DNA from: a bacterium
Lineage (GTDB): Bacteria; UBA8248
Reading direction: 5' to 3'
Assembly (NCBI GenBank): GCA_965204535.1
Contig: OZ241996.1
Location: 852,335 to 916,334 of the forward strand
DNA: 64,000 nt
Shown: one piece after another, positions 1 to 64,000 of the stretch
Position numbering within the stretch: position 1 is the first letter of the stretch
How the letters are laid out: each line of letters starts with the position of its first letter
The notes under the pieces: generated by a model
What the model saw: only the letters and a program-made list of their open reading frames with translations
Database searches by the model: none
Told to the model about the DNA's origin: nothing
Made by a program: the position numbers and the translations under genes

Positions 1-390
1 ATATGGCTCTTCAGTGCCTTGCAAGAAGACAGTGGCAGGTCAAGCAACCTACGCACGTTCACCGAGCCGAGATCAGCGCCGAGCTACACACCGCTTGCTC
101 CGGCATCGACACGGCAGACAGTTCTAGATTTCTCCAAACCTCCAGTTGGACAGTACAACGTGCTTTCTGTTGCGCAGATACGTTGGTGCCTTCGCGAAGT
201 TATCCAGATTGAAGTGCTCCGACCCATGCCTACCACGAATGCTCAAATTGAAAGGTTCAACGCGGTGGTTTCGGAATACAACAGTCGTTGCAGGCGTTTT
301 AGGTACAGGCGTGGAGCACTAGAACAGGCACGCCGAGAGGTAGAACAGCAGAGAGCGCAGATCGTCTCTAACGTGTCGCCGCCATGGTAA
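1..390 (+). CDS. hypothetical protein, probably 5'-partial at window edge
   Basis: Frame 1 has no stop from nt 1 to TAA at 388-390. The first start-like codon in the window is TTG at 19. Residues look ordinary (IRWCLREVIQIEVLRPMP, RREVEQQRAQI) but carry no motif I recognise. Confidence 0.3.
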   Translation: MWLFSALQEDSGRSSNLRTFTEPRSAPSYTPLAPASTRQTVLDFSKPPVGQYNVLSVAQIRWCLREVIQIEVLRPMPTTNAQIERFNAVVSEYNSRCRRFRYRRGALEQARREVEQQRAQIVSNVSPPW

Positions 391-1149
391 CGTAACTCAG
401 AGGCGTTGCAGAGCAACTCTACCCCCTCTACGCCGACGGAGCCAAGACGAAGAACCGGAGTAAGGCGCGACCAATGATTGCTTCGCTGCTGACGACCCGA
501 GAAGATGCGGCCTGCACGCAACGAAATCATCATCGCGCTTGGAATCTCGCTGCGTGGCTCGGGGATGCAGTTCTGGGGTTGGCGGGCTATGGTATATTCA
601 CGGATCGCAGGCAGAACGGGTGATTGGCGCGCTCATACGGACATCCTGCTAGCTCGCCGCTGCTAAGATGTATGCGGCGTAACCCGAAAGTCAAGCGCAG
701 CAGCGCCCGTGCGAAGTACAGCGGATGGTGCTCGTGCATGGTAGCGGGCCCGGCGTCGAGAGGCTTGCTATGGAGTAGGCCGAGCATAACAGCATCCAGC
801 AGATCGTCTACAAACTTGGCTGGGCTCGGCATGGGGACACCGCTGACTTTCGTCGCAATGATGAACTGCTAAACCTCCTGCCGAAGGGCATCCGTCCGCG
901 AGGGGATGTACCGACGAAGCCGGACAATGGATTAACCCGGAAACCCCACCAAAAGCGCAGAAATAAGCCGCTTTCATCAATACGCAACGGCGCATCCAGC
1001 GTTCCCGCCCCCCCGGTATCCGGTTTCGGGGGAAAAGGCATGACCCTCATCGCGCGCAGGCGCTTGCCTGTCGTAAACCCATCTATATTCCATTCGTTGC
1101 CCGATTGAAACCCTCATATTTTCGTATTATATTCGGTATTGTGGGACCG

Positions 1150-1848
1150 ATGGGAGCGCCAGCGGGAAATCCCCGGCGTCGATCCCGCGACACGCAGGGC
1201 CTGGAGAACACTTTTTTGGGAATCCGCAAACGAGACAGAAACCGCACCGGCTGGAGGGCTGTCCTGGATCCCGGCGTGTGGATCCGCTCGCTGCTCGTGA
1301 CGGCGGTCTTCGTCGTTTCCTTGTCGGCGCTGGCCTGCGCCGTGGGGCTCGCGCGCTACACGACGGGCCATGATCGGCATGCTACCTACAAGCTCTACTG
1401 GGCGGAAATTTTACTCGCGCTCAACTTCGACCCCCGCGCGCCAGTTGCCTACCGTACGAGTGAGGGCGAGGAAACGACGCTCCCCCGCGGCGAACTCATA
1501 TTCAGCGGCGATGCGCTGGTGGCGCGGAGCCACCTCGTTCGAACGGTGAAGCTGTCAGCGGAGCTCGGCGCCTGGTACGGCCTGGGCGCCGCGCTGATGT
1601 GCCTGGTGCTGCTCGGTTTGCAAAGAGCCGCACACGAGGGTCGGCCCGAATCGCCCGCGTTGCCCCGGAGGAGGCCGGGCCTCGATACATCGACACAAGC
1701 GGCCAAAACGCCCGTTCGCACACCGGCGGAACGGCCGCCGGGACCGGATGCCCCGCCGCCCTTAAAACCCAAGCTTGCCGGCAAGGGTCGCAGGAACGAA
1801 GCGGCGGCGCCCGAGCGCCGCGAGCGCGACTACGGGCGCTGGATCTGA
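1150..1848 (+). CDS. hypothetical membrane protein, translationally coupled to the relaxase gene
   Basis: ORF 1105-1848 has its first ATG at 1150 (start uncertain). Hydrophobic helices are LLVTAVFVVSLSALACAVGLA and LGAALMCLVLLGL, followed by a Pro/Arg-rich tail. Stop TGA 1846-1848 overlaps the relaxase ATG 1848-1850 (TGATG). Confidence 0.5.
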   Translation: MGAPAGNPRRRSRDTQGLENTFLGIRKRDRNRTGWRAVLDPGVWIRSLLVTAVFVVSLSALACAVGLARYTTGHDRHATYKLYWAEILLALNFDPRAPVAYRTSEGEETTLPRGELIFSGDALVARSHLVRTVKLSAELGAWYGLGAALMCLVLLGLQRAAHEGRPESPALPRRRPGLDTSTQAAKTPVRTPAERPPGPDAPPPLKPKLAGKGRRNEAAAPERRERDYGRWI

Positions 1849-4823
1849 TGGTCGCCTCGATAGGCGCGGTGGCGAGCCCTGCGCAGGGCGCGAACTATTA
1901 CGAGCGGGACGGCTACTACGCCAAGGACTCGACTGAGCACCGGGTGTTGAGCGCCTGGGCCGGCAGGGGCGCAGAAGCCCTGGGTCTTGAGGGCGCGGTC
2001 GACCCGGACGTGTTCCGGGCGGTGCTCGAGGGCGAGGTTCCGGACGGCTCGGGGCGGCGTCTCGGCCGCAGGGTTCGCGGCGGAGAGATCCATCACCGGC
2101 CCGGGCGCGACCTCACCTTCTCGGCGCCCAAGTCCGTATCCCTGGTCGCACTCATGGGCGGGGACGCGCGCATCGTCGACGCCCATGATCGCGCTGTTGT
2201 GCGGGCGCTTGAGTGGTTCGAGAGCAATGGGGCCGAGACCCGGATGCGGGACCCGGCTACCGGGCGGATGATCCGGGCCGGCGGCCAGAAGGCCGTGATC
2301 TCCACGTTCCGGCACGATACTTCCAGGAACCTCGACCCTGCGCTGCACACCCACTCGGTCATCGCCAACATGCTGCTCGGCGCCGACGGGAAGTGGAGGA
2401 CGATGGCGAACGAGCGCCTCTACGCCTCCAAGATGCTGTTGGGCGCGCTCTACCGGAGCGAACTCGCAGGAGAGCTTCAAAAGCTCGGCTACCGGATCGA
2501 GAAGACCCACGCCGACGGTCGGTTCGAGATCGGGGGCGTCTCGCGCGAGGTCGTCGAGGCGTTCTCGACGCGACGCGCCGAGATCGAGGCGGCGATGGAA
2601 GGCCGGGGCCATGGCGCCACGGCGGAGAACCAGCACCTCGCCCGCCGAGCGGCGCTGATGACACGCGCGCACAAGCGCGACGTCGACAAGGAGGCGCTGC
2701 GCGGGATCTGGGCGAAACAGGCCTCCGGGCTCGGCTTCGACGCGAAGGCGCTCGTCGCCTCGGCGGTGGAACGGGGATTGAGCGGCCCGCAGAAAGAGGG
2801 CCCACAAGCACTGGAAGCGGGCGGGGACGCTCCGCCCGGCGCGGCCCGGCAGGCGAATCTGTTCGAGCATCCGGCGCGGACGGAGCCTGCGAAGGAGGCC
2901 GTCGAGTGGGCGCTCGCCCACCTCTCGGAGCGCGATGCGGTGTTCGCGAGAACATATCTTCTCGCCGCGGCACTCGCTCACGGCCCGGGCTCCGCGTCCA
3001 TCGGAGCTGTCGAGCGGGCCGTCGAGGGTCTCACGCGCGAGGGCCGCGTACACGATGCGCCGGCTCTCAAGGGTGGCGACGGGCTGACTACGGACAGGGC
3101 CGTGGCCAGAGAGCGCGAGACGATTGCGCTCATGCGCGCGGGCTCGGGCCGGGGCAAGGCGGCGATGCGCGGCTGGATGGTCGAGCGGCATCTGCGCAAG
3201 GGGCCGCTCACGGCCGGGCAGAAACAGGCGGTGAAACTCATTCTTTCCGAGAAAGACCGGACCGTCGGCGTGCAGGGCTACGCCGGCGCCGGCAAGACCC
3301 GGATGCTCGATCGCGCAAGGACGCTTGCGGAGAAAAAGGGCTGGCGCGTCCTGGGACTCGCTCCCTCGGCGTCCGCGGTACGCACGCTGGAGGCGGAATC
3401 GGGGATAAAGAGCGAGACTTTGCAGCGGTTTCTGGCGCGAAACGAAGGCCTGGCCGAAGGCCGGCTCACGAAAAGCGCCGCAAAAAAGATGCGCGCCGCG
3501 TACTCCCAGACCGTGCTGGTGGTCGATGAGGGCTCGCTTGCGTCCACCGCCCAGGCCCGCGACCTGCTCCGGATCGCGGGCGCCCTGCGCATACCCAAGC
3601 TGGTGCTGGTCGGCGACGCCAGGCAACTCGAAGCCGTCGATGCGGGCAAACCCTTCGCCCAGCTCCAGGCCGCGGGCATGAAGACCGCGACGATGGACGA
3701 GATCCTCCGCCAGCGCGACCCCGATCTCAAGGCCGCGGTCGAGGCGAGCATCGCGGGCGATATCGGGCGCGCTTTTGAAAAACTGGGAAACAACGTCGCT
3801 GAAGTAAACCCCCAAAATATCGCAGGCGCCGTGGCGGCGAGATGGCTGAAACTCCCGCCCGAGGTGCGCGAGCGCACCGGGGTGATGTCGCCGGGCCATG
3901 AGCTGCGCGAGGCGATCAACGCCCATATCAGGGAGCGCCTCGTGCGCGAGGGCCGCGTCGCGGGTCCTGCGCTCAAGACGCAGCGGCTCGTTTCCAGGGG
4001 TTACACGAACGCCGAGAAGGCGCTCGCGGCCAACTACGCGCCCGGCGACGTGGTCGCCTTCCACCGCTCCTACAAGCGGCTCGGGGTCGAGAAGGGCGAG
4101 GAGCGTCGCGTCCTGGGCGTCGATCGCGAGCGCGGAAACGTCCGGCTCGAAGGCCCCGGGGGCACGATCGTGAACTGGAAGCCGTATCAAATCGGCGGGC
4201 GGCGGGGCGGGACCGAGGTCTACCGCACCGAAACCATCGAGCTCCGCGCAGGCGACCGGGTGCGCTGGACCCGGAACGACAAGGGGCTGGGACTCGTGAA
4301 CAGCGCCACAGCGGAGGTGTTCGGGGTCCGGAACGGGCGGGTGACGTTCACCCTGGAGGAAGGCCGCAGGCTCACACTGACCCCCGGCGACCCCCAACTG
4401 CGCCATCTCGATCGCGCCTGGGCCTCGACCGTGCACGCCTTTCAGGGGCGGACGGTGGATAACGTCATCGCCGCGATGGAGGCGAACCATCCCCACCTGA
4501 CCACGGCGAAGGCGTTTTACGTCGAGATATCGCGCGCCCGCGACCGGGCCGAACTCGTCACCGACGACGCGCAGGCGCTGAAAGAACGTCTCGAAACCGT
4601 GACCGGCGAGCGCATCTCCGCACTCGAGGGCATCGGCGAATCCGTCCGGCCGGAACCCGGGATCGACGGAAAGACGTCCCCCAAGCACGAACGAGGGAGC
4701 CCGGATGCCTCCATGCCGACTTCCCCCGAGGGGGAAATCGAACGGAAAGTGTCACTGGGCAGAGCGCCTGCGCCCGAACCTCCCTCCCCCGGCAAGCGCA
4801 TCGACATGGACCTCGGGCTCTGA
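1848..4823 (+). CDS. conjugative relaxase-helicase, TrwC/TraI (MOBF-like) family
   Basis: The start is taken at MVASIGAV (ATG 1848) inside ORF 1599-4823. The N-terminal relaxase has the Tyr cluster ANYYERDGYY and the His motif HDTSRNLDPALHTHSVIAN. The helicase has Walker A GYAGAGKTRML, Walker B LVVDEGSL and the C-terminal motifs HAFQGRTVD and YVEISRARD. Confidence 0.9.
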   Translation: MVASIGAVASPAQGANYYERDGYYAKDSTEHRVLSAWAGRGAEALGLEGAVDPDVFRAVLEGEVPDGSGRRLGRRVRGGEIHHRPGRDLTFSAPKSVSLVALMGGDARIVDAHDRAVVRALEWFESNGAETRMRDPATGRMIRAGGQKAVISTFRHDTSRNLDPALHTHSVIANMLLGADGKWRTMANERLYASKMLLGALYRSELAGELQKLGYRIEKTHADGRFEIGGVSREVVEAFSTRRAEIEAAMEGRGHGATAENQHLARRAALMTRAHKRDVDKEALRGIWAKQASGLGFDAKALVASAVERGLSGPQKEGPQALEAGGDAPPGAARQANLFEHPARTEPAKEAVEWALAHLSERDAVFARTYLLAAALAHGPGSASIGAVERAVEGLTREGRVHDAPALKGGDGLTTDRAVARERETIALMRAGSGRGKAAMRGWMVERHLRKGPLTAGQKQAVKLILSEKDRTVGVQGYAGAGKTRMLDRARTLAEKKGWRVLGLAPSASAVRTLEAESGIKSETLQRFLARNEGLAEGRLTKSAAKKMRAAYSQTVLVVDEGSLASTAQARDLLRIAGALRIPKLVLVGDARQLEAVDAGKPFAQLQAAGMKTATMDEILRQRDPDLKAAVEASIAGDIGRAFEKLGNNVAEVNPQNIAGAVAARWLKLPPEVRERTGVMSPGHELREAINAHIRERLVREGRVAGPALKTQRLVSRGYTNAEKALAANYAPGDVVAFHRSYKRLGVEKGEERRVLGVDRERGNVRLEGPGGTIVNWKPYQIGGRRGGTEVYRTETIELRAGDRVRWTRNDKGLGLVNSATAEVFGVRNGRVTFTLEEGRRLTLTPGDPQLRHLDRAWASTVHAFQGRTVDNVIAAMEANHPHLTTAKAFYVEISRARDRAELVTDDAQALKERLETVTGERISALEGIGESVRPEPGIDGKTSPKHERGSPDASMPTSPEGEIERKVSLGRAPAPEPPSPGKRIDMDLGL

Positions 4824-4915
4824 ACACAGCACGCTAGGGCACGATTCCCGGGTTCCCACAAAGAATTCTGTCTATAAACAGGCCTGCGGCGCACAGGTTG
4901 CGCCGCCTCATGCGT

Positions 4916-5302
4916 TCACTCAGGGCCTTCATCCATGGTCTCGGCCATCGTTTTTCGGGCTGCGGCGATGAGGTTCTCCAACTCTTTCCTCCGCCCTTCG
5001 TCGAGCAATCGTCCCCGATCCAGGGTCGCCATCATGTAGACCATGCGGTAGACGGCCTCGATGAGGGCGGCGTGTCCGGACGACAAGGTGGCCGCGGGAG
5101 GCTCGTCGAGCCGCTCCTGGGCGGCGGCGACAGCACCGGAACGGACGAGTTCGCCGGCCGATATGCCGTGCAACGCAGCGGCCCTTTGAACCAGACGCCA
5201 CTCGGAATCCAGGAAGCGGATGGAGTGCGGCCGACGCGTATCGCTGCTGTTTTCTGCCGGTTTGTTTCTTTTTCCGGGCTGTTTCTGATCGTTTCGCGTC
5301 AT
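4916..5302 (-). CDS. ribbon-helix-helix-like relaxosome accessory/regulator protein (putative)
   Basis: The start is taken at MTRNDQKQ (ATG 5302) within ORF 4916-5548. The RHH-like beta-strand/helix is HSIRFLDSEWRLVQRAAALHGISAGELVR. The architecture matches the protein at 28640-29008. The gene is convergent with the relaxase. Confidence 0.5.
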   Translation of the reverse strand: MTRNDQKQPGKRNKPAENSSDTRRPHSIRFLDSEWRLVQRAAALHGISAGELVRSGAVAAAQERLDEPPAATLSSGHAALIEAVYRMVYMMATLDRGRLLDEGRRKELENLIAAARKTMAETMDEGPE

Positions 5303-5540
5303 TTTTTTCGCTTCCTCAGGACGGGATCTGTCAACGAAATGGAACGAATCGATCGCGATTTCGGTTCCGGTACGGCTCGTTTCGGGCGAAAACCAGGACC
5401 TATCCGGGGCCGTCGACGCATGATTCAACGTCCCGCCTTCAGGGTCTTGCGGCCGTCTGCGAGAGGGTTCTCCGCGCAGGTGGCAACCCCGGCGTACCGC
5501 GAAACGGCCGGTATCGGGAGCATTCAATCGCATTGCGCAG

Positions 5541-5559
5541 CGTAACACGTCGTGTTACG
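5541..5559. repeat. 19-bp perfect palindrome cgtaacacg-t-cgtgttacg upstream of the RHH gene
   Basis: Read directly from the sequence. It lies about 240 bp upstream of the RHH start in a non-coding stretch and is a candidate operator or oriT inverted repeat. Confidence 0.6.
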
Positions 5560-5636
5560 TGATTCCACCGATTGCGACCAGACTGGTATCTTTGCGCGAC
5601 ATGCGCAGCCATGCCCCGTCAGGGATGAGAATGGGC

Positions 5637-5657
5637 GTGTATGCTCTGAGCATACAC
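5637..5657. repeat. inverted repeat gtgtatgct-ctg-agcatacac
   Basis: Read directly: 9-bp perfect arms with a 3-nt spacer, in the same non-coding region as the 5541 palindrome. Confidence 0.6.
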
Positions 5658-5753
5658 TCGAACCGCGATAAGCCTGTCGCCCCGTGTCGTCGTTTGAGCA
5701 GGAGACTGCAGGACATGCGCGCGCCTGGTCTGTACCCCGCAGCCCGCTGCGTT

Positions 5754-6965
5754 CCGGTGTGAAACCCGAAGCGCCGAAGGGCGGCTAACGGCGGATTCTT
5801 GGGAACGAACGACAGGGGAATTTTCGCCGGAGAGAATGGCGAGCGGGAGCCGCCGCGGCGCTTGAGCGGACAGAGCGAGGGGCAAGAGGGGTGAGGGTGC
5901 TGAACCTTGCGCCTGGATTCACAAGCGGCGGGCGTACAGGGCGTTACAACTTGCGCTTTTTATCACAAGCAGACGAACGACACGGGAAACAGCGGGCCGC
6001 GCCGCAGGTGTTGCCGCTGCGACGCGACCCGTGGAATGCGCGCATCAAGCCGCGACGCGCTGAACGGGAATGCCGAGGGTTTTCGCCTTGTCGACGAGGT
6101 TGTCGGTGATGCCCGAGCCGGGGAAGGCGATCACGCCCTTGGGGAGGAGGCTGAGCAGCTCGTCGTTGCGGCGGAAGGGAGCGGCCCTGCCGTGGGCGTC
6201 CCAGTCGGGCTTGCAGACGACCTGGTGGACGCCGTTCCGCTCGGCCCATCCTGCCGCAATCTTCTCGGCGCCGGGGCCGCCACCGTGGACGAGGACGACG
6301 TCGGCGTACTTGGCTTTCAGCTTGTCGAGCTGGCCGATGATCTTGCCCGCGTCGGTGGCTTCCTTGCCGCCCGCGACGGCCACGAGCGTTCCCTGGGGGA
6401 GGTGGGCCGTGTTCTCGCGGTCCTTTTTTGCGCGCTGGAAGTCACGCGCTTCGATCACCGCCGACGTGAGCTTGCCGGTCTGAGAGACGTGCGATCCCCG
6501 CCTCGGGCGCCAGACCTCGCCGGTCTCGACGCGGTAGGCCTCTGCGGCGGCGTCGCGCAGTCCTTCGAAGGCGTCGCGGCGGGCGGTGAGATTCCCGGCC
6601 CGGTCGGTGGCGAGTTCGAGTTCGCGGGAGCGGATCTCGGAGCCGTCCTGTTCGCGCTGGAGTTCACGGATGCCGGGGATGAGCTTGTCGGCGGCGCGGT
6701 CGAGCCGCTGTGTCTGGGCGTCCAGGGTGTTGACGAAGCCCCACAATAGGCTCGCCCGCTCGTCGGCAAGCTGCGTGCCGTCGGGTGCGGCCTCGGCGAG
6801 TGCGCCGAAGGCCTTGAGGACGGCGGCGGTGGCTTCGGTCTCGCCCCAGACGGGCCGGTTGTCGAACTCGTCGGGGCCGGGGGTCGCGCCGAAGAGGGCG
6901 GCCTGCTCGCATACCATGGCGGTGAAGGTTTCGTTCTGCGCTTCGTGTTCCGCGTGCTCGTGCAT
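5754..6965 (-). repeat. left copy of a homologous block (DUF2493 gene plus about 290 bp conserved downstream non-coding DNA), inverted relative to 25180-28267
   Basis: The DUF2493 proteins differ at about 16 of 306 positions by eye. The downstream non-coding DNA (ttgtgata...gaatccaggcgcaaggttcagcac...ttcggcgcttcgggtttcacaccgg) is shared by both copies. Confidence 0.8.
6045..6965 (-). CDS. DUF2493 (SLOG/DprA-like Rossmann) domain protein typical of conjugative elements
   Basis: The start is taken at MHEHAEHE (ATG 6965, RBS AAGGAGAG upstream). The C-terminal motif is VVLVHGGGPGAEKIAAGWAERNGVHQVVCKPDWDAHGRAAPFRRND...VIAFPGSGIT. The paralog is at 25180-26100. Confidence 0.8.
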   Translation of the reverse strand: MHEHAEHEAQNETFTAMVCEQAALFGATPGPDEFDNRPVWGETEATAAVLKAFGALAEAAPDGTQLADERASLLWGFVNTLDAQTQRLDRAADKLIPGIRELQREQDGSEIRSRELELATDRAGNLTARRDAFEGLRDAAAEAYRVETGEVWRPRRGSHVSQTGKLTSAVIEARDFQRAKKDRENTAHLPQGTLVAVAGGKEATDAGKIIGQLDKLKAKYADVVLVHGGGPGAEKIAAGWAERNGVHQVVCKPDWDAHGRAAPFRRNDELLSLLPKGVIAFPGSGITDNLVDKAKTLGIPVQRVAA

Positions 6966-7025
6966 GATGCTCTCCTTGTGGTCGTGTGTCGCGGTGGCGT
7001 TCATCGTTCACTCCTTTCGTTGTTC

Positions 7026-7400
7026 TCAAGCGAGGGGATGGTTGAATTCGGGAAGAGCGTAGCCACGCTCGTTGCGCCCCACTTCTTTCGGCATCTCGTC
7101 GAGATACCTGGCGGCCCACTCGGCGGCGCGTGCGAGGACGTCGCCGTGGCACGGGAGGGGATGGCAGTGGCAGCCGAGCTCGCAGCCTTGCAGGTCGGCG
7201 AGTTCGTAGAGGTCCTGCTCCTGACGCCGGATTCTTTCCCACAGCCATTGCCGGTACTTCTCGATGACGTCGTCGCGCTCGCCGTCCTTGCCGACCCGGA
7301 AGGGGTTTCCCCACTTCGTCCTGCGGTCGATCCTGACCAGCAATCCGCCGCCGAATTGAGGCGCAACGTAGTCGTTCAGGTTCACCACGGTGGTTTCCAT
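7026..7400 (-). CDS. DUF4326 domain protein
   Basis: Motifs are IDRRTKWGNPFRVGKDG...KYRQWL...LGCHCHPLPCHGDVLA. RBS GGAGAAAGG lies upstream of ATG 7400. Confidence 0.8.
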   Translation of the reverse strand: METTVVNLNDYVAPQFGGGLLVRIDRRTKWGNPFRVGKDGERDDVIEKYRQWLWERIRRQEQDLYELADLQGCELGCHCHPLPCHGDVLARAAEWAARYLDEMPKEVGRNERGYALPEFNHPLA

Positions 7401-7447
7401 GCCTTTCTCCTTCGTAGAGAGTTAACGGATGCGCTTCTTAGCGCCCC

Positions 7448-7478
7448 ATTTTCAGCACGTGCTAGGCGTGGGCGTCAG
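7448..7478 (-). promoter_or_regulatory. putative sigma70-type promoter for the DUF4326-DUF2493 operon
   Basis: On the minus strand: CTGACG (7478-7473), an 18-nt spacer, then TGAAAAT (7454-7448), about 45 nt upstream of ATG 7400. It is the mirror image of the promoter-like element at 7587-7613. Confidence 0.35.
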
Positions 7479-7586
7479 GGGCGGTTTTCAGTCTTTTTTC
7501 ACCCGGAGGGCGCGCAGCGGAAAAAATCCACGCTTCACCGATTTTTTCTGAAAAAAGATGCTTTTGCGTTTTTTGCAAAAGCACCC

Positions 7587-7613
7587 TTGACCCCGCGCCG
7601 TGCGTGCTAAAAT
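7587..7613 (+). promoter_or_regulatory. putative outward-facing sigma70 promoter with extended -10
   Basis: TTGACC (7587-7592), a 15-nt spacer, then TGcTAAAAT (7605-7613). No ORF follows for about 380 nt until the IS110-family transposase gene. Confidence 0.4.
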
Positions 7614-7614
7614 G

Positions 7615-9380
7615 GGGACGCTAAGAGAGAGAGGGTAGTACCGCCACCGGGACACAAGAGCCTCTGGTGTTTCACGATGAAGGCGAAGCTCATCGGGAAA
7701 CAATCTCTTATGCTGCGGAAAGGGTCATTTCGGGCCGTTTTTCCGGCCCGAAATTCCCGCAGCGGGGGGTAGATCGAGCCACTATTCAGAATATGGGATG
7801 ATTGCAGGTCCAAGCCGATCTTCCGGGAACATGGTTCATCGTTCACGGAACCGGAGATTTACCGGGTGCTCCCGGTAGACGAGAGATGGGGTAATCGGGT
7901 TGGCCCTCGAACTACCGCGTGTAGCGGATGTTCCTCTGTCATATGATCGAGGCGAGGCCGGGATGGCTCCGGTGTCTCTCGCCCGCAGGAGGAGCAGCCA
8001 TGAACTACTTTGCAGGACTCGACGTGTCGTTGGAGTGGACGAGTGTGTGCGTGGTGGACGTGGACGGCGGGATCGTCCGGGAGGCGAAGGTCGCGAGCGA
8101 ACCCGCGGCCCTCGCGGCGTTCTTCACCGGGCTGGACTTCGGCGTGAAGCGCATCTGCCTCGAGGCGGGGCCGCTGTCGCAGTGGCTCCATGACGGCCTG
8201 GCCGAGGCCGGGCTCCCGGTGGTTTGCGCCGAGACGCGGCAGTTGAAGGCGGTGCTCTCGGCCACGGTGAACAAGAGCGACCGCGACGACGCGCGCGGGA
8301 TCGCCCAGCTGGTTCGCGCGAACCTGATTCGCCCGGTGCACGTGAAGACGGTGTCGAGCCAGGAGAAACGCATGCTCCTCGCCAACCGCAGGTTCATGCT
8401 GAAGCAGTTGTGCGACGCCGAGGCCCACATCCGGGGCACGTTGCGCAACTTCGGACTGAAGATGGGCAAGGTCTCCCGCCGCGGGCTGGAGGCGCGGGTA
8501 GGGGGTCTGGTCGCGGATCGCCCGGAGTTGGCGCGCCTGGTGGCGCCGATGCTGCGGGCTCGCTCTGCGTTGCTGGCGGAATACGTCCGGCTGCACAGGA
8601 TGATGCTGGAGGCGGTGCGCGTCGACCCGGTCTGCCGTCGCCTGATGACGGTCCCCGGCGTGGGTCCGGTGACGGCGCTGACCTTCCGGGCGAGCGTCGA
8701 CGTGCCGTCGCGTTTTGCGCGCTCGCGCTCGGTGGGCGCGCACTTCGGGCTTGTGCCTCGCAAATGGCAATCCGGAGAGGTCGACCGAACGGGAAGAATC
8801 TCCAAGTGCGGCGACGCGATGATGCGCGCGGCGCTCTACGAAGCCGCCAACGCCTTGCTCGGGCGCACGACGCGGTGGTCGTGGCTGAAAGCCTGGGCGA
8901 TGGGTGTGGCGAAGCGTCGCGGCAAGGCGCGCGCGAAGGTTGCGCTCGCCCGCCGGCTCGGCGTCATTATGCACCGCATATGGATGGACGGCAGTGAGTT
9001 CCGCTGGAAACGCGACGGCGTGGATGACGTAGCCTCCTGACATCGGGAATCCAAAAGGAGAAGAATCCGAAAATTACAGTAGCTTCCGCTATGGCAGAGG
9101 ATGCTCCCGTGGGGACGAGGGACGAGGTGAGTTCGCTGTCGGCTCAGTTCCGCTCCGTCGGTGACGGTGCGAGGGCGTATGAGAGATTGTTCCACCTCGT
9201 TCTCCGACCCCATCCTGTTGACGGCCCCGGACCGGGAGCCGATCACGTAGAGAAGCGAGACCCCCATGGAGCATCGTCTAAAGCCAAGGCGGAAAGATCC
9301 GGAAAAACCAGGGCAGAGGAACTTGACTTGCTCGTCCCGATTAGAGAAGAGCCGACAGGGCGGACCTCCTCTGGATAAGG
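7615..9380 (+). mobile_element. IS110-family insertion sequence (maximal interval only; true ends not mapped)
   Basis: The transposase CDS is 8000-9040. The element must lie between the DUF4326 promoter region and the ssb terminator. This family lacks obvious terminal inverted repeats, so I could not place the ends by eye. Confidence 0.4.
8000..9040 (+). CDS. IS110-family (DEDD) transposase/recombinase
   Basis: The start is at MNYFAGLDVS (ATG 8000, RBS AGGAGG 7987-7992). The N-terminus is the typical GLDVS...ICLEAG and the C-terminal part has PGVGPVTALT...SGE...ISKCGD. Confidence 0.9.
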   Translation: MNYFAGLDVSLEWTSVCVVDVDGGIVREAKVASEPAALAAFFTGLDFGVKRICLEAGPLSQWLHDGLAEAGLPVVCAETRQLKAVLSATVNKSDRDDARGIAQLVRANLIRPVHVKTVSSQEKRMLLANRRFMLKQLCDAEAHIRGTLRNFGLKMGKVSRRGLEARVGGLVADRPELARLVAPMLRARSALLAEYVRLHRMMLEAVRVDPVCRRLMTVPGVGPVTALTFRASVDVPSRFARSRSVGAHFGLVPRKWQSGEVDRTGRISKCGDAMMRAALYEAANALLGRTTRWSWLKAWAMGVAKRRGKARAKVALARRLGVIMHRIWMDGSEFRWKRDGVDDVAS

Positions 9381-9420
9381 AGCAAAGAAAAAGGGGTCGA
9401 CGCCGAAGCGCCGACCCCTT
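9381..9420 (-). terminator. rho-independent terminator downstream of ssb
   Basis: On the minus strand the stem aaggggtcg / cgacccctt, with inner pairing, is followed by a tttttctttg run directly after the ssb stop. Confidence 0.6.
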
Positions 9421-9426
9421 GTGAGC

Positions 9427-9867
9427 CTAGAACGGGATGTCGTCCCCGGCTACGCCAGCGGCCACCGCCTCGGCGTGCGCGCCGTTGCCGTTACCGTTGC
9501 CATTGCCGTTCCCGTTCACCTTGTCGAGGAACTGCACGCGCCCGCCCGGTGCGATGAGGATCTCGGTCGAGAACCGATCGGAGTCCTCATCGTCCTTCTT
9601 CCAGCGCCTAGTCTGGAGCTTGCCCGCGACGTAGATCAGGCGGCCTTTCTTCGCGTGCCGCTCGAACATGTCCACCAGCCCGGGCTGGAAGGTAACGACC
9701 CGGTGCCACTCGGTCTTGTCCACCCGCTCGCCGGACTGCTTGTCGACGTAGCCCTCGTCGGTCGCGATGGAAAGATTCGCGACGCGCCCCCCGCTCGCGA
9801 GGTGGTTGATGGTGACGTCGGCGCCGAGACGCCCGATCAGTTCCGCTCTGTTGAGTCCGAATGCCAT
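9427..9867 (-). CDS. ssb: single-stranded DNA-binding protein
   Basis: The OB-fold N-terminus is NRAELIGRLGADVTINHLASGGRVANLSIATDE. A (Asn-Gly)6 linker follows, then the canonical acidic tip DDIPF. RBS AAGGAG is present. Confidence 0.95.
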   Translation of the reverse strand: MAFGLNRAELIGRLGADVTINHLASGGRVANLSIATDEGYVDKQSGERVDKTEWHRVVTFQPGLVDMFERHAKKGRLIYVAGKLQTRRWKKDDEDSDRFSTEILIAPGGRVQFLDKVNGNGNGNGNGNGAHAEAVAAGVAGDDIPF

Positions 9868-9948
9868 TGTAGTACTCCTTCAGGTTGTGGTGTGGATGAT
9901 GAAGTGGAAGGGACCGGGAAGCCTCTCTCCCCGATCCCCCGATCTGCC

Positions 9949-10095
9949 CTATTCCCTCCTGAACTCCTCCTCGCCCCCCGTCTCCGGGTGGAGCGCCTCG
10001 GCGCGCAGCTTGCGGATCGTGTACGCGTCGAGTCCGATCTCGGCGAGCAGTTCGTCCGTGGTGGGAACGTCGACGTCGAAGTCGTTCTCGTACAT
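9949..10095 (-). CDS. small acidic hypothetical protein (48 aa, below the ORF-track cutoff)
   Basis: Hand translation gives MYENDFDVDVPTTDELLAEIGLDAYTIRKLRAEALHPETGGEEEFRRE. RBS GAGGAGG lies upstream of ATG 10095 and third codon positions are GC-rich. Confidence 0.3.
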   Translation of the reverse strand: MYENDFDVDVPTTDELLAEIGLDAYTIRKLRAEALHPETGGEEEFRRE

Positions 10096-10780
10096 GGTCC
10101 AGCCTCCTCTGGGGTTGTCGCCGGCGGCGGGAGCTGGAGACCGTCTCCCTCTCCCCTGCCGGGCCTTTGCCCGGCTCCCCGCTTCGCTCCACCTCTGCCC
10201 CGGGAAGGTTCACCGCCGCTCATGACCGCCCGTGGATCTAGAGCGGCCTCCGTCCCGACCGGGTAGTCCCGGAGGGGGAAGGGAGCGGAAGCCCACCCGG
10301 GCCGGTGCGCCGTCAGGGATTCGGATGGATGAGGGGTGGGTGAATGGAGGCGTATCGAGTGGCGGGACTTCCGATGCGGGGTTGTCGGCGACCGCGGCGA
10401 CAGGGACGGCGGTGTCACGGTGGCGGGAATGCTCTGCCGGGTTGCGGCCTCCCCGTGTGGTCGTATCCGGTCCCGCAGCCGGACTCCCTGCCCGCCGGCC
10501 TGCGGGGCGCGCCCGGGTCCGGTTGACGGCGCAGCGGGGTGTCCTTCCCCCCGCCCCCGATGGGAAAGAACCCGGACGGCTCCAGGTCGGCGACCCCCCG
10601 GCGCGGGTTATGGGGTGGCGGCTCCCGCGGTGGCGCGTTCGGGGCCGATGCCGGCGGCGGGACGGCTGCGCAGCAGGGCGGCGCCGAACCCTCCCCCCGG
10701 TCGGGTCCGTCCCCCCCACCGGCGGCAGGCCGGCTGCAAGTGCAGGCCCGGCCCTGAGCCGGCGCTCACTCCCACGCGCT

Positions 10781-10864
10781 GATTATGTTGAGTAAATAGT
10801 TATGGAGAGTTGAGAGGTTCCGGCCCCGCCGGCACTGGCCTTCGGGGCCGGGGTACTCTCCATA
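10781..10864. repeat. RIT terminal inverted repeat (left)
   Basis: gattatgttgagtaaatagttatggagagttgagaggttccggccccgccggcactggccttcggggcc is the exact reverse complement of 14405-14473. It contains the internal hairpin tatggagagt...actctccata with a nested ggccccg/cggggcc stem. Confidence 0.85.
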
Positions 10865-10865
10865 G

Positions 10866-11864
10866 TTATGTGACCCTTGCGTCTCTGAGAATCGCCATCA
10901 ACCTGTCGGGCGCGTTTTTGAAGGAACCCTTCCTGATGCCGGGCGGCAGCCCGGCTGCAAGGATGTCGAACTTCTCCGCCGGGTCGGCTCGAAGATAGGC
11001 TTCGGTGCTTTGTATACCGGCGTGTCCCAGCCACAGGGACACCTTTCGGATGTCGCCTGTGGCTTCGAGCGTGTGCATGGCGCAACTGTGGCGCAGGACG
11101 TGGGGAGAGACGCGCTTGCCGGACAATGACGGCGCATTGCGCCGTGCGGTTTCGACGTGCAGGGCCAGTCGATGCGCGAAGCCATGCCGGCTCATCGCCG
11201 CGCCCCTGGCGTTGAGGAAGAGGTGGTCGTCCCCCCGGTCGGTCCGGATGGCCAGCCAGTCGCGCACAGCTGCTTGCGTCACCTTCCATAGCGGGAGCAC
11301 GCGCCGACGCCGCCCCTTGCCGGTGACATGAACCGTTTCGAGGCCGTGTCCGAGGTCGCTGCAGACCAGGCCGATGAGTTCCGATACCCTCAGAGCGGCG
11401 GCATAAGCGAGATGAAGCATCGCCCTGTCGCGCACGCCTGCCGCGGTCGAGGCCTCGGGCGCATCGAGGACGGCCTGCAGCTCGTCACGCTCGAGGTAAT
11501 CAACGATCGCCTCATCGAATCGCTTCAAAGGGATGGCGCTTATCCCTCCAGCGAGGTCGAGACAGGCCGGGACCCTGTACTCGATATAGCGGAAGAAGGA
11601 CTTGAACGCCCCAAGCCGCAGGTTGCGCGTGCGAACGCTGTTCCCGCGCTCGGTCTCGATATGATCGAGGAAGTCGAGGATGAGTTCGGGGGTGAGCTGT
11701 TCGATCCAGAGTTTGCAGGGCCGGACGCCCAGCCGCCCGGCGGCGAAGCGGACCAGCAGTTCGAAGGCGAAGGAGTAGCTTTCGACCGTATGCCGGCTGG
11801 CGCGCCGGTCACGAGGGAGGTGCTCGCGGAGGAACGCGGCGATGTGGGGAGCGAGTTCGGTCAT
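10866..11864 (-). CDS. tyrosine recombinase, third gene of the RIT trio
   Basis: The start is at MTELAPHIAAF (ATG 11864), overlapping the upstream stop (ATGA). Catalytic motifs are HVLRHSCAMH and LGHAGIQSTEAYL. Confidence 0.85.
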   Translation of the reverse strand: MTELAPHIAAFLREHLPRDRRASRHTVESYSFAFELLVRFAAGRLGVRPCKLWIEQLTPELILDFLDHIETERGNSVRTRNLRLGAFKSFFRYIEYRVPACLDLAGGISAIPLKRFDEAIVDYLERDELQAVLDAPEASTAAGVRDRAMLHLAYAAALRVSELIGLVCSDLGHGLETVHVTGKGRRRRVLPLWKVTQAAVRDWLAIRTDRGDDHLFLNARGAAMSRHGFAHRLALHVETARRNAPSLSGKRVSPHVLRHSCAMHTLEATGDIRKVSLWLGHAGIQSTEAYLRADPAEKFDILAAGLPPGIRKGSFKNAPDRLMAILRDARVT

Positions 11865-12778
11865 GGCGACCCCCTTTCCATGTGAGCGTTCTCCGCTGTT
11901 CGAGCGACTTGCCGAAGCAGCGCCGGCGTGGTTTCGAGATACCAGTACGTGCTCGACACACGCGTGTGTCCCACATAGGTGGTCAGCGCCAGCATGTGCC
12001 GGTTCACGCTGTCCCTGTCCGTCGCGACCGCGTCTTCGAGGGAGCGTACGCAGAAGCTGTGGCGCAGGTCGTGGAGCCGCGGGCCGCGCCTGCCCCGAAG
12101 CCCGGTCCGGCGGGCGAGTTCGATGAACTGTCTGGTCAGGTATCCGGGACACGGGGAGCGGCCGGTCGAGACGACGAAGAGGTGGTCGTCGGACCCGCCG
12201 ACGCGTTTCCTGATCGTCAGGTATCGATCGAGGGCGTCGCGCGTGGTTTCATGGAGTGGGACGAGCCGGCTCTTCCGGAACTTCGTTTCCCGGACGATCA
12301 GCCCGTCGGGGGTGATGTCGGACAGCCTCAGCTTCAGCGCCTCGGAGCGGCGCAGGCCCGTCACCGCCATCAGCCCGATCATGTAATGGCAGGTATGGGG
12401 CGTGATCGAGCCGGCAGGTCCCAGGGACAACGCCGCCTCCATGATTCGCCCGATTTGCTCTCGCGTCATCAGGCGCGGCGGGGGCCTTCGCGGTCTCGTT
12501 CGGTCGGGCACGGCCCGTGGAGGCACCTCGTGGCGCTCGTCCTCGGCGTGCAGCCAGACGGCGAAGAGGCGTACAATGGACAGCCTGTTGTATATGCTTG
12601 CAGGCGAGGGCGCCTCGTTGGCCCAGCCGAGTATCGTGTCGTTGCGGGTGAAGCGCTCGCCGCGCGCCATGGCGCGGGCGGCAAATGCCCGCAGCGACTG
12701 TTCCCACCACGTGGGCTTGTAGCCCAACCTCCGCCTGAACGCGGCGTAACGTTCGACATGGTCTCTCATGGTGCTCAT
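11861..12778 (-). CDS. tyrosine recombinase, second gene of the RIT trio
   Basis: The start is at MSTMRDHVERY (ATG 12778), overlapping the upstream stop (ATGA). Motifs are HDLRHSFCV and VGHTRVSSTYWYL. Confidence 0.85.
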   Translation of the reverse strand: MSTMRDHVERYAAFRRRLGYKPTWWEQSLRAFAARAMARGERFTRNDTILGWANEAPSPASIYNRLSIVRLFAVWLHAEDERHEVPPRAVPDRTRPRRPPPRLMTREQIGRIMEAALSLGPAGSITPHTCHYMIGLMAVTGLRRSEALKLRLSDITPDGLIVRETKFRKSRLVPLHETTRDALDRYLTIRKRVGGSDDHLFVVSTGRSPCPGYLTRQFIELARRTGLRGRRGPRLHDLRHSFCVRSLEDAVATDRDSVNRHMLALTTYVGHTRVSSTYWYLETTPALLRQVARTAENAHMERGSP

Positions 12779-14343
12779 CGCAGGCCTCCTATCCAGGGCT
12801 GCGCTACCTCTCGCAGCATGCTTACATCGACCTTGGCGTAGATGGTCGTGGCGTCCGGCGAACGGTGGCGAAGCAGGGCGCCGATGCTCTCCAGCGACGC
12901 CCCGGCGCGAAGAAGACCCGTTGCGGCGGAATGGCGCAGCAGATGAGCGCCCCGCCCGCCGGGACTTTCCACGCCGGCCCGCCGCAGCGCCACGGACACG
13001 ATCTGGGATATCTGTCCGGAGCAACTGAACGGCCGGTAGGGCGGGAGAACGCGCAGGAAGACCTTCTCTTCGTCCACCCTCGGGCGCGCATGCTCGATGT
13101 AGTCCAGCAGTGCGTCGCCGGCGTCCTGGGGAAGCGGCAACCGCACCGCTCGCTTCGATTTCCCGCTGACGATGAGCCGCGCGTTTTGCCAGTCGATGTC
13201 GCTCAGACGAAGGCCGGAGACGTCGCCCGCCCGCAGGGCGAGCCGGGCAAGCAGCAGCAGGATGGCCCGGTCCCGCATGCCCTTTCGCGTCCCCAGGTCA
13301 CAGGAGTCGATCACGCGCTCGACCTCATCGAGGGGCAGATAGCGGGGCAGCGTCGAGAGGCGCCACCCCGGAGCCTTCGGAACGGCGCCGAGCAGGCTCG
13401 GCCGGCAATCCCCCTTCGAGGCCAGGAACCGCAGATACATCCGCATGGTTCCGGCCAGCCTTTTTCCTTCTCCCGGGGAGAGTTTCGCGAAGTGGCGCAG
13501 CAGCACGTTCCTGATCAGGCGCGCGTCGTAGCGGCCCGGATCGTCGCCGAGTTCCGCAACAGGCGGGGAGATTTTCCTGACATGCGCCCGTATGGTGCGT
13601 TCGCCGATGCCGCGATGATGCTTCAGCCAGGCGCGGAACTCACCGAAGCCCGCCTCCGGGTCGTTGCCGGCGGCCAAGGCGGCGCGCGGCGCCGCTCCCC
13701 GCCCGGCGAGGAATTTCACGAACTGCTCGACCGGCGCCTCGCGTCGCTTTTGGGGAACGTCCGGGCGGCGTCTATGGAATCCAACAAAACGCAGGCACAG
13801 GCACTCATGCCCGACGAACTCTTCCACCGTGCCCGCGTCAATCTCCTTCATCGCGAGCCGCGAACCATGGAGCCAAACGAGGAAGTGCCGGCATGCACTC
13901 CGGTACGACCTCAGCGTTTTGGATGCGTAACCCTCCGCCCGGCGCCGGCTCAGGAACTCCTCCAAAAGTCGAAAGCCCTCGTCGAGTTCCCCCGGATGCG
14001 GAATGCGACCGCTCTCCTCGAGGAACCGCACCAGCCGGACAGCCCCCGACACGAACTCCCGGCAGCGCCTCGCGTCTCCCTTGCAAGGATCACCGCGTTT
14101 CTTCCGCTCACACGGGCAATTGTGATGGCGAAAACGCCGCAATACGGTGTCATCGATTGCTTCGAGCGCCGTACCCTCCCTTTCCAGCCAGATCAGGAAG
14201 TGCCGTGCCGAAGGGCGAAGCTGGGCGATTCGACGCTCGGACAATCCCTCTCGCCTCAGGTGTTCCACGAACTCCGATAGGCATCCAGACCATGGTTCTC
14301 CGGCCTCGTGCGGCAACGCCGCGTGTCGCGTCTCTTGTGACAT
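12775..14343 (-). CDS. tyrosine recombinase, first and largest gene of the RIT trio
   Basis: 522-aa ORF with two SAM-like N-terminal core-binding repeats (HFLIWLEREG, HFLVWLHGS). Catalytic motifs are HLLRHSAATGLL and LRHRSPDATTIYAKV. Confidence 0.85.
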   Translation of the reverse strand: MSQETRHAALPHEAGEPWSGCLSEFVEHLRREGLSERRIAQLRPSARHFLIWLEREGTALEAIDDTVLRRFRHHNCPCERKKRGDPCKGDARRCREFVSGAVRLVRFLEESGRIPHPGELDEGFRLLEEFLSRRRAEGYASKTLRSYRSACRHFLVWLHGSRLAMKEIDAGTVEEFVGHECLCLRFVGFHRRRPDVPQKRREAPVEQFVKFLAGRGAAPRAALAAGNDPEAGFGEFRAWLKHHRGIGERTIRAHVRKISPPVAELGDDPGRYDARLIRNVLLRHFAKLSPGEGKRLAGTMRMYLRFLASKGDCRPSLLGAVPKAPGWRLSTLPRYLPLDEVERVIDSCDLGTRKGMRDRAILLLLARLALRAGDVSGLRLSDIDWQNARLIVSGKSKRAVRLPLPQDAGDALLDYIEHARPRVDEEKVFLRVLPPYRPFSCSGQISQIVSVALRRAGVESPGGRGAHLLRHSAATGLLRAGASLESIGALLRHRSPDATTIYAKVDVSMLREVAQPWIGGLR

Positions 14344-14389
14344 TTGCGTTCTCCTCTCGCTGTGAATGGGCAGAGGAGAACCATATTAT

Positions 14390-14473
14390 TATGGAGAGTA
14401 TTCTGGCCCCGAAGGCCAGTGCCGGCGGGGCCGGAACCTCTCAACTCTCCATAACTATTTACTCAACATAATC
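14390..14473. repeat. RIT terminal inverted repeat (right)
   Basis: Reverse complement of 10781-10864. The outer 69 bp are identical and the inner 15 bp have 3 mismatches. Confidence 0.85.
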
Positions 14474-14474
14474 A

Positions 14475-14500
14475 CTGCTATGTAGAGCTCTACATAGCAG
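14475..14500. repeat. 26-bp perfect palindrome ctgctatgtagag|ctctacatagcag abutting the RIT end
   Basis: Read directly. It starts 2 nt from the RIT inverted repeat and contains the TAG stop (14490-14492) of the Zn-ribbon gene. Confidence 0.9.
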
Positions 14501-15296
14501 CGAGTGTTGCCATAGGCGACTGGTCGGTAAGCACCTCGACCTCATCCCGTGAGAGTTTGCTGAACGCGAGGCACATCGCCACCTCCTCCCAGGAGTCGAG
14601 AGGTCCGTGCTCGGCGCCCGTGGCTAGTTCGACCACGGTGTAGCACGGCGGATGGATGGGCATCCCCTTGTGCTCGCTTGATGAGAGATACGATCGGCGC
14701 GCGCAGGGAGTGCATCTCACCCCTGCGTCCGCATCGACGCCGCAGTCGACGCAACGCCTGCGTGCCCGCCTGTCGCGATAGCGTTTCCTGCTCGCGGCGT
14801 TCTTCTTCGTTGAACGGGATTGCTCGCGCGCGGCGCAGGCTTCGCACCTGGAAGCTCCTGCGAAGACCTCTCCTCCGCACCGACCGCATCGCCCACCGGC
14901 GCGCCTTTCGGCGTAGAGTTTCTTCTCGCTCGCGCGCCTCGTCTCCCGGCAGGGTTCGCAGACGGCGCCGTCCTCGACGGGCTCGCGTCCGCAGCGCGGG
15001 CACAAGCCGGCTTCCACCCGCTCGCGCCTGCGCTTCCTCGCCCTCTCGCGCGCCATGCGGCGGCGGCTCTCGGGGCAGCGTCCGCCATATTGCGCTCCCT
15101 CTGCTTTTGCCTCCTGGTAGCGGGCGCGCCCGGCGGCACGTTCCCTCTCGCCGCAGGGTTCACAGACCCTGCGCCCGGGGGCAGGCCGGTGTTTGCCGCA
15201 CTTGGGGCACAAGCCTTGCGCGCGTCGCTCGGCGGTGCGTTTGCGGTGGCGCTCGCGCTCATAAGCGCGTCGCCTCTCCGGGTCCCTGTGTGGCAT
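14490..15296 (-). CDS. Arg-rich protein with four tandem CxxC-Xn-CxxC zinc-ribbon repeats
   Basis: The start is at MPHRDPERRR (ATG 15296, RBS GGGAGGGA). Repeats are CPKCG..CEPCG, CPRCG..CEPCR, CGRCG..CEACA and CVDCG..CTPCA, each preceded by basic RxxYxxxR helices. A non-repetitive C-terminal domain follows. Confidence 0.65.
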   Translation of the reverse strand: MPHRDPERRRAYERERHRKRTAERRAQGLCPKCGKHRPAPGRRVCEPCGERERAAGRARYQEAKAEGAQYGGRCPESRRRMARERARKRRRERVEAGLCPRCGREPVEDGAVCEPCRETRRASEKKLYAERRAGGRCGRCGGEVFAGASRCEACAAREQSRSTKKNAASRKRYRDRRARRRCVDCGVDADAGVRCTPCARRSYLSSSEHKGMPIHPPCYTVVELATGAEHGPLDSWEEVAMCLAFSKLSRDEVEVLTDQSPMATLAAM

Positions 15297-15388
15297 CCCG
15301 TCTCCCTCCCTGGGATGGATGGAATCGTTCGGCCGGCGCCGGGCCGGCGAGACGTCTTGCGGGCGGAAGTCCTCCGGGGGGGAGTTCC

Positions 15389-15688
15389 TCACCGGGTGAG
15401 CATCCGGGCCCACACGAGGTGCTCGCCCCAGAGCTGAAGCCCGCTGCCGGGGACCCGGAGCCCCGTGCAGACGATGAGCTCGTCGCGTGCGGGCCGCATC
15501 TCCCGGACCGCCCTGCGCGAGGCGGTCACGCGTTTCCTTCTGCGGCCTGCCTTGTCCCGGGCTGGCACGGGCCTGATCTTGCCCCCCTCTGCGGATCTGT
15601 AGCGTTCCACGGCGTATCGCTCGTCCGCCAGGCCCAGGGTGAAGAGATGGGTGAGGAAGGTGTCCGCTTCCGGTCTGGGTTTCCGCAT
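15389..15688 (-). CDS. hypothetical protein (99 aa)
   Basis: The ORF has strongly G/C-biased third codon positions on hand translation. No recognisable motif. Confidence 0.45.
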   Translation of the reverse strand: MRKPRPEADTFLTHLFTLGLADERYAVERYRSAEGGKIRPVPARDKAGRRRKRVTASRRAVREMRPARDELIVCTGLRVPGSGLQLWGEHLVWARMLTR

Positions 15689-15864
15689 CGCGCGCCTCCT
15701 TGTAAAGGGGTGGATGATGGCGGCGAAGAACGTCCTCTCCCCGACGCCCCTCCGCCGCCCCCTCCCGGCCGGACTCCGCCTCTCGGGGGCGCAGAGCCAC
15801 CCCGTCGGCGGGAAAGACGGCGGTCCGGTTGTTCAGGGGAGTCTTCGTTCGGCCTGGGGGCCTT

Positions 15865-16206
15865 CTACGGGAAGGGTGCGTCCGGGTCCTGGCTGAACAG
15901 TTCCTCCTCCTCGGCATCGCGGCGCCAGGCGTAGCGTCCCGTCCGGGCGGACCACTCGAAGTCCTCTTCTTTCCTGTCGGGCAGTTCGTAGCGAGCGAAG
16001 GCGGACCAGTCCCCGTGGCGGAACCCCCGCCACAGGACGCACGAAAGAGCCGTGAGGAGGCCCCAGAGAGCCGCAGAGATCCAGACGGCCCCCAGGTGGC
16101 GGAGGCCGCTACCGGCCGCGAGAAGGAGAATTGTGGCGAGGAGCGCTGTGGCGGGTCCCGCGAGTACGAGCAGCCTCGCGGAGCGGGATGGATTGTTCTT
16201 CGTCAT
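15865..16206 (-). CDS. small membrane protein (2 predicted TM helices)
   Basis: Helices are LLVLAGPATALLATILLLAA and VWISAALWGLLTALSCVLW, followed by an acidic tail. Confidence 0.5.
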   Translation of the reverse strand: MTKNNPSRSARLLVLAGPATALLATILLLAAGSGLRHLGAVWISAALWGLLTALSCVLWRGFRHGDWSAFARYELPDRKEEDFEWSARTGRYAWRRDAEEEELFSQDPDAPFP

Positions 16207-16585
16207 GGCCGTGCCTCCAAGGTTGCGGGCGTGTGGACTGCGGGGGCGCCGCCCGGCCTCTCCGGCCCCGGCTCCCGCGCCCCCTCACGGCCCGCCTCTG
16301 CCTCTCGCCGGTGCAGTGCGCGGTCCGGCGAAAAAAATATCGCACCCCAGCACAGTTGGTCGTATGCGAGTCCGCGTATGGCGCGCAGGTGTTGGAAACT
16401 GGATATCGAAAACTCTTGCAAACGGGCGGCTTTTGTTTTATTTCCGTCCTAAGTGCGGACGGTGCGGATTCCCGTCTGTATGACGCGGAACGGACGAAGG
16501 AGATGAAAGCCGGACAGTTGCGCAAGAAAAGTGGAAACCTGGACAGGTATCGGACTCTCGATTGCGGTGTGATGTGGAGGAGATT

Positions 16586-17389
16586 GTGAAGCGCTTTCCT
16601 GAACTCAAAGATAAGAGTCAGCGCGGGAGCAAACCACGTTGCCATCTGTTTGCTGACGGCGGTAAAGCCGAAGTTGCGGGCCGGTTGACGGCGCTGGTGA
16701 AACCCTACGGCTCTGTTACGATGGCTGACCAGTGGATGCCTGCCGGATTCGATGATGTAGAGGAGGTGCAGCTTCACAAGCCAAACACGCTGATCCCCGA
16801 TGAGATGAGCCTTGAGTTGAAGAAATGGTGGTTCAAGGTTCCAGGCGGTTTGGCACCCAACTGGGACATTGTCAGTCAATGTGTCGTTAGAAGTGGCAGC
16901 CAAGCGAAGCGAGGATTACTGCTTGTCGAAGCCAAGGCACACGACGCGGAGTTGGAGAGAGAAGCGGGGGACAAGAAGCTGAGGGCCGGCGCCAACTGCA
17001 ACAGCCGTCACAATCACGAGAGGATTGGAAGGGCGATAGAGGAAGCGAATGTCGGCCTTCGGTCGCTTACGGGCGACATGGGATGGTCGCTATCGCGGGA
17101 CAGCTGCTACCAGATGGCTAACCGGTTCGCCTGGGCATGGAAGCTGGTGAGTCTCGGCATGCCGGTAGTGTTGGTGTATCTGGGGTTTTTGGACGCAATC
17201 GAGATGTCGGACGAAAGCAATCCGTTCCGCCGGCATGCGGAATGGGTCGAGTGCGTCAAGATGCACGCCATAGGCAAGGTTCCTGAAGAGGCTTGGGACC
17301 GCAGTTGGATGGCACCCGATGGAACTTCTTTCGTGCCGCGTATCATGTCTGTCCGTCAGTCGCTCACGGCTACAAGAATGTGCCCTTGA
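16586..17389 (+). CDS. hypothetical protein with PD-(D/E)xK-like motif
   Basis: GTG 16586 is preceded by GGAGGAG. The motif GLLLVEAKAHDAEL resembles a restriction-endonuclease-fold E-x-K core. GC is lower than in the flanks. Confidence 0.5.
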   Translation: MKRFPELKDKSQRGSKPRCHLFADGGKAEVAGRLTALVKPYGSVTMADQWMPAGFDDVEEVQLHKPNTLIPDEMSLELKKWWFKVPGGLAPNWDIVSQCVVRSGSQAKRGLLLVEAKAHDAELEREAGDKKLRAGANCNSRHNHERIGRAIEEANVGLRSLTGDMGWSLSRDSCYQMANRFAWAWKLVSLGMPVVLVYLGFLDAIEMSDESNPFRRHAEWVECVKMHAIGKVPEEAWDRSWMAPDGTSFVPRIMSVRQSLTATRMCP

Positions 17390-17789
17390 GTGGTCATGAG
17401 CCACGATCCGGAGAGCGGGGAACGGGTTGCCGCTATCCGGCATCTGTGTACGCTGTCCCGTTTTCGGAAGCCATTGCGCTGGTTTTGCAAGAAGTGAGTC
17501 TACGAGCGGACTCGCCTCTGGCGGCGATGGAGTCCTTGCCGTCCTGGCGATATCTCGACGGCGTAATGCGCAGCATTTGCTGCCCGGAACGTCCACCGTG
17601 TCCACGGAACCAACTCCTCCGGCCATTTCGTCGTCGAATGGTCCTACGCGGTGAAAGGAACGCTATGTGCCATGAAGGCCAACCACGCGTTCAGGTGATG
17701 GTTGCCGTAATAAGTACAGGCGGGACTCGGGCACCAGTGGATCCAGGATGCGGAGTGACAAAGCTCCTCGAACGGGTTCGCCTCGTCGT

Positions 17790-18152
17790 TCATACGCGAT
17801 CCATCCTCCCACTGAGGCGCGCACGCCGCTGATGAGCAAGGCTGGGCCTATAGCAGGTGATAACCATTTCGCCCACGGCGACGACCTTGAGGCCTCTCAG
17901 CCGCTCAAGCCGTTGTATACTCCGCTTGAGGGCGCGATCGAGTCGCTGCTTCCTGCTCTTCAGGCTGCGCCGATGCTGTCGGAACTTGCGCTTGAGGTTT
18001 TCCACTTCACGTTTTACATCGGAGTCCCTCATAAACCAGACTTCGGGAGCGATCTGCGTTCCGAAGTCCAGTACCAAACCGATGTCCTCATCCCGGACCG
18101 CCCGCTGGCTCATGCGGGTCATGGCGTGGCTGGTGAATTTGTAATCAGGCAT
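17790..18152 (-). CDS. DUF4258-like toxin candidate
   Basis: The start is at MPDYKFTSHAMTRMSQRAV (ATG 18152). The H-A-x-x-R-x-x-x-R signature fits DUF4258. It overlaps the upstream XRE gene by 8 nt. Confidence 0.5.
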   Translation of the reverse strand: MPDYKFTSHAMTRMSQRAVRDEDIGLVLDFGTQIAPEVWFMRDSDVKREVENLKRKFRQHRRSLKSRKQRLDRALKRSIQRLERLRGLKVVAVGEMVITCYRPSLAHQRRARLSGRMDRV

Positions 18153-19041
18153 TTTCCAAAACTCCTTCGACCGGGGATTCGCTACTGAAACGCTCCAGCA
18201 AACGTTCATATTCCTCCCAGTCCTCGTCAGGCACTTTCTCTTCGAGCCATTTCACACGCTCGGGAATGACGGCTCCATCATCGCCGCGAAACTCCATGGG
18301 AATTTGGCCGATGCGAACGTACCCGCGGGACAGGGCGTGGCCGGCCCGAGCAGAGTCGCCCGTAAAACTTTTCAGATATTTCTCGAATACATCGGAAGAG
18401 TGATCGATAAATCCGACCTCTTCGAACCCCCAACGCAAATCCTCGTGAGCAAGCATGTCGCCATCAGGATCGAGCTCCTTCGCCTTCCGGCTCACGAAGT
18501 CGCAGAAGGGGTTCGGCCATCCACCTCCGGTTATCAGGGCAGCGAACACATCTCTCCTGGCTATCGAATCTTCCTCAATGACGACAGGATCTTCTTGACT
18601 CTTGAGAAATAGATGCTCCGGTATGATTGCCTTCATGTCCCCGACTCGTCGTCGGCGGTCGGCGAGGCTCATTTCGGCGAGTAGGGTGAAGAATATCGGC
18701 GCCCCTTCAAGGATGAGACGCCATTCAACGCCATAACGCTCACATACCAAATCGTAGGCAAGCACCGTCCCGGCATCAAGATGTGCCGGAACTCGTCGAG
18801 CGGCGTTTTGCTGGAGTTCTGCGCCCCTCACTTCATCGGAGTCAGGCTCTTTGGAAAGAACATCAGCCTCGACCCGCAAAGCCTTGGCAATCAGCTTAAC
18901 CGTCTCTCCGCGCGGCTCACCCTTGCCGCTTTCCATCCGGGCAATGGTCTTTTTGGCCACGCCCGAAGCGTCAGCCAACGTCTGCTGGCTGAATCCTCTT
19001 TTGTTCCGCAACTTCTTCAAGGTTTCCGGGTTGATTTGCAT
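18145..19041 (-). CDS. XRE-family HTH protein with a long uncharacterised C-terminal domain
   Basis: The start is at MQINPETLKKLRNKRGFSQQTLADASGVAKKTIARMESG (ATG 19041, GGAG 6 nt upstream). About 230 aa beyond the HTH have no motif I recognise. Confidence 0.7.
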   Translation of the reverse strand: MQINPETLKKLRNKRGFSQQTLADASGVAKKTIARMESGKGEPRGETVKLIAKALRVEADVLSKEPDSDEVRGAELQQNAARRVPAHLDAGTVLAYDLVCERYGVEWRLILEGAPIFFTLLAEMSLADRRRRVGDMKAIIPEHLFLKSQEDPVVIEEDSIARRDVFAALITGGGWPNPFCDFVSRKAKELDPDGDMLAHEDLRWGFEEVGFIDHSSDVFEKYLKSFTGDSARAGHALSRGYVRIGQIPMEFRGDDGAVIPERVKWLEEKVPDEDWEEYERLLERFSSESPVEGVLENA

Positions 19042-19091
19042 TGGAATCTCCATGTTGAAATTTCGTATCTTCCTTGCTACCGAAAAATATA

Positions 19092-19129
19092 ACTCCATAA
19101 ATTAAGCTTATCAAGGCTAATTATGGAGT
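19092..19129. promoter_or_regulatory. inverted repeat actccataa-N20-ttatggagt upstream of the XRE gene (candidate operator)
   Basis: Read directly. It lies in the AT-rich region 50-90 nt upstream of the proposed XRE start. Confidence 0.4.
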
Positions 19130-19659
19130 AATTGGCTCATATATTGATGTATATTAAAGATAATATAATCAAATTAGGTGTATTTATGGGGACTATTTGA
19201 TCGCCGATAACTCAGGCGCCATCTCCAGACCAAATTGAGTGCGCCTGGGTGGTGTTGAATTCTCCCCCTGAGTGAGGAAATGATATGAACACCTCACGGT
19301 GATTTAGATTCGCGGTTCCTCGGGTACATGACCAATCCGATGTCTTGTCCGGTCATGGTGGAGGCGTGCGGCGGCTCGCAATACTGGGTGCGCCGGTACG
19401 GGCGGGGTTCTCCTGGAGTTGATGGTCAAACTCTTCATGAGCGGCAACTGTAACGATGCATAAGGCGCGCGCGCATTCAGTTCGGCTACGCAGTAGTCCG
19501 GAATTAAGGCATTTGCGGAAAAGAGCGAGGAAAAAGTTCGGGGAGTCAGCGACTCAACGATTATGCTACCGAAGGACAGAGGTTCGTTGAGCGGCATGGT
19601 TATGGGGTATGATGTCATGGTTCCATGGATGCGCCGCCATCATCAACACCGAAAGGTAG

Positions 19660-20625
19660 ATGATGAAGCCTAGACCCGCCTACAACCGTACGCCATCGCC
19701 TGAGTTGCAGGCGCTCCTGTCGAGGGGAGGATTTCTCGCGCCACTGCTTGTCCTTTCGAAGCGGAAAGTCGCGCGTTGCCGTCTCGATGTGCATCTGCGC
19801 CCAGACGATAAGGTAATCGTCTACTGCGGTCTCACCAAGCTTGTCGATATAAGTCTGAAAAACGGGATGCTACATGTTACGGCAGAAAGAACGTACACGA
19901 CGAAATCCTGCGCGGGGGATCTGTTCCGTGAGTGGGATACTCAGGAACCTGGCTTCGAGAAGACGCTAAACAACTACTTCGACAACGTGGACGTAGCCGC
20001 AGCGCAGACAGGGCGGGAGGGCGGCATACAGGCGCGCTGGTCGCGCGTCACGGAGCCCTGGATTCCCTTCGACCGCGATGCCGTGCTCGCCTACGAGTCC
20101 GAAACGGAAAAGGAAAAAGCCTTGGAGTTCAAGAAGGTCGACGAAGCATATGTTCAGCTGGGCGCCATCGTTGCATCCAAGCGGAAACTGCCCTCCCGGA
20201 AAAACCATTGGGCGAAGTTGCCGAAAAAGAAAAAGAGTAACGAGATTGACCAGATTGCGGTCGACCCGGAAGGCCGCCTGGTGATTGTCGAGCTAAAGGA
20301 CACATACGCCTCGGATGTTTACTACGCGCCGCTTCAGCTTCTGCAATACGTCTGGGAGTGGCACAATGCTCTCGGCATGGTGCGGGGTTCGCTGCAAAGG
20401 CTGATCGATGCCCGCGTGGCTCTTGGCCTGACGTCCGCCAATGTTCCCCGGATCACCGGCGGGATTCGCGCCGCCATCGGGTTTGGCGAAGATGACCGAA
20501 GCGAGGAAGTGAGGCATCGCTATGAACGAGTGCTGGCCGTCGTAAACGCCCACCTGCCGTCCGGTGTTTCTCCAATCGAGACCTGGAAGCTCTGGGTGAC
20601 AGGTTCGCCCGAGCTTATCGGTTGA
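19660..20625 (+). CDS. hypothetical protein with PD-(D/E)xK-like motif
   Basis: 321-aa ORF. The motif IDQIAVDPEGRLVIVELKD resembles a D...E-x-K nuclease core. Confidence 0.5.
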   Translation: MMKPRPAYNRTPSPELQALLSRGGFLAPLLVLSKRKVARCRLDVHLRPDDKVIVYCGLTKLVDISLKNGMLHVTAERTYTTKSCAGDLFREWDTQEPGFEKTLNNYFDNVDVAAAQTGREGGIQARWSRVTEPWIPFDRDAVLAYESETEKEKALEFKKVDEAYVQLGAIVASKRKLPSRKNHWAKLPKKKKSNEIDQIAVDPEGRLVIVELKDTYASDVYYAPLQLLQYVWEWHNALGMVRGSLQRLIDARVALGLTSANVPRITGGIRAAIGFGEDDRSEEVRHRYERVLAVVNAHLPSGVSPIETWKLWVTGSPELIG

Positions 20626-21026
20626 TGCAGTGTCGACTATTTGTGACGTTTTTTTTCGTATCGCGCCGATTGCTCCGGTCGAAACCGAACTTCATTCAGC
20701 TGGCAGCACCTTACTCCCGTTCGGGGTTGACCTCCCACGTTCGCCGGAAATCCTTTTCAAACCACCCGACATCAACCACATGTCGGTCTTGAGGCAGCGC
20801 TTCACGGCGAATGAAAACCGCATCGAGCGGCCATCGGGGTGAAGGCCCCTGCAATGACGACGGACGGCGGAAGACCGAATCCTGCGGGAGAGGAGAGAGG
20901 CGATGTTTTGCAGAAGGAAGCGGGAGGTGCGGGGGCGCCCCAACAAGCATCCGGCCGCATTTTGCGGGGCGCCCCGGGAAGGCCGCGAGTCTTAGCTTAC
21001 CCTGCGCTACGCGTTCTGAGGCGGGG

Positions 21027-21506
21027 ATGCAGTCCCTGGCCATCGACCGCTCGCTCTTCATCATGGCGATCGGTCGCGATGTCGACTACCACGATTCGCT
21101 GCCTCAAATCACATGGCTCGACCGGAGCACGGGAGACGTCCTCTGGCTCTACGAGTGCGACGAGGACGCGTTCTTCGAAGTCGGGATACCCGCAGAGGAG
21201 AACCGTGAGGAGCGCGAGCGCGTCGAGGCGGAGCCTGAGCGCTATCTGGAGATACCGGGCCTGGGTCACGGCGAACACCACGGGATACTCAGGGAGTTCC
21301 TGAGGTCCGGCTGGACCGGCGACGACGCGCGCCGTCGCCGTGCGGAAGCGGCGTATTCCGGCTCGATCGGCAGATGGATGAGGGAGGTCGGCGACGAGGA
21401 GGCCGTACGAGCCTTCCGTGAATACCGGGAGGCGCGAATCGCCGCGATGGCGGAAGAGTTCCTGCGGGAGAACGGCATCACCCCCGCGTGGGAATCTCCG
21501 GCCTGA
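21027..21506 (+). CDS. hypothetical acidic protein
   Basis: The start is taken at MQSLAID within ORF 20811-21506, because the upstream extension is low-complexity. No confident family call. Confidence 0.45.
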   Translation: MQSLAIDRSLFIMAIGRDVDYHDSLPQITWLDRSTGDVLWLYECDEDAFFEVGIPAEENREERERVEAEPERYLEIPGLGHGEHHGILREFLRSGWTGDDARRRRAEAAYSGSIGRWMREVGDEEAVRAFREYREARIAAMAEEFLRENGITPAWESPA

Positions 21507-21548
21507 GGCGTGGCCTGTTTTTATCGGAGCCTATCGCCTGTGATTGCC

Positions 21549-21865
21549 CTACCGAACCGCGCGCACTTTGAATCCAAGCGCCTCGCGCTCCTGGAGGCGG
21601 GCGATGACGCCGAACAGGTTCCTGGCATGTGGATTACCGTCAGGCCCGAACATGCGCATCAGGCTCTTCGGCGATTTCCCGGCCATGGCGCCCAGGGTCT
21701 CGAAGCCGACCGTCGCGTTGATGAAATCGCGGAGGGCCGCCTCGGCCGTTTCCACATCGACCGGGAAGAGGCATTCGACGCCTTCTTTCAGAAGCCCTGC
21801 CGGAGGGCCCGGTCGCTCCGAACCCTCGCCTGAATCGTTTCCCTGAAATCCCGTGTGAGTGGCAT
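21549..21865 (-). pseudogene. HTH antitoxin-like transcriptional regulator with a single-nucleotide frameshift
   Basis: The N-terminal piece MPLTRDFRETIQARVRSDRALRQGF stops at 21788. Hand translation of the next frame continues LLKEGVECLFPVDVETAEAALRDFINATVGFETLGAMAGKSPKSLMRMFGPDGNP. This is consistent with a 1-nt loss near 21790-21795. Confidence 0.55.
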
Positions 21866-22131
21866 GGTCAGGTCTTTCTGTGCCGGCGGCGAGTCGGCGC
21901 GATGATTGCGATAGCTATAACGGATGGTGGAATACACGATTGGCAGCACGCCGAATACGCGCAATACATGCCACTCTTTCCATGTTGCGGTACCTGAGGG
22001 GCAACCCGCGGCGAATGAGCGGAACACACCCTCGAACAGAGCCGGAAAGAACTCCCCCGTCGCAAGTAAACCTCCGCCGCCGCCACCGAAGAAGAGGTCA
22101 GGTCACCGTTTCATGGGCTAGCGGCTGGTTT

Positions 22132-22758
22132 TCAGTCCGCTTGGGAAATATTTATCATGAGGTACCGGAACCACCCGTACTTGTCGCTTGGAATGAGAGA
22201 ATAGTTGCGCCAATGAAGTTGGTATTGCCCATTTATGTTCAAGGTCGTTTCGCGACCCTCGTAAGAACCCTCACCGGCATTTAGACCCCACTTCAGCGAA
22301 CCATTCAGCAAGCGGCCTTCCGTCAGCCTGAAGTCCTCGTATATCGTTTTCCGTTTGCGTGGTTCGTTCCAGTACACTGGGTCATTGGACAACAGGATTG
22401 CAATTGCCGTGATTTGTGAGTCGTGTTTGGCAAGTTTCTCCAGCCATTCCACATCTTCGATGAAATCATAGCCTCTTTGATCTCGCGCACCCTGATTTGA
22501 AAGCGCGAACCGCTCGCCATTAACAGTCGTAATGAATTTTCGGACGAAATATCTCAACTCTATGGCGAAGACGCTTCCATTGACGACAAACTTGATATCC
22601 GGGGATTTCCCCTCAAAATTCAAATCCCGAGGAATTTCCAAGTTTGGATGTATCTCATGCAGCACCTGCTCAAACGCGCCCCTGAAATCGTCTTGATCGT
22701 GAAAAACCGGTTGCTGTGTCCAGAGGGCGGTCATTAAGTTTTGGGGGTCGAATAACAC
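22132..22758 (-). CDS. hypothetical protein (low-GC), possible nuclease fold
   Basis: 208-aa ORF with the motif PDIKFVVNGSVFAIELRYF. It lies immediately downstream of the ankyrin gene on the same strand. Confidence 0.5.
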   Translation of the reverse strand: MLFDPQNLMTALWTQQPVFHDQDDFRGAFEQVLHEIHPNLEIPRDLNFEGKSPDIKFVVNGSVFAIELRYFVRKFITTVNGERFALSNQGARDQRGYDFIEDVEWLEKLAKHDSQITAIAILLSNDPVYWNEPRKRKTIYEDFRLTEGRLLNGSLKWGLNAGEGSYEGRETTLNINGQYQLHWRNYSLIPSDKYGWFRYLMINISQAD

Positions 22759-22830
22759 GCTCCTGCCTTCCTTGGAAAAATTAGCATTTGCGACCAGGCA
22801 AGCCTGGGAGAAAACATATTCAGGAATGAG

Positions 22831-23823
22831 CTAAAAGGTGGAAGTTTCTCCACCTATTCGTTTTTTCCTTTTAACCGGAGTCTTGAATCTTTCTTCATTC
22901 AATCGCCAATAAAGATCCGTTCCCCTGATTGCAGCGTTTTGTTTCGCATAATCCCATGGTGTTTTACCTTTTCTGTCCATTGCAGCAGGATCCGCTCCGG
23001 CATCCAGCAATGTGGTTACAACCTCTGGCGTTTTGCTGAACCGTGTCGCAATGTGCAGGGGAGTCGATCCAGAGTTGTCCCTCGCGCTTAAATCGCTCCA
23101 GGCCTTCAGGAGAGTTGTCACAACGGCTGGGGCTTCGCTTTTCGCCGCCGCGTAGTGCAAGGGAGTCCACCCGTCTTTGTCCCGCGAATCTATTTTGGCT
23201 CCAGCCTTCAGAAGCGCCTCTACAACCGAAGGTGATTTGCTGTACTTGGCAGCTCGGTTTGAGGCTATGGATTGTTTGTTGTTTCGTTTTTTCGGGTTGG
23301 TTTTAGCCTTCAGACGTTCATTTTCCGCTTTCACGACAGCGATCATGGCCTCGAGTTGGGCGAGTATGAGCGCCTGTGCTTTACTGTCTCCCGCCGCAAG
23401 ATGTAGAGGAGTCGCTCCGTTTTCATCTCGGATGTTCACATTCGCCCCGCCCTTGATCAAGGTCGTCACGATCTCGGGGATTTTATTATCTCGTGCTGCA
23501 TAGTGGAGAGGTGTGCGGCCGGAGCTATCTCGCACATTCATTTTTGTTCCAGCCTTGATTACTAGTGCTACGACTGCTGCGGATTTACCGTACCGCGCCG
23601 AATAGTGGAGAGGTGTCCATCCTTCTTTATTTCTTGCGTTTGGGTTTTTTGTTTTCAGACAACGGGAAATATCAGCCGCGTCAGCGCGCTGGAAAAACCT
23701 GCCCGTGTTCCAGTCATCACATGAAACCTCCGCCGCCAATCCGGACATCGCGCCCATAGACACAACGAGCCACACGGAAAATCCCATAAAAAAAACTCTG
23801 AAGAGTCTATTTAGTGGAATCAT
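22831..23823 (-). CDS. secreted ankyrin-repeat protein
   Basis: The start is at MIPLNRLFRVFFMGFSVWLVVSMGAMSGLAA (ATG 23823, RBS AGGAG), which includes the signal peptide. Several ANK repeats are present (TPLHYAAR..., TPLHLAA..., TPLHIATR...). Confidence 0.8.
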   Translation of the reverse strand: MIPLNRLFRVFFMGFSVWLVVSMGAMSGLAAEVSCDDWNTGRFFQRADAADISRCLKTKNPNARNKEGWTPLHYSARYGKSAAVVALVIKAGTKMNVRDSSGRTPLHYAARDNKIPEIVTTLIKGGANVNIRDENGATPLHLAAGDSKAQALILAQLEAMIAVVKAENERLKAKTNPKKRNNKQSIASNRAAKYSKSPSVVEALLKAGAKIDSRDKDGWTPLHYAAAKSEAPAVVTTLLKAWSDLSARDNSGSTPLHIATRFSKTPEVVTTLLDAGADPAAMDRKGKTPWDYAKQNAAIRGTDLYWRLNEERFKTPVKRKKRIGGETSTF

Positions 23824-24507
23824 TATTATCTCCTTTTTCACCCCCTCTTCCACTTCACAAAATCGAGCCACCAGGTCTCTCTCATCGCGTTCTTGAAGTT
23901 CGGCTTCATGGCGGCGCTGCGGGGGGTGCCGTAGGCGGTTTCCTCTCAGGCGTCCGTGGTCGGGATGGTCGGGTCTTCCATGTCGTAGAGTGCGATGATG
24001 CGCCACGCGCCCGTGCGGGTCTCTTGTAGCCCCGCCTCCGTCGTCGCCCCGTCCGTGGCGGCGGTCTCCAACTGATTCACACGCCCGCGTTTGGCACGAG
24101 ATACCGAATATCCATAAAATAACAAAACCCCGCGCAAACGTCATCCAAACGGGATTTTTGAAAAAGTCCTTGCCAAGGAAGCAACCCCCCTGTACCCCTT
24201 TCAGGGGGACTTTTCTTCCTCCCCCTCCTCTTAATACCGACCAACCATCCGGCGACGTCTGTGGTCATAACGCCTGTCGCCCCGATAAACAAAAAATCGT
24301 CTGTATGCGCAGGCGGATTGCGGAGCTTGAACCCTCCGGCGAATCGGAATATCATCGCCATGCTCTCCTAGACGCAGACATGCAATGTCGTGTTCATGAC
24401 CGGGTCGTCGTGTTGCGATAGTGTTGACAACCATTCTTCAGTGAATTCCTTGATCGAATAAAACAAATATATTTAGTAGCTTATAGGCTTATCGAATTTT
24501 TGAAAAC

Positions 24508-24756
24508 ATGTTCGAGAAGCACGCGAAGAAGGGCCGCCTGGTCTACGTCGCGGGCAAGCTGCAGACCCGCCGCTGGAAGAAGGACGAGGAGGACTCCGAT
24601 CGGTTCTCGACCGAGATACTGATCGCCCCGGGCGGGCGCGTCCAGTTCCTCGACAAGGTGAACGGGAACGGCAATGGCAACGGTAACGGCGCGCACGCCG
24701 AGACGACGGACGTGGCGGCGACCGCCGGCGTAGTGGGCGAAGACATCCCGTTCTGA
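24508..24756 (+). pseudogene. ssb: 5'-truncated ssb remnant
   Basis: It encodes only the C-terminal 82 aa (MFEKHAKKGRLVYVAGKLQTRRW...(NG)5...EDIPF), matching the C-terminal half of the ssb at 9427-9867. Homology stops abruptly at about 24506 against AT-rich DNA. Confidence 0.8.
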
Positions 24757-24763
24757 GTGCTTC

Positions 24764-24800
24764 ATGGGCCGGCGCCTCGCGCGTCGGCCCATTCTTTTTG
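24764..24800 (+). terminator. rho-independent terminator after the ssb remnant
   Basis: The stem atgggccg / cggcccat is followed by tctttttg. Confidence 0.6.
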
Positions 24801-25179
24801 CTCCCGACCCGGAGGAAGCCTTCCCTGGTTCGATGAGAGAGGTGAACGCCCGCCCAGGATGCGAGAGAGGCTCGTCTGCTCTTATCAGTGGCATTAGCTC
24901 TTCCTGCGTGATGTCCCATCGTGCCACACGTGCTCGCTGCGCCAACCCCTGCGGGGTCCTCCACTGCGTTCCGGCCATGACTCGCAAGGCGGGAGCGCCG
25001 TCGCGGAAAGCACGCGGCCGAGGCTCCGCGCTCGCAGGCTCGCTTGTGCGCCCGCACCACCCGCGCACTCCCCGCGACGGGCCTTGCGGCCATGGTGGCT
25101 TTGCTGCGCGCGCGTGGAACGGATGGGCATCACGTTCGGAGGCTGGCTCCGGGCGAACGACTTCCAAAAGGAGAGAATC

Positions 25180-26100
25180 ATGCACGACATCCACGATCAC
25201 GAAGCACGGAACGAATCCTTCACCGCCATGGTATGCGAGCAGGCGCAGCTGTTCGGCGCGACCCCGGGGCCGGACGAGTTCGACAACCGGCCCGTATGGG
25301 GCGAGGCCGAAGCCACCGCCGCCGTCCTCAAGGCATTCCACCTGCTCGCCGAGGCAGCACCCGACGGAACGCAACTCGCCGATGAGCGGGCGAGCCTGTT
25401 GTGGGGCTTCGTCAACACCCTCGACGCCCAGACACAGCGGCTCGACCGCGCCGCCGACAAGCTCATCCCCGGCATCCGTGAAATGCAGCGCGAGCAGGAC
25501 GGCTCCGAGATCAGATCGCGCGAACTCGAACTCGCCACCGACCGGGCCGAGAACCTCACCGCCCGCCGCGACGCCTTCGAAGGACTGCGCGACACGGCCG
25601 CCGAGGCCTACCGCGTCGAGACCGGCGAGGTATGGCGGCCCAGGAGAGGATCGCACGTCAGCCAGACCGGCAAGCTCACGTCGGCGGTGATCGAGGCGCG
25701 TGACTTCCAGCGTGCGAAAAAGGACCGCGAGAACACGGCCCACCTCCCCCAGGGAACGCTCGTCGCCGTCGCGGGAGGCAAGGAAGCCACCGACGCCGGC
25801 AAGATCATCGGCCAGCTCGACAAGCTGAAAGCCAAGTACGCCGACGTCGTCCTCGTCCACGGCGGCGGCCCGGGTGCGGAGAAGGTCGCGGCAGGCTGGG
25901 CCGAGCGGAACGGCGTCCACCAGATCGTCTGCAAGCCCGACTGGGACGCCCACGGTCGGGCCGCTCCCTTCAGGCGCAACGACGAACTGCTCTCCCTCCT
26001 CCCCAAGGGCGTGATCGCGTTCCCGGGTTCGGGCATCACCGACAACCTCGTCGACAAGGCCCGCACCCTCGGCATCCCCGTGCAACGCGTGGCCGCCTGA
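25180..26100 (+). CDS. DUF2493 domain protein (paralog of 6045-6965)
   Basis: The start is at MHDIHDHEA (ATG 25180, RBS AAGGAGAG). It is about 95% identical by eye to the left copy. Confidence 0.8.
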   Translation: MHDIHDHEARNESFTAMVCEQAQLFGATPGPDEFDNRPVWGEAEATAAVLKAFHLLAEAAPDGTQLADERASLLWGFVNTLDAQTQRLDRAADKLIPGIREMQREQDGSEIRSRELELATDRAENLTARRDAFEGLRDTAAEAYRVETGEVWRPRRGSHVSQTGKLTSAVIEARDFQRAKKDRENTAHLPQGTLVAVAGGKEATDAGKIIGQLDKLKAKYADVVLVHGGGPGAEKVAAGWAERNGVHQIVCKPDWDAHGRAAPFRRNDELLSLLPKGVIAFPGSGITDNLVDKARTLGIPVQRVAA

Positions 26101-26132
26101 TGTGAACACTTCTCGGGTCGCGTCGCCACCCC

Positions 26133-27947
26133 GGAGACTGTGAAAGTATTCCCACGATTCTGGTGGGTGACGCTGGCGAGCGATGCCCGGGTTGTCTGTA
26201 CATGCTATCTTTACCGGTGAGTGAGATAACCACATAAAGGGTCACCACCATGTCCGAGAGACGTTATCAGGAGGTGCAGTCCCGAAGCCAGATGATGCTG
26301 CTTCCGCCGTGTCTGGACGACTACGTGTCCGAGCACAATGCGGTGCGCGCGATCGATGCGTTCGTCGGCACGCTGGACCTGGAGGCGCTGGGGTTCGCGC
26401 ATGCCGAAGCGAACTGCGGCGCCGGTCAGCCGGCTTTCGACCCGGCGCTGCTGCTGAAGCTGTATCTGTACGGCTACCAGCACCGGGTACGGAGTTCGCG
26501 CCGTCTCGAAGCGGAGACGCGGCGCAATCTGGAAGTGATCTGGCTGTGCCAGGGTGCGACGCCGAGCTACAAGACGATTGCGGATTTTCGCAAGAACAAT
26601 GTGGCTGCGCTGCAGGAGGCCAACCGGGAGTTCGTGCTGCTGTGCCGCGAACTCTCGCTGCTGGGCGGCAGCCGGGTGGCGGTCGACGGGACTTTTTTGA
26701 AGGCCGATGCGAACCTGGACAGCTTCCAAACCAAGCGGTCCCTGGCAAGGGACCTGAGGCGTTTGGAGAAGAGGATTGCGGCGTATCACCGGCAGTTGGA
26801 CGAGGCGGATGCGCGCGGGGAGGAGTGTGGGGACGGTTCGGAGGATCCGGACCTGCCGGTGAAGCTCAAGGCCTTGATCGAGAGGCAACAAAAGAAGAAG
26901 GCACTGCAAGAGCATTTGCAGGAAAGCGGAGAGCGTCAGGTATCGGGGGTCGATGCAGATGCTCGACTTCTGAGGAACGGCGATATAATGGTGGGCGGAT
27001 ACAACTGCCAGATCGCGGTGGACGACAAGCACAAGCTGATTGTCGCGGAGGATGTGGTGCAGGACGGCAATGACTCCGCTCAGTTGGAGCCGATGATGAC
27101 GAAAGCCGGCGAAGCCATGGGCAGCGAACGCCTGGTCGGCCTGGCGGATTCGGGCTACTTCAACGGCGCACAGTTGAAGAGTTGCGAAGACAAGGGAATG
27201 GAGGTGTATGTTCCGATACCGAACCAGACGGCCCGCAAGGGCAAGGACGGACGATTCGGCAGCGATGAATTCCGTTACGATGCGCAGGATGACACGTATG
27301 TCTGTCCGGCCGGAGAGCGTCTGGTTCGAGGCGGCACGACCACCGTCAGGGGCAGGCTGTATTACTTTTATCGCGGGACGGCGGCGGTTTGCCGGGACTG
27401 TTCGTTGTCGGGCCGATGCCTGACAAAGTCGAGATCGACGCGCAGGATACAACGCTGGGAGCATGAGGACGTGGTGGACCGGCATCGCAAGAAGATGAAC
27501 GCCCGTGTGCCATTGATGCGCGGGCGAAGCACACTCGTCGAACATCCATTCGGTACGATCAAGCGCTGGGCGGGGATGGATCATTTTGTGATGCGCGGAC
27601 TCGGCAAATGCCGCGGCGAATTCAGCCTGATGACGCTGGGTTACAACTTCAAGCGGGTCATGCGTGTGCTGGGCGGAGCTGCATTTGTGGAGCATTGTCT
27701 GCAAAAACAGCGGTTGGGGACGAATGGCGTGTGAACTTGAAGCCGATTCTTCGAGGACTTGACCGCGACCCCGAGCTGACCGGCCGCCGAGACGTTTCTC
27801 TCCCGGCTCTGCGGTGTTGTTGCTCCCGAAGTTGAAGACAGTGTCCGGCCATCGGGCTGCAAGCGTAAGCGAGCCCTGTTCCGGAGACTGTGAAATCCAA
27901 TACTCGAAGCATGGGCAGCGAACGCCTGGTCGGGCCTCACAGTCTCC
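26133..27947 (+). mobile_element. IS1182-family insertion sequence (right end rearranged; boundary tentative)
   Basis: The left end ggagactgtg (26133-26142) is matched in inverse by cacagtctcc at 27938-27947, and again at 27996-28005. The uninterrupted target can be inferred from the homologous left copy. Confidence 0.55.
26250..27734 (+). CDS. IS1182-family DDE transposase
   Basis: The N-terminal motif is PAFDPALLLKLYLYGYQHRVRSSRRLEAETRRNLEVIWLC. A central coiled coil follows, then the DDE region AVDGTF...LADSGYF...HPFGTIK. Confidence 0.85.
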   Translation: MSERRYQEVQSRSQMMLLPPCLDDYVSEHNAVRAIDAFVGTLDLEALGFAHAEANCGAGQPAFDPALLLKLYLYGYQHRVRSSRRLEAETRRNLEVIWLCQGATPSYKTIADFRKNNVAALQEANREFVLLCRELSLLGGSRVAVDGTFLKADANLDSFQTKRSLARDLRRLEKRIAAYHRQLDEADARGEECGDGSEDPDLPVKLKALIERQQKKKALQEHLQESGERQVSGVDADARLLRNGDIMVGGYNCQIAVDDKHKLIVAEDVVQDGNDSAQLEPMMTKAGEAMGSERLVGLADSGYFNGAQLKSCEDKGMEVYVPIPNQTARKGKDGRFGSDEFRYDAQDDTYVCPAGERLVRGGTTTVRGRLYYFYRGTAAVCRDCSLSGRCLTKSRSTRRIQRWEHEDVVDRHRKKMNARVPLMRGRSTLVEHPFGTIKRWAGMDHFVMRGLGKCRGEFSLMTLGYNFKRVMRVLGGAAFVEHCLQKQRLGTNGV

Positions 27948-28039
27948 TCCACCCCGGCGGCGCGGCCCGTCGCTTCCCGTGCTACTTCAACGGCGCACAG
28001 TCTCCTCCACCCCGGCGGCGCGGCCCGTCGCTTCCCGTG
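27938..28039 (+). repeat. 44-bp direct repeat x2 (IS end cacagtctcc plus 34 bp of target) separated by 14 bp
   Basis: 27938-27981 equals 27996-28039. The 14-bp spacer ctacttcaacggcg, together with the 8 nt (cacagtct) that follow it, matches the 21-nt transposase-internal sequence at about 27154-27174. Confidence 0.85.
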
Positions 28040-28364
28040 TCGTTCGTCTGCTTGTGATAATAAGCGCAAGTTGCAGCGCCTCCTGCACCCTCCGCTTGTG
28101 AATCCAGGCGCAAGGTTCAGCACTCTCACCCCTCTTGCCCCTCGCTCTGTCCGCTCAAGCGCCGCGGCGGCTCCCGCTCGCCATTCTCTCCGGCGAAAAT
28201 TCCCCCGTCTCTCGTTCTCACGAATCCGGCAATCTGACGCCATTCGGCGCTTCGGGTTTCACACCGGACGCATCGCTGATGCAGGTGTCGCGTTGGTGCG
28301 GCTGCCCGCGATATGCTGTGAAAATTCGCATCCCCGAGTGTTCCTGTCATGCCGAAACAAGTAA

Positions 28365-28507
28365 TACCAATCTGGTAGCACACGAACCTTTTGAAATTAT
28401 TTCACTTAGAGAATCGCGTATGCTCATGTAATACGGGGAGTTCCTGCAAGATACCAGATTGGTAGTACACGGAGGCGCGCTGCGCTATGATGGCTACCAT
28501 TTTGGTA
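28365..28507. promoter_or_regulatory. three copies of a 13-bp palindromic motif TACCA-N3-TGGTA upstream of the RHH gene
   Basis: The copies are taccaatctggta (28365-28377), taccagattggta (28452-28464) and taccattttggta (28495-28507). A related gaccagactggta lies at 5577-5589 in the left module. Confidence 0.6.
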
Positions 28508-28639
28508 GTTCATGAAACGGCGTCACGAGCATCAATTTTGGGCCCGATGCGGGTGTGATTGGTACAGGAAATGAGAATTTTTGCGGTCGTTTTGCGACCG
28601 GTACGGATGAAAATCTTGTTGAGGGGAGCGGCGAAACGG

Positions 28640-29008
28640 ATGGTTCAGACGATACAGAAGAACATCAGGGTCACGCCCGAGCAGTGGAAACGAATTGAAA
28701 ATGAGGCCGAAAAGCGCGAAACATCACCCAACCGACTGGTGGTAGAGCTCGCGATGGAAGCCCTGGAGCGCCGCGAATGGCCCCGAACCGAAGCGGAAAT
28801 CCACCTCCTGCGCTCTGCAATGTTCATCGCACAGGCCATCATCCGCGACATGGAAAGGAATGGACGCAAGGAAGAGATCGAGCAAATCAGCAGAAATATC
28901 TCCGAAGTCGCGCCGGAATTGCCGGACAAATCGGTCAAGGAGCTAAGAGAGCAGGCGGATCCGCGGAGTGTTAATCTGCGAGACGACCTTTCCGATCAGA
29001 TTGATTAA
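28640..29008 (+). CDS. ribbon-helix-helix-like protein (putative relaxosome accessory/regulator)
   Basis: The start is uncertain (ATG 28640 chosen within ORF 28559-29008). The motif is NIRVTPEQWKRIENEAEKRETSPNRLVVELA. The architecture matches 4916-5302 although GC is low. Confidence 0.5.
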   Translation: MVQTIQKNIRVTPEQWKRIENEAEKRETSPNRLVVELAMEALERREWPRTEAEIHLLRSAMFIAQAIIRDMERNGRKEEIEQISRNISEVAPELPDKSVKELREQADPRSVNLRDDLSDQID

Positions 29009-29203
29009 GGCGAGTAAAGCCATCAATATTAGCAAAAAACACAAGAGCAGAAACATCTCGCAGCCCAGTGCTTTGTCCTTAATCGTGTAATTAAAGTCAT
29101 GGAAAGAGGGGTATCTTCGACCTATCGCATTGACGGCTAGCACCGAGCGGTTCTCTATCTGTGTAAGTCTAGGTCAAACAGTTCACGGACAATCAAAAAG
29201 GCG

Positions 29204-30025
29204 TTACAACTTGTTTTCGAATTCTCGCAGAACGAGGCGTCCGCATGCAGAAAATGGAGCCGCACCACTCTTGATCTCTTCAACTTTCTCCTTGAGCTTG
29301 CTCATTGCATCTTTATTGTCGTGTTGCTGCAACTTTATTGACCTAATTAACAACTTGATCAACCATCTTGTGTCGTCGATGTACTTTCTCCTCGTGTCCA
29401 GTAGGGTTTCGCGAGCATTCAGCCCAAAAATGTCAATACACTTTTGCCCGCGGTCTGTCTTAGCGATTATGACACCGGTATCATCGACTTCAAGGTGATC
29501 CTCGGGATTATCCTCTACAGGATTGAGCAGCATAGGGGACTCTTGCGATTCTTCACCCATTTTTCTTGCTCTAGTCCCCCATATGGGAAATTGATCCCAC
29601 TTTCCGATCCGCCGACCTGTCTTTGTAGTTGAGGGTCTATTGCAGTCTGCGCAAGCAAAAAGAAGATTCCGCCATTCGTATGCGAGCCAATAGTAGCCCG
29701 GGTGTGGCTTTGTCGTACCACCTTCAGTCTCAATCTTAATGACTTGCCTCGTCTCATCAGTTACGCGATTCTTGGGCCGCCAATGTTCAATGTCTCCACG
29801 ATTATTCACCTGTACATGGGACTCGCAGTACACGCATTTTCCGTAGAAAGGCGCGTTTCCTGATTTATATACGCGCTGCATACGCCGGTCCTTATACAAG
29901 TTTGTGACTTTCGGTTTCTGCCCTTTCTCCACACTCTCAACCAGTTTGTCACGGGCAACATCGCATGCTCGGCGCCATTCTTGCCATTCTGCGTTCGTCG
30001 GCTCCTGAAAATCGATCTTGATCAT
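29204..30025 (-). CDS. ptuB: HNH nuclease, Septu PtuB-like (TIGR02646-type)
   Basis: Motifs are CVYCES...GDIEHWRPK and LLFACADCNR. The gene starts 11 nt after the upstream ATPase gene. Confidence 0.6.
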   Translation of the reverse strand: MIKIDFQEPTNAEWQEWRRACDVARDKLVESVEKGQKPKVTNLYKDRRMQRVYKSGNAPFYGKCVYCESHVQVNNRGDIEHWRPKNRVTDETRQVIKIETEGGTTKPHPGYYWLAYEWRNLLFACADCNRPSTTKTGRRIGKWDQFPIWGTRARKMGEESQESPMLLNPVEDNPEDHLEVDDTGVIIAKTDRGQKCIDIFGLNARETLLDTRRKYIDDTRWLIKLLIRSIKLQQHDNKDAMSKLKEKVEEIKSGAAPFSACGRLVLREFENKL

Positions 30026-30036
30026 ATGTGCTTATC

Positions 30037-31329
30037 CTAGGCGCCGAACAAATCGCGGAGTTGTCTTCGCGTCTCTAATCCCAGCGCGTCGCTGTCCAAG
30101 TCCTCTAGTACCATTTTGCTCAAAGTGTCGCGAACGGCTTTTTCCACCATGCGCTGCAACTCCGTCTCCGGCGTCCCAAGCGTCTCATCCACAGTCTTCC
30201 AGAGGTTCTCAATTTCCTCGCGAGTGTCATTGTCTGGTGAATTTTGTCGTTTCAATTCAGCGTAACGCTCGATGTTCTGAATAACGTCGTCGCTAGTCGT
30301 CCATGGCAGCCCAAACAGGTACGAGGTGAGCACCTGGTCCGCACGTTGACCCCTTGGTGGATGAAGATTTGATCGAACTTCGACACTATCTTGACCCTGT
30401 TCAAAAAGGATCAACTGGCAGCATTCGTCGGAAAGCGAGGCCGACCCAATGGCAGTCAATGGCGCGTGTGTGCTTGCGATGAACTGAACACCGGGAAATT
30501 CCTCAGCAAGCACTCTAACCATTTCACGTTGCCACGATGGGTGGAGATGCCTTTCCATTTCATCGAGAAGTACGATCCCCCGAACATGAACATCGAACTT
30601 GCTGCGGGTAGCGAGAAGCGACCATCCGAGAAAGTCACAGATCCACGCGAGCGTTGCGGCATATCCATCGCCGAGCGCGCCTGCGGGAACATAATCACCC
30701 CAAAACCCGCGAACCCGCAGGCCGGAAGAATCCAGAACGGTAGAGCCGGGTTGAAGCATTAGAATTCGATCAATCTGCTGTAATAGTTGCTCGATATTGA
30801 CTCCCTCCCGTGAGATGCGAAAGAGTGCATTCTCGGGATTCTGGAGTCGAGCCGTATAATTAAAGAGGGAATATACGGCATCGATAAGGCGGTACTGTTC
30901 ATAGACTTCACTTCCAATGGTACCGAACGCAGCCCCATAACCACACGCGAGTAGTTCCGAGCGAGAAAAGCCTTTATCCGGGTTGATTCTTTGTTTAACA
31001 TCCTCGGTGTTCGCATCGTTTCTCTCAAAAGTTGTGGTTATCGTATAGGTTTCGTTCGACTCAGTTGTGGAAACAAGTTGCAGTTCTATTTCAGCTTCCT
31101 TGCATCCATTGCGAATGACGTTCCCCGATAACTCGGTTAGAAGACCAGAGGCTCCCGTTTGATCGCAAAGACACATGGCGATGCAACGCAACAAGCTCGT
31201 TTTGCCCATGCCATTATTACCGAGAAGCAGTGTCCAACTCGCGTTTTCTTGAGAGGGTGGGGAGAGATCAATTTCCACCTTTTCAAAGCATTTGATGTTG
31301 GTAAGCTTAATGCGGGAAATGTAGAACAT
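30037..31329 (-). CDS. ptuA: AAA/ABC-type ATPase, Septu PtuA-like
   Basis: The N-terminus is MFYISRIKLTNIKCF. Walker A is GNNGMGKTS and Walker B with the following motif is IVLLDEMERHLHPSWQ. Confidence 0.6.
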   Translation of the reverse strand: MFYISRIKLTNIKCFEKVEIDLSPPSQENASWTLLLGNNGMGKTSLLRCIAMCLCDQTGASGLLTELSGNVIRNGCKEAEIELQLVSTTESNETYTITTTFERNDANTEDVKQRINPDKGFSRSELLACGYGAAFGTIGSEVYEQYRLIDAVYSLFNYTARLQNPENALFRISREGVNIEQLLQQIDRILMLQPGSTVLDSSGLRVRGFWGDYVPAGALGDGYAATLAWICDFLGWSLLATRSKFDVHVRGIVLLDEMERHLHPSWQREMVRVLAEEFPGVQFIASTHAPLTAIGSASLSDECCQLILFEQGQDSVEVRSNLHPPRGQRADQVLTSYLFGLPWTTSDDVIQNIERYAELKRQNSPDNDTREEIENLWKTVDETLGTPETELQRMVEKAVRDTLSKMVLEDLDSDALGLETRRQLRDLFGA

Positions 31330-31770
31330 CCGTGCAACCCCAATCTTACTTTATGTCAGTTCCGAGCAGATTTGCCCCGGATAGTTCAGACCACTAACGA
31401 CAATGACCCTTGAGTATAATGTTAGTTTGACCGTCGAGGATATCTCAATTCGGACGCCTCCCACAACATGAGGAATTACAGTCTGCTGGAAATGAAAACA
31501 AAATGGGTTATGTCTTACTTATCCTCTAATTTCCGAAGGGACGCCCGGCAGGTATTGTGGGACTACGACAAGTGAATTCTAGGCCAGTCCTGCCACCAAT
31601 TTCTACAACGTGTGCTCCCCGTGAAGATGCAGATCTTAGTGCCGGACAAGTATTAGGGGAATTAAGGCCAGTTGAAGGAACACTTAATAAATGGTTTCGT
31701 TATTAAGGCTCGATTAGTTAAATCTTAGTAAAGGAGGTTATTACAACAGCGACTATTGCTGCGCTTCAAT

Positions 31771-33141
31771 TTAGCCAAAGTGTTTGGCCTGCTCCTTTGG
31801 AAGCTGTTCTCTTTCTGTTTCGTTGAATTCCCGTGTCGTGACCCGAGTATGTGCCAGAGGTCGCCGAACGGACTCAGGCGATATTCCGCCGCGAATCGCA
31901 CAAAGCACGCCCGCCGCCTCCCAATAATTCTCGACAATATAGAGTTGATCGGAACGCCAAGGCAGCTTGGTCAAATCATTCTCCATCAGGTTCTTGTTTT
32001 CCCGCACGGCTACTACCGGAATGCCCTGCTCTAATGCAGCTAAAGTTGGTAATCCGACGCAACCATCGGGTATTACCAAACACGAAATATCGGATGCCGA
32101 TATGACACCGGGCTCGGAAATCTGAGACAAATCGGTAACAATTCGTGGACTTTTGTGAAGCCCTTTCAAAACACTCTCGAAAAATGTGAGGGAAATCGCT
32201 TCCGCCGCCATGCGCGGATCTACCACGCCTGGATCCCGATTCGCTATATCTTGGGTTTCGAACATCGGCGAATGGGCCGAGGGCATATTGAATCGGCTTG
32301 ATACGGCATGGGTGAGCATAGCTTCCACACCACCCCAAGGATTCACCATTTCTCCTGCGGCATCGAAGTATCCTTGGTGAAACTCCTCGGGAACCGAGAT
32401 AACCGAGGAAATTGCGACCGCATCGTATTCCCCTTCTTGCTCTTCGAGCACCGCAAAAACACGTTCGATACCACTGATTTCACCGGCAGCGGTACCAAAA
32501 TCGGTAAACTCGGACCTCATCTTCAGTGGCGGTGAAAGTTTGATTACTTCGGGGCAAACCAAGCCGTAGGACGAGCGTGCCGCACTCACGGCGTTTATCG
32601 CGGCGTTCACGAACAAATCGTCTTTGTGGGCATCTATAATGACCAACACCCGGTTGGCTCGTGTTGGAACGAGGCCGATAGTTCCCATCAACAAACGAGC
32701 GATTACGCTACCTTCGACATATAGAGAATTAGCTGGCATCTCGTTAATGTCGGATGCGTTGACCACGTTTGGATGTAGGATCAATGTATCGCAAGTTTCG
32801 GCGATCAGCCTTGCGGCCGACGTCGCATCACCCGCGTGGCCACCAATTTCGGCGCCTATACCCGTTGGAATCAAAAATGCGACATTAAACTGGCTCGTGT
32901 TCTCATACTTGCGCGGTACAAAATCGAATACCGAGATACCCGAGAGGTCGCCAAGTTGAGGCGACGTTTCTAAGCTGCTGATCGCACAACTAACATGGCC
33001 GCCATTTGACTTCGTAATCGCGAATCTGAGAGGTGCGATATTAGCAGTTAACCGAAAACGTGCGGCTTCTCGAATTTGTGAAAGCGCATTTTGCCTATCA
33101 AGTGCTATCGGCAGTTCAAGTTCCAACTCTCTCAAAAGCAA
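31771..33141 (-). CDS. DUF3326-like protein (456 aa)
   Basis: TTG start at 33141, 7 nt after AAGGAG. Motifs IPTGIGAEIGGHAGDA and LILHPNVVNASDINEMP are ones I recognise from DUF3326. An N-terminal extension of about 85 aa is present. Confidence 0.55.
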   Translation of the reverse strand: MLLRELELELPIALDRQNALSQIREAARFRLTANIAPLRFAITKSNGGHVSCAISSLETSPQLGDLSGISVFDFVPRKYENTSQFNVAFLIPTGIGAEIGGHAGDATSAARLIAETCDTLILHPNVVNASDINEMPANSLYVEGSVIARLLMGTIGLVPTRANRVLVIIDAHKDDLFVNAAINAVSAARSSYGLVCPEVIKLSPPLKMRSEFTDFGTAAGEISGIERVFAVLEEQEGEYDAVAISSVISVPEEFHQGYFDAAGEMVNPWGGVEAMLTHAVSSRFNMPSAHSPMFETQDIANRDPGVVDPRMAAEAISLTFFESVLKGLHKSPRIVTDLSQISEPGVISASDISCLVIPDGCVGLPTLAALEQGIPVVAVRENKNLMENDLTKLPWRSDQLYIVENYWEAAGVLCAIRGGISPESVRRPLAHTRVTTREFNETEREQLPKEQAKHFG

Positions 33142-33163
33142 TTCATTCTCCTTACACTACCTA

Positions 33164-33628
33164 TCACAATGTGCGTTCAATAAATGTCTTTTTGAAGGAT
33201 ACCGCCTTAAAGCGTTTGCTCGTAAATTCCGCTGCGACGTCTGGATCAAAAGGTTTGCAGGAAAAGATGTTCACATAAACTGCGCCTAGGATGTCCAGCG
33301 TATGAATGACGATGGTGCTCGTCAGTATGAAACAGACGGCTGAAGTGCCCTTGGTGTGCGGCAGCGTTTGCTGCTCCTCCTCGGGAACTCCTACGTCATC
33401 CCAAAAGTGAACCTCACACTTTTCCATTTCAATCAGGTCGCAAAGATCGGTGAAGAACTTGTCAATATAATCCCGGTTGAAAAATCTGGCTTCACATCCC
33501 ATCAGGTCAAGAACGAGCTCAAAACCATATACTTGACGACTAGCGGTGTCATCATTTTGACTTGCTAAACTCTCATCTACAGCATTTGGGGCCGCATGTC
33601 TCATCAAGCTACTCACCATTCGACTCAC
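33164..33628 (-). CDS. S-adenosylmethionine decarboxylase (pyruvoyl, PF02675)-like protein with a non-canonical processing site
   Basis: GFELVLDLMGC...GTSAVCFILTSTIVIHTLDILGAVYVNIFSCKPFDP aligns by eye with bacterial SpeD/SpeH (G.H...DL.GC ... ESH..IHT.PE....D.F.C). The Glu-Ser site is replaced by Thr-Ser. The start is GTG 33628, abutting the upstream TAA, or ATG 33619. Confidence 0.55.
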   Translation of the reverse strand: MSRMVSSLMRHAAPNAVDESLASQNDDTASRQVYGFELVLDLMGCEARFFNRDYIDKFFTDLCDLIEMEKCEVHFWDDVGVPEEEQQTLPHTKGTSAVCFILTSTIVIHTLDILGAVYVNIFSCKPFDPDVAAEFTSKRFKAVSFKKTFIERTL

Positions 33629-34831
33629 TTAGGACTCTACAGTACCACGCATACGCTGAAACAACCTTTCAAATCCCATACCTGTAACTACTGCCCATAC
33701 TACAGAAAGCCCAGCGTTCAACAATCCAGGCTTCGACAAATCTGGAACAGCGGCTCCACTCTTTATCAGTTCACCCGCAAGAGCAGAAAAAATCAAAATT
33801 CCGGCTAACAGGCCTAGGGGAGCGCCCAATACCATTCGCCATAGCTCCCTCTTCCCAGAAGTAGAACCGACTTCAACTTCGTTAGAATTCCTTAGACCAA
33901 TCAATGCACTGGCAATTGACCCCGCAACACCGAGATAGCCCCAATTCAGAGCGCTCAATGAAAAAGCATATGAATGTGTAGAATCAGGTATTGAATATAG
34001 TATAGGGAGAATCCCCATTAAAGTGAAAACAACTACGCCTACCGAGCCACAAATTCTGATGCTTGAGACGATTGTCGAGCCTTCCGCCCAGTTATATTCA
34101 TAGTCAGCTACATGCTCACGTAGTGAGCGGAGATTTGCACGCAGCGCCTCGACCTTATTATTTTTCTCGTCTTCTTTCTTTTCAATCTCTCGCTCCAGAT
34201 CATCTATGTTGGAAGTGATCTTCTCTTCCCAACTATAATAAAGACTGACATCGTAAGAAAATGCATCTCCATCTGCATATTCCTTAAGTTCTTCAAGGCT
34301 TGAGCGGGCACGTGCCTTAAGGTCTTCAATTGGTAGAAAATCAATCAGTAGGCGGTTTAATGTGAGGATTTGAAACTCCGTCCATCCATCAGGACCCAAA
34401 TTTTCCAACCGGGACACTTCACTCTTTATTTGCTCCTTCCTTGCAGCGAGGCTGTCTAACATCTCAGGCTTAGTGGATTTCAGGTCAATGTTTTTCGCTT
34501 CTTGGATAAGCGCTTCAACTACACTTAGATCTTCTTTCCGGGCCTTATGGACAAATTGCCTGTGGCGAATGACAAACTCGGACACTAATCCTGATAGAAA
34601 TCCCGCTAATGCGAGATAAGTGCAATATGTGCATTTGGGAGCAGTTCCAGGGTTCCCAAAAATTTGGTTACAAATATAGATGACGTAAAGAATGCCAACT
34701 CCCATCACGACTCTGGCAAAATAGAGAAAATAGCGACGCCAGAACGGGAGTTCAGGTGGAAGCTTGTCTTCCGGGGAGGTTTTTCGTCGCTGGATAGTTT
34801 TAGATTGTCCCTCATCAACTTGGTCTGGCAT
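33629..34831 (-). CDS. polytopic membrane protein with a central coiled-coil-like domain
   Basis: Two N-terminal and about four C-terminal hydrophobic helices flank about 200 charged residues (EEKITSNIDDLEREIEKKEDEKNNKVEALRANLRSLRE). No family recognised. Confidence 0.6.
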   Translation of the reverse strand: MPDQVDEGQSKTIQRRKTSPEDKLPPELPFWRRYFLYFARVVMGVGILYVIYICNQIFGNPGTAPKCTYCTYLALAGFLSGLVSEFVIRHRQFVHKARKEDLSVVEALIQEAKNIDLKSTKPEMLDSLAARKEQIKSEVSRLENLGPDGWTEFQILTLNRLLIDFLPIEDLKARARSSLEELKEYADGDAFSYDVSLYYSWEEKITSNIDDLEREIEKKEDEKNNKVEALRANLRSLREHVADYEYNWAEGSTIVSSIRICGSVGVVVFTLMGILPILYSIPDSTHSYAFSLSALNWGYLGVAGSIASALIGLRNSNEVEVGSTSGKRELWRMVLGAPLGLLAGILIFSALAGELIKSGAAVPDLSKPGLLNAGLSVVWAVVTGMGFERLFQRMRGTVES

Positions 34832-35347
34832 TTGTCATTTCGTCTCCGCAAATTCCCTGTCTTTGGGCTGTTCACGAACATAGGGCGATTCACGCGAACT
34901 GCCCTAGTACGGAAAGGCGAATAAAAACAAACAAATTTGAATAGACCGTGAGTCTATCTTTTGAAGATCGAACCGGTCAACCGAGGAGACTCGCCCTTAC
35001 ATCCATCCCCTCTGTCTTTTCTATTCCCCCGTGTTCGTGCTTGCTTTGCAGCTGTTTTTCATGAGAAGCGCACATGGAGTGGGGAGGCGGAGCATCACTT
35101 CATCGGGCGCGCTCGGCGAGGCGGCCTTATTCCTGCGTAGCACCGCTTTGCTCGACATCTTGTTCAATTTCTTCTACCCATTGGGGCCACAGCTTCGTGC
35201 GAACAGAAAGTGGATTTCCCTCAAGGGAATCTGGAGCCTCTCGTTCACGATGGGCATGAAATGCAAGGTCCTCGGGTAGGGACGGCTCTTGAGGGAAGTA
35301 CATTTCCCTATCAGTCTTGACGATTCTGCCTCATATACTTCACCATC

Positions 35348-35806
35348 GTGATTGACCCAAGCGAGAGGACCCATTGGTTGGACAAGAAAAACCTCACCGA
35401 GCAGGACATTCGCACGAAATTCATCACGCCAGAAGTACTTCAGGTGGAGTGTTACGTGAGGACACAGATGCGAGAGGACGTGCGCCTGACGGACGGTCGT
35501 ATCAACGTGTACGGCAAACTTGTTAATCGGCGCAAGGGTAAGCGGGCCAACAACATCTTAGAGTACAAACCCAACATCCCCATCGCCGCCATCCAAGTAA
35601 ATGACAACAAACATGCAATAGGCGACGTAATGCAGCAGTCAGTGTATTGCGCTGAGATGGCTGATGTTCACTTCATCTTCTCCTCGAACGGAGACGGCTT
35701 CGTCATTCACGACAAAACGGGCGTGGATAAGACTGTACTTCCACAGGCTATCCCCCAGCTAAGTGTTAGTGACGACAGCCACAAACTGTACACGATAGCG
35801 GGATAA
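35348..35806 (+). pseudogene. hsdR: N-terminal stub of a type I restriction R subunit (decayed)
   Basis: LTEQDIRTKFITPE...DGRINVYGKLVNRRKGKRANNILEYKPNIPIAAIQVNDNKHAIGDVMQQ...FIFSSNGDGF matches the HsdR N-terminal nuclease domain. The expected E-x-K core reads QVN, and the ORF stops after about 150 aa with no helicase part. Confidence 0.6.
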
Positions 35807-35830
35807 CTCATGGAGAATTAGAGTAGCAAC

Positions 35831-38230
35831 ATGGCCCTAAAAAAATCCGAACTCTATTCATCGCTGTGGTCGAGTTGTGACGAACTGCGGGGCGGCATGG
35901 ACGCCAGTCAGTACAAGGACTACGTCCTCGTTCTGCTGTTCATCAAGTACGTCAGCGACAAATACGCCGACTTGCCTTACGCGCCGATAACTGTTCCGAA
36001 GGGCGCGAGCTTTTCCGACATGGTCGCTCTGAAGGGAAAGAGTGACATAGGCGACCAGATCAACAAGACGGTCATCGCACCGCTGGCAAACGCCAATAAA
36101 TTATCTGACATGCCGGACTTCAACGACGCTACCAAGCTGGGTACCGGTAAGGAGATGGTGGACCGGCTTACGAACCTGATCGCCATCTTCGAGAACAAGG
36201 CACTCGATTTTTCTAAGAACCGCGCCGATGGAGACGACATACTCGGCGACGCTTACGAATACCTGATGCGTCATTTCGCCACAGAGAGCGGCAAGAGCAA
36301 GGGCCAATTTTACACGCCGGCCGAGGTCAGCCGCATCATTGCGCGGATTATCGGGATCCATGATGCCAATACTAGCGCCTCCACCACCGTCTACGACCCT
36401 ACCTGTGGGTCCGGTTCTCTGCTGCTTAAGGTCGGTGATGAGGCCGCCACCCCAGTCACGCTCAACGGGCAGGAGAAGGACGCTGCCACCAGCGGCCTCG
36501 CTCGGATGAACATGATTCTTCATAACAATCCGACTGCGCTGATCGTGCAGGGCAACACGCTGGCGGACCCTAAGTTCAAAGAAGGCGACAGCCTGAAAAC
36601 CTTCGACTATGTGGTCGCCAATCCACCCTTTTCGGACAAACGGTGGAGCACGGGTTTGGACCCGATGAGCGATCCCTTCGAACGCTTTAAATCATTCGGA
36701 ACGCCGCCTGCCAAGCAGGGTGACTACGCCTACTTGCTGCATATCGTCCGATCTCTCAAGAGCACAGGCAAAGGCGCCTGCATCCTGCCGCACGGCGTGT
36801 TATTCCGGGGCAACGCCGAGGCGGACATTCGCCGCAATCTCGTGCGCAAGGGCTACATCAGGGGCATCATCGGGCTGCCTGCAAACCTATTCTACGGCAC
36901 TGGCATCCCCGCTTGCATCGTAGTCATCGATAAAGAGGACGCCCAGTCACGGAAGGGCATCTTTATGATCGACGCTAGTAGCGGTTTCATGAAAGATGGG
37001 CCCAAGAACCGGCTACGAAGCATGGACATCCACAAGATCGTGGATGTCTACAATAAAGGGCTTGATGTCCCGAAATACGCACGTATGATACCCTTCTCGG
37101 AGATTGAGCAAAACGAGTTCAACCTCAACTTACCGCGCTACATCGACAGCCAAACGTCCGAGGATATACAAGATATCTCGGGTCATTTGCAGGGAGGCAT
37201 CCCCGCCTCGGATGTCGATTCACTGGATCAATTCTGGACCATCTTTCCAGAGTTGCGGTACAGCCTGTTCCATAGAAACCGACCTAGCTATCTCGACATC
37301 GTTGTGGAGAAATCCGCTATCAAATCCACCATCTATGGGCACCACGAGTTCGTCTCCTTCATCGCGGATATGAACGCACATTTTGCCGTGTGGCGGGAAT
37401 CGAGCTCCGCGAAGCTCAAGACTTTACAAGCTGGCTGCCATCCAAGAGAGATCATCACTCAGCTTTCTGATGATCTGCTCGCGCACTACGCCAACAAGCC
37501 GCTCATTGACCCCTACGATATCTATCAGCACTTGATGGATTACTGGGCCGAGACCATGCAGGACGATTGCTATCTGATCGCCACCGACGGATGGAAAGCA
37601 GAGGCTGATCGTGTTATCGAGATCGATAAGAAAGGCAAAGAGAAGGACAAGGGCTGGGTCTGTGACCTCATACCTAAACCCCTCATCGTCGCCCGTTACT
37701 TCTCCGAGGAACAGGCCGCCATCGACCAACTTATAGTTGAACTGGATAGCGTCACTTCTCGCCTCTCCGAACTGGAGGAAGAGCACAACCGTGAGGATGG
37801 GTTGTTCGCTGAACTCGACAAATTAAACAAGACCAATGCCACCGCCAGGTGGAGAGAAATCAAGGGCGACAAAGACGCGACCGAAGAAGTCTACGTGCTG
37901 AACGATTGGTTGAAGCTCAAAAAGGAAGAAACCGACCTCAAGAAGCGTCTCAAGGAAGCCGAAGCCGCGCTCGATGGTCAGGCTTACGCCCAGTATCCGA
38001 AGCTCACTGAACCCGAGATCAAGACACTCGTGGTGGACAACAAATGGCTTGCCACTCTGGATGTGGCCATCCACGGCGAGATAGACCGAGTGAGTCAGCA
38101 ACTCACTCAACGCGTGAGGGAGTTGGCCGAACGCTACGAAATGCCACTGCACAAGTTGCTTGAACGAGTTGTTGATCAGGAAACTAAGGTGAAACGCCAC
38201 CTCGTAACGATGGGATTCAAGTGGACGTAA
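35831..38230 (+). CDS. hsdM: type I R-M DNA methyltransferase subunit with a long C-terminal extension
   Basis: Motif I is DPTCGSGSLL and motif IV is VVANPPFS. At 799 aa it has about 300 aa of charged, coiled-coil-like sequence after the methylase core. Confidence 0.9.
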   Translation: MALKKSELYSSLWSSCDELRGGMDASQYKDYVLVLLFIKYVSDKYADLPYAPITVPKGASFSDMVALKGKSDIGDQINKTVIAPLANANKLSDMPDFNDATKLGTGKEMVDRLTNLIAIFENKALDFSKNRADGDDILGDAYEYLMRHFATESGKSKGQFYTPAEVSRIIARIIGIHDANTSASTTVYDPTCGSGSLLLKVGDEAATPVTLNGQEKDAATSGLARMNMILHNNPTALIVQGNTLADPKFKEGDSLKTFDYVVANPPFSDKRWSTGLDPMSDPFERFKSFGTPPAKQGDYAYLLHIVRSLKSTGKGACILPHGVLFRGNAEADIRRNLVRKGYIRGIIGLPANLFYGTGIPACIVVIDKEDAQSRKGIFMIDASSGFMKDGPKNRLRSMDIHKIVDVYNKGLDVPKYARMIPFSEIEQNEFNLNLPRYIDSQTSEDIQDISGHLQGGIPASDVDSLDQFWTIFPELRYSLFHRNRPSYLDIVVEKSAIKSTIYGHHEFVSFIADMNAHFAVWRESSSAKLKTLQAGCHPREIITQLSDDLLAHYANKPLIDPYDIYQHLMDYWAETMQDDCYLIATDGWKAEADRVIEIDKKGKEKDKGWVCDLIPKPLIVARYFSEEQAAIDQLIVELDSVTSRLSELEEEHNREDGLFAELDKLNKTNATARWREIKGDKDATEEVYVLNDWLKLKKEETDLKKRLKEAEAALDGQAYAQYPKLTEPEIKTLVVDNKWLATLDVAIHGEIDRVSQQLTQRVRELAERYEMPLHKLLERVVDQETKVKRHLVTMGFKWT

Positions 38231-39435
38231 GACCAGGCTACAAGCGGACCGGGGTTGGAGTGATCCCAACAGATTGGGAAACACCAACGCTTGGCTGCGT
38301 AACGGTACTGATGACCAATGGGTTTGTAGGCACAGCAAAATCTCATTACGTCAGCAACGAAAAAGGAGTGCTCTATATTCAAGGCTATAACGTTGATGAG
38401 AACACATTCAATTTTCATGGGGTAAAGTTTGTCAGTGAGGATTTCCACCAAGCCCACATGAAATCATGTCTTCAGGGCGGTGATTTGCTTACTGTACAGA
38501 CAGGAGAGGTAGGTCAAACCGCTATCGTTCCTGATTCGTTGGCAGGTTCTAACTGCCACGCGCTGATTATTTCACGGTTTGACCGAAAGAAAGTTTGTCC
38601 GGCTTTTATCTCTCAATATCTGAACAGTAAACCTTGTCGAGCACGTCTCAAATCGATTGAGACCGGTACAACAATGAAGCATTTAAACGTAGGGGATATG
38701 CTACATTTTATCATTCCTCTTCCTCCCACGCTCACCGAACAAGAAGCTATCGCCAGAGCATTAATCGACGCAGATGCTCTTATCGAATCTCTGGAACGAC
38801 TCTTTGCCAAAAAGCGGCAAATCAAAACAGGCGTCATGCACGAATTGTTTACCGGTAAGAAACGCCTGCCGGGCTTCAATGGGAAATGGGAAGTGAAACG
38901 ATTGGGTGAGATTTCTGAGATCGTTATGGGACAATCTCCAAACTCCATATATTACAACAATAAAGGGGATGGACTTCCCTTGATTCAAGGAAATGCCGAC
39001 ATCTATAGTCGCCAGACCATAAAGCGTGTATTCACCACAGAAGTGACAAAACGGGGTTACCCTGGAGATATTCTAATGTCCGTTCGTGCGCCTGTGGGCG
39101 AAATCTCTCGCACGGTTTTCGACGTTTGCTTAGGACGAGGTGTTTGCGCGATCCGATGTCCGCGGACCGATTTTCTCTATTACGCCCTAATCGCCAGAGA
39201 GCGAACCTGGGCAAAGTTCTCGAAGGGCTCAACTTTCGATTCAGTAAGCTCAACAGACGTCAAAAAGTTTGAAATTGAACAACCTAAAGACGAAACCGAA
39301 CAAATCGCTATTGCCACTATCCTTTCCGAGATGGACACAGAAATCACCGCACTAGAAGCCAAGCTCTCTAAGGCTAGGCAACTAAAGCAAGGTATGATGC
39401 AGGAACTGCTTACTGGAAGGATTCGCCTCATATGA
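38221..39435 (+). CDS. hsdS: type I R-M specificity subunit
   Basis: GTG start overlaps the hsdM end by 10 nt. Two target-recognition halves are separated by conserved helices (LTEQEAIARALIDADALIESLERL, and C-terminal EQIAIATILSEMDTEITALEAKL). Confidence 0.85.
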   Translation: MDVRPGYKRTGVGVIPTDWETPTLGCVTVLMTNGFVGTAKSHYVSNEKGVLYIQGYNVDENTFNFHGVKFVSEDFHQAHMKSCLQGGDLLTVQTGEVGQTAIVPDSLAGSNCHALIISRFDRKKVCPAFISQYLNSKPCRARLKSIETGTTMKHLNVGDMLHFIIPLPPTLTEQEAIARALIDADALIESLERLFAKKRQIKTGVMHELFTGKKRLPGFNGKWEVKRLGEISEIVMGQSPNSIYYNNKGDGLPLIQGNADIYSRQTIKRVFTTEVTKRGYPGDILMSVRAPVGEISRTVFDVCLGRGVCAIRCPRTDFLYYALIARERTWAKFSKGSTFDSVSSTDVKKFEIEQPKDETEQIAIATILSEMDTEITALEAKLSKARQLKQGMMQELLTGRIRLI

Positions 39436-41402
39436 AAATCTCGACTGTCCTCGATCACATCGACAGCGGCCATATGGCCTTGCCCGAATTTCAGCGCGGC
39501 TATGTCTGGAACCGTGACCAGGTTCGGGGCCTTTTCGACTCGCTCTACCGCCGGCATCCGGTGGGTGGGCTGCTGGTCTGGGCCACGGAATCCAAAACGG
39601 CCGCGCATCGTGGTGACGGGGCGCTGGTTGCTGGAGTCGTAAAGTTGTTGCTCGATGGCCAGCAGCGCATGACCTCGATCTATGGCGTGGTGCGCGGCGA
39701 ACCGCCGAAGTTCTTCGATGGCAACGAAAAGACCTTTACCACGCTACGTTTCCATCTGGATACGGAGACATTCGCTTTCTACCAACCGGTGAAGATGAGA
39801 GATGACCCGCTCTGGATCGACGTAACCGAACTGATGCAAGCAGGCACGGCCGGCCTAGGTGAATTCATCACGCGACTAGGCACCTATCCAGAACTTACGA
39901 ACAAGATGGGTGATTATGTGGCGCGGTTAGGCAACCTCCTAAGCATTACTGAAATCGACCTGCATGTGGAGGAAGTAACTGGTGTCGATAAAACATTGGA
40001 TATAGTGGTCGACATTTTTAACCGCGTGAACAGCGGCGGCACGAAACTCTCCAAGGGAGACTTGGCGCTCGCTAAAATATGCTCCGACTGGCCCGAAGCA
40101 CGCGACACCATGAAGGCTAAACTCGCGGAGTGGGCAAAGGCCGATTATCACTTCAATCTCGACTGGCTTTTACGGTCGGTAAACACGGCACTGACCGGGG
40201 AGGCGAAGTTCCAGTTCCTGCATGACAAAAGTGCAGAAGATATTCAGGGAGGCCTTAAGCGGGCTATAAAACACATCGACACCAGCCTGAACCTAATTGG
40301 CGGCCGGCTTGGTCTAGATCACGACCAAGTCTTTTTCGGCCGCTTCGGCGTCCCAGTGATGGTGCGCTATCTCGACCAACGTAGCAGTCCGATGAACGAG
40401 GTCGAGCGAGACAAACTCCTGTTCTGGTTCGTGCAGGCAGGCATGTGGGGGCGGTTCTCCGGATCAACGGAGTCCTTTATTGACCAGGATCTGGCGGCAT
40501 TGGAAGGCCCGGGTGGCAGCCTGGACAAATTGCTGGAACAGTTACGTCTTTGGCACGGCGGGTTACGTGTAGAGCCAGAGCATTTTGCGGGCTGGAGTAT
40601 TGGCGCACGCTTCTACCCAGTACTCTACTTACTTACGCGGATGGGTCAGGCGCGCGATTGGGGCACTGGACTGCCGCTCAAGGCCAGCCTGCTTGGGAAG
40701 ATGAGCCGGCTGGAGATGCACCACATTTTCCCGAAGTCGCAACTATACAAGTGGAAGTGCGATCGACTAGAGAAGTACAAGCGGCCAGAAGTGAATGCTT
40801 TGGCCAACTTTTGTTTTCTGACAAAAGATACCAATCTTGATATCAGTAACCGATTGCCATCTGAGTATTTTCCGGAGGTCGAAGAGGCGTACCCTGGCAC
40901 CCTGGCATCGCAGTGGGTCCCTATGGATCCAGCACTTTGGCGGATCGAAAACTTTCGCGACTTTCTTGAAGCTCGCAAAGTATTGCTGGCGGACGAGGTC
41001 AACCATCGTATGGAAGAGCTCCTGCACGGTGACATCCGCTGGCTGACTGGCTCGAAGGTGACTGTCCCGGCGGCGGATGGAGTCGTCGGGGGTATCAGCA
41101 GTGAAGAAGAGGAGGCCCAACTTGAAGTTTTAAATAACTGGATGGAGGCACAGGGTCTGCCGCGTGGCGTGTTAGCTTACGACTTCGCCGACACCGCCAC
41201 TGGCCAGCAAAAGGCGGTGTTCGACCTGGCTTGGCCTAGAGGTATTCAGGCGGAACTTAGCCAGCCGGTGGTCGTGCTGCTAAACGAAGGCAGCCAGACC
41301 ATCGCCATTGCCAGTCAAGCAGGATTTAGGTGCTTCACGACGACCGTCGAGTTTCAGCATTACGTGCGAACAGAGGTCTTGTCCGAGGTTGCATCTGCAT
41401 GA
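39432..41402 (+). CDS. DUF262 (ParB-like NTPase) plus C-terminal HNH/DUF1524-like protein, GmrSD family
   Basis: Motifs are LPEFQRGYVW, LLDGQQRMTSI and the C-terminal MHHIFPKS...NFCFLTKDTN. It has ATGA overlaps with hsdS (39432-39435) and with hsdR (41399-41402). Confidence 0.8.
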   Translation: MKISTVLDHIDSGHMALPEFQRGYVWNRDQVRGLFDSLYRRHPVGGLLVWATESKTAAHRGDGALVAGVVKLLLDGQQRMTSIYGVVRGEPPKFFDGNEKTFTTLRFHLDTETFAFYQPVKMRDDPLWIDVTELMQAGTAGLGEFITRLGTYPELTNKMGDYVARLGNLLSITEIDLHVEEVTGVDKTLDIVVDIFNRVNSGGTKLSKGDLALAKICSDWPEARDTMKAKLAEWAKADYHFNLDWLLRSVNTALTGEAKFQFLHDKSAEDIQGGLKRAIKHIDTSLNLIGGRLGLDHDQVFFGRFGVPVMVRYLDQRSSPMNEVERDKLLFWFVQAGMWGRFSGSTESFIDQDLAALEGPGGSLDKLLEQLRLWHGGLRVEPEHFAGWSIGARFYPVLYLLTRMGQARDWGTGLPLKASLLGKMSRLEMHHIFPKSQLYKWKCDRLEKYKRPEVNALANFCFLTKDTNLDISNRLPSEYFPEVEEAYPGTLASQWVPMDPALWRIENFRDFLEARKVLLADEVNHRMEELLHGDIRWLTGSKVTVPAADGVVGGISSEEEEAQLEVLNNWMEAQGLPRGVLAYDFADTATGQQKAVFDLAWPRGIQAELSQPVVVLLNEGSQTIAIASQAGFRCFTTTVEFQHYVRTEVLSEVASA

Positions 41403-44400
41403 GTTCTATTGGCCAACCCGAACGCGCGACGCAAGATAGGCTCATCTCTTTGTTCCGCGACCAACTGGGCTACCGCTATGTCGGCGACTGGAATGACCGT
41501 GACGGCAACAGCAACATCGAGAAGCATCTGCTCTCGGCATGGTTGTCCAAGTGCGGATACACGTCGGGGCAGATCAACGCGGCTCTCCACAAACTCCGCA
41601 TTGAAGCAGACAACCACAGTCGTGCGCTTTACAGCAACAACGAGGTTGTCTACAGCCTGTTGCGCTACGGCGTGCCCGTGAAGACCGAGGCGGACAAGCC
41701 TACGGAGACCGTCCACCTCATCAATTGGAAAGAGCCGGAAGAGAACGATTTTGCCATTGCCGAGGAAGTGACGCTCAAGGGCAACCAGGAACGACGGCCC
41801 GATATCGTGTTGTATGTGAATGGCATTGCTGTCGGCGTTCTCGAATTGAAGAATAGTCGCGTGAGTATCGGCGAAGGTATTCGCCAAAATCTTTCGAATC
41901 AGCTACCGGAATTCAATGCCTGGTTCTTCAACACAGTACAGTTCATTTTCGCCGGTAACGACTCCGAGGGTTTGCGGTACGGCACTATCGGGACGCCGGA
42001 AAAGTTCTTCCTCAAGTGGAAGGAAGACGAACAAGATAATAGTCTCCTCAAGCTCGATAAATACCTGCTCAAGATGTGCCGTAAGGATCGCCTGCTCGAG
42101 TTGATGCACGATTTTGTGCTCTTCGATGGCGGGGTAAAGAAATTACCGCGACCTCACCAGTTTTTCGGCGTAAAGGCGGCGCAGGCGCAAACAGACCAAA
42201 AGAAAGGCGGAATCATTTGGCACACGCAGGGCAGCGGCAAGAGCATCGTAATGGTGCTGCTTGCGAAGTGGATTCTGGAAAATTACCCGAACGCTAGGAT
42301 CGCCATCATCACTGACCGAGACGAGTTGGATAAACAGATACAAAACGTGTTTACTAGGGCAGGCATCGAAATCGCAAGAAGTTCCAGCGGACGCAACTTG
42401 ATTGCCCAACTCGGTCAGGCTACACCGCGCCTGTTGTGCTCACTGGTGCACAAATTCGGTCGCAAGGACGTGGATAATTTCGATGCCTATATCAAGGAGT
42501 TGGAAGCCCAACCTAGCCCGACTGTAGGCGAAGTATTTGTGTTCGTGGACGAGTGCCACCGTACCCAGAGTGGCAAGCTACATCGCACAATGAAAGCAAT
42601 TATGCCAAACGCTGTGTTTATCGGCTTTACCGGTACTCCCCTGCTCAAGAAGGATGCCCAGACCAGTCTGGAAGTGTTTGGCGGCTACATTCACACCTAC
42701 AAGTTCAGCGAGGGCGTCGAGGACGGCGTCGTACTCGACTTGGTCTATGAGGCGCGGGACATCGATCAGCGTCTTGGTTCCGAAGACAAGATCGATGCTT
42801 GGTTCGAGGCCAAGACCAAAGGACTGAACGACTGGCAGAAAAACGAGTTGAAGAAACAATGGGGCACAAAACAGATCGTACTCAGTTCTAAATCGCGCAT
42901 GGATCGGGTGGTGAACGACATCATCTTCGATTTCAGCATTAAACCACGTCTTTCTAACAATCGTGGCAATGCCATTCTTGTGGCATCCAGTATCTACGAA
43001 GCTTGCAAGTACTTCTCGCTGTTCCAGGATACATCGTTCAAAGACCTGTGCGCCGTCGTGACATCCTATAACCCGCTTGCCAGGGATGTAACGCTGGAGG
43101 AAACGGGCGCTAACACCGAAACCGAAAAGCAATTCATCTACAACACGTATACCGAGTTACTGAAGGAAGTCGACGCAAAACCCGGAATGACCAAGACAGA
43201 GACTTACGAAGAACGTGCCAAGACGCTGTTTACAAAAGAACCAGCAAATATGAAGCTTCTAGTTGTGGTGGACAAACTGCTCACGGGCTTTGACGCACCG
43301 CCATGTTCCTATCTCTACATTGACAAGTCGATGCAAGACCACGGCTTGTTCCAAGCTATATGCCGGACCAACCGCATCGATGGCGAGGATAAGGATTTCG
43401 GTTACATCGTCGACTACAAGGACTTGTTCAAAAAAGTGGAAAACGCAATAGCGGTATATTCTTCTGAGTTGGACCACAGCACGGGTGGAGATGAGCCGGA
43501 GGTGCTTCTGCAGGACCGTTTGAAGAAGGGCAGGGAACGCCTCGATATTGCGATCGAGGCGCTTCTCTCGCTCTGCGAGCCGGTCGAGCCGCCCAAGGAT
43601 GAGTTGCAGCACATACATTATTTCTGTGGCAACACCGAAATCGCCTCCGATCTAAAGGAACGGGAACCGCAGCGGAATGCACTTTATCAGGCGACCGTGG
43701 CGCTCGTCCGTGCCTATGCCAATATCGCCGACGAACTGGAAATGATTGGCTACAGTAATGATGACATCAACCGCATCAAGCAACAGATTGATCATTCTCT
43801 AACTGTTCGGGATATTATCCGCAGAGCCAGTGGCGAGACGCTCGACCTCAAGGCATACGAGGCTGACATGCGGCATCTCATTGACACCTATATTGAGGCA
43901 GACGAGCCGCGAAAGATTTCTCCCTTCGATAGCATGAGCCTAATAGAGTTAATCGTGAAAATCGGGGTCGATAATGCGATCGAAACGCAACTCGGGGGGT
44001 TGAAGATAAACAAGAACGCGGTTGCTGAGACAATAGAGAACAACGTTCGCAGCACAATCCTGAAGGCGCATCTAACCGACCCGGCCTATTACAACAAGAT
44101 GTCGACTCTACTCGACGAAATTATCGCGGCCCGAAAAGCAAAGGCCGTCGAGTATGAAGAATATTTGCGGCGTATCGCGGAACTGGCGAAGAAGGTCGAT
44201 AAAGGCAAAGATGCTGACACACCCAGGGTTCTGGATACACCAGGCAAGCGAGCTCTTTGGAACAACTTCGAGCGAAACGAAACACTGGCGCTCAAAGTCG
44301 ATGCGGCCGTAAAAGAAGTACGCTCCGATGACTGGCGTGGCATTCAGGCTCGTGAGCAAATTATCAAATCAGCTTTGTACGGTATCTTGCAGGATGAGGT

Positions 44401-44449
44401 GGAAGTTGAGCGAATTTTCTTGGTCATCAAGGCGCAAAGAGAGTACTGA
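41399..44449 (+). CDS. hsdR: type I restriction enzyme R subunit
   Basis: The start is at MSSIGQPE (ATG 41399). The nuclease core is RPDIVLYVNGIAVGVLELKNS. Helicase motifs are HTQGSGKS and FVDECHRTQ. Confidence 0.9.
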   Translation: MSSIGQPERATQDRLISLFRDQLGYRYVGDWNDRDGNSNIEKHLLSAWLSKCGYTSGQINAALHKLRIEADNHSRALYSNNEVVYSLLRYGVPVKTEADKPTETVHLINWKEPEENDFAIAEEVTLKGNQERRPDIVLYVNGIAVGVLELKNSRVSIGEGIRQNLSNQLPEFNAWFFNTVQFIFAGNDSEGLRYGTIGTPEKFFLKWKEDEQDNSLLKLDKYLLKMCRKDRLLELMHDFVLFDGGVKKLPRPHQFFGVKAAQAQTDQKKGGIIWHTQGSGKSIVMVLLAKWILENYPNARIAIITDRDELDKQIQNVFTRAGIEIARSSSGRNLIAQLGQATPRLLCSLVHKFGRKDVDNFDAYIKELEAQPSPTVGEVFVFVDECHRTQSGKLHRTMKAIMPNAVFIGFTGTPLLKKDAQTSLEVFGGYIHTYKFSEGVEDGVVLDLVYEARDIDQRLGSEDKIDAWFEAKTKGLNDWQKNELKKQWGTKQIVLSSKSRMDRVVNDIIFDFSIKPRLSNNRGNAILVASSIYEACKYFSLFQDTSFKDLCAVVTSYNPLARDVTLEETGANTETEKQFIYNTYTELLKEVDAKPGMTKTETYEERAKTLFTKEPANMKLLVVVDKLLTGFDAPPCSYLYIDKSMQDHGLFQAICRTNRIDGEDKDFGYIVDYKDLFKKVENAIAVYSSELDHSTGGDEPEVLLQDRLKKGRERLDIAIEALLSLCEPVEPPKDELQHIHYFCGNTEIASDLKEREPQRNALYQATVALVRAYANIADELEMIGYSNDDINRIKQQIDHSLTVRDIIRRASGETLDLKAYEADMRHLIDTYIEADEPRKISPFDSMSLIELIVKIGVDNAIETQLGGLKINKNAVAETIENNVRSTILKAHLTDPAYYNKMSTLLDEIIAARKAKAVEYEEYLRRIAELAKKVDKGKDADTPRVLDTPGKRALWNNFERNETLALKVDAAVKEVRSDDWRGIQAREQIIKSALYGILQDEVEVERIFLVIKAQREY

Positions 44450-45180
44450 TGAACGCCCAACTCGATCTTAGTGGGGTAGAAGTGGATGTCATCTTCAAAG
44501 ACATCAAGAATGTTCATCTCAGTGTTTATCCTCCCACTGGCCGGGTACATATCTCCGCCCCTAAACATATGAGCCTTGACACCGTTCGCGTGTTCGCTGT
44601 TTCCAAACTTGCCTGGATCAAAAAACAACAGAAAAAACTCCAGGAACAAGAACGCGAAACAGCGCGCGACTATATCGACCGGGAAAGTCACTATGTTTGG
44701 GGCAAGCGCTATTTACTCAAGATTGTCGAAGTGAATGATGCGCCGTCGGTTGAATTGAAGGCCAGCAACATGATTCTGCGGGTTCGTCCTGGCACCAGCG
44801 CCGAGGCTAGAGCAGCCATTATTTCTAAGTGGTACCGTAAGCAGATAAAGGCGATTATTCCGGATCTTCTCGCGAAGTGGGAGCCGATCATAGGCGTAAA
44901 CGTTGAGCGTGTTTTTGTGCAAAAAATGAAGACGAAATGGGGAAGTTGCAATCCCGATGGGCATAGTCTTCGCCTCAATACCGATTTGGCCAAGAGACCG
45001 TTAAATTACCTTGAGTACATCCTCGTGCACGAGCTAACACACCTACTTGAAAAGACACACAACGACCGCTTTACTACACTGATGGACCGATTCATGCCGC
45101 AGTGGCGAGAGTATCGAGAAATTCTCAATACAGGCCTGCTCACGCACGAGGATTGGGCTACAAAACCTAACCAACGATAG
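44449..45180 (+). CDS. M48/DUF45 (YgjP-like) zinc metallopeptidase
   Basis: The zinc motif is HELTHLLEKTHNDRF. The ATG overlaps the hsdR stop (TGATG at 44447-44451). Confidence 0.8.
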   Translation: MNAQLDLSGVEVDVIFKDIKNVHLSVYPPTGRVHISAPKHMSLDTVRVFAVSKLAWIKKQQKKLQEQERETARDYIDRESHYVWGKRYLLKIVEVNDAPSVELKASNMILRVRPGTSAEARAAIISKWYRKQIKAIIPDLLAKWEPIIGVNVERVFVQKMKTKWGSCNPDGHSLRLNTDLAKRPLNYLEYILVHELTHLLEKTHNDRFTTLMDRFMPQWREYREILNTGLLTHEDWATKPNQR

Positions 45181-45379
45181 CTCTGACTGTCGGCACGAAC
45201 TGAGTAGTACGCGTGACACAACAATCATAGTCAATCTGGGGATCACTGTAGACAAGCCGTCACGAGCCGAACTTTGGGGGGCGGCCGACAGAAACCCGCC
45301 AGGGCACGCAGTCTGGAATTGCCGCAGGCGGAGTTTGCACCGTCTTTATGGATTGCACAAAGTCAAGTCAGCATGACCA

Positions 45380-46639
45380 TTATAGATTCATCAAAAGCCA
45401 ATTAGTAATTTTATGGACAGCAGAAAACGATTCGTAAAATCCGCCATGCCATATGGCCACACGATTCATCCTATCCGTTTCGAAGCTCTCTTGCTCAATA
45501 AAGTCGCTGACTGTGCGACTATCCTCTGATGGCCATCCAGAGCCATCATGAAAAGTCGTATTTAAAGTATGTTTTAGCTCCCATGACCAGAATTCATGAA
45601 TCTCGAGACGTGCAGTCCTGTATCTCTGCGGGCATGATTTTTCCAAAATAACAACCTGTGGGAGAGATCTGTCATGATGATCAGGTCCTTCAAACCTGTT
45701 CCGAAGCACTCGGTTGACGTGCAGGTCGCCAAATCCGTATCCGGCAATCAGGATCGCATCGGCTTCATGCACGTGTCTGACAAGGGTCGAATAGAATGTT
45801 TGATATGGCTCGGCCAGGAGCTGATCCAGTTTGAATCCACCTGCGATCAATGTTGTCAGAGGTATTGATCTGAAATCCTGCGCCATATCGACTTCCGGAA
45901 TGCCGGAATCCGTAAATGCTTCTCCAAGTTCTTCTTTCCAGACAATCCACGGCCTGCTTATTTCGTCGCTGATGCAATGATGAACAGAGCCGTGAATGTG
46001 GTAGATGAATCCCCACTCTCGGCGCTGGCTAACGCATAACGGATCAAAGAATCCAGAACAATCAAATCCTTTGAATGCCTCAGGCCATGCAGTATGGGCG
46101 GCAGTATCGTAGTTCAGGTTGTATATGCCGAGTTTAAAGCGCTCTTGGAGTTTGTGAAAGAAATTCATATAGTCGGAAAATGCTGGCTTACGAGTATCAA
46201 GCGCTTTGCTTAGTTTCCGCATGTGGTCGGCCAGCTTCTCAAAAAGAAAAGTATGTTGATCCAGCACTCGTTTCCTGGCGGCGTACTGGTCAGAACAGTC
46301 ATGCAGCCAATCGAGCTCGCAAACCGGTCTACCGTCCCTTACCGCATCAGTGAAAGGGGTTCCGAAGGGAGGAGGCGACAGCCAACTCGCCAGTATATTC
46401 ATCTCACCCAGCACGCGCTCGTAATTCGGGCGAATGCCGTAATGGTTTGTTCCGTAATAGCGCTCGAGCGCATCCCAAAGTACGTTGAACACATCGCGCC
46501 CTGCATCATTGGGTGGTTCCCGTTCCCATTTTCGACTCCAGCGCTTCATCTGTTTATCGATGTTTTCAACGCTCGGCATACCGCAGGGGATGGAGCTTCC
46601 TGCTCCCAAGATGACGAGGAGTTTCGGCTTTCTGTCCAT
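45380..46639 (-). CDS. stand-alone SIR2-like (SIR2_2) domain protein
   Basis: Motifs are LLVILGAGSSIPCGMPS, FIYHIHGSVHH and ILIAGYGFGDLHVNRVL. There is no partner gene on the same strand. Confidence 0.6.
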   Translation of the reverse strand: MDRKPKLLVILGAGSSIPCGMPSVENIDKQMKRWSRKWEREPPNDAGRDVFNVLWDALERYYGTNHYGIRPNYERVLGEMNILASWLSPPPFGTPFTDAVRDGRPVCELDWLHDCSDQYAARKRVLDQHTFLFEKLADHMRKLSKALDTRKPAFSDYMNFFHKLQERFKLGIYNLNYDTAAHTAWPEAFKGFDCSGFFDPLCVSQRREWGFIYHIHGSVHHCISDEISRPWIVWKEELGEAFTDSGIPEVDMAQDFRSIPLTTLIAGGFKLDQLLAEPYQTFYSTLVRHVHEADAILIAGYGFGDLHVNRVLRNRFEGPDHHDRSLPQVVILEKSCPQRYRTARLEIHEFWSWELKHTLNTTFHDGSGWPSEDSRTVSDFIEQESFETDRMNRVAIWHGGFYESFSAVHKITNWLLMNL

Positions 46640-47373
46640 TCAAAGGTCACTCGCATTTAATGGCTTCGTCAATTCGTTCATTGAACTGCGAAAGTGCGCA
46701 AGTAGCATCATCCTGTTCTTCACGAATGTATTTTTTCTACACATTACCCAATATTCAAGAGCACTAATATAGGAATATTCTGGTGTGTACAAAAATATTG
46801 ACATACTTATGTGCAGATGTGAGGAGCGGTGCTCCCGAAACAGGAAGGGAAAATCTTGAATGGGCACCTCAAGAATCTTGCTTTAGCCATAATGCTAGTC
46901 TCACCGATGCAAAAAGTAATTTCAGTTCTGAATACGGGGAAATATGGAACTGTCGCCTGGTCCTTGACGCTCGTTCTGGTTTGTTTCTAGTGTTGACGTT
47001 TCCTGTGGATTCGAATTGATTTGCAAATCATGCTGAAGAGGTAATCTCAAACATATTGAAAGAATCTATCAAAACGGCGAACTATCAAGAATTCCGTTCT
47101 AGGCCGCCAAATTCAATTAATTCAGAATTATTGTGCCATCGATTCAACGCTTGAAATTTACCATCCCGATGTTGAATAGTTTCCTGATTTAGGAAAAATA
47201 AACCCTGCCTACCCACGTATATAATTCCATAATCAACCGCCAATAAGGACATTGAAACATATATAAACCCGGGAATAACTGGAAATGCAGCGTCCAAAGT
47301 ATGATGATTGGATCTGTATGGTCGGCTGAGGAAATGGCTCTATCCAGCATCAACAGACAAGAGAGGAATCTAA

Positions 47374-47727
47374 ATGAAACGAGATATGGAACTTGTCAGG
47401 AAAATTCTCCAGCACGCAGAGGCGGACGAGGATGGAGACATAAGCCTATCGAATATTGATGCTGGGCACTCGATCGATGAAATTGAATTACACGTTGAAC
47501 TCATGGCGGAAGCGGGACTTGTGGATGCTACGATAACTCACGGAATGGATGGGCCCGGGCACTCAATCATTTTTTGCAAAGTGAACAGGTTGACGTGGGA
47601 TGGACACGAGTTTCTTGAGGCTTCGCGCAAAGATACTCGTTGGAATCTAGCGAAGAAGATGTGCATAGAGCAAACAGGAGGCCTTTCGCTCAGCATCTTG
47701 AAAGAAATATTAAAGCAAATTCTTTAG
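47374..47727 (+). CDS. DUF2513 domain protein
   Basis: MKRDMELVRKILQHAE...LTWDGHEFLEASRKDTRWNLAKK matches the DUF2513 signature as I recall it. Confidence 0.75.
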   Translation: MKRDMELVRKILQHAEADEDGDISLSNIDAGHSIDEIELHVELMAEAGLVDATITHGMDGPGHSIIFCKVNRLTWDGHEFLEASRKDTRWNLAKKMCIEQTGGLSLSILKEILKQIL

Positions 47728-48061
47728 GCGCGGAAAGGACAGGAACGCAATACATTGGAAGGGAGTTGATAGGACCGGAACGGGTAGCACCTAGGGGATG
47801 CAGAAATCCTTGAGCGCTTTTCGAGGGAAATCAGTCACAGCCTTCCCTTATTATCATTGCGGTGCTCTCTAGTATTACAGCGATCCCTTACGCTTCGGAT
47901 TGCAGGCAAGCTATTTTTTCTTTTGTCTCTCAGGGCGTTATTCATTTTACCGATTCCAAGGACCTGCTCTTCTCTGATCACCTCTGCGCCCTCCCAGTAG
48001 CCATGGGCGGGTACTTCTAGGGAGAATATTTTAAACCGCTCACGGTAAGGAGGAAGAAATT

Positions 48062-48265
48062 TTGCTAAAAAAAGATGCCGAGCGACAAATCAAAAACGCA
48101 GCGCGAAATTGGATAAGGGACAATCCCAAAGAGGCAGATAACCCCATGGCGCCACTTACTTTTTATACATACCTAGAGAACGAACATCGTGATTTACTGA
48201 AATTCCGTTGCAAGGGAAGTAAGTATCAGACCATTAGTGGATGGTTTAGCAATGCTAAAAAATAA
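48062..48265 (+). CDS. small hypothetical protein (67 aa)
   Basis: TTG start preceded by AAGGAGGAAG. No motif recognised. Confidence 0.4.
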   Translation: MLKKDAERQIKNAARNWIRDNPKEADNPMAPLTFYTYLENEHRDLLKFRCKGSKYQTISGWFSNAKK

Positions 48266-48585
48266 CTAGTTCCTCTAGCTAGAGATATAGTTGCCCATGA
48301 ACCTCGTATGTGGACGCGCCAGTTGATGCAAACATGTCGCCTGAAATTTCGGGGCAGTGAATAGTCGCAGTCGTATAATGGTCCGATGTGAATTAAACAG
48401 TGGGGTGAGCGCGGCTTAAAAAGCATCAGCTCAAACCGACTAAGCCACACAAAATCAATAAATGCCTCCGGCATTAGGGACAATATCACCACGTGACCGA
48501 ATGATTACCGACAGTCGTAAGCGTTCGGGCGGGCCGTGATGGTAGTGCCTTGAAGCAGTAGTTCGGGCCGGAATGGGGGATGATT

Positions 48586-49458
48586 TTACCGGTTGAGGAC
48601 TTGCTTCCAGTTTCTGCGCAACGGTCGTAGCCAGATGTCCTTTTTCGGTTGGTCTCGTTTCGTGTATCTGTCGTAGCGTCCACGCCCCTGGGTCATACCG
48701 ACGTGAATCCACCCCGATGCCCTGTAGACGGCGCCGGTGTAGCGCGGCGTCTCGACGAAGGTCTCGACGAGGACGGGTGTCGTGCCATAGCGCTCGGTCC
48801 AGTCCTCGGGCAGGCGCCTGCGGATGATGGCGAGGAGGTGTGAGCCGAGGTTGAGGATCCTGATCCATGGCAGGATGAGGAACCTCGGGTTGTCGACCAC
48901 GAGGGGGAGGTTCTTCTCGCGCAGCTGCGGCGTCCAGCCGATGAAGCTGTCGCGCGGGGCGAGCTTCCACGCGGCGGTGGAGAAGCCGAGCATGGCGAGG
49001 GGCCTGCCGCCCCGGTCGTGGACGGCGTAGCGCATCTGCGCGCCGACGAGGGTCTTGTAGCCGAGGTAGTGGTAGCGGGCGACGAACTCGTTCCAGAGCC
49101 TGCCCTCGCGGGTTCCGCGCACGGCGACGCGCATATCGAGGGGGCGGACTTCGTCGAGGGTCTCAGGCGCCGGGATGAGGGGAGGTTCGGTGTCGGGTCC
49201 GAAGACGATCGGCCCGGGCCGGTTCTGGCGCCACTTCGGTGGGGGCAGCGTGATCAGGCCGTCCTTGTGCATGGCCAGCATAGTCACCCGGGCCATCATG
49301 TCCTTGAGTCCGCCGTCGGGCTTGTACCAGCCGATTCGGCGGCAGAACTCCTTCGATAGCGCATGGCGGTTGAGCGCAGGTGGACCTGCGATCAGTTCGC
49401 GCAGCAGCGCCATCTCTTCCGTCGTGAAGTCGCGTCCGTGGTAGCGGCACTCGGTCAC
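48586..49458 (-). CDS. DUF4338 domain protein (DruA-like domain) carried inside the IS
   Basis: The 290-aa product has the C-terminal motif RYTGAVYRASGWIHVGMTQGRGRYDR, as I recall for DUF4338. It starts 4 nt after the transposase stop. Confidence 0.6.
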   Translation of the reverse strand: MTECRYHGRDFTTEEMALLRELIAGPPALNRHALSKEFCRRIGWYKPDGGLKDMMARVTMLAMHKDGLITLPPPKWRQNRPGPIVFGPDTEPPLIPAPETLDEVRPLDMRVAVRGTREGRLWNEFVARYHYLGYKTLVGAQMRYAVHDRGGRPLAMLGFSTAAWKLAPRDSFIGWTPQLREKNLPLVVDNPRFLILPWIRILNLGSHLLAIIRRRLPEDWTERYGTTPVLVETFVETPRYTGAVYRASGWIHVGMTQGRGRYDRYTKRDQPKKDIWLRPLRRNWKQVLNR

Positions 49459-49462
49459 GGCG

Positions 49463-51817
49463 TCATCCCGGCGCCGTGAGGGCGCGCCTGCGCTCCGTGC
49501 TCATCGACCAGGGCAGCCACGCGGAGAGGTCCCCGGGCGCCCGGCCGCCGTTCTCCGCGCAGGCCGTGAGCCATGCCTCCAGCCAGCGGAGCGGGTCGAC
49601 CCCGTTCGACGCGAGGGTTCCGAGGACCGAGTACATCATCGCCGTAAACCTGGCGCCGGCCTCGCTGTCGGAGCCGAACGAGAGCCGCCTGCCGATCACA
49701 GGGCCCCGAAGCGCACGTTCGCTGGCGTTGTTATCCATCGGCACCGAGGGGCGTTCGATGAAGACGCTCAGCCCCTCGCGGTGGTTCAGCAGCGAGCGAA
49801 GCGCCTTGCCCTCGCGCGCCTGCGCGGGCAGAGCGGCCATCTCCCGTCGGGCCTGCGCGAACAGGTCCTTGAGCGCCTTCTTCAATTCGTCGTGCGCCGC
49901 GTCGAACGCCGCATCCTGGCGTTCGACGCCCGGGTCGTAACTGGCCAGGCGCGCCTCGTTCAGGCGGTAAAGCAAGGCAATCCGCTCGATCCATCTCTCG
50001 CACCACGGCGTCAGCCGCTCATCGCCGGCGGCGCAGTGGATATAATCGCGCCGGACGTGACTCCAGCACCATGCGAGAGTCACCAGACCCCCGGGAATGC
50101 GCGCCAGCTTCTTGTAGGCGCTGTAGCGGTCGCAGACGATGACCGTATGGGAGCCGGCCGCGCCGAACAGCTTCATCGCGACCTCAGCACTCCGCGAGGG
50201 GTCGACGTGGAAGTAGACGGAGTCTGCGCTGACCGAGGTCCACAGCCAGGCGCGGCTCGAGCGTCCTTGTTCGCGAAGCGACTGAACGCGCCACGTCGTC
50301 TCGTCCCCGTGACGCACCGCCGCTTCGTTCTGGCGGTCGAGGATCGCCGCAGCCAGCGGCTCGAAGAGCGGCGTGAAGCGGTGCGTGCTGTCGCCCAGTG
50401 TGCCTGCAGAGACCGGAAGCCCCTGGTCGGAGAGCCACGCGGCGACCCGGCGCAGCGGGCGGAAGCAGGCGTAGCGCTCGAACAGGAAGCGCGCCCACAC
50501 GCTCGTCCCGTAAGGCGTGCCCGCGAACAGGCGCGGCGCGGCGGGCGCCGACACTTCCACCGGAGACGACGCGCACGCGCATCTCCTGCGCCATCTCGGA
50601 CGGCGGATGACGCGCTTGTGGGCCGAGACTTCGATCTCGAAGATGGAGGAGACCTCGGCGCCATTGGCCACGTAGGGCTTCCCGCAACCGGCGCAGACGC
50701 GCGCACCGGCCGGCGGGTTGCGAACTTCGGTCCTCTCATCGAGCGCGGGCCGCGGGGTGCGGCCATGACCGGCGGCGCCGGGTTGCCGGCCGCGCCTGCG
50801 CTCCGAGCGCGGCCTCTCCTGCCGTTCGCTCTTGCGCCCGAACAGTCTTCTCGCCAGCACCGCTCCGGTGGCGCGAAGCTTCGCGAGATCGGCCTCCAGC
50901 CGCGCCCGGATGGTCTCTGACTTGCGGAGCGCCCTGCGAAGACGCCCGTTCTCCCTCGACAGCGACCTGAGCGCCGTCTTCTGGCGCCGCGACCTCCCCA
51001 GGGCCTTGCGCAGTTCCTCATCTGCACGAGACGGCGACTTCGAGCGCGCCGCCTCGAGAGCGCGCAGCAACCGCGCCTTCAGCCGTTCGGTCGCAATGCC
51101 TACGGCCCCCAGGGAGACTTCAAGACGGTAGACCTCCGCAGACAGCGACTCGACCACCTCCGCCTGGTCGCGCAATCGCCTCAACTTCCTGTAGAGCCCG
51201 ATGGCCTCCTCGTCCAGGCTCCGAATGGTCTCCTTGTCGGTCGCCGACTTCTGCTTCTCCAGGGCCAGACGATCTTCGAGCCGGGCAACTTCCTTCTCCC
51301 GCCGGCCGACCTCCTTGCGCAGGGCATGAATCGTCTCCTTGCGCTCCTCCAGGGCCTTGCGCAGCCGCCCCGCCTCCCCCGGCGACGGCACGCCCGAGAG
51401 CTCCTTGCGAAGCCGGACGACCTCCATGCGCAGCGACATGAGCGGGCTGCGCTTGCGCGGATCGACCCCCGCCTCCGCAAGCAGCTTCTCCAGCCGCGCC
51501 ACTTCCGCCTTGAGCGACAGCGCGTCCTTCGCCGCGCGGCGGGCTTCCTTCGCCTCCCCGGCGGCCGCCTCGAGCTTCTTCCGGCTGGCGTCGAGATGCC
51601 GCTTCAGCTTGCCCGCACGGGAGCGGGAATCCACTTCCGCCCAACGCAACTCCTCGCAGCGCGCCTCCGCCGCCTCCGCGCGCGCACGCTCGCGCTCGTA
51701 CAGCGAACGCCAGTACGCCTCTGCGGTTGTGGACAACCCGGGGGAATGAGGCCATGGCTCATCCGGCCTCTCGGCCAACGCCAACTCCGTCTCGACAGCT
51801 TCTGCGCGAATCTTCAT
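49463..51817 (-). CDS. IS66-family transposase (TnpC-like) with an unusually long N-terminal coiled coil
   Basis: Features are the Zn finger CAGCGKPY, DDE region motifs HGDETTWRV, VCDRYSAYK and CWSHVRRDY, plus DNNASERALR and the C-terminal VDPLRWLEAWL. About 380 aa of Arg/Glu/Leu-rich heptad-like sequence precede these. Confidence 0.85.
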   Translation of the reverse strand: MKIRAEAVETELALAERPDEPWPHSPGLSTTAEAYWRSLYERERARAEAAEARCEELRWAEVDSRSRAGKLKRHLDASRKKLEAAAGEAKEARRAAKDALSLKAEVARLEKLLAEAGVDPRKRSPLMSLRMEVVRLRKELSGVPSPGEAGRLRKALEERKETIHALRKEVGRREKEVARLEDRLALEKQKSATDKETIRSLDEEAIGLYRKLRRLRDQAEVVESLSAEVYRLEVSLGAVGIATERLKARLLRALEAARSKSPSRADEELRKALGRSRRQKTALRSLSRENGRLRRALRKSETIRARLEADLAKLRATGAVLARRLFGRKSERQERPRSERRRGRQPGAAGHGRTPRPALDERTEVRNPPAGARVCAGCGKPYVANGAEVSSIFEIEVSAHKRVIRRPRWRRRCACASSPVEVSAPAAPRLFAGTPYGTSVWARFLFERYACFRPLRRVAAWLSDQGLPVSAGTLGDSTHRFTPLFEPLAAAILDRQNEAAVRHGDETTWRVQSLREQGRSSRAWLWTSVSADSVYFHVDPSRSAEVAMKLFGAAGSHTVIVCDRYSAYKKLARIPGGLVTLAWCWSHVRRDYIHCAAGDERLTPWCERWIERIALLYRLNEARLASYDPGVERQDAAFDAAHDELKKALKDLFAQARREMAALPAQAREGKALRSLLNHREGLSVFIERPSVPMDNNASERALRGPVIGRRLSFGSDSEAGARFTAMMYSVLGTLASNGVDPLRWLEAWLTACAENGGRAPGDLSAWLPWSMSTERRRALTAPG

Positions 51818-51929
51818 GCCGACATCATTAGCACATGTCGAATCGCGTTACCAGTCGCCCGGGAAAATTCTATCCGATGGAGGCGATGCGCCCGGCGCCG
51901 GGTCCATCACGGCCCGCCCGAACGCTTAC

Positions 51930-51937
51930 CGACAGTC
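51930..51937. repeat. 8-bp spacer cgacagtc between the two IS66 copies, identical to the outer flanking repeats
   Basis: cgacagtc occurs at 48509-48516, 51930-51937 and 55351-55358. IS66-family elements make 8-bp target duplications. Confidence 0.9.
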
Positions 51938-52006
51938 GTAAGCGTTCGGGCGGGCCGTGATGGTAGTGCCTTGAAGCAGTAGTTCGGGCCGGAATGGGGG
52001 ATGATT

Positions 52007-52879
52007 TTACCGGTTGAGGACTTGCTTCCAGTTTCTGCGCAACGGTCGTAGCCAGATGTCCTTTTTCGGTTGGTCTCGTTTCGTGTATCTGTCGTAGCGT
52101 CCACGCCCCTGGGTCATACCGACGTGAATCCACCCCGATGCCCTGTAGACGGCGCCGGTGTAGCGCGGCGTCTCGACGAAGGTCTCGACGAGGACGGGTG
52201 TCGTGCCATAGCGCTCGGTCCAGTCCTCGGGCAGGCGCCTGCGGATGATGGCGAGGAGGTGTGAGCCGAGGTTGAGGATCCTGATCCATGGCAGGATGAG
52301 GAACCTCGGGTTGTCGACCACGAGGGGGAGGTTCTTCTCGCGCAGCTGCGGCGTCCAGCCGATGAAGCTGTCGCGCGGGGCGAGCTTCCACGCGGCGGTG
52401 GAGAAGCCGAGCATGGCGAGGGGCCTGCCGCCCCGGTCGTGGACGGCGTAGCGCATCTGCGCGCCGACGAGGGTCTTGTAGCCGAGGTAGTGGTAGCGGG
52501 CGACGAACTCGTTCCAGAGCCTGCCCTCGCGGGTTCCGCGCACGGCGACGCGCATATCGAGGGGGCGGACTTCGTCGAGGGTCTCAGGCGCCGGGATGAG
52601 GGGAGGTTCGGTGTCGGGTCCGAAGACGATCGGCCCGGGCCGGTTCTGGCGCCACTTCGGTGGGGGCAGCGTGATCAGGCCGTCCTTGTGCATGGCCAGC
52701 ATAGTCACCCGGGCCATCATGTCCTTGAGTCCGCCGTCGGGCTTGTACCAGCCGATTCGGCGGCAGAACTCCTTCGATAGCGCATGGCGGTTGAGCGCAG
52801 GTGGACCTGCGATCAGTTCGCGCAGCAGCGCCATCTCTTCCGTCGTGAAGTCGCGTCCGTGGTAGCGGCACTCGGTCAC
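52007..52879 (-). CDS. DUF4338 domain protein (copy 2)
   Basis: Translation is identical to 48586-49458. Confidence 0.6.
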   Translation of the reverse strand: MTECRYHGRDFTTEEMALLRELIAGPPALNRHALSKEFCRRIGWYKPDGGLKDMMARVTMLAMHKDGLITLPPPKWRQNRPGPIVFGPDTEPPLIPAPETLDEVRPLDMRVAVRGTREGRLWNEFVARYHYLGYKTLVGAQMRYAVHDRGGRPLAMLGFSTAAWKLAPRDSFIGWTPQLREKNLPLVVDNPRFLILPWIRILNLGSHLLAIIRRRLPEDWTERYGTTPVLVETFVETPRYTGAVYRASGWIHVGMTQGRGRYDRYTKRDQPKKDIWLRPLRRNWKQVLNR

Positions 52880-52883
52880 GGCG

Positions 52884-55238
52884 TCATCCCGGCGCCGTGA
52901 GGGCGCGCCTGCGCTCCGTGCTCATCGACCAGGGCAGCCACGCGGAGAGGTCCCCGGGCGCCCGGCCGCCGTTCTCCGCGCAGGCCGTGAGCCATGCCTC
53001 CAGCCAGCGGAGCGGGTCGACCCCGTTCGACGCGAGGGTTCCGAGGACCGAGTACATCATCGCCGTAAACCTGGCGCCGGCCTCGCTGTCGGAGCCGAAC
53101 GAGAGCCGCCTGCCGATCACAGGGCCCCGAAGCGCACGTTCGCTGGCGTTGTTATCCATCGGCACCGAGGGGCGTTCGATGAAGACGCTCAGCCCCTCGC
53201 GGTGGTTCAGCAGCGAGCGAAGCGCCTTGCCCTCGCGCGCCTGCGCGGGCAGAGCGGCCATCTCCCGTCGGGCCTGCGCGAACAGGTCCTTGAGCGCCTT
53301 CTTCAATTCGTCGTGCGCCGCGTCGAACGCCGCATCCTGGCGTTCGACGCCCGGGTCGTAACTGGCCAGGCGCGCCTCGTTCAGGCGGTAAAGCAAGGCA
53401 ATCCGCTCGATCCATCTCTCGCACCACGGCGTCAGCCGCTCATCGCCGGCGGCGCAGTGGATATAATCGCGCCGGACGTGACTCCAGCACCATGCGAGAG
53501 TCACCAGACCCCCGGGAATGCGCGCCAGCTTCTTGTAGGCGCTGTAGCGGTCGCAGACGATGACCGTATGGGAGCCGGCCGCGCCGAACAGCTTCATCGC
53601 GACCTCAGCACTCCGCGAGGGGTCGACGTGGAAGTAGACGGAGTCTGCGCTGACCGAGGTCCACAGCCAGGCGCGGCTCGAGCGTCCTTGTTCGCGAAGC
53701 GACTGAACGCGCCACGTCGTCTCGTCCCCGTGACGCACCGCCGCTTCGTTCTGGCGGTCGAGGATCGCCGCAGCCAGCGGCTCGAAGAGCGGCGTGAAGC
53801 GGTGCGTGCTGTCGCCCAGTGTGCCTGCAGAGACCGGAAGCCCCTGGTCGGAGAGCCACGCGGCGACCCGGCGCAGCGGGCGGAAGCAGGCGTAGCGCTC
53901 GAACAGGAAGCGCGCCCACACGCTCGTCCCGTAAGGCGTGCCCGCGAACAGGCGCGGCGCGGCGGGCGCCGACACTTCCACCGGAGACGACGCGCACGCG
54001 CATCTCCTGCGCCATCTCGGACGGCGGATGACGCGCTTGTGGGCCGAGACTTCGATCTCGAAGATGGAGGAGACCTCGGCGCCATTGGCCACGTAGGGCT
54101 TCCCGCAACCGGCGCAGACGCGCGCACCGGCCGGCGGGTTGCGAACTTCGGTCCTCTCATCGAGCGCGGGCCGCGGGGTGCGGCCATGACCGGCGGCGCC
54201 GGGTTGCCGGCCGCGCCTGCGCTCCGAGCGCGGCCTCTCCTGCCGTTCGCTCTTGCGCCCGAACAGTCTTCTCGCCAGCACCGCTCCGGTGGCGCGAAGC
54301 TTCGCGAGATCGGCCTCCAGCCGCGCCCGGATGGTCTCTGACTTGCGGAGCGCCCTGCGAAGACGCCCGTTCTCCCTCGACAGCGACCTGAGCGCCGTCT
54401 TCTGGCGCCGCGACCTCCCCAGGGCCTTGCGCAGTTCCTCATCTGCACGAGACGGCGACTTCGAGCGCGCCGCCTCGAGAGCGCGCAGCAACCGCGCCTT
54501 CAGCCGTTCGGTCGCAATGCCTACGGCCCCCAGGGAGACTTCAAGACGGTAGACCTCCGCAGACAGCGACTCGACCACCTCCGCCTGGTCGCGCAATCGC
54601 CTCAACTTCCTGTAGAGCCCGATGGCCTCCTCGTCCAGGCTCCGAATGGTCTCCTTGTCGGTCGCCGACTTCTGCTTCTCCAGGGCCAGACGATCTTCGA
54701 GCCGGGCAACTTCCTTCTCCCGCCGGCCGACCTCCTTGCGCAGGGCATGAATCGTCTCCTTGCGCTCCTCCAGGGCCTTGCGCAGCCGCCCCGCCTCCCC
54801 CGGCGACGGCACGCCCGAGAGCTCCTTGCGAAGCCGGACGACCTCCATGCGCAGCGACATGAGCGGGCTGCGCTTGCGCGGATCGACCCCCGCCTCCGCA
54901 AGCAGCTTCTCCAGCCGCGCCACTTCCGCCTTGAGCGACAGCGCGTCCTTCGCCGCGCGGCGGGCTTCCTTCGCCTCCCCGGCGGCCGCCTCGAGCTTCT
55001 TCCGGCTGGCGTCGAGATGCCGCTTCAGCTTGCCCGCACGGGAGCGGGAATCCACTTCCGCCCAACGCAACTCCTCGCAGCGCGCCTCCGCCGCCTCCGC
55101 GCGCGCACGCTCGCGCTCGTACAGCGAACGCCAGTACGCCTCTGCGGTTGTGGACAACCCGGGGGAATGAGGCCATGGCTCATCCGGCCTCTCGGCCAAC
55201 GCCAACTCCGTCTCGACAGCTTCTGCGCGAATCTTCAT
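52884..55238 (-). CDS. IS66-family transposase (copy 2)
   Basis: Translation is identical to 49463-51817. Confidence 0.85.
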   Translation of the reverse strand: MKIRAEAVETELALAERPDEPWPHSPGLSTTAEAYWRSLYERERARAEAAEARCEELRWAEVDSRSRAGKLKRHLDASRKKLEAAAGEAKEARRAAKDALSLKAEVARLEKLLAEAGVDPRKRSPLMSLRMEVVRLRKELSGVPSPGEAGRLRKALEERKETIHALRKEVGRREKEVARLEDRLALEKQKSATDKETIRSLDEEAIGLYRKLRRLRDQAEVVESLSAEVYRLEVSLGAVGIATERLKARLLRALEAARSKSPSRADEELRKALGRSRRQKTALRSLSRENGRLRRALRKSETIRARLEADLAKLRATGAVLARRLFGRKSERQERPRSERRRGRQPGAAGHGRTPRPALDERTEVRNPPAGARVCAGCGKPYVANGAEVSSIFEIEVSAHKRVIRRPRWRRRCACASSPVEVSAPAAPRLFAGTPYGTSVWARFLFERYACFRPLRRVAAWLSDQGLPVSAGTLGDSTHRFTPLFEPLAAAILDRQNEAAVRHGDETTWRVQSLREQGRSSRAWLWTSVSADSVYFHVDPSRSAEVAMKLFGAAGSHTVIVCDRYSAYKKLARIPGGLVTLAWCWSHVRRDYIHCAAGDERLTPWCERWIERIALLYRLNEARLASYDPGVERQDAAFDAAHDELKKALKDLFAQARREMAALPAQAREGKALRSLLNHREGLSVFIERPSVPMDNNASERALRGPVIGRRLSFGSDSEAGARFTAMMYSVLGTLASNGVDPLRWLEAWLTACAENGGRAPGDLSAWLPWSMSTERRRALTAPG

Positions 55239-55775
55239 GCCGACATCATTAGCACATGTCGAATCGCGTTACCAGTCGCCCGGGAAAATTCTATCCGATG
55301 GAGGCGATGCGCCCGGCGCCGGGTCCATCACGGCCCGCCCGAACGCTTACCGACAGTCACACTCAGGGATACGCAGACGTTAGATTTTCCTTGTTTCCGT
55401 TTTGATTACTTTCTGTAGTAGACGACTTCGAGACGAGATAGAGGATAATGAATCTTTCTCAATGATATCAATACGATAGAAATATTTTACAGCCACCGGA
55501 AATCCCCCACTGCCTGAAAACACGCGAAAGACTGGTGAATCAAGGAACTGAGCGTCCGGGCTAGCCTACACCCGATGTAGAAAACCCATAATCCAAGTAC
55601 AAACCTAAAAAAGCTAGCAGCAAACCCGTGGCCAAGGCGAATGTGACCTAGACGAAGATGAGCGACCTTCCAAAGATAGCAGGGCGCTAGTCTTTAGGAA
55701 TAGACAGGTTCTGGTTACGTCCTTTAGCGGGCAAGAAAACACAATACAGTCGCTTTTCACATTCAAGACGTAAAA

Positions 55776-55812
55776 AACGCCCCGACAGCATTTGCGGGGG
55801 CGTTTATTCTTT
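55776..55812. terminator. hairpin with flanking A/T runs (possible bidirectional terminator)
   Basis: aacgccccg / cgggggcgtt forms a stem with one bulge. aaaaaa lies 5' and ttattctttt lies 3'. It is about 140 nt downstream of the gene ending at 55945. Confidence 0.4.
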
Positions 55813-55944
55813 TGGAGATGTTTGTCTAACTTTGGCTTCCGTCCACGCTTTTGAACTAAACATGTGTAGTCTTTTTCCACAACGGCGATGTACGCTAATT
55901 TCGAGATCCGTTGGCAACAAAGGAGCAACCCCGAAAATTATATC

Positions 55945-57204
55945 TTACCGCTGGCCAGTTCCGCTACCACTACGGTATGAGCGGTACGATCTTTCCTTTG
56001 GCTCCTTGGTAGAACGCTTTCTTGAAGAATACCCACCTGAATATCCGCCTCTGTAATAAGAGCCTCCGGAATATGATCTTCTGGAGTTCCGGATCGTCTG
56101 GTTGATGCTTTGGATTGCCCGCATCTGGTTCTTGCGAACTGTCTCCGCCTGTCTGCGCGCTGTCTCTCTTCGTCGTTCTACCTCACGCTGTGCCTCGTAA
56201 CGCCGTCGCTCCTCGGCGGCTTCATTTTCCACTGCTGCCTGACGCGTCAGCCTCTCGGTGGCTTCACGTGCTTGTTTTTCCTTCACTTCGAGATCGTTCA
56301 ACGCGTCCCGGTAGTCTCCGCTTCCCGAAGTTCCCGTGTTCTCGCCCACGGCGCGCGACAGGGCGGCCTCGTAGTCCCTGCGGGCCTTGTCCCTCTGATC
56401 GTCCCGGTTTTGTGATGGTAAGGGCTTTTCCGGTTTGCGCGCATTCCATTTTCCATCCCATGAATCCGACTCGCATTCGGCTGCAGCGGCGTCGGAGACT
56501 ATGCCGTAACAATTCGGCCGGGCGCGTTGTTCCTCTTTCACCCATTCCTCGAACGAAGAGGAATGGGCAGGTTTTGAGGCGACTCTCGCTCTAGGCGCGT
56601 CTTGAGCGCCCCATGCCGCCGCTCCGGGATTACCGTCAGGAATAGCGGGGAGTGTTCTCCGGGAAAAGCGGATTTTCCGGGGTTTGGGAAGCGGCTTGCG
56701 GCCCAGGAGTTCGCGCTCACTTCCGCTCTCCACCGGCGCCAAAGCCAGGCCATGATCGATCTCGCTATCCCGACCAAACCATCTCTTTATCCTTCGTTTC
56801 GCGTTCTGGAGCTTCTCCGTGACCGCCCGTTTCGCCTTCTGGTACTTCTCATTGACGAAGGTGCCGACTTTTAAGAGCGGTAACTGGTCCACCATCAGCC
56901 TGCCCGGGATTTTCCTGGACTCATCGGATACGGCATCGAGTTTTCGCTTGTCACCTTTCTCGAAGGCATCATAGGATCTGTTCAGGATGCCGAACTGTTC
57001 CCCTTGTCTATTTTCCAGGTTCTTCTTGAGCAGGAGGGCGCTTCCGGCGCCGGCCGCAACGCCGACCGTAACGCGCGACCTGCTCAGCCATGTGCCCTTT
57101 GCCGGAGCGGCCGAGATGACGGGCACGGCACATAAGCATAAAAGGAACACGGCGACGATCAATACAAAAACAACAGCCTTGCGACCATTCGCTCTGTCGG
57201 TCAT
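55945..57204 (-). CDS. membrane-anchored/secreted hypothetical protein with a basic coiled-coil and Gly/Tyr/Ser-rich tail
   Basis: The start is at MTDRANGRK (ATG 57204, GGAGGG 7 nt upstream). The TM/signal segment is AVVFVLIVAVFLLCLCAVPVISA. The C-terminal tail is YSGGSYYRGGYSGGYSS. Confidence 0.6.
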   Translation of the reverse strand: MTDRANGRKAVVFVLIVAVFLLCLCAVPVISAAPAKGTWLSRSRVTVGVAAGAGSALLLKKNLENRQGEQFGILNRSYDAFEKGDKRKLDAVSDESRKIPGRLMVDQLPLLKVGTFVNEKYQKAKRAVTEKLQNAKRRIKRWFGRDSEIDHGLALAPVESGSERELLGRKPLPKPRKIRFSRRTLPAIPDGNPGAAAWGAQDAPRARVASKPAHSSSFEEWVKEEQRARPNCYGIVSDAAAAECESDSWDGKWNARKPEKPLPSQNRDDQRDKARRDYEAALSRAVGENTGTSGSGDYRDALNDLEVKEKQAREATERLTRQAAVENEAAEERRRYEAQREVERRRETARRQAETVRKNQMRAIQSINQTIRNSRRSYSGGSYYRGGYSGGYSSRKRSTKEPKERSYRSYRSGSGTGQR

Positions 57205-57249
57205 CTGTATGCCCTCCAGCTTCATGGTTCGTCAGTGTTTGACTCTCGT

Positions 57250-58179
57250 CTATTCAACCAAGGATATTAGTATGAAACGTCGAAGCCCGCAAACACCGCC
57301 ATTCAGTCGGCAGTGCGCCAGAACGTAGATGTCCCCATCCTCGGGCAGGGAGCCGATGAGCAGGCGGTCCCCGCCGCCCGTCTCGAGAATCATGTCGAGC
57401 GCAAGCCTGGCGGAGAAGGTTGTCGGTAGGTCGGCGAGCGCGGCGGCGGTCTCCTCATCGGTATCGGGAGCCGCCGCCTTGATGGCGGCCGGTTCGCGTG
57501 CGGCGAGCGCTTTCTCGACGGACTCGAGCGTGCGGCCCAGCCACGGCCCCGTCTCTTCGGCCCATCGGGCGTGCTGGAGCGCTATCCAGGCCAGGCGCGG
57601 GAGTACCACCCTCATGTCCGCAGCGGCCGAGGCGAAGGTGGCCGCATCAATTCCCGCCTCGTGTGACGCCGCAGGGTGCGCCGAAGTGAATGCGTCGAGT
57701 CGCGCCTTCGTCGTCGAGGCAAGGGCCTCAACCAATTCTCCTGACGCAGACATCCACGAGGGTTTGAGCTTCACTTTCGTATCAGGGGCTGAGAGCCTCT
57801 CCCCGGGCAGCGCGCGGGCTGCACTCACGCGGTAACCTCCCGTCTGCTTTTCCCATAGCGTGAAAACGGCGATGTCGAGCAACGGGTTATAGTAAAGCGC
57901 CGCAGGGGCGGGCGAGCGCAGGCGACCCAGCTTTACTACCGCGTTCGAGAAAAAAGGACTCCAGAGGGCCGCCGGAGAAACCTCGCGTATCATTCCCGCG
58001 CCCGGCATGTCGGCCAAGACTTCCGCCGCCTGTTTTTCACCCGCGACTCCCGCCGCCCGCAGGGCCAGCGCATGGGCTGCGAAAAGGCGAGCCCCCTCGT
58101 CCTCCGCCACTACGGAGGGAGCAGACACAAGCATTGCCGCCAGAGTTATCCCGAGAACGCTGCGGATTAACGTCACCAT
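57250..58179 (-). CDS. secreted hypothetical protein
   Basis: The signal peptide is MVTLIRSVLGITLAAMLVSAPSVVA. RBS GAGGAG is present. No family recognised. Confidence 0.6.
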   Translation of the reverse strand: MVTLIRSVLGITLAAMLVSAPSVVAEDEGARLFAAHALALRAAGVAGEKQAAEVLADMPGAGMIREVSPAALWSPFFSNAVVKLGRLRSPAPAALYYNPLLDIAVFTLWEKQTGGYRVSAARALPGERLSAPDTKVKLKPSWMSASGELVEALASTTKARLDAFTSAHPAASHEAGIDAATFASAAADMRVVLPRLAWIALQHARWAEETGPWLGRTLESVEKALAAREPAAIKAAAPDTDEETAAALADLPTTFSARLALDMILETGGGDRLLIGSLPEDGDIYVLAHCRLNGGVCGLRRFILISLVE

Positions 58180-58284
58180 GGATGGAAACTCCTCGTCTGC
58201 CCGATTTCTTTCGTCCTGCCGTTCAGTCTTTTTCTGCCGAGTGGGCGCTTGAGCAGCAGTGTTTCAAGGCGCTCTATTCTACGA

Positions 58285-60081
58285 CTAGTTATCATCGCCG
58301 CTCGGCGTATCAGGATCGCCCGATGTTTCAGGTCGGCTTTCTGCCTGATTGGCGCCCCGATCCTGTAGCATTTTTATGATCGCAGGATCATTATTGTGCT
58401 TTGCCGCCCAGTCCAAGGGTGTTTCGCCGTCATCATTCCGCGCTTTGACGTCGGCGCCCCTGTCCAGAAGTAGCTTTACAACCGCAGAATTCTTATTCCA
58501 TTTCGCCGCGCTATGCAGAGGCACCCAGCCCCATTTATTATGTGCATTCACATCAGCGCCTCGATCCAAAAGTAGCTCTACGACTGCAGGATTTCGATTC
58601 AATCCCGCCGCGATGTGCAGAGGCGTGCTACCAAATCGAGTCCGAGCATGCACATCGGCACCCTTATCTAGAAGTAGTTCCACGACCTCAGGATTTTTAT
58701 TGCGCGCCACTGCATAATGTATGGGTAACCGTCCTAAGTAACCCTTTTCATTCACGTTAGCTCCCCGACGGATCAACTCCATGGCGACTGCGGGATTTTC
58801 ATTGGTACCCGACGCTATATGCAACGCATTCTTATAAGTTGATTCGAACTTTTGTTTGTATCGATACGAAATTACATCGTTTAGATTCGCGCCGCGCTCC
58901 AACAGCAGAGCAATTACTTCCGGGTATTTGTTGTATCTCGCGGCAATATGCAGTGGCTTATATAATTCCATATCACTTGGATGCACCTCATGCGGAATCT
59001 CATCTCTTGCATCGATATCGGCGCCAAGATCCAGTAGCGCCTTGATAACGGCGGGGCCTTCGTTCGCGCGCAAGGCCTTGTGCAGTCCACGGGCGCCGCC
59101 GTATTTCTTCCGGGCGACTCTCGCAGCCGTCAGGCCCTCCGCCGTCCTGCCCTTCGGTCCCTTGATCGAGGGGTCGGCCCCCGCCTTCGTCAACAAATCG
59201 ACGACCGCCGAGTGCCCGTGCGCTGCCGCCATGAACAGCGCAGTCGCGCCGTCCGCCGCGCGGGCGTCGACTTCCGCCTTCGCCTCGATCAGCGACTCGA
59301 CCATCGGCGCGTAGCCCTTGTTCGCCGCGTGCATCAGCGCCGTCCAGCCGCGAGCGTCGCGCGCGTTCACGTCCGCACCCGCCTCAAGCGCCGCCTTGAG
59401 CGCATTGACATCTCCTGCTAAGACCGCGCGTTGCAGGACATCGGGACGCACCTTAGGGCGGGAAGGCACTCTCGCGCTGGTTCCCGCACGTCGGCCTTTC
59501 GCAGCGGCCCGCATGGCACGCAACCCGCTAGGCGTCAGCGTATCCACGGGCGGCAGTCCCGCATCTCTCAGAAACCTCCCGTAGGCCTTCGCCGTGCGCT
59601 CGTTCCAGCGGCCATCGACCGGTCCCGGCTCGTAGCCGAGCGCCGCCAGCAACTCTTTCGCCTCGCGGATCGCCCGTGGGGGCGGTGGAGACGAAGCCTT
59701 CTTTATCTCCCCACCGCCCGGCCGCCACGAGCGAGCGCGTTCCTGAGCAGACGCAACCTGCTGCGGCGTCATCTTCGCCGCCAGGGCGTCGCGCTCTTTC
59801 GCCGCTTCCATCTCGCCCCGGCCCGCCGCCAGGTTGAACCACATGTGCGCCACAACGTAATCCTGCGGAGCGCCCACTCCCCGCATAAAAAGACGCCCGA
59901 GCGCCAGCATCGCCCGCCTGTCACCCTCATTCGCCGCCGCGCGCCACTCCTTGAGCGCCTCGGCGGGTTTCCCCGCGTCCCACGCGCGCTTGCCCACTGC
60001 GTAGTCCGCCTGTGCGGGCAATGCGCAGATGAGCATCAAGGCCAGCGCCAGCATCAGCACCCGTAGTGTGTGTCGAGTCAT
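58285..60081 (-). CDS. secreted Sel1-repeat / peptidoglycan-binding / ankyrin-repeat protein
   Basis: The start is at MTRHTLRVLMLALALMLICALPAQA. Sel1 region: AMLALGRLFMRGVGAPQDYVVAHMWFNLAA. PG_binding_1-like region: AKELLAALGYEPGPVDGRWNERTAKAY. At least 8 ANK repeats follow. Confidence 0.8.
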   Translation of the reverse strand: MTRHTLRVLMLALALMLICALPAQADYAVGKRAWDAGKPAEALKEWRAAANEGDRRAMLALGRLFMRGVGAPQDYVVAHMWFNLAAGRGEMEAAKERDALAAKMTPQQVASAQERARSWRPGGGEIKKASSPPPPRAIREAKELLAALGYEPGPVDGRWNERTAKAYGRFLRDAGLPPVDTLTPSGLRAMRAAAKGRRAGTSARVPSRPKVRPDVLQRAVLAGDVNALKAALEAGADVNARDARGWTALMHAANKGYAPMVESLIEAKAEVDARAADGATALFMAAAHGHSAVVDLLTKAGADPSIKGPKGRTAEGLTAARVARKKYGGARGLHKALRANEGPAVIKALLDLGADIDARDEIPHEVHPSDMELYKPLHIAARYNKYPEVIALLLERGANLNDVISYRYKQKFESTYKNALHIASGTNENPAVAMELIRRGANVNEKGYLGRLPIHYAVARNKNPEVVELLLDKGADVHARTRFGSTPLHIAAGLNRNPAVVELLLDRGADVNAHNKWGWVPLHSAAKWNKNSAVVKLLLDRGADVKARNDDGETPLDWAAKHNNDPAIIKMLQDRGANQAESRPETSGDPDTPSGDDN

Positions 60082-60328
60082 GTTCTCTCCCTCTGCTCTC
60101 GTAGAATGAAACTCTTCACAATGCCATCCCACGACGTTTTGAGGTCTTACTCCATATACGGAAGTTCCTTGTTTCCAAAGAACATAACGAATCTATTCCA
60201 TGATCCCGCGAGTCACAACTGAACGCATGGTCGTTAATGTCTGATATGGCTATGCGCGCCCAAATCAAACCGTGGCAAACCGAACTGGGGCTTCGTCCCC
60301 TAAACCCCCGAGGTAAAGAGGCGAAGAT

Positions 60329-62239
60329 TCAAGGTCCGAGCGTCCGGGCTACGCGAAACCCGGAAGTGTTGAAACGGAGTCCGTACCCTAACTTGCCGCG
60401 GATAGCAGAGAAGAGGCTCAACGGATCGCTGGACCAGGAACCGCCGCGCAGAACGCGGCGCGAGCAATCGCCGTTCGTCCACGCGCGCCCGTCCAACGGC
60501 GCGCCCGCGTAGCGTGCGTTCCAACAGTCCACAACCCACTCCCACACGTTGCCCAGCACGTCGTGAAGACCGAACCCGTTCGTAGAAAACGATCCCGCGG
60601 GCGCCGTATGAACGAAACCGTCTCGGCAAGACGCCACTCCGTGTCCACCGCGCCAGTTACTGTACTGCTTCTTAAGCGTCCCGTCGGCCCCGTTCGCGTG
60701 GGTGCACTGTGCCAATGTGTCATCTCCCCAGTAGCGCGACGTGCGCGTCCATCCACGCGCCGCGTATTCCCATTCCGCCTCACTCAATAATCGGTATCTT
60801 TCCCCCGTTTTGTCCGACAGCCACGCCACGTACGCCTTCGCGTCATCCCAATTTACACACACGACAGGGTCTAAGTTCGTCTGGGAAAAACCTGGATCGC
60901 GCCACGAGCGTGCGGCGTCTTTTTTCCACTTACCATCATAAATATAACACCCGCTATCCATGTCGCGGCCCGTCATACGAACAAAGGCGCCAAACTCGCG
61001 CCTCGTCACCTCGTGTTTGCCAATCGCGAAGGGTTTCGGAATCGTCACGCGGTGGCGGGGGCCTGCATACTCCCACGATGAAGAACCCATCATGAAAGAA
61101 CCGTAGGGCACGACCACCATCTCCGGGCATTCCGGGCAGTCTCGAAATACCTTGCCTTTCGGCCACCTACGTTTTAGGTCTTCCGCTGCTTCAACTTGCG
61201 CCCACGTCTTTCCCGCCAGCAGAGCGAGAACGCCGGGACCCTCTCCCTTCCCTCTCGCCACCTCCGCAGTGCCGTATCTCCTGCGCGCCACATCCATAGA
61301 CGACTTTCCCTTCGGTCCCTTGATCGATGGATCCGCTCTCCCCTTCATCAGCAACTCAATGACTTCGGAGTACCCGTGCACCGCCGCCATGAAAAGGGCC
61401 GTAGCGCCGTCCGCGGCGCGTTCGTCGACCTTCGCCTTCGCTTCGATCAGCGACTCGACCATCGACGCGTAGCCTTTGTTCGCCGCGTGCATCAGCGCCG
61501 TCCAGCCGCGAGCGTCGCGCGCGTTCACATCCGCACCCGCCGCAAGCGCTGCCTTTAGCCCGTCGACATTCCCCGCCAGCACCGCTCGGTGCAAGGCATC
61601 GGGACGCACCTTAGGGCGGGATGGCACTCTCGCGCTGTTTCCCGCACGTCGGCCTTTCGCAGCGGCCCGCATGGCACGCAACCCGCTAGGCGTCAACGTA
61701 TCCCCCGGCGGCAGGCCCGCATCGCGCAGAAACCCCGCATAGGCCTTCGCCGTGCGCTCGTTCCAGCGACCATCGAGAGTACCCGGCTTGTAACCCAGCG
61801 CCGCCAGCAACTCTTTCGCCTCGCGGATCGCCCGTGGGGGAGGTGAAGCCGAAGCAGATTTTCTCTTTTCTCCACCCGGCCGCCACGAGCGAGCGCGTTC
61901 CTGAGCAGACGCAACCTGCTGCGGCGTCATTTTCGCCGCCAGGGCGTCGCGCTCTTTCACCGCTTCCATCTCGCCCCGGCCCGCCGCCAAGTTGAACCAC
62001 ATGTGCGCCACAACGTAATCCTGCGGAGCGCCCACTCCCCGCATAAAAAGACGCCCGAGCGCCAGCATCGCCCGCCTGTCGCCCGAATTCGCCGCCGCGC
62101 GCCACTCTCTGAGCGCCTCGGCGGGCCTTCCCGCGTCCCATGCCCGCTTGCCCGCAGCGTAGTTCGCCTGTGCGGGCAATGCGCAAATGAGCATAAAAGC
62201 TAACGCCGGTATCACCACCCGCAGAGCATGTCGAATCAT
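60329..62239 (-). CDS. secreted Sel1 / peptidoglycan-binding / ankyrin protein fused to an FGE-sulfatase (SUMF1-like) domain
   Basis: The N-terminal 300 aa are paralogous to 58285-60081. The C-terminus (MVVVPYGSFMMGS...VCVNWDDAKAYVAWLS...RLLSEAEWEYAAR...GNVWEWV...RVLRGGSW) is typical of the FGE-sulfatase fold. Confidence 0.8.
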   Translation of the reverse strand: MIRHALRVVIPALAFMLICALPAQANYAAGKRAWDAGRPAEALREWRAAANSGDRRAMLALGRLFMRGVGAPQDYVVAHMWFNLAAGRGEMEAVKERDALAAKMTPQQVASAQERARSWRPGGEKRKSASASPPPRAIREAKELLAALGYKPGTLDGRWNERTAKAYAGFLRDAGLPPGDTLTPSGLRAMRAAAKGRRAGNSARVPSRPKVRPDALHRAVLAGNVDGLKAALAAGADVNARDARGWTALMHAANKGYASMVESLIEAKAKVDERAADGATALFMAAVHGYSEVIELLMKGRADPSIKGPKGKSSMDVARRRYGTAEVARGKGEGPGVLALLAGKTWAQVEAAEDLKRRWPKGKVFRDCPECPEMVVVPYGSFMMGSSSWEYAGPRHRVTIPKPFAIGKHEVTRREFGAFVRMTGRDMDSGCYIYDGKWKKDAARSWRDPGFSQTNLDPVVCVNWDDAKAYVAWLSDKTGERYRLLSEAEWEYAARGWTRTSRYWGDDTLAQCTHANGADGTLKKQYSNWRGGHGVASCRDGFVHTAPAGSFSTNGFGLHDVLGNVWEWVVDCWNARYAGAPLDGRAWTNGDCSRRVLRGGSWSSDPLSLFSAIRGKLGYGLRFNTSGFRVARTLGP

Positions 62240-62290
62240 CTTCTCGTCTCCGATGAAAAGAAAATATTCAAGTCATCATGAATTCTGCGG

Positions 62291-64000
62291 CTAGTTCTCA
62301 TTGTCGCTCGGTGTATCGGGATCGCCCGATGTATCAGATCGGCTCTCTGCCTGATAGGCACCCCGATCCTGTAGCATTTTTATGATCGCAGGATCATTAT
62401 TGTGCTTTGCTGCCCAGTCCAGGGGTATTTCGCCCTTATCATTCCGCGCTTTGACGTCGGCGCCCCTGTCCAGAAGTAGCTTTACAACCGCAGAATTCTT
62501 ATTCCATCTCGCCGCGATGTGCAGGGGCGTATCCCCATCTTTACTTCGTGCGTTTACGTCGGTGCCACGATCCAGTAGTAGTTTTGAGGCCGCTGGGATT
62601 TTATTCCATCTTGCCGCACGGTGCAGGGGAGTATGCCCCCTTTTATTTCGTGCGTTCACGTCCGCGCCCCGATTGAGTAGCAACCTCGAGACCGCAAGGT
62701 TCTTGTTGAAACCCGCTGAATACATCAAAGGAGTATGACGCAATTCAGTACCCCGTACATCTACGTCGATGCCCCGTTCCAGAAGTATTTTTATGACCGC
62801 AGGATTTTCATTGTATGTCGCCGCTATATGCAACGCATTCTTATTAGTTGGGTCGTACACTGCCTTGTATCGATAAGATCGATAGGGAATTACATCGTTT
62901 AGATTCGCGCCGCGCTCCAACAGCAAGGCTATTACTTCCGGGTGTTTGTTGTATCTCGCGGCAATATGCAGTGGCGTGTAGAAGTATAGAAAACCTGTAA
63001 ACACCTCATGCGGAATCTCATCTCTTGCGTCGATGTCGGCGCCAAGATCCAGAAGCGCCTTGATCACGGCGGGGCCTTCATTCGCGCGCAAGGCCTTGTG
63101 CAGTCCACGGGCGCCGCCGTATTTCTTCCGGGCGACTCTCGCGGCCGTCAGGCCCTCCACCGTCCTACCCCTCGGTCCTTCGATAGTAGGGTCGGCTCCC
63201 GCCTTTGTTAGCAGCTTGATAACCGCCGAGTGCCCGTGCGCCGCCGCCATGAACAGCGCAGTCGCGCCGTCCGCCGCGCGAGCGTCGACTTCCGCCTTCG
63301 CCTCGATCAGCGACTCGACCATCAGCGCGTAGCCCTTGTTCGCCGCGTGCATCAGCGCCGTCCAGCTGCGTGCATCGCGCGCATTCACGTCCGCACCCGC
63401 CGCAAGCGCCGCCTTGAACCCGTCGATGTTTCCCGCCAACACCGCTCGGTGCAAGGCATCGGGACGCACCTTCGAACGCGAAGAAGCCCGCGCGCCGGTT
63501 TTCGCTCCTTGCCGTTTCGCAGCGGCCCGCATGGCACGCAACCCACTAGGCGTCAACGTATCCCCCGGCGGAAGGCCCGCATCGCGGAGAAATCTCCCGT
63601 AGGCCTTCGCCGTGCGCTCGTTCCAGCGACCATCGACCGGACTCGGCTTGTAACCCAGCGCCGCCAGCAACTCTTGCGCCTCACGGATCGCCCGTGGGGG
63701 CGGCGAAGATGTAGCCTGTTTCCTATCATCTCCGCCCGACCGCCACGAGTGCGCGCGCTCCTGCGCAGATGCAATCTGCTGCGGCGTCATCTTCTCCGCC
63801 AGGGCGTCGCGCTTTTTCGCCGCTTCCATCTCACCCCGGCCCGCCGCCAGGTTGAACCACATATGCGCCAGGATAAAATTCTGCGGAGCGCCCACTCCCC
63901 GCATAAAAAGACGCCCGAGCGCCAGCATCGCCCGCCTGTCGCCGGCATTCGCGGCAGCGCGCCACTCCTTGAGCGCCTCGGCAGGTCTCCCCGCGTCCCA
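62291..64000 (-). CDS. Sel1 / peptidoglycan-binding / ankyrin paralog, 5'-partial (runs off the window)
   Basis: The frame stays open upstream of the first Met at 63928. Hand translation of 63929-64000 gives WDAGRPAEALKEWRAAANAGDRRA, homologous to the N-termini of the other two paralogs. Confidence 0.8.
   Translation of the reverse strand, partial: WDAGRPAEALKEWRAAANAGDRRAMLALGRLFMRGVGAPQNFILAHMWFNLAAGRGEMEAAKKRDALAEKMTPQQIASAQERAHSWRSGGDDRKQATSSPPPRAIREAQELLAALGYKPSPVDGRWNERTAKAYGRFLRDAGLPPGDTLTPSGLRAMRAAAKRQGAKTGARASSRSKVRPDALHRAVLAGNIDGFKAALAAGADVNARDARSWTALMHAANKGYALMVESLIEAKAEVDARAADGATALFMAAAHGHSAVIKLLTKAGADPTIEGPRGRTVEGLTAARVARKKYGGARGLHKALRANEGPAVIKALLDLGADIDARDEIPHEVFTGFLYFYTPLHIAARYNKHPEVIALLLERGANLNDVIPYRSYRYKAVYDPTNKNALHIAATYNENPAVIKILLERGIDVDVRGTELRHTPLMYSAGFNKNLAVSRLLLNRGADVNARNKRGHTPLHRAARWNKIPAASKLLLDRGTDVNARSKDGDTPLHIAARWNKNSAVVKLLLDRGADVKARNDKGEIPLDWAAKHNNDPAIIKMLQDRGAYQAESRSDTSGDPDTPSDNEN

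Follow-up and report, generated by a model that had tools for sequence, protein, structure and literature searches.

A full-length recombinase-in-trio element in the last codons of a conjugative-module gene and a proposed Xer-like mechanism for its movement

The window, by which we mean the whole 64-kb stretch of DNA analysed here, carries a full-length recombinase-in-trio (RIT) element with the order ritA-ritB-ritC, a known kind of mobile element (Table 1). This RIT entered a host gene as one ~3.72 kb block, interrupting its last codons, and we consider it probable that it moves via a circle by Xer-like exchange at short hexamers. RITs are widespread, yet none has been mobilised in the laboratory and no transposition of any RIT has been reported from such experiments (PMC10214605). 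The copy in the window is useful in this respect because its ORFs are intact, seven empty sister sites in its genome place its joints to the base, and its target is also used by relatives, in both orientations.

Table 1. Features of the RIT element and its insertion site, in window positions
Feature	Position	Strand	Description
RIT unit	inverted repeats 10780-10872 and 14382-14474	genes on -	3695 bp repeat to repeat
ritA	12775-14343	-	522 aa; Pfam match, RitA clade, internal duplication, AlphaFold2 model, Xer-type PDB folds
ritB	11861-12778	-	305 aa; ATGA overlap with ritA (12775-12778); Pfam match, RitB clade
ritC	10866-11864	-	332 aa; ATGA overlap with ritB (11861-11864); Pfam match, RitC clade
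ritA-side terminal inverted repeat	14382-14474	-	outer arm TTATGTTGAG (14462-14471), second arm TTATGGAGAG (14445-14454), GC stem, inverted inner arm CTCTCCATAA (14389-14398)
ritC-side terminal inverted repeat	10780-10872	+	same three arms; contains ritC stop codon
Arm pair	14478-14497	.	back-to-back 10-bp arms CTATGTAGAG.CTCTACATAG; with S1 and S2 a 32-nt palindrome
S1 hexamer	14498-14503	-	TCGCTG; target-derived, left junction; last codons of interrupted host gene
S2 hexamer	14472-14477	-	CAGTGA; between arm pair and outer repeat arm; read from sequence
S3 hexamer	10777-10782	-	TCAGCG; right junction, followed by target sequence CGTGGGAGTGA
Interrupted host gene	14490-15917	-	Cys/Arg-rich uncharacterised protein of multi-copy conjugative module; start codon uncertain
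Empty-site sequence form			..TCGCTG-CGTGGGAG..

RITs are recognised by neighbouring genes for three tyrosine recombinases that overlap by only 4-8 bp (PMC3414803), and the gene order and 4-nt overlaps of the window RIT agree with the description of Van Houdt 2012 (PMC3414803). Three such genes chained by ATGA overlaps had been proposed in an earlier sequence-only reading of this DNA, and the ORFs and overlaps were found as described. All three products match Phage_integrase in Pfam (E-values 2.5e-25 for RitA, 4e-18 for RitB and 3e-30 for RitC), and Pfam and NCBIfam group them with Xer-type recombinases (TIGR02224, TIGR02225). Each has a complete catalytic set located in invariant alignment columns, namely R371 K395 H467 R470 H493 Y502 in RitA, R143 K166 H236 R239 H271 with Y278 or Y280 in RitB, and R159 K183 H255 R258 H281 Y290 in RitC. 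These three recombinase ORFs stand alone inside the repeats; no further ORF with a family match, and thus no cargo, was found there. The ritC stop codon, previously thought to touch the left repeat, lies within it (10866-10868).

The earlier reading had tied its assignment to grouping with the RitA, RitB and RitC clades and to conservation of the inverted repeats at other copies. The assignment withstood both checks. A maximum-likelihood tree was built from 15 trios, among them the published ones of pHG1 and pSymA, with the two Xer proteins of the host as outsiders. Gene-1, gene-2 and gene-3 clades were monophyletic at 100/100, 100/100 and 100/99, respectively, and the window proteins fell inside all three. 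Since the three genes belong to the same RitA, RitB and RitC clades as those of pHG1 and pSymA, we regard the element as a further representative of this established group. The repeats are likewise kept in relatives whose RitA proteins are 92% and 73% identical to that of the window, and terminal repeats of 89-106 nt also occur in relatives at 40-49% identity. The relative with 92% RitA identity (L039) stems from a metagenome of a close relative of the host, and the nearest one among representative genomes has a RitA just 49% identical. Homologues of the long-type RitA are numerous (>4,600 matches at E <= 1e-20). RIT elements are reportedly also the subject of a paper by Ricker 2013 in Plasmid.

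The RITs of C. metallidurans CH34, C. necator pHG1 and S. meliloti pSymA (SMa1617) have a common A-B-C order, a size of ~3.5-3.7 kb and no cargo (Van Houdt 2009/2012, PMC3414803). Published RITs and the window RIT are alike in having inverted repeats plus a palindrome at the ends, and each protein falls into the matching clade. They differ in the inverted repeats, which are 93 nt long in the window but 28-34 bp in published RITs (PMC10214605, PMC3414803), and in RitA, which has 522 aa in the window versus 409-412 aa in pSymA and pHG1. At the settings used, the repeat test applied to these short-RitA elements returned only a 15-nt inner repeat for pSymA and none for pHG1. The greater length of the window RitA is due to an extra N-terminal module: in the AlphaFold2 model the catalytic domain is preceded by three four-helix modules at the N-terminus, and residues 17-144 repeat module 1 of the pSymA protein (E = 1e-12). 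The window RitA thus represents a common 520-aa form, which has a third core-binding-like module, and the best PDB folds for the protein are Xer-type (XerA, XerD, XerH). RitA with two core-binding domains and RitC with an extra conserved C-terminal helix were described by Smyshlyaev 2021 (PMC8138268). The three modules of the window RitA agree with more than one such domain; in RitC, a tail of ~40 aa beyond the catalytic Tyr290 is conserved in the alignment, and the model places a terminal helix at 321-331, at a pLDDT of just ~72.

The extent of the inserted DNA was derived from empty sites. The search for such sites recommended in the earlier reading yielded seven paralogous ones in the own genome, one example being G000:C2:355380-355460. 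In these sites, as in many copies from the same genus, the two flanks adjoin directly (...GCTGCCTGGGAGTGA...). Comparison with the seven sites gives an inserted block of about 10777-14497, or 3721 bp, with the ritA-side boundary 26 nt past the repeat. The earlier statement that inverted repeats bound the unit is therefore right about the repeats and too narrow for the inserted DNA. By insertion, the last codons of the host gene, W-E-stop, were exchanged for M-stop. Its protein has no match in Pfam or NCBIfam and is part of a conjugative (ICE-like) module, of which the own genome has nine paralogous copies. The RIT is flanked on one side by genes for ssb, YAcAr and a TrwC relaxase and on the opposite side by further conserved genes of the conjugative module, an arrangement expected if the trio were no separate element and simply provided the conjugative element around it with an integration module. 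We consider this hardly credible, as all eight other paralogous modules, and the modules of related genomes, lack a RIT at this position, and the RIT has its own inverted repeats and is also found in unrelated contexts.

Mobility as a unit is indicated indirectly, by the empty paralogous sites and by two copies in one related genome (G020) that are 99.97% identical and reside at different loci. When the own genome and 40 relatives were searched at the DNA level, the window RIT had no second copy; it is single-copy in its genome, and at this level none was found in 22 further genomes from the genus either. Classical target-site duplication was rejected: the window copy has no simple duplication, with at most GC in common. 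For this reason we prefer 6-bp crossover or coupling hexamers.

The repeat arms of 93 nt are 94% complementary, differing at 6 of 93 positions. The identity of the outer 69 bp claimed earlier was borne out and in fact covers 70 nt. Every repeat contains a 10-bp arm motif, YTATGNNGAG, twice in direct and once in inverted orientation. Eight of the nine matches to this motif in the window are located in the element ends (2.2 matches expected); all eight arms of the element are intact, and sequence comparison showed that the arms are kept in relatives. Folded as single-stranded DNA, the repeats reached -21.8 and -21.7 kcal/mol (z -5.4 and -6.3), values equalled by 0 of 200 shuffles, and folding far better than that of shuffles was also predicted for L043, L024, L025 and the G020 lineage. 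The earlier description of the repeats as hairpin-forming thus applies, in silico, to the clade of the window RIT. It does not extend to the sister clades L032/L033 and L035/L036, in which the inverted inner arm is present without complementarity to arm 2 and z is about 0 (-0.6 to +0.6). Therefore, it is the placement of the arms that is conserved and not base pairing.

This bears on movement by a hairpin or folded strand, as suggested for RITs by Nielsen 2017, who observed exonuclease-protected RIT DNA without circle-junction reads. The intermediate would then be a hairpin-capped linear or single-stranded form, and GAGCTC, which in this form or as a near variant is the centre of the arm pair in most lineages, would be a telomere-resolvase-like or lox-like 13-6-13 site. 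Besides these observations, the strong folding of the repeats in the window clade speaks for such a mechanism. We nevertheless think it unlikely. The sister-clade repeats do not fold, and since each arm has GAG as its conserved distal part, conservation of the centre needs no special central site. Moreover, the palindrome reaches into target-specific hexamers, fitting flanking crossover sites, and short-read mapping of junctions would also miss a circle joined by a palindrome of 220 bp.

The arm pair and the hexamers are central to our preferred reading of Xer-like exchange. A repeat search identified the pair as an inverted repeat of 16+16 nt with 94% complementarity. It is missing from every paralogous empty site and adjoins RIT repeats in other targets and lineages. 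At three positions two arms confront one another with their TTATG ends, and each of these positions is occupied by a hexamer. The S1 position exists in the empty paralogues of the own genome as TTGCTG, TCACCG, TGACCG and similar sequences. In the window copy, S2 and the reverse complement of S1 agree in 5 of 6 bases, and in L043, L038, L024 and L052 the match is exact. All three hexamers correspond in L043 (TGACCG), L038 (GACGTA) and L052 (TCCCGG), with S1 equal to S3 and to the reverse complement of S2; L039 reads TCGCTG at the S3 position. The pair was found at one end only, on either side, in nine of 11 relatives, the exceptions being L035 and L039, which have no pair. In the two G020 copies it sits at opposite ends. 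Two metagenome contigs read repeat-6-pair-6-repeat; both end inside the palindrome and are possibly fold-back assembly artefacts. Two further candidates were discarded. A solo pair (G000:C2:1670090) could not be taken for a clean excision footprint, as it is followed by unrelated low-GC DNA and no RIT arms were found on the far side of the island, and a RIT-adjacent 6-kb deletion in L039 is unsafe, as flanks from two different copies may have been joined in the scaffold.

L043 shares target gene and pair with the window RIT and carries ritABC reversed. Together with the mutually inverted S2 and S3, which predict inversion between these two hexamers, this would suit a resident invertible module in which the repeat-bounded ritABC flips in place between the pair-side core and the opposite end while the trio rarely or never moves. 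Such a module appears very unlikely to us, because the seven empty paralogous sites reveal that the RIT was acquired by insertion, the near-identical copies of G020 have separate loci, and relatives occur in unrelated targets and phyla. Inversion may occur alongside transposition.

From the arrangement of arms and hexamers we infer Xer-like hexamer exchange through a circle with a palindromic junction. Three Xer-like recombinases would bind the arms, and strands would be exchanged across the hexamers, as by XerC/D at dif. The mobile form would be a circle with the junction repeat-hexamer-pair-hexamer-repeat, a palindrome of ~220 bp holding two equivalent cores, and the core used for integration would decide at which end the pair remains. 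As in Tn916 or Tn554, the hexamers would act as exchangeable coupling sequences, and with every hop they would be traded for those of the target. Why three recombinases are needed may be explained by the additional DNA-binding modules of RitA together with the three positions of the arms. In its complete form, with a perfect ~220 bp palindromic circle junction containing two Xer-type cores, swapped hexamers and a different arm position for each recombinase, RitA having two or three DNA-binding modules, the scheme is tentative, and we give it somewhat less than an even chance. If true, the palindromic-circle model would provide a concrete, testable mechanism for a transposon class never yet mobilised in the laboratory. 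The intact copy, its empty sister sites and its relatives define a minimal mobilisation substrate, which consists of two repeats, the arm pair and the hexamers, and they also suggest the junction to look for.

The window copy may be old or inactive, given that its hexamers differ and its repeats differ at six positions. It had been taken for an intact copy, which holds for the ORFs but not for the repeats, which are 6% diverged, or for the three non-identical junction hexamers; for these two reasons its current activity is unproven. That it is a decaying relic of a RIT insertion with mobility lost is conceivable, if rather unlikely. Its single-copy state, its absence at the DNA level from the 22 other genomes of the genus, the imperfect hexamers and repeats of 94% identity, as compared with 100% in many relatives, are in line with decay. 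On the other hand, three intact ORFs with complete catalytic sets and preserved overlaps, eight intact arms and the existence of the 92% relative, from the metagenome of an organism close to the host, argue against it.

Among known recombinase systems, XerC/XerD-dif and the IMEX exploiting it, such as CTX phage, are the best family and fold match of the RIT proteins. The RIT arms, ending in TTATG beside a 6-bp spacer, appear similar to dif half-sites (dif arm for comparison: TTATGTTAAAT). In contrast to these systems, the window RIT encodes its own three recombinases, has three-arm arrays at its ends plus the extra pair, and does not target dif. Tn554, strand-biased circularizing elements (SE) and GInts are multi-recombinase tyrosine transposons like RIT (PMC10214605, PMC5385486), and Tn554 and SE carry a 6-bp sequence between sites (PMC10214605). 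They differ in having a non-recombinase third or fourth protein (TnpC, Srap, Tfp, GinC/D) and cargo, both of which are lacking between the repeats of the window RIT, and in having no long inverted repeats. Conjugative transposons of the Tn916/CTnDOT type rely on a single integrase plus Xis and have neither the arm arrays nor the trio of the window RIT, but they tolerate non-identical 6-7-bp coupling sequences at the junctions, in keeping with the unequal hexamers of the window RIT and of L053.

The three chained recombinase genes and bounding inverted repeats that the sequence-only reading had described were borne out by the ORFs, overlaps, catalytic sets, repeats, folding and motif counts. 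The ritA, ritB and ritC genes are linked by ATGA overlaps, their products all match Pfam Phage_integrase, and each contains a complete catalytic set; the best NCBIfam matches are XerC/XerD models, with scores far under the model cut-offs. The terminal repeats are identical in their outer 70 nt and 6% diverged overall, and the ritC stop codon falls within the ritC-side repeat. Of the nine matches to the 10-bp arm motif YTATGNNGAG across the 64-kb window, eight fall at the element ends, against 2.2 expected.

Positions of the recombinase genes, their terminal repeats and the flanking conjugative-module genes in the window
Feature	Position	Strand	Size or remark
TrwC relaxase	1599-4823		conjugative module flanking the RIT
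YAcAr protein	6045-7004		conjugative module flanking the RIT
ssb	9427-9867		conjugative module flanking the RIT
ritA ORF	14343-12775	minus	522 aa
ritB ORF	12778-11861	minus	305 aa
ritC ORF	11864-10866	minus	332 aa
Terminal inverted repeats	10780-10872 and 14382-14474		93 nt each, 94% complementary

Recombinase-in-trio (RIT) units span about 3.5 kb, each of their genes stems from its own distinct protein family, and their ends carry an inverted repeat and a palindrome (Van Houdt et al., 2012, PMC3414803). We built a maximum-likelihood tree from the trios of pHG1 and the pSymA SMa1617 region, both plasmids listed in PMC3414803, together with 11 more trios located via RitA and the host's two Xer proteins as outsiders. 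One clade was recovered for each gene position (support 100/100, 100/100 and 100/99), with the window RitA, RitB and RitC nested in the gene-1, gene-2 and gene-3 clades, respectively, as the earlier assignment had implied. The closest PDB folds to the RitA model are XerA, XerD and XerH, and RitC has a conserved C-terminal tail with a modelled terminal helix, a feature also described for RitC in PMC8138268. Since clades, folds and tail all agree with the family, the trio is a RIT member in every feature tested; a known kind of element had been called correctly, and its class is ordinary.

RitA comprises 522 aa in the window versus 409-412 aa in pSymA and pHG1. The whole pSymA protein aligns to residues 117-521 (48% identity), and a second alignment pairs residues 17-144 with the first 137 residues of pSymA RitA (29% identity, E = 1e-12). 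An AlphaFold2 model (pLDDT 76.8) contains three four-helix modules (19-110, 120-214 and 229-320) followed by the catalytic domain. Modules 1 and 2 share a conserved H...H-x-C-x-C pattern within residues 48-78 (H48, H74, C76, C78) and 153-183 (H153, H179, C181, C183). These residues may form a zinc site, which to our knowledge is not usual in tyrosine-recombinase core-binding domains. Two core-binding domains are mentioned for RitA in PMC8138268, and the accessible RIT literature yielded no mention of a three-module form. The long form is not rare, as a word-index search returned 4,630 proteins at E <= 1e-20, the best 120 of which are all about 510-530 aa. Judged by its sequence, the window element is a new, intact member of this abundant long-RitA subfamily.

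The element lies in a conjugative module that is repeated many times in the host genome and genus, and both flanks are contiguous in other copies. The module family matching the flanks (9348-10362 and 14533-16464) reaches up to about ten diverged copies per genome at 70-90% identity across the genus (host genome and related genomes G002-G022), so that paralogous ICE-like modules are unusually numerous. Nine copies of the interrupted gene's 3' end are present in the host genome, of which one holds the RIT, another a solo arm pair, and the other seven are empty; the search for further copies and empty sites proposed earlier thus yielded empty sites and left the RIT as a single copy. Empty sites read ...GCTGCCTGGGAGTGA... 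and encode a protein ending in ..AAWE*, and the filled site reads, on the minus strand, ..ACAC-TCGCTG-[CTATGTAGAG.CTCTACATAG]-CAGTGA-[TTATGTTGAG..ritABC..CTCAACATAA]-TCAGCG-CGTGGGAGTGA. Comparison of the two delimits an inserted block of 3721 bp (~10777-14497) that extends 26 nt past the ritA-side repeat, with no ordinary target duplication; the host gene lost only W-E-stop and gained M-stop. With its joints fixed by sister sites, the element is a good experimental substrate.

The 20-bp block beyond the ritA-side repeat consists of two back-to-back arms of the element's own motif, and in an inverted-repeat search of the window this pair formed a 32-nt palindrome with its flanking hexamers. Both flanks could be read in 11 relatives, and 9 of these have the pair at exactly one end: the window, L024 and L027 next to ritA, and L031, L033, L036, L038, L042 and L043 next to ritC. 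In L043 (RitA 73% identical), gene family, codons and pair are the same as in the window and ritABC is reversed. Another RIT lineage of the same genus (RitA 42% identical) shares the pair core; its two copies in the related genome G020 are 99.97% identical along 3482 bp, yet they differ in the end at which the pair sits. Where the hexamers are cleanest, all three have a single sequence that alternates in orientation (L043, TGACCG/CGGTCA/TGACCG; L038, GACGTA/TACGTC/GACGTA; L052, TCCCGG/CCGGGA/TCCCGG), whereas those of the window copy are similar and not identical. Some of these end features may already be published.

As the sequence-only reading had noted, each window repeat can fold on its own; as single-stranded DNA it folds strongly (z = -5.4 and -6.3), and a hairpin intermediate could be envisaged from this. 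The fold-back, made up of a GC stem and of arm 2 paired with the inverted inner arm, recurs in the window clade, L024/L025 and the G020 lineage. However, it is absent from L032/L033 and L035/L036 (z -0.95 to +0.63), where the inverted inner arm is present and not complementary to arm 2. The hairpin claim thus stands for the window and does not extend to these relatives. As arm placement is conserved and base pairing is not, we rank a hairpin intermediate below a duplex core.

In such a duplex core, the arms point their TTATG ends at one another with 6 bp in between, the same arrangement as in Xer core sites, with dif as the sequence compared. The simplest model fitting the data would be a circular intermediate with a repeat-hexamer-pair-hexamer-repeat junction, a single long palindrome holding two equivalent cores; the end at which the pair remains would depend on which of these cores recombines with a target hexamer. 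The non-identical hexamers of the window copy and L053 suggest transfer of hexamers from one site to the next, a behaviour reported for Tn554 and SE elements (PMC10214605). Such a palindrome would also account for the observation by Nielsen (2017) of protected RIT DNA, yet no circle-junction read pairs. Two public metagenome contigs match the predicted junction; both end inside the palindrome and may be assembly fold-backs, so that they argue for it only weakly.

A 92% relative lies on a metagenome scaffold (L039) with flanks 94-96% identical to the host genome, so a near relative of the host carries a sister RIT. Its right junction is normal and its left flank is unrelated, so that either 6 kb next to the element were deleted or the scaffold is chimeric; compared with G000:C2:2958355-2960057, this flank (1-1007) corresponds to DNA located some 6 kb upstream of where the target lies in the empty paralogue. 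A degenerate target-gene paralogue (..MATLIAM*) carries the solo pair of the host genome, CTATGTAGAG.CTCTACATAA, at its 3' end (G000:C2:1670090, L044 ~6080-6110); an earlier RIT, or a rearrangement mediated by one, may have left it behind. Next to the pair comes a 3.1-kb low-GC island (L044 6110-9200) encoding HEPN_Swt1-like and SIR2_2 proteins, and then a TrwB/TraD coupling protein. A microbial-mat contig of 8.6 kb (L055) starts inside a repeat-6-pair-6-repeat palindrome and holds several nested or tandem RIT trios or fragments (1-6800). One of the copies of the 73% relative (L041, ERZ25068448 contig_65) has an interrupted ritC, called as a 164-aa fragment and containing an inserted reverse-strand ORF, whereas L042 and L043 are intact.

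What the first reader, a model, noticed from the sequence alone, without database searches (positions are those of the whole stretch)
31771..34831. Uncharacterised three-gene operon (polytopic membrane/coiled-coil protein + AdoMetDC-like + DUF3326-like) wedged between Septu and a type I R-M system
Three same-strand, low-GC genes are packed almost without spacers. The TAA of the 400-aa membrane gene (33629-33631) directly abuts the start region of the 154-aa gene. A 22-nt gap with AAGGAG plus a TTG start precedes the 456-aa gene. Gene 2 aligns by eye with pyruvoyl-dependent S-adenosylmethionine decarboxylases (LDLMGC ... IVIHT ... FSCKPFDP), but the canonical Glu-Ser autoprocessing site reads Thr-Ser (ILTSTIVIHT). 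Gene 3 carries IPTGIGAEIGGHAGDA and HPNVVNASDINE, which I recognise only as DUF3326 with no known function. No polyamine genes such as speE are nearby. The neighbours are ptuAB, hsdMSR, a GmrSD-like gene and a SIR2 gene. A pair of small-molecule enzymes plus a membrane protein inside a defence island fits the general pattern of metabolite-based or abortive-infection defence. I know of no named system with this composition.
Basis: partly seen in the sequence, partly recalled or inferred. Interest (0 to 1): 0.85.

Follow-up and report, generated by a model that had tools for sequence, protein, structure and literature searches.

The report
Mobile amine-synthesis operon in defence islands
Three tightly packed genes (a membrane protein, a self-cleaving decarboxylase and an enzyme of unknown family DUF3326) form a conserved mobile unit that most likely builds a polyamine-like molecule, that usually sits beside restriction and CRISPR genes, and whose two-enzyme core is also carried by many phages.

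Summary
Three intact minus-strand genes, g1 (33629-34831), g2 (33164-33628) and g3 (31771-33141), lie with 0-nt and 22-nt spacers. g2 matches AdoMet_dc and g3 matches DUF3326. All 29 bacterial loci fetched, from about ten phyla, keep the same g1-g2-g3 order. Most lie next to R-M, CRISPR-Cas, SIR2, Septu, toxin-antitoxin or IS genes.

The interpretation needs revising. The Thr-Ser cleavage site is not an oddity. Validated ornithine-decarboxylase (SpeDC) domains of this fold read Thr-Ser too, and g2 matches such a domain far better than a true SAM decarboxylase.

A g2-like gene directly upstream of DUF3326 is found in 50 of 65 IMG/VR viral contigs, some beside terminase and portal genes, and never with g1. 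Where g2 is missing, a PSD-family pyruvoyl decarboxylase usually takes its place, in one contig with an agmatinase-like gene close by. A 2026 preprint shows that the DUF3326 protein PavB is needed, with a decarboxylase, to make a triamine.

Best reading: a decarboxylase plus DUF3326 amine-joining module, with a fast-diverging membrane partner found only in bacteria. A defence role is plausible but unproven. No named system matches.

The parts
33629..34831 (-). g1: 400-aa inner-membrane protein. It has six predicted TM helices, N- and C-termini inside, and a 171-aa cytoplasmic helical domain between TM2 and TM3. It belongs to an orphan family found only next to g2-g3.
   Evidence: ORF. No Pfam, NCBIfam or PHROG family. 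AF2 model pLDDT 79. No Foldseek PDB match. Hydropathy and charge topology. 216 clusters at 50% identity in 1.84e9 representatives, none with an added domain. Present in 29 of 29 bacterial loci and 0 of 65 viral loci.
33164..33628 (-). g2: 154-aa proenzyme of a pyruvoyl-dependent decarboxylase with the AdoMetDC class 1b fold, SpeDC-like. The predicted self-cleavage site is Thr103|Ser104.
   Evidence: PF02675 E=2e-15. TIGR03330 scores below its cut-off. The equivalents of T. maritima Ser55, Ser63, His68 and Cys83 are S96, S104, H109 and C124, all invariant. Closer to a validated SpeDC domain than to an AdoMetDC domain.
31771..33141 (-). g3: 456-aa DUF3326 enzyme. An extra N-terminal alpha/beta domain (1-87) precedes the DUF3326 core (88-425), which has a Gly-rich loop, PTGIGAEIGGHAGDA, after the first strand.
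   Evidence: PF11805 E=1e-88. 61-90% identity among the 120 best-scoring protein clusters. AF2 pLDDT 76, with only weak flavodoxin-like sub-domain matches in PDB. Invariant residues listed.
33148..33153 (-). AAGGAG ribosome-binding site, 6 nt upstream of the TTG start of g3.
   Evidence: Read directly from the sequence.
34945..34980 (-). Conserved promoter-like element upstream of g1: TTGACC, an 18-nt spacer, then TAGACT. The spacer holds the inverted repeat ATCTT-CAA-AAGAT.
   Evidence: Consensus scan hit. The same 36-nt block is conserved upstream of g1 in L021, L006, L007, L001 and L003, although the flanking genes differ. Its function has not been tested.

Best explanation
The three genes are a self-contained, horizontally mobile operon that makes a polyamine-type amine.

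- g2 is a self-processing pyruvoyl-dependent amino-acid decarboxylase of the SpeDC (ornithine-decarboxylase-like) branch of the AdoMetDC fold. It supplies or finishes the amine by removing an alpha-carboxyl group.
- g3 (DUF3326) is the partner enzyme that joins amine units. In known clusters that place is filled by homospermidine synthase, SpeY or CASDH, and in pavettamine synthesis by PavB. The expected product is a triamine-like molecule.
- g1 occurs only in the bacterial version. It is an inner-membrane protein with a large cytoplasmic domain. It most likely moves the substrate or product across the membrane, or ties the enzyme pair to the membrane.

The cassette travels as cargo of defence islands and conjugative elements. 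The two-enzyme core on its own is a common phage accessory module.

Shown here: gene order, conservation, catalytic residues, family memberships, partner swapping and genomic contexts. Inferred: substrate, product, the chemistry of DUF3326 and the role of g1.
For: 1. g2 keeps every residue needed for self-cleavage and catalysis. Its clade almost always reads Thr-Ser. The validated SpeDC ornithine decarboxylase domains read Thr-Ser too, in 'QLIETSL.SGHF...Y.D.FSC'. BLASTP gives 46 bits (E=3e-12, full length) to a validated SpeDC domain, against 19.6 bits to the AdoMetDC domain of the same fusion protein.

2. DUF3326 is paired with decarboxylases of three unrelated types:
- AdoMetDC-like, directly upstream in 29 of 29 bacterial and 50 of 65 viral loci.
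- PSD-family pyruvoyl decarboxylase in 9 viral loci that lack g2.
- The PLP-dependent carboxynorspermidine/lysine-decarboxylase-like module of PavA.

3. PavA plus PavB (DUF3326) are both required for N-(5-aminopentyl)pentane-1,5-diamine, the C5 analogue of homospermidine.

4. In the T4-like contig L046, the PSD-like decarboxylase, DUF3326 and an agmatinase-like gene (PDB agmatinases, E=1e-24) lie together. In L034 an ornithine cyclodeaminase-family gene is adjacent. This matches the published logic of SpeDA/SpeB/SpeY and SpeDC/HSS clusters.

5. Phages are known to carry polyamine-synthesis genes, including neofunctionalised AdoMetDC homologues.

6. g2 and g3 are closely spaced or overlapping in most loci.
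Against: - There are no biochemical data for any of the three proteins.
- The link between g3 and PavB rests only on shared Pfam family membership. The PavB sequence could not be fetched.
- DUF3326 has no solved or recognisable fold relative, so its chemistry is a guess by position.
- g2 does not show every residue I take to be the four SpeDC diagnostics. The trio clade has Cys where I place the Gln, and IHT where SpeDC has GHF. The substrate may therefore not be ornithine.
- g1 resembles no transporter family.
- The strong association with defence islands (about 13 of 17 contexts) and the unusually fast divergence of g1 suggest a conflict-related role that a plain metabolic cassette does not explain.
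Confidence: 0.5

Rival explanations
1. The trio is a true anti-phage or anti-plasmid defence system. The two enzymes make or deplete a small amine metabolite on infection. Examples would be raising intracellular polyamine to block phage replication, or draining ornithine or arginine. g1 would be the membrane sensor or effector. This can coexist with the biochemical reading above. The claim is about the selected function.
For: - About 13 of 17 informative contexts hold defence or mobile-element genes within 10 kb: type I R-M in the window, L021, L014 and L096 and probably L017; type II R-M in L027 and L010; methyltransferase plus ResIII or AAA_5 in L098 and L025; CRISPR-Cas I-C in L001; SIR2_2 in L019; AbiEi, PIN and M78 in L096; toxin-antitoxin, recombinase or IS in L029 and L095.
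- In the island shared by the window and L021, g1 is 58% identical while its neighbours are 75-93% identical. Only HsdS diverges as much. The most variable parts of g1 are the predicted outward-facing loops.
- The cassette is spread by horizontal transfer across about ten phyla and has its own promoter-like element.
- Intracellular polyamine accumulation is reported to hinder phage replication in P. aeruginosa (PMC9992862).
Against: - No PADLOC hit for g2 or g3. The only g1 hit is a weak coiled-coil match to LmuB.
- The enzyme pair is common in phages themselves, often beside packaging genes.
- There is no recognisable sensing, nuclease, NADase or pore-forming domain.
- L097 has purely metabolic neighbours.
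- Many of the source genomes look like sponge-symbiont MAGs (my inference, see the report). I expect such genomes to be rich in defence genes, so the background rate of adjacency would be high. It was not measured.
Confidence: 0.3
2. g2 is a SAM decarboxylase, and DUF3326 uses decarboxylated SAM as a new aminopropyltransferase, or the pair simply drains SAM.
For: - Pfam AdoMet_dc and PHROG 'S-adenosylmethionine decarboxylase' hits.
- speD-speE-like adjacency of a decarboxylase and a second enzyme.
- Frequent adjacency to SAM-using methyltransferases.
Against: - The NCBIfam equivalog TIGR03330 scores 30 bits against a cut-off of 75.65.
- The site is Thr-Ser rather than Glu-Ser, and similarity to the ODC-type domain is much higher than to the AdoMetDC domain.
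- In phages the g2 slot can be taken by a PSD-family decarboxylase, and in pav by a PLP decarboxylase, neither of which is a SAM decarboxylase.
- The PavA/PavB product has C5 units, not aminopropyl units.
Confidence: 0.05
3. The pair decorates a macromolecule rather than making a free polyamine. An amino-acid-derived group would be attached by DUF3326 to DNA, cell-envelope lipid or peptidoglycan, then decarboxylated in place, as PSD does on phosphatidylserine. g1 would be the membrane-side partner. Phages would use the pair for DNA or virion modification, and bacteria for surface change.
For: - AdoMetDC, PSD and CANSDC all decarboxylate an alpha-amino-acid moiety that is already attached to a larger group. 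The family definitions are established knowledge; the partner observations are.
- A PSD-family partner hints at a lipid-like or tethered substrate.
- g1 is membrane-embedded.
- The phage copies often sit next to head and packaging genes.
Against: - The PSD-like partners have no predicted TM segment.
- The nearest-neighbour survey found no recurrent DNA-modification partner genes such as hydroxymethylases, DNA kinases or glycosyltransferases.
- PavA and PavB are required for a free triamine.
- The agmatinase and OCD neighbours point to free arginine or ornithine metabolism.
Confidence: 0.1

Closest known systems
pavABC pavettamine cluster of Burkholderia sensu lato (bioRxiv 10.64898/2026.06.12.731819)
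   Same: It is a three-gene operon in which a DUF3326 protein (PavB) works with a decarboxylase. Both are required for a triamine, N-(5-aminopentyl)pentane-1,5-diamine.
   Different: The decarboxylase is a PLP, alanine-racemase-fold module inside the 1119-aa PavA, fused to a Rieske domain. The third gene is a JmjC-like hydroxylase, not a membrane protein. The cluster is restricted to Burkholderia s.l. Sequence relatedness between PavB and g3 beyond the shared Pfam family was not tested.
SpeDC / SpeDA polyamine clusters: neofunctionalised AdoMetDC paired with HSS, SpeY, CASDH/CASDC or SpeE (Li et al., JBC 2023, PMC10407285)
   Same: A small class 1b AdoMetDC-fold pyruvoyl enzyme with a Thr-Ser site is encoded beside the enzyme that builds the tri-amine. 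These clusters spread by horizontal transfer and have phage homologues.
   Different: The partner here is DUF3326, which shows no detectable similarity to HSS, SpeY, CASDH or SpeE. g2 is only about 30% identical to a validated SpeDC domain and does not show every residue I take to be diagnostic. A dedicated membrane gene is present. The context is defence islands rather than polyamine loci.
Phage-encoded polyamine auxiliary genes (Li et al., PNAS 2023, PMC9992855)
   Same: Phages carry AdoMetDC homologues of about 117-122 aa that act as ornithine or arginine decarboxylases, together with homospermidine or spermidine synthases. The g2-like genes in IMG/VR contigs are about 120-130 aa and sit in real phage contexts.
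   Different: None of the GenBank phage records searched encodes DUF3326. g2 is only 28-30% identical to the nearest GenBank phage SpeD. The paper-library searches for DUF3326 and for SpeDC with homospermidine found no description of a DUF3326 partnership.
Metabolite-based defence systems with membrane effectors (CBASS, Pycsar, Thoeris, type III CRISPR with CorA); named from my own knowledge
   Same: These are small operons in defence islands that combine small-molecule enzymes with a membrane protein.
   Different: The trio has no cyclase, TIR, SIR2 or nuclease domain and no PADLOC match. The enzymes belong to amine metabolism. The enzyme pair is common in phages without the membrane protein.

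Membership tests
AdoMetDC / SpeD class 1b fold (PF02675) | Significant match to the family profile. | tested here: met
   PF02675 E=2.3e-15, 57.3 bits against a cut-off of 25, covering model positions 2-106 of 107. phrog_3125 E=1.3e-15.
AdoMetDC / SpeD class 1b fold (PF02675) | Pyruvoyl-precursor Ser plus the processing and catalytic residues, equivalent to T. maritima Ser55, Ser63, His68 and Cys83. | tested here: met
   S96, S104, H109 and C124 align to these residues. They are invariant in 22 homologues and nearly so in 72.
Bona fide S-adenosylmethionine decarboxylase (function) | Score above the cut-off of the NCBIfam equivalog model, with a Glu-Ser cleavage site. | tested here: not met
   TIGR03330 scores 30.1 bits against a cut-off of 75.65. 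The site is Thr-Ser. Only 19.6 bits to a validated AdoMetDC domain.
Bona fide S-adenosylmethionine decarboxylase (function) | Decarboxylates SAM and complements delta-speD. | not testable with these tools
   Needs an enzyme assay or a complementation experiment.
SpeDC (pyruvoyl-dependent L-ornithine decarboxylase clade) | Four diagnostic residues (Gln, Thr, Phe, Tyr) around the processing site (PMC10407285, section 7). | tested here: inconclusive
   Figure 8 is not held, so I inferred the positions from the Fig. S5 text. Thr before the Ser is present. The Tyr in 'VYVN' is present. The position I take for Gln is Cys in the trio clade but Gln in most phage relatives. The 'GHF' Phe reads 'IHT'.
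SpeDC (pyruvoyl-dependent L-ornithine decarboxylase clade) | Closer to validated SpeDC than to AdoMetDC sequences. | tested here: met
   46.2 bits, E=3e-12, 30% identity over 111 aa, against 19.6 bits, E=0.01. The reference sequences were read from OCR text of the supplement and are approximate.
DUF3326 (PF11805) | Full-length match to the family profile. | tested here: met
   E=9.8e-89, 298 bits, model positions 3-336 of 337 on residues 88-425.
PavB-type polyamine enzyme | Orthology to PavB, and production of a triamine together with a decarboxylase. | not tested
The analogy rests on the family and on the decarboxylase partnership.
Homospermidine synthase / SpeY / CASDH | Sequence or fold similarity to these enzymes. 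| tested here: not met
   g3 hits no Pfam family other than DUF3326, even at E<=10. The PDB sequence and profile searches found nothing relevant. Foldseek found only flavodoxin-like fragments. At most it is a functional analogue.
Known anti-phage defence systems (PADLOC-DB 2.0) | A match of any component to a defence-system model. | tested here: not met
   g2 and g3 have no hits. g1 has only a weak coiled-coil match to LmuB (E=2.7e-4).
Septu (PtuAB) | The trio obligatorily linked to PtuA and PtuB. | tested here: not met
   PtuA-like and PtuB-like genes flank the trio only in the window and the syntenic L021/L022. All other contexts examined lack that gene pair; L003-L005 carry only a non-adjacent 243-aa AAA_21 ATPase.

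The most novel reading that the evidence does not exclude
The trio is a new kind of anti-phage system in which host and phage fight over one amine. The bacterial version couples a decarboxylase/DUF3326 amine-synthesis pair to a rapidly diversifying membrane sensor or effector (g1). Phages carry the bare enzyme pair, with interchangeable decarboxylases, for their own replication or as a counter-measure. If so, DUF3326 would be the founding member of a new class of amine-joining enzymes, in a Pfam family described as spanning bacteria and eukaryotes (my recollection of the Pfam entry, not checked here).
Probability: 0.25. Interest if true: 0.9.

Novelty: new variant of a known kind. Interest (0 to 1): 0.7.

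Why it matters
DUF3326 is a large protein family, with about 6,900 clusters found at E<=0.001. Apart from one 2026 preprint, it has no assigned chemistry. This study found it partnered with three unrelated kinds of decarboxylase in bacteria, mobile elements and phages. That gives a concrete and cheaply testable hypothesis: DUF3326 is the amine-joining step of a new polyamine route.

The work also extends the recently described neofunctionalised AdoMetDC enzymes to a new clade with a new partner.

Last, it flags a compact, self-promoted three-gene cassette that keeps landing beside restriction-modification systems and whose membrane component diverges as fast as a specificity subunit. If that reflects a role in phage-host conflict, it would be the first dedicated polyamine-type defence or counter-defence module I know of.

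Tried and rejected
- PADLOC, NCBIfam and PHROGs gave no system-level or family match for g1 or g3.
- PDB sequence and profile searches for g3 found nothing usable.
- Foldseek of the g1 model against PDB gave no match below E=0.5.
- Foldseek of the g3 model gave only flavodoxin-like (lumazine synthase) fragments in PDB and nothing in BFVD.
- tblastn of g3 against GenBank phages and PLSDB plasmids gave no match. g2 against GenBank phages gave only 28-30% identity hits.
- The 611-aa hit P0309 was suspected to be a g2-g3 fusion. It is an internal duplication of DUF3326, not a fusion.
- The g1 profile against 1.84e9 representatives found one compact family, with no remote link and no informative fusion.
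- hhalign of the g3 N-terminal domain against g2 and against the DUF3326 core found no relationship.
- An Rfam scan of 31200-35500 found no riboswitch or other RNA.
- The upstream genes of L031, a full-length g3 without g1, had no PDB relatives.
- The idea that the trio is a part of Septu was rejected, because PtuAB flank it only in the window and its syntenic twin.
- Literature searches for DUF3326, PF11805, AdoMetDC in defence, and SpeDC with homospermidine found no description of this operon.


Full report
**1. What is in the sequence**

Three intact ORFs lie head to tail on the minus strand:
- g1, 33629-34831, ATG start, 400 aa
- g2, 33164-33628, GTG start, 154 aa
- g3, 31771-33141, TTG start, 456 aa

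The TAA of g1 abuts the GTG of g2. The TGA of g2 is followed by 22 nt that contain AAGGAG, then the TTG of g3. The block has 45-52% GC inside a low-GC island at about 28.5-48.5 kb, in a 62-70% GC background.

**2. The three proteins**

g2:
- It matches Pfam AdoMet_dc (E=2e-15) but stays far below the cut-off of the NCBIfam SAM-decarboxylase equivalog.
- Against T. maritima AdoMetDC, the pyruvoyl Ser and the processing and catalytic residues (Ser55, His68, Cys83) all align. They correspond to S104, S96, H109 and C124.
- These residues are invariant across homologues, and so is Thr103 just before the Ser.

g3:
- It matches DUF3326 over the whole model (E=1e-88) and carries an extra 87-residue N-terminal alpha/beta domain.
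- It has no sequence relative in the PDB.
- Its AF2 model (pLDDT 76) matches only flavodoxin-like fragments.

g1:
- It has no family in any library.
- Its AF2 model (pLDDT 79) and hydropathy give six TM helices, both termini inside, and a 171-residue cytoplasmic helical domain between TM2 and TM3.
- No solved structure resembles it.

**3. Is the trio a unit?**

A g1-profile scan of one genome per species returned 13 loci. They come from MAGs of Nitrospirales, Entotheonella, Gamma- and Alphaproteobacteria, Scalinduaceae, Omnitrophota, SAR324, Verrucomicrobia, Opitutales and Thermodesulfovibrionales. Further loci were reached through g2 and g3 homologues.

All 29 bacterial loci carry g1-g2-g3 in the same order. 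Identity to the window is 33-83% for g1, 52-86% for g2 and 52-90% for g3, so g1 always diverges most.

A 36-nt promoter-like block is conserved upstream of g1 in six loci whose neighbours differ. It reads TTGAYC, an 18-nt spacer, then TAGACT, with an internal inverted repeat. The cassette therefore moves as a self-expressing unit.

**4. Where it sits**

The window itself is cargo of a conjugative element: it holds a TrwC relaxase, a NikA-like protein and a YAcAr protein. The trio lies between a PtuA-like ATPase with an HNH protein on one side and a type I R-M with an inserted GmrSD gene on the other. A SIR2_2 gene lies further on.

| Context | Neighbours within 10 kb |
|---|---|
| L021/L022 | same island as the window, in a second genome |
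| L001/L023/L024 | CRISPR-Cas I-C and IS elements |
| L002/L011 | DUF4011 helicase, integrase, ResIII, HepT/MNT |
| L019/L020 | SIR2_2 |
| L025/L026 | N6_N4 methyltransferase and AAA_5 |
| L027/L028 and L010 | methyltransferase and CfrBI endonuclease, between accA and tilS |
| L029 | toxin-antitoxin, serine recombinase, IS1595 |
| L095 | IS elements, HATPase_c_3 |
| L096 | HsdR, PIN, M78/DUF4411, AbiEi |
| L098 | ResIII and a large methyltransferase |
| L097 | metabolic genes only |

Six more loci were pooled for one Pfam scan. Together they hold two complete type I R-M sets, plus McrBC, ArdA and a reverse transcriptase.

In all, about 13 of 17 informative contexts are defence or mobile-element neighbourhoods. 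The background rate in these genomes was not measured. Many of them look like sponge-symbiont genomes, which I expect to be rich in defence genes. That is my inference from the MAG names and from the ankyrin-repeat proteins in the window.

**5. The finding that changes the interpretation**

A g3-profile scan of IMG/VR returned 65 viral contigs that encode DUF3326.

- In 50 of them a g2-like gene of about 120-130 aa lies directly upstream, often overlapping the start of a shorter DUF3326 gene of about 330 aa that lacks the N-terminal domain.
- These are real phage contexts. Terminase large subunit, portal proteins, DnaB-like helicase, UvsX-like recombinase, capsid proteins and a T4-type portal lie close to the pair.
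- Homing endonucleases are inserted between g2 and g3 in some contigs.
- An HMM of g1 finds nothing in any viral locus.
- Where g2 is missing, nine loci instead carry a PS_Dcarbxylase-family gene next to DUF3326 (PF02666, E down to 3e-26). Its sequence shows the family's Gly-Ser cleavage motif by eye. This is a different pyruvoyl decarboxylase fold.
- One locus has an ornithine cyclodeaminase-family gene adjacent.
- In L046 the PSD-like gene, DUF3326 and an agmatinase-like gene lie together beside the portal gene. The best PDB hits of the third gene are agmatinases, E=1e-24.

**6. Literature**

DUF3326 appears in only three papers of the library. One, a June 2026 preprint, shows that PavB, a DUF3326 protein, and PavA are both required for N-(5-aminopentyl)pentane-1,5-diamine. 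PavA contains a PLP-dependent module resembling lysine or carboxynorspermidine decarboxylase. The product is the C5 analogue of homospermidine and a proposed intermediate of the polyamine toxin pavettamine.

Work from the Michael laboratory shows that class 1b AdoMetDC homologues in bacteria, archaea and phages have repeatedly become arginine (SpeDA) or ornithine (SpeDC) decarboxylases. Their genes cluster with the tri-amine-forming enzyme (HSS, SpeY, CASDH/CASDC or SpeE). SpeDC is diagnosed by Gln, Thr, Phe and Tyr near the processing site.

The supplement text of that paper shows that validated SpeDC domains read 'QLIETSL(V/I)SGHF...Y(I/L)D(I/V)FSC', so they too have Thr-Ser. g2 aligns over its full length to one of them (46 bits, E=3e-12). 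It aligns only weakly to the true AdoMetDC domain of the same fusion protein (19.6 bits). The 'odd' Thr-Ser thus matches the site of the validated amino-acid-decarboxylase branch rather than the Glu-Ser of true AdoMetDC.

**7. Most likely mechanism**

DUF3326 recurs next to three unrelated kinds of decarboxylase (AdoMetDC-like, PSD-like and the PLP module of PavA), once with an agmatinase-like gene close by. It occupies the slot that known clusters give to the amine-joining enzyme. The simplest reading is a two-step amine or polyamine module. A basic amino acid is decarboxylated, or a carboxylated conjugate is decarboxylated, and DUF3326 forms the C-N bond that yields a tri-amine-type product.

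- Shown: the residues, the family memberships, the adjacency and the partner swapping.
- Inferred: the substrate, the order of the steps, the cofactor and the product.
- Weakest part: g1. It is exclusive to the bacterial cassette, membrane-embedded and unlike any transporter. Export or import of the amine, or anchoring of the enzymes, are guesses.

**8. Is it a defence system?**

The neighbourhood evidence is what defence-island screens rely on. One further observation points to conflict. In the island shared by the window and L021, the neighbours are much more conserved than g1:

| Protein | Identity, window vs L021 (%) |
|---|---|
| HsdM | 91 |
| GmrSD | 93 |
| HsdR | 90 |
| g3 | 90 |
| g2 | 84 |
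| PtuA | 83 |
| PtuB | 75 |
| g1 | 58 |
| HsdS | 35 |

HsdS is the R-M specificity subunit, which is known to be hypervariable. The most variable stretches of g1 are the predicted outward-facing loops.

Against a defence role:
- The enzyme pair is abundant in phages.
- No sensing or killing domain is present.
- No defence model matches.

A report that polyamine accumulation restrains phage replication in P. aeruginosa makes a polyamine-based defence conceivable (PMC9992862). I put the defence reading at about 0.3. It is compatible with the biochemical model rather than opposed to it.

**9. Verdict**

The trio is a real, conserved, unnamed unit of defence islands. Its enzymes belong to amine or polyamine metabolism, g2 is SpeDC-like rather than a SAM decarboxylase, and the core pair is shared with phages.
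- Novelty: a new variant of known polyamine gene clusters, with an untested possibility of a new type of defence.
- Interest: 0.7.

Noticed in passing
window 48505-55358: A perfect tandem duplication with a 3421-bp period and no mismatches in the body. Each copy carries a 290-aa DruA-like protein (PF14236) and a 784-aa IS66-family transposase. It sits right at the right-hand edge of the low-GC island. It could be a real duplication or an assembly artefact.
   Followed up: partly
window 1599-4823, 28559-29008, 25084-26100: A TrwC relaxase-helicase (1074 aa), a NikA-like mobilisation protein and a YAcAr/SLOG protein. The whole window looks like a conjugative or mobilisable element whose cargo is the defence island.
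   Followed up: partly
window 22831-24144 and 58285-60132: Two ankyrin-repeat proteins, the second also with Sel1 and PG_binding_1. Many trio-bearing MAGs are named as Entotheonella, Tectomicrobia or Nitrospinae, or come from ENA long-read assemblies. Together this suggests a sponge-symbiont-like host. That is an inference only.
   Followed up: no
L021 1-16867 versus window 28011-44627: The same island (YgjP-HsdR-GmrSD-HsdS-HsdM-orf152-trio-PtuA-PtuB) occurs in a second genome of 4.2 Mb at 79-90% DNA identity. Only HsdS (35% aa) and g1 (58% aa) are strongly diverged.
   Followed up: yes
L002 8782-10000 / L011 10001-11219 (OZ245330.1): One MAG chromosome carries two copies of the trio, at about 298 kb and about 671 kb. 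In one copy g1 is split by a frameshift into two ORFs, while g2 and g3 stay intact.
   Followed up: partly
L045 9289-9999, L056 9411-9998, L058 9466-10005: GIY-YIG/NUMOD3 and HNH homing-endonuclease genes are inserted immediately upstream of the DUF3326 gene in phage contigs. In L056 and L058 they sit between the g2-like gene and DUF3326; L045 has a PSD-like partner instead of g2.
   Followed up: partly
L033 / L037 11253-17705: In viral contigs of 173-241 kb the g2-g3 pair is followed at once by a 2150-aa ORF with 10-11 hydrophobic segments and no Pfam family. It might be a different membrane partner.
   Followed up: no
window 35348-35806 (+): A 152-aa ORF lies between g1 and hsdM. It is conserved (82% aa) at the same place in L021 and has no Pfam hit. 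By eye, its N-terminus resembles the N-terminal domain of type I HsdR or other PD-(D/E)xK proteins.
   Followed up: no
window 26250-27734 (+): A 494-aa DDE transposase (DUF772, DDE_Tnp_1, DDE_Tnp_1_6) lies just left of the low-GC island. Related transposases sit next to the trio in L001/L023/L024 and L095.
   Followed up: no
window 34945-34980 (-) and the equivalent positions in L001, L003, L006, L007, L021: A conserved promoter-like block upstream of g1 contains the inverted repeat ATCTT-CAA-AAGAT between its -35 and -10 hexamers. It may be an operator.
   Followed up: partly

Follow-up and report, generated by a model that had tools for sequence, protein, structure and literature searches.

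The window, i.e. the whole 64 kb stretch of DNA that was analysed, contains a small head-to-tail array of IS66-family ends with the overall layout soloIR-8bp-IS-8bp-IS-8bp. Two copies of a 3413-bp element follow a solitary, diverged terminal inverted repeat (IR) of the same type, and every interval between neighbouring ends is 8 bp. The array structure is established. We infer that this particular dimer arose by serial insertion, each copy entering the 8 bp that abut a resident end, a reading on which we are evenly divided.

Structure of the array

Copy 1 (48517-51929) and copy 2 (51938-55350) are both 3413 bp long, carry their genes on the minus strand and are 100% identical, with 0 mismatches. 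A preliminary description of this DNA had reported a perfect head-to-tail dimer, and the base-by-base comparison of the copies confirms it. The element is bounded by perfect terminal IRs of 26 bp, GTAAGCGTTCGGGCGGGCCGTGATGG, which begin with GTAAGCG and are found at both ends of both copies (48517-48542 and 51904-51929 in copy 1). A 20-nt IR sequence has exactly 4 exact occurrences in the window, when 0.01 would be expected by chance. The 8-mer CGACAGTC stands on the plus strand before copy 1 (48509-48516, the left target duplication), between the abutted ends (51930-51937) and after copy 2 (55351-55358, the right target duplication). All three 8-mers are identical. Hence, the spacer is the target duplication, as the same description had stated and as arrays of IR-adjacent insertions require. 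As an 8-mer, CGACAGTC turns up 4 times in the window where 2.4 matches are expected, and is thus not rare; its significance lies in its presence at all three boundaries. The middle copy separates two 26-nt arms by 8 nt, giving an IRR-8 bp-IRL abutted junction at 51904-51963 that is predicted to fold, as single-stranded DNA, into a hairpin of -38.9 kcal/mol.

The perfect repeat spans 48505-51937 and 51926-55358, with a period of 3421 bp. It is longer than the element because TTAC plus CGACAGTC (12 bp) is common to all three boundaries, and the 12-bp direct repeat previously noticed around one copy is therefore real. The TTAC extension beside CGACAGTC is no coincidence. It is the tip of a solo, diverged IS66-type terminal IR, GTAATCATTCGGTCACGTGGTGAT, located at 48485-48508 on the minus strand. 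Its tip faces the array, and exactly 8 bp separate it from copy 1 at the left end of the latter. This sequence has 0 mismatches to GTAANCNTTCGGN7GTGAT, the IR profile of the family, a fit expected 0.04 times per window. It shares 17 of 26 bases with the IR of the element; the background averages about 7, and other single-copy insertions give values of 2-12. A search for an older full element to the left of the solo IR found no further IS homology upstream.

Gene content and family placement

Each copy encodes two genes on the minus strand. In copy 1, these are a transposase of 784 aa (49463-51817) and a DUF4338/DruA-like accessory gene of 290 aa (48586-49458), which begins 4 nt past the transposase stop codon; their counterparts in copy 2 lie at 52884-55238 and 52007-52879. 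The transposase has an IS66-type DDE domain at residues 345-752 and matches PF03050 (E=1.6e-56; 192 bits for a cut-off of 23) and NF033517 (E=5e-85; 286 bits for a cut-off of 180). With this domain, IRs starting with GTAAGCG and an 8-bp target-site duplication, the element belongs to the IS66 family, and the initial assignment holds. The N-terminal extension of the transposase (~340 residues) gives a weak, below-cutoff match to the centrosomin N-terminal (Cnn_1N) motif. We also considered the plus-strand ORFs as canonical IS66 tnpA/B/C and rejected them: the family matches are on minus-strand ORFs only, and the plus-strand ones are antisense ORFs of an element with 69% G+C. Canonical tnpA and tnpB are absent from the element, which gave no other Pfam or NCBIfam match.

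The accessory protein matches PF14236 (E=2e-38). The two-gene layout of transposase and DruA-like gene is present in every retrieved relative whose contig reaches far enough downstream. A role as a Druantia component was rejected, since the match to the PADLOC DruA model is weak (21.8 bits only) and the gene is always coupled to the transposase. No relative of this protein was found in the PDB, and the searchable literature held nothing relevant on DUF4338 in IS66 elements.

The element resembles the canonical IS66 group (tnpA-tnpB-tnpC, about 2.5 kb) and the ISBst12 group (a single ORF, about 1.5 kb) in its DDE domain, GTAAGCG termini and 8-bp duplications. It differs in the lack of tnpA and tnpB, the long N-terminal part of its 784-aa transposase, the DUF4338/DruA-like gene and its size of 3.4 kb. 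As it has two genes only, it is not a member of the canonical group. Nor does it conform to the ISBst12 group, defined by a single transposase ORF in an element of about 1.4-1.6 kb, given its 3413 bp and conserved second gene. Among plasmid-borne IS66 transposases, even the nearest do not exceed 33% identity to that of the window. The latter is the same as public proteins P0121 and P0122, and its exact sequence is found on at least two public contigs; hence, identical donor copies exist elsewhere.

Abutted ends in related elements

We scanned metagenomes for an IS66 right end followed by a left end, using the pattern GAACGCTTAC-N(0-30)-GTAAGCGTTC. This revealed 108 loci, 46 of them with a spacer of exactly 8 nt (binomial p=2.6e-39). 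Homology to IS66 transposases was found beside the junction at 38 of the 46 loci with 8 nt, but at only 6 of the 62 others. Put differently, 38 of 44 IS-associated junctions have 8 nt (p about 1e-50), and the recurrent 8-bp abutment in the family is established. A control scan of viral contigs returned 2 chance matches only. Where both sides of a pair were assembled, the partners are mostly 70-89% identical (L121 reaches 98% over 281 nt), and the orientations are head-to-tail (12 pairs), tail-to-tail (4) and head-to-head (2). Homologous exchange or circle re-integration cannot yield such pairs, because they are non-identical or inverted. Non-identical partners in either orientation, far above chance, are what one expects of arrays formed by insertion beside a resident end.

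At one locus, the order of events can be read from the flanks. L155 comes from a sample in which Mb-scale contigs were assembled as well, and it has two elements of the transposase+DruA subgroup that are 81.5% identical and 7 nt apart. Its flanks reconstruct the empty site GGACG[CCCGTAGA]CAGG. IS_B came first, and IS_A later entered 7 nt of the IS_B duplication plus the first base of the IS_B IR. Both duplications are intact and extend 1 nt into the tip of the resident IR. The flanks show the later element entering at the tip of an earlier one of different sequence, so that serial insertion at a resident IR tip is established in a relative of the window element. L137 is a heterologous head-to-tail pair, 14 bp apart, with one member 89.5% identical to the window element, and L028 and L086 each have an 8-bp junction adjoining a relative that is 65-79% identical to the window transposase. 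Within the transposase+DruA subgroup, abutted pairs occur at 2 of 32 retrieved places.

The spacer agrees with the outer flank at 8/8 positions in L031, at 7/8 in L038 and L066, and at 8/8 with a 1-nt offset in L073. It is unlike either outer flank in four pairs from short-read metagenomes (L032, L041, L055 and L115), in which flank linkage through repeats is unreliable, so that the disagreement weighs little for or against insertion. Single insertions in relatives have 8-bp duplications without a consensus, and their flanks are not IR-like. Target-sequence specificity was thus rejected as the sole cause of abutment, and the lack of consensus makes chance re-use of one 8-mer unlikely.

The tendency is not family-wide. 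An IS66 element of Ralstonia (L148) shares the end motif of the window element and has a duplication of 8 bp, and in Ralstonia megaplasmids none of 183 end matches (34 records) to a canonical three-ORF IS66 belonged to an abutted pair. Scanning GTDB representatives with a 22-nt IR retrieved only relatives that are 67-73% identical, and no dimers. We also searched for an empty site or a single-copy allele of the window locus. There were no plasmid matches, and exact-protein queries found no record for the transposase, its DruA-like partner, either flank gene, P0001, P0161 or P0122.

Origin of the pair

Under serial insertion, an element would first have inserted next to a resident family IR, in the 8 bp adjoining its tip, and so duplicated them. 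Its own end would then have presented the same target, an IR tip followed by CGACAGTC. A second copy, probably donated by the neighbouring copy or by an identical copy from another part of the genome, would have entered the duplicated 8-mer and re-created CGACAGTC on the far side. The transposase may be guided by the resident IR rather than by the 8-bp sequence alone, by analogy with IR-targeting in IS30 and IS911. In the 'targeted' pathway of IS911, insertion occurs right beside a resident IR and leaves abutted ends. IS30 behaves similarly, its new copy landing directly beside a resident IR or IR-like sequence (PMC9333248). The window array, which starts at a solo IR, and the L155 insertion at a resident IR tip are similar to these cases. 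They differ in family and transposase, and in looking like normal insertions with an 8-bp duplication and not like single-strand transfer or conversion. It is important to stress what weighs against serial insertion: unequal exchange at the 12-bp repeat would give a product of the same sequence, as would recombination with a circle of IS plus 8 bp, and the 100% identity of the copies is also predicted by homology-based duplication.

Such a duplication, by slippage or unequal sister-chromatid exchange, was an origin raised in the preliminary description, and we consider it unlikely. It would have taken place at the 12-bp repeat TTACCGACAGTC around a single soloIR-CGACAGTC-IS-CGACAGTC insertion. 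This perfect repeat, within 32 nt that are 78% alike, does bracket one copy. Moreover, the copies are direct and 100% identical and have exactly one repeat unit at their join, the textbook product of unequal exchange. Exchange or slippage at short direct repeats gives the same repeat-unit-repeat-unit-repeat arrangement of identical units. Yet this signature of tandem duplication (direct, identical units, each boundary bearing a single repeat copy) does not discriminate, because serial insertion yields the same sequence. Exchange between repeats of 8-12 bp that are 3.4 kb apart is rare. Homology-driven duplication also predicts neither a solo IR at exactly 8 bp from the element, which it leaves unexplained, nor the family-wide surplus of 8-bp junctions in pairs that are non-identical or inverted. 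As it can make neither such pairs nor the L155 flanks, a transposition origin is better supported.

Transposition might also have produced the pair through an IR-IR junction of the copy-out-paste-in type, with 8 nt of flank as the spacer, either via a circle and a resident copy or by IS30-style dimerisation on sister chromosomes. The pair would in that case represent a transposition intermediate, possibly reactive, fixed in the chromosome. The window pair does resemble (IS30)2, (IS21)2 of R68.45 and the dimers and minicircles of IS911 and IS2, in which head-to-tail copies have right and left ends a few bp apart. Its right and left ends abut across a short, fixed spacer, as at copy-out-paste-in junctions, and the junction is a perfect palindrome, as in IS30-type IR-IR junctions. 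In IS911, the junction spacer has the length of the duplication (3 bp). The same equality holds for IS30, with 2 bp for both (PMC9333248), and an ISBst12-group member has been reported to move by copy-and-paste (PMC12898284). Three short-read contigs (L031, L045 and L074) run from an IS end through 8 nt into the start of an identical IS, as expected from circles or dimers. The differences are nonetheless considerable. The window spacer is the full 8-bp target duplication, which is also present on both outer sides, whereas IS30/IS911-type spacers have 2-3 bp. Junctions of IS30 are always IRL-IRR, whereas inverted pairs do occur in the IS66 family. The strong junction promoter of copy-out-paste-in elements (-35 in one end, -10 in the other), which sets IS30-type dimers apart from the window pair, was not detected: a scan with the sigma-70 consensus, which may not be that of a host using other promoter types, found nothing at the junction, and the sole sigma-70-like match is in the right flank (55471-55442). 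We found no relevant report of IS66 circles or dimers in the searchable literature, and in a mobilome study ISEc22, of the IS66 family, had 0 circle-junction reads while circles were detected for seven other IS types (PMC5001619). Finally, the tail-to-tail and head-to-head pairs with 8 nt, and the intact duplications at both L155 elements, suit plain insertion better. We thus regard the junction pathway as quite improbable for the window pair.

The pair could instead be an assembly artefact, the assembler having written a perfect duplicate of one copy or of a mixed population. The copies are 100% identical, the source is seemingly a metagenome-type assembly and the relatives come from MAGs. 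However, the pair lies mid-window in 64 kb. A protein 100% identical to one from the flank and the exact transposase are encoded on public contigs of 1.59 and 2.97 Mb; this suggests an assembly from long reads, which would cross the 6.8 kb. Such junctions also occur in dozens of independent assemblies, including relatives from samples with Mb-scale contigs (L137 and L155), and in de Bruijn graph contigs, where they are impossible without junction-spanning reads. An artefact is therefore improbable.

Serial insertion at a resident end bears on a family whose transposition mechanism has been described as insufficiently characterised (PMC12898284). We tentatively propose that IS66-family transposases, at least in the ISBst12-like and transposase+DruA subgroups, either use the tip of a resident IR as a landmark, abutting ends at the exact 8-bp stagger, or form IS30-like IR-IR junctions whose spacer has the length of the duplication; we rate this proposal as somewhat short of even. 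The rule that the distance between abutted family ends is exactly the duplication length of 8 bp, for identical, diverged and inverted partners alike, gives a testable hypothesis. If ends of kin are indeed targeted, the window dimer would be the product of an undescribed step, with the solo IR as its natural bait. The dimer is a modest but useful clue to how this poorly understood family moves. Tandem IS pairs that match perfectly mislead assembly and annotation, and they are hot spots of recombination and amplification. The tandem pair described here sits within a mobile defence island, where arrays of this kind can drive rearrangement.

Structure of the array and its solo end

The preliminary description had read the feature as a perfect head-to-tail dimer. 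A base-by-base comparison of its two 3413-bp copies (48517-51929 and 51938-55350) bears this out, with 0 differing positions. The shared 8-bp spacer is equally accurate, as CGACAGTC occupies all three array boundaries, and the reported extension by "ttac" is real. Because the left flank shares TTAC+CGACAGTC with both the junction and the right end, the perfect repeat (48505-51937 and 51926-55358, period 3421 bp) is longer than the element. Both copies terminate in 26-bp perfect inverted repeats (IRs), GTAAGCGTTCGGGCGGGCCGTGATGG, and the 20-nt IR occurs exactly 4 times in the window (0.01 expected). The two arms that meet at the junction make up a perfect palindrome (26+26 bp; -38.9 kcal/mol when single-stranded), and a search across the junction for a sigma-70-like promoter found none. 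The G+C content is 67-71% in the element and 44-53% in the surrounding intergenic stretch.

Directly left of the array lies a solo IR (48485-48508, minus strand, GTAATCATTCGGTCACGTGGTGAT). It fits the family IR profile GTAANCNTTCGGN7GTGAT with 0 mismatches (0.04 expected per window) and is identical to the element IR at 17/26 positions (background mean about 7), whereas the corresponding site yields 2-12 matches when about 50 other insertions of relatives are compared. Its tip is exactly 8 bp from copy 1, and the structure is therefore soloIR-CGACAGTC-IS-CGACAGTC-IS-CGACAGTC; the "ttac" extension arises because the solo IR precedes CGACAGTC. We found no element homology further upstream of the solo IR. 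The feature is an IS66-family tandem pair of recent formation that looks real and begins at a solo IR. Extra or solo right-end IRs also lie near full elements at four loci of relatives (L154 4869-4911, L137 4488-4513, L149 9156-9181 and L164 5354-5379), and solo ends beside elements seem recurrent in this subgroup.

A two-gene subgroup of IS66 elements

All genes of the element are on the minus strand; the ORFs on the plus strand are antisense, in an element rich in G+C, and were rejected. The transposase (49463-51817, 784 aa; PF03050 E=1.6e-56, NF033517 E=5e-85) has an IS66-type DDE domain at residues 345-752, after an N-terminal extension of about 340 residues. A DUF4338/DruA-like gene (48586-49458 in copy 1, 52007-52879 in copy 2; 290 aa, PF14236 E=2e-38) begins 4 nt downstream of it, and tnpA and tnpB are absent from the element. 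The DUF4338/DruA domain is otherwise known from Druantia defence systems. Here it is a transposon accessory. Its match to the PADLOC DruA model is weak (21.8 bits), and we found neither a solved-structure relative nor literature on this gene of IS66 elements.

A protein search retrieved 1261 relatives (E<=1e-20), the best 120 listed being mostly of 700-890 aa. In the retrieved loci (L136-L168), a DruA-like gene follows the long IS66 transposase directly or overlaps it by 4 nt. This layout is present in every retrieved relative whose contig reaches far enough downstream, which places the element in a large and coherent two-gene subgroup. Among plasmid-borne IS66 transposases, identity to that of the window reaches 33% at most. 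Public data contain the exact transposase sequence as P0121 (784 aa) and P0122 (771 aa, TTG start), on at least two contigs, the largest of 2.97 Mb; the element is therefore multicopy, with identical copies elsewhere. A right-flank protein (P0161) is found with 100% identity on a 1.59-Mb contig. From these contig sizes, the source of the window looks like a long-read assembly.

Abutted ends and the origin of the dimer

Tandem pairs occur at 2/32 retrieved places of the subgroup. In L137, two head-to-tail elements with 86.9% mutual identity are 14 bp apart, the second being 89.5% identical to the window element, with its duplication (GACGACGT) intact; to the left is an IR-like remnant. In L155, IS_A (1604-4904, duplication CCGTAGAG) and IS_B (4912-8171, duplication CCCGTAGA) share 81.5% identity and are separated by 7 nt. 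The empty site GGACG[CCCGTAGA]CAGG can be rebuilt from the three flanks only with IS_B inserted first, and the target of IS_A consists of 7 nt of the left duplication of IS_B and the first G of its IR. L155 is thus direct evidence, at the sequence level, of serial insertion, the later element having landed at the tip of a non-identical relative already resident there. In L154 a solo right end lies 17 nt from an element, and in L028 and L086 an 8-nt junction adjoins a relative whose identity to the window transposase is 65-79%.

We scanned metagenomes with the pattern GAACGCTTAC-N(0-30)-GTAAGCGTTC, i.e. right end, spacer and left end. The spacer was exactly 8 nt in 46 of the 108 loci (L028-L135) and 9 nt in 10, the other lengths being seen at 1-7 loci each (8-nt excess, binomial p=2.6e-39). 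An IS66-family transposase adjoins the junction (tblastn) in 38/46 of the 8-nt loci vs 6/62 of the others; hence 38/44 junctions with an adjacent transposase have an 8-nt spacer, the remaining six having 7, 9, 9, 9, 16 and 29 nt. The rest of the loci with spacers other than 8 nt are chance matches, as are the two hits that the same pattern gave in viral contigs, the control.

The majority of 8-nt loci hold ISBst12-like single-ORF elements of about 1.5 kb. Partners that are both assembled are usually different elements (70-89% identical), arranged head-to-tail (12), tail-to-tail (4) or head-to-head (2); identical partners are seen as k-mer-limited contigs. The spacer equals the outer duplication in L031 (GAAAAACC), agrees with an outer flank at 7/8 positions in L038 and L066, 6/8 in L050 and 8/8 with a 1-nt offset in L073, and matches neither flank in L032, L041, L055 and L115. 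These comparisons carry little weight because short-read contigs link flanks across repeats unreliably. A central A/T tract recurs in many spacers (GAAAAACC, GCTTTTTC, CCTTTTTG and others), suggesting that ISBst12-like elements have a target preference. In some 16-nt spacers an 8-mer is duplicated, exactly in L046 (GTCTTTTTGTCTTTTT) and L110 (ACTGTTATACTGTTAT) and nearly so in L099 (AAATAAGTGAATAAGT), giving IS-X-X-IS instead of IS-X-IS; IS66 transposase homology lies beside the junction in L046 and is absent there in L099 and L110. The 8-nt flanks of the right element of L032 and the left element of L132 are reverse complements at 7/8 positions rather than direct repeats, which could mark an inversion or intramolecular event.

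Scanning GTDB representative genomes with the 22-nt IR gave 25 stretches from long-read MAGs (Bryobacterales, Thalassobaculaceae). Their elements are relatives with 67-73% identity, all single, some being MITE-like derivatives, and their 8-bp duplications show no consensus. MITE-like sequences with the same terminal IRs have intact 8-bp duplications in L024 (3169-4153, 985 bp) and L025 (5964-6198, 235 bp) and an imperfect one in L010 (1044-2340, 1297 bp); L025 also carries a cluster of several IR-like sequences. A Ralstonia IS66 of the canonical three-ORF type (2552 bp, duplication GGACAATC) gave 183 end matches in 34 megaplasmid records, none of them with abutted ends, so the 8-nt abutting tendency is not universal in the IS66 family.

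Four processes would yield the same window sequence: serial insertion, exchange, circle formation or end-joining, and assembler error. In serial insertion, the second element would have entered the 8 bp next to a resident end. The excess of 8-nt abutments with non-identical or inverted partners is explained only by this process or by a transposase-made junction, and serial insertion also accounts for the flanks of L155 and for the distance of exactly 8 bp to the solo IR. We therefore rank it first, with roughly even confidence. The preliminary description, accurate as to structure and partly supported in its interpretation, had named slippage or unequal exchange as a possible origin. The 12-bp repeat that these would use is present, and we consider exchange at it unlikely. 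An assembler error seems quite improbable. Least probable is a circle of IS plus 8 bp, or IS30-like end-joining, followed by recombination; it would provide a transposase-made junction, and a mobilome study found no circle junctions for ISEc22 (PMC5001619). Under serial insertion, the transposase may read the resident IR or merely re-use a good 8-mer; judging from the sequences, we favour guidance by the IR, because the duplications lack any consensus.

IS30, IS21, IS911 and IS2 are the classic cases of tandem dimers and IR-IR junctions, and IS30 and IS911 those of IR-targeting. The window pair resembles these dimers in its tandem copies with abutted ends, here in the IS66 family. For IS66, neither dimers nor circles nor end-targeting turned up in the literature library searched, whose coverage is incomplete, and an earlier description elsewhere, e.g. 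in ISfinder or TnPedia, is possible. The IS30 transposase recognises a resident IR as target (PMC9333248), and the IS66-family mechanism was still called insufficiently characterised in 2026 (PMC12898284). While the dimer alone is a curiosity, the family-wide 8-nt rule to which it points is a testable clue to IS66 transposition.

Surroundings of the array

The window is a mosaic mobile and defence region. It encodes a TrwC-type relaxase (1599-4823), two tyrosine recombinases (10866-14343) and an IS5/DDE_Tnp_1 transposase (26250-27734), and has the appearance of a segment from an integrative or conjugative element, its G+C forming a mosaic of 0.44-0.71. A defence island (29204-46639) comprises a Septu PtuA-like ATPase (30037-31329), type I restriction-modification genes hsdM/hsdS/hsdR (35831-44449), of which hsdS and hsdR are separated by a GmrSD/HEC-05-like gene, as well as a YgjP-like peptidase and a SIR2-domain protein (45380-46639). 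Long inverted repeats (6019-6992/25153-26126, 974 nt, 90%; 5792-6011/28009-28228, 220 nt, 91%) bracket about 18-22 kb and may be composite-element ends or delimit an invertible segment. A perfect 44-nt direct repeat (27938-27981 and 27996-28039, spacing 58 nt) adjoins the IS5-like transposase. Paralogous ankyrin/Sel1/FGE-sulfatase-domain genes form an array at 58285-63928, with repeat blocks 83-91% identical. This array and the occurrence of relatives in MAGs of Bryobacterales, Thalassobaculaceae and Nitrospinae may jointly point to a host-associated bacterium.

Follow-up and report, generated by a model that had tools for sequence, protein, structure and literature searches.

An IS66-family insertion sequence that pairs its TnpC transposase with a PF14236/GNAT gene

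The window analyzed here, a 64,000-nucleotide stretch of a bacterial contig (OZ241996.1), contains an intact, recently active IS66-family insertion sequence with a two-gene operon and 8-bp target-site duplications. The first gene, tnpC, encodes the transposase and the second encodes a 290-residue protein with a PF14236 (DUF4338) domain and a predicted GNAT fold. We are highly confident that this is a two-gene IS66-family element in which the GNAT gene is obligate. The GNAT gene looks like an undescribed transposase partner, and comparisons with its relatives lead us to favor, at slightly better than even odds (roughly 0.55), the view that its product is a working transposition partner of TnpC and not cargo.

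Structure and mobility of the element

The element is bounded by perfect 26-bp inverted repeats that begin with GTAAGCG (Table 1). The repeat occurs four times in the window, while inverted-repeat matches appeared in 0 of 100 shuffled controls (0 expected). The 8-bp sequence CGACAGTC occurs three times, and together these repeats mark out a head-to-tail dimer of which the element described here is the first unit. GTAAGCG ends and an 8-bp target duplication are typical of the IS66 family in ISfinder descriptions. The initial annotation had located both ORFs and the gap between them correctly; its span of 48586-51817 takes in both but stops short of the whole element, which runs from 48517 to 51929.

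Table 1. Features of the insertion sequence and its tandem copy (window coordinates).
Feature	Position	Strand	Remarks
Target-site duplication, first copy	48509-48516		8 bp, CGACAGTC; read directly
IS66-family element, first copy	48517-51929		3413 bp; both genes on minus strand
Terminal inverted repeat, end downstream of GNAT gene	48517-48542		perfect 26-bp; GTAAGCGTTCGGGCGGGCCGTGATGG
GNAT gene, 290-aa PF14236 (DUF4338/DruA-domain) protein	48586-49458	-	Pfam, AlphaFold2, Foldseek, dN/dS
Gap between tnpC stop (TGA) and GNAT gene start (GTG)	49459-49462	-	4 nt
tnpC, 784-aa IS66-family DDE transposase	49463-51817	-	PF03050, NF033517
tnpC, part covering whole NCBIfam IS66 transposase model	49562-50785	-	residues 345-752
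tnpC, N-terminal arm	50813-51817	-	residues 1 to about 335; composition, heptad periodicity
Terminal inverted repeat, end upstream of tnpC	51904-51929		perfect 26-bp
Spacer between copies	51930-51937		8 bp; target duplication sequence
Second element copy, identical, head-to-tail	51938-55350	-	GNAT gene 52007-52879, tnpC 52884-55238
Target-site duplication, third copy	55351-55358		same 8 bp

Between the ORFs and the ends of the element lie only 86 bp on the upstream side of tnpC and 43 bp on the downstream side of the GNAT gene. There is thus no room for tnpA or tnpB, and the absence of both from an IS66 architecture, proposed in the initial annotation, is real. A GGGA/GGAT Shine-Dalgarno-like motif precedes the GTG start of the GNAT gene. 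In place of the 4-nt gap, the two genes overlap as ATGA in most relatives. A sigma-70 promoter scan of the element and the two-copy junction returned no site. By composition, the window copy is situated in a low-GC island.

The genome carries 12 copies of the element at 100% identity and one at 96%. Those outside the window are at scattered sites. Each copy has its own 8-bp duplication, and the duplications are plain at most of the individual insertion sites listed. The ORFs and ends are intact in several identical copies at different sites, and the DUF4338 gene lies inside the IS ends in 13 of 13 copies, as had been claimed. No match to TnpB_IS66 (PF05717) was found anywhere in the genome (95.7% complete, two contigs). 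Since this genome lacks TnpB_IS66 and the element has nevertheless multiplied in it, the element jumped without TnpB, on its two proteins and host factors alone.

An assembly artefact or homologous recombination was considered as the source of tandem dimers, of which three were seen. Such an origin was discarded for at least one of the genome's pairs, in which two target duplications, shifted by 1 bp relative to each other, merge to form the spacer, and also for locus L065, where two different variants abut. At the pair at C2:366268/369689 the spacer, ACCGACAG, is not derivable from a simple two-insertion model.

TnpC matches PF03050 (DDE_Tnp_IS66, E 1.6e-56) and, over residues 345-752, NF033517 (transpos_IS66) with a score of 286 bits (cut-off 180), and it has a CxxC...CxC zinc-finger-like motif in residues 375-415. 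Ordinary TnpC proteins carry a short leucine zipper. Here, 67% of the N-terminal arm is Arg, Ala, Glu, Leu, or Lys, and its heptad periodicity is interrupted by two Pro/Gly-containing stretches, a pattern that identifies it as a predicted segmented coiled coil. The initial annotation was right about a long coiled coil but had it end at residue 380 instead of near 335.

Canonical IS66 elements (IS66, IS679) are organized as tnpA-tnpB-tnpC. The window element has the same transposase core, terminal-repeat type, and target-duplication length, but no TnpA or TnpB. With neither tnpA nor tnpB in the element and no TnpB in the genome, it is grouped with the tnpC-only, ISBst12-like elements and not with canonical IS66. 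The ISBst12 group, known from Geobacillus and Deinococcus, consists of IS66-family elements that have tnpC alone and are known to transpose (PMC8024623, PMC12898284). Both it and the window element have an IS66-type DDE transposase (PF03050, NF033517) and lack tnpA and tnpB; in contrast to the ISBst12-like group, the window element adds a second, apparently obligate PF14236/GNAT gene and its TnpC has a coiled-coil arm of about 335 residues. In the literature we found no paper on an IS66-type element of this kind with a PF14236 partner gene.

The 290-residue protein, DruA, and Mom

A profile check bore out the initial assignment of the second ORF to DUF4338 (PF14236, E 2.1e-38, 132.6 bits against a cut-off of 27), with the match limited to profile positions 45-226 of 297. 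The protein begins with a small N-terminal domain (residues 1-70), which a linker joins to a GNAT-fold domain (about 105-285). When its AlphaFold2 model (pLDDT 77) was used to search the PDB with Foldseek, 66 matches had E <= 0.001, and the best 50 listed were almost all GNAT acyltransferases; 1vhs, SpeG, and NAT10 were among the matches listed. The viral search also matched GNATs, with a phage Mom protein at rank 11. The main domain is thus, by structure prediction, a GNAT fold, in agreement with PMC10853773. DUF4338 is therefore not a wholly unknown domain, although the initial annotation described its biochemical role as unknown.

Modelled alone, the N-terminal domain is small, helical, and confidently folded (pLDDT 88). 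It had no significant structural match in the PDB, including DNA-binding folds, and a winged-helix label was dropped on this account. A family profile search against PDB sequences gave nothing meaningful. GNAT proteins are marked by a loop for cofactor binding, Q/R-x-x-G-x-G/A, that follows strand 4, and by a general-acid Tyr within motif B. In the 290-residue family the loop reads x-x-x-N203-L-G/A-S206, with a variable first position, and is only partly canonical; Y245 is invariant.

PF14236 is the defining domain of DruA. The PADLOC DruA model gave the 290-residue protein 21.8 bits (E 2e-5) as compared to 361 bits for a true long-form DruA-like protein of the same genus; such long-form proteins are encoded in separate operons, adjoining NurA-like and HerA-like genes. 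The 290-residue protein has part of the central Pfam domain (profile positions 45-226) in common with DruA of type I Druantia, but it is about 90-110 residues shorter, differs in its N- and C-terminal parts, and branches in the tree as a clade of its own. DruB-E are absent, and tnpC is its sole neighbor inside the element. Furthermore, the DruE-type MZB/DUF1998 domain (PF09369) had no match anywhere in the genome (95.7% complete, two contigs). Membership in Druantia was rejected on the basis of the PADLOC score and the missing DruE-type domain. The "DruA-type" label of the initial annotation therefore holds for the Pfam domain only, and sequence comparison indicates a distant, domain-level relation. 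We found no description in the literature of the role of DruA in type I Druantia.

The nearest characterized relative appears to be Mom of phage Mu, although the link is weak. Mom is a Gly-tRNA-dependent adenine-N6 modifier of double-stranded DNA with an anti-restriction role; its H58A, Y59A, and Y159A variants have strongly reduced activity, an HTH-like insertion (residues about 175-209) is essential for activity, and the structure was solved as the S124A variant (PMC13219725). In the family-to-family alignment with Mom (PF25680; PDB 8bv8), the invariant residues H130-Y131, W198, N203, S206, and Y245 fall opposite H48-Y49, W103, N111, S114, and Y149 of Mom. Four of the latter, H48, Y49, S114, and Y149, are numbered H58, Y59, S124, and Y159 in PMC13219725. 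In that paper's numbering, Mom R111 and R151 have only nearby counterparts in the 290-residue protein (R192, R239). The two families have in common the GNAT fold and, aligned along the whole domain, the HY, W...N..S, and VY.AS motifs and a basic C-terminal tail.

On the other hand, every sequence score is below family thresholds. The family-to-family hhalign comparison was weak (E 0.005, probability 7%), and when the Mu Mom sequence alone was the target, hhalign aligned the 17-residue motif B and nothing else. The Pfam Mom model (PF25680) had no match to the window protein; 19 of the 36 members of the group gave sub-threshold hits to it, at best with E 2.8e-4, and Mom was the only other Pfam family to recur beyond a few members of the group. 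The HTH-like insertion of Mom aligns to a gap in the 290-residue family, which has an extra N-terminal domain that Mom lacks, and the contexts also differ: a transposon here, a phage late operon for Mom.

Pairing with transposases, constraint, and possible roles

In each of the 79 related loci of other genomes, the gene immediately upstream of the GNAT gene encodes a TnpC homologue. In a survey of 51 genomes of the phylum, every intact clade TnpC match that was paired by coordinates (about a dozen outside this genome) adjoins a PF14236 match, and the paired cases in other genomes include sets of two or three identical TnpC copies. Compared with 41 relatives, dN/dS was 0.13-0.26 for the GNAT gene, 0.21-0.47 for the catalytic part of TnpC, and 0.41-0.93 for the coiled-coil arm, which is fast-evolving and of variable length. 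The GNAT gene is thus the most constrained part of the element, with dN/dS of about 0.2. dS was alike for all three parts, and they are therefore evolving as one unit.

The family is not confined to IS66-type transposons. A sister group at about 38% identity (37-40%) has more than 7900 homologues, and in 10 of 10 complete places examined its GNAT gene overlaps the start of a Tn5-like (IS4 family) transposase gene by 4 nt. ISAs1-type transposases carry the GNAT domain by itself as an N-terminal fusion. These PF14236 genes belong to the same family as the window gene, encode proteins of the same length (about 293 residues), and are likewise tightly coupled to a DDE transposase. In contrast, the partner transposases are of families other than IS66-type TnpC, the gene order of the Tn5-like elements is reversed (GNAT gene first, where the window element has tnpC first), and the ISAs1 fusions lack the N-terminal domain that the window protein has. 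About 70 positions do not vary between groups that share 38% identity.

The suggestion in the initial annotation that the DUF4338 protein may be an accessory factor draws indirect support from these data, namely the constant pairing, the stronger purifying selection on the GNAT gene than on the transposase, and the relatives that occur alongside transposases of other families or are fused to them. One counterpoint is that TnpC may suffice, by analogy with the tnpC-only ISBst12 group, which transposes. Further counterpoints are the weakness of the Mom link, the missing HTH-like insertion, the only partly canonical cofactor loop, and the unmatched N-terminal domain.

A possible but rather improbable explanation is that the GNAT gene is cargo, modifying DNA or a cell component to the benefit of its vehicle or host by Mom-like anti-restriction or DruA-type defense. 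Mom itself is an anti-restriction enzyme (PMC13219725), long-form family members of the same genus are defense-type genes (DruA-like beside NurA-like and HerA-like), the window copy sits in a low-GC island, and strong constraint is also expected of a beneficial cargo gene. However, cargo genes usually vary and can be dispensed with, whereas the GNAT gene stands beside every intact clade transposase examined, is translationally coupled to it, and is under tighter constraint than it in an element with 13 copies per genome. The scattered sites of the remaining genome copies and the presence of the GNAT domain within the transposase polypeptide in other families also argue against cargo.

It could also be speculated that the protein is a non-catalytic regulator, with the GNAT fold as a scaffold, that binds the ends or the transposase and damps or times transposition, for which Tn5 Inh and IS1 InsA are precedents. 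The small, confidently folded helical N-terminal domain, the translational coupling to tnpC, and the unconserved first position of the cofactor loop would fit such a role. Nevertheless this is unlikely, as the invariant positions across the 38%-identical groups include the counterparts of Mom activity residues, DNA-binding folds gave no significant match to the N-terminal domain, and the ISAs1 fusions keep the GNAT core while dropping that domain.

TacT and AtaT are GNAT toxins that acetylate charged tRNA. A toxin or addiction module of this type could keep the element stably in its genome, and the precedents are these aminoacyl-tRNA-directed GNAT toxins and the use of Gly-tRNA by Mom (PMC13219725). 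This is very unlikely, however, as the element has no room for an antitoxin gene, 13 copies are tolerated by the genome, and the 290-residue protein had no match to the sequence models of toxin families.

If the protein is a transposition partner, its synthesis would be coupled to that of TnpC, and its small N-terminal domain would probably recruit it to the transposition complex; in proteins without that domain, the GNAT domain is fused directly to a transposase. There it would catalyze acyl or aminoacyl transfer, by analogy with Mom to a DNA base at the element ends or target site, or alternatively to a protein or tRNA. We tentatively raise a more general, and doubtful, proposal: that PF14236 is a Mom-like nucleic-acid-modifying GNAT domain recruited as an integral subunit by IS66-like, Tn5-like, and ISAs1-like DDE transposons, such that these insertion sequences would chemically mark DNA at their ends, target, or intermediate during transposition, and that DruA may perform the same chemistry in type I Druantia.

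To our knowledge, DDE insertion sequences have few accessory proteins, most of them DNA-binding regulators. A partner of enzyme-like character, if true, would be a new component of transposition biology. The partner gene surpasses the transposase in conservation, spreads from one bacterial class to another, and is found with no fewer than three transposase families. The transposon version makes the role of PF14236, and with it that of DruA, testable: the system is small, with two proteins, transposition frequency is an easy measure of its function, and the candidate catalytic residues are clear. Should the resemblance to Mom stem from a common chemistry, DNA modifiers borne on transposons may be present in many bacterial genomes.

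Structure and copies of the element

The element is an active, two-gene member of the IS66 family, 3413 bp in length (48517-51929; Table). Its TnpC matched PF03050 in a profile search (E 1.6e-56) and scored 286 bits against the NCBIfam model transpos_IS66 (cut-off 180), all 387 model positions falling on residues 345-752. As the initial annotation had claimed, tnpA and tnpB are missing from the element: the two genes leave just 86 bp on their upstream side and 43 bp on their downstream side, so no further gene can be encoded. Its placement of the second ORF 4 nt after the tnpC homologue and within the inverted repeats is likewise borne out by the ORF and repeat coordinates. The window contains the 26-bp repeat four times, and shuffled sequences gave 0 matches to it. 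The G+C content is 62-73% in the element, 40-50% in the surrounding island and 60% on average in the genome. IS66-family elements with tnpC alone (the ISBst12 group) are known (PMC8024623, PMC12898284).

The coiled-coil arm previously noted at the N-terminus of TnpC is present, but it ends at about residue 335 and not at ~380 as proposed. Arg, Ala, Glu, Leu and Lys make up 67% of it; a heptad pattern runs through segments 141-252 and 253-336, and the arm is broken twice by Pro/Gly. Its length differs greatly among relatives, in which the aligned TnpC stretches are ~600 to ~850 aa long; it may serve in dimerisation, spacing or tethering.

Table. Positions of features in the window (unprefixed), on contig C2 of the same genome, and at loci in other genomes (L-numbers; G016 and G034 are other genomes of the same genus)
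Feature	Position	Strand	Remark
Second ORF, 290 aa	48586-49458	minus	GTG start, 4 nt past tnpC TGA
tnpC ORF, 784 aa	49463-51817	minus	ORF reading
Coiled-coil arm of TnpC	50813-51817
Perfect 26-bp terminal inverted repeats, GTAAGCGTTCGGGCGGGCCGTGATGG	48517-48542, 51904-51929		Bracket both ORFs
8-bp flanking sequence, CGACAGTC	Either side of element
Second copy, identical	51938-55350		Same 8 bp as spacer to first copy
Head-to-tail dimers	48509-55358; C2:366268-373101; C2:592780-599614
Trimer	L029:3513-12864		Identical 17-bp spacers
Dimer	L055:1236-8074		9-bp spacer
Two different variants abutting	L065:2520-6300		Spacer copies the element's own tip
Head-to-head pair	L089:3670-3770
Long-form DruA-like gene, G034	L122:13142-17272		Then NurA-like and HerA-like ATPase genes; no transposase
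Long-form DruA-like gene, G016	L092:176-2535		Then NurA-like nuclease gene; no transposase

The genome (4.56 Mb, two contigs) carries 12 copies of the element that are 100% identical and a thirteenth at 96% identity; they are scattered over different sites and have their own, mostly clear, 8-bp duplications. Profile searches across this whole, 95.7% complete genome gave zero matches to TnpB_IS66 (PF05717) and zero to the MZB/DUF1998 domain of DruE-type helicases (PF09369), while named control genomes matched both. The recent burst of transposition was therefore independent of TnpB and of Druantia components. Decayed fragments of an older relative (C2:1578710-1579291 and C2:1592854-1593037, 71-81% identity) imply that the lineage has been resident or arrived more than once.

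Head-to-tail dimers, their copies 8-9 bp apart, occupy three of the ten insertion sites in the genome. The 9 bp between the copies at C2:592780, TCGTGTCGA, combine two 8-bp duplications shifted by 1 bp against each other, and the second copy therefore inserted separately, right beside the end of its neighbour; the spacer of the C2:366268 pair, ACCGACAG, cannot be fitted to a simple model. A second full copy lies within 6 kb in 13 of 79 related loci from other genomes. New copies of this family seem to land on the ends of copies already present or right next to them.

Pairing of the two genes and selection

A homologue search for the second protein, with one genome per prokaryotic species, yielded these 79 loci (L013-L091). 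They come from metagenome-assembled Alphaproteobacteria, Gammaproteobacteria (Pseudomonadales, Candidatus Azotimanducaceae), a Bryobacterales genome and unclassified bacteria. Their second proteins show 81-97% identity, which points to a recent spread of the element among distant lineages, probably within one habitat.

In 79/79 loci a TnpC homologue ends a few bases upstream of the second gene. We also compared the coordinates of TnpC and PF14236 searches in 51 genomes of the phylum: every intact TnpC of the clade paired in this way adjoins a PF14236 match, including sets of two to three identical TnpC copies in other genomes. The junction is an ATGA overlap in most relatives, and a 1-nt deletion with a restart at GTG 4 nt downstream in the window's sub-lineage.

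Measured against 41 distinct relatives, dN/dS was 0.13-0.26 for the second gene, 0.21-0.47 for the catalytic part of TnpC and 0.41-0.93 for the coiled-coil arm, which evolves almost neutrally; dS was similar in all three regions. Within the element, constraint is thus strongest on the second gene; it exceeds that on the transposase, from which the gene is inseparable.

Fold of the second protein and its likeness to Mom

The earlier assignment of this protein to DUF4338 held in a profile search (PF14236, E 2.1e-38), although only positions 45-226 of 297 were matched; the PADLOC DruA model gave only 21.8 bits. An AlphaFold2 model (36 homologues, pLDDT 77) has an N-terminal domain of a beta-hairpin and three helices (residues 1-70), an ill-defined linker and an alpha/beta domain (~105-285). 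Foldseek found 66 PDB matches at E <= 0.001, and the best 50 were nearly all GNAT acyltransferases, for example 1vhs (4e-6), SpeG and NAT10, in agreement with the description of DUF4338 as a GNAT domain (PMC10853773). Modelled by itself, the N-terminal domain (pLDDT 88) had no significant match in a PDB structure search; DNA binding by this predicted domain would be a guess.

Mom, a DNA-modification protein of phage Mu, is probably the closest characterised relative of this divergent GNAT, whose substrate cannot be inferred. Its family (PF25680) weakly matched 19 of 36 family members (best E 2.8e-4) and other families only a few, with no match to the window's own protein in the profile search. 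In a viral fold search Salmonella phage Mom ranked 11th (E 3e-6), below small uncharacterised viral proteins. Profile-profile comparison with 30 Mom homologues covered 152 columns, the whole GNAT domain, at E 0.005 and 7% probability. This weak alignment pairs H130-Y131, W198, N203, S206 and Y245, all invariant in the transposon family, with Mom H48-Y49, W103, N111, S114 and Y149; the basic C-terminal tails align too. In Mom, numbered 10 higher in the study concerned, H58A, Y59A, R111K and Y159A strongly reduce activity, R151A leaves none detectable, and the structure was solved as S124A (PMC13219725). The HTH-like insertion reported as essential there (PMC13219725) is absent from the 290-aa protein, which is not a Mom-family member.

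Because counterparts of residues critical in Mom are conserved, the second protein would be catalytically active. The main alternative to a role in transposition is that the gene is beneficial cargo, for instance for a DNA modification that shields DNA on its entry into new hosts. A non-catalytic regulator and a toxin are less likely.

Association with other transposases and with DruA

Our literature search found no publication linking DUF4338 with IS66, or reporting PF14236/DruA-like genes in transposons. A homologue on a Thiodictyon plasmid (39% identity) led to a group with >7900 database homologues, in which a ~293-aa gene shares 4 nt with the start of the gene for a 456-aa Tn5-like transposase (PF14706, PF01609, PF02281) in 10/10 complete places examined; the contigs, 2.4-3.4 kb, look like whole elements. 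The IS66-linked and Tn5-linked groups have about 70 invariant positions in common. ISAs1-type transposases (PF13808, PF01609) on another Thiodictyon plasmid and on a metagenome contig carry the GNAT core as an N-terminal fusion that lacks the protein's own N-terminal domain. The family has thus been coupled or fused to DDE transposases repeatedly.

Two further arrangements were seen. On Thiodictyon plasmid NZ_CP020372.1 (L011:5001-8203) a free-standing 292-aa PF14236 gene immediately precedes tyrosine-recombinase and IS91-family (Y2) transposase genes, all within a split DUF2235 gene; this may be another type of partnership or merely nested insertions. A 406-aa ORF (L123:2856-4076) combines a PF14236 fragment, an ISAs1 N-terminal domain and an IS66 transposase C-terminal end, and looks like a mosaic from mutual insertion of such elements.

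Long-form DruA (377-398 aa, two genomes of the same genus) matches the whole Pfam model at 369-399 bits; the G034 protein, the one scanned, scored 361 bits with PADLOC DruA. Compared to it, the transposon form makes up a short subfamily of its own. In a small, unrooted tree with long branches, the IS66-linked, Tn5-linked (with the ISAs1 fusion as sister), long-form DruA and Mom groups were each monophyletic. The three-gene set of DruA-like, NurA-like and HerA-like genes differs from canonical Druantia and may form a defence system in its own right.

The strongest argument that the second protein works in the transposition complex is the fusion of its family to transposases. We infer such a role, in which the protein may act on DNA.
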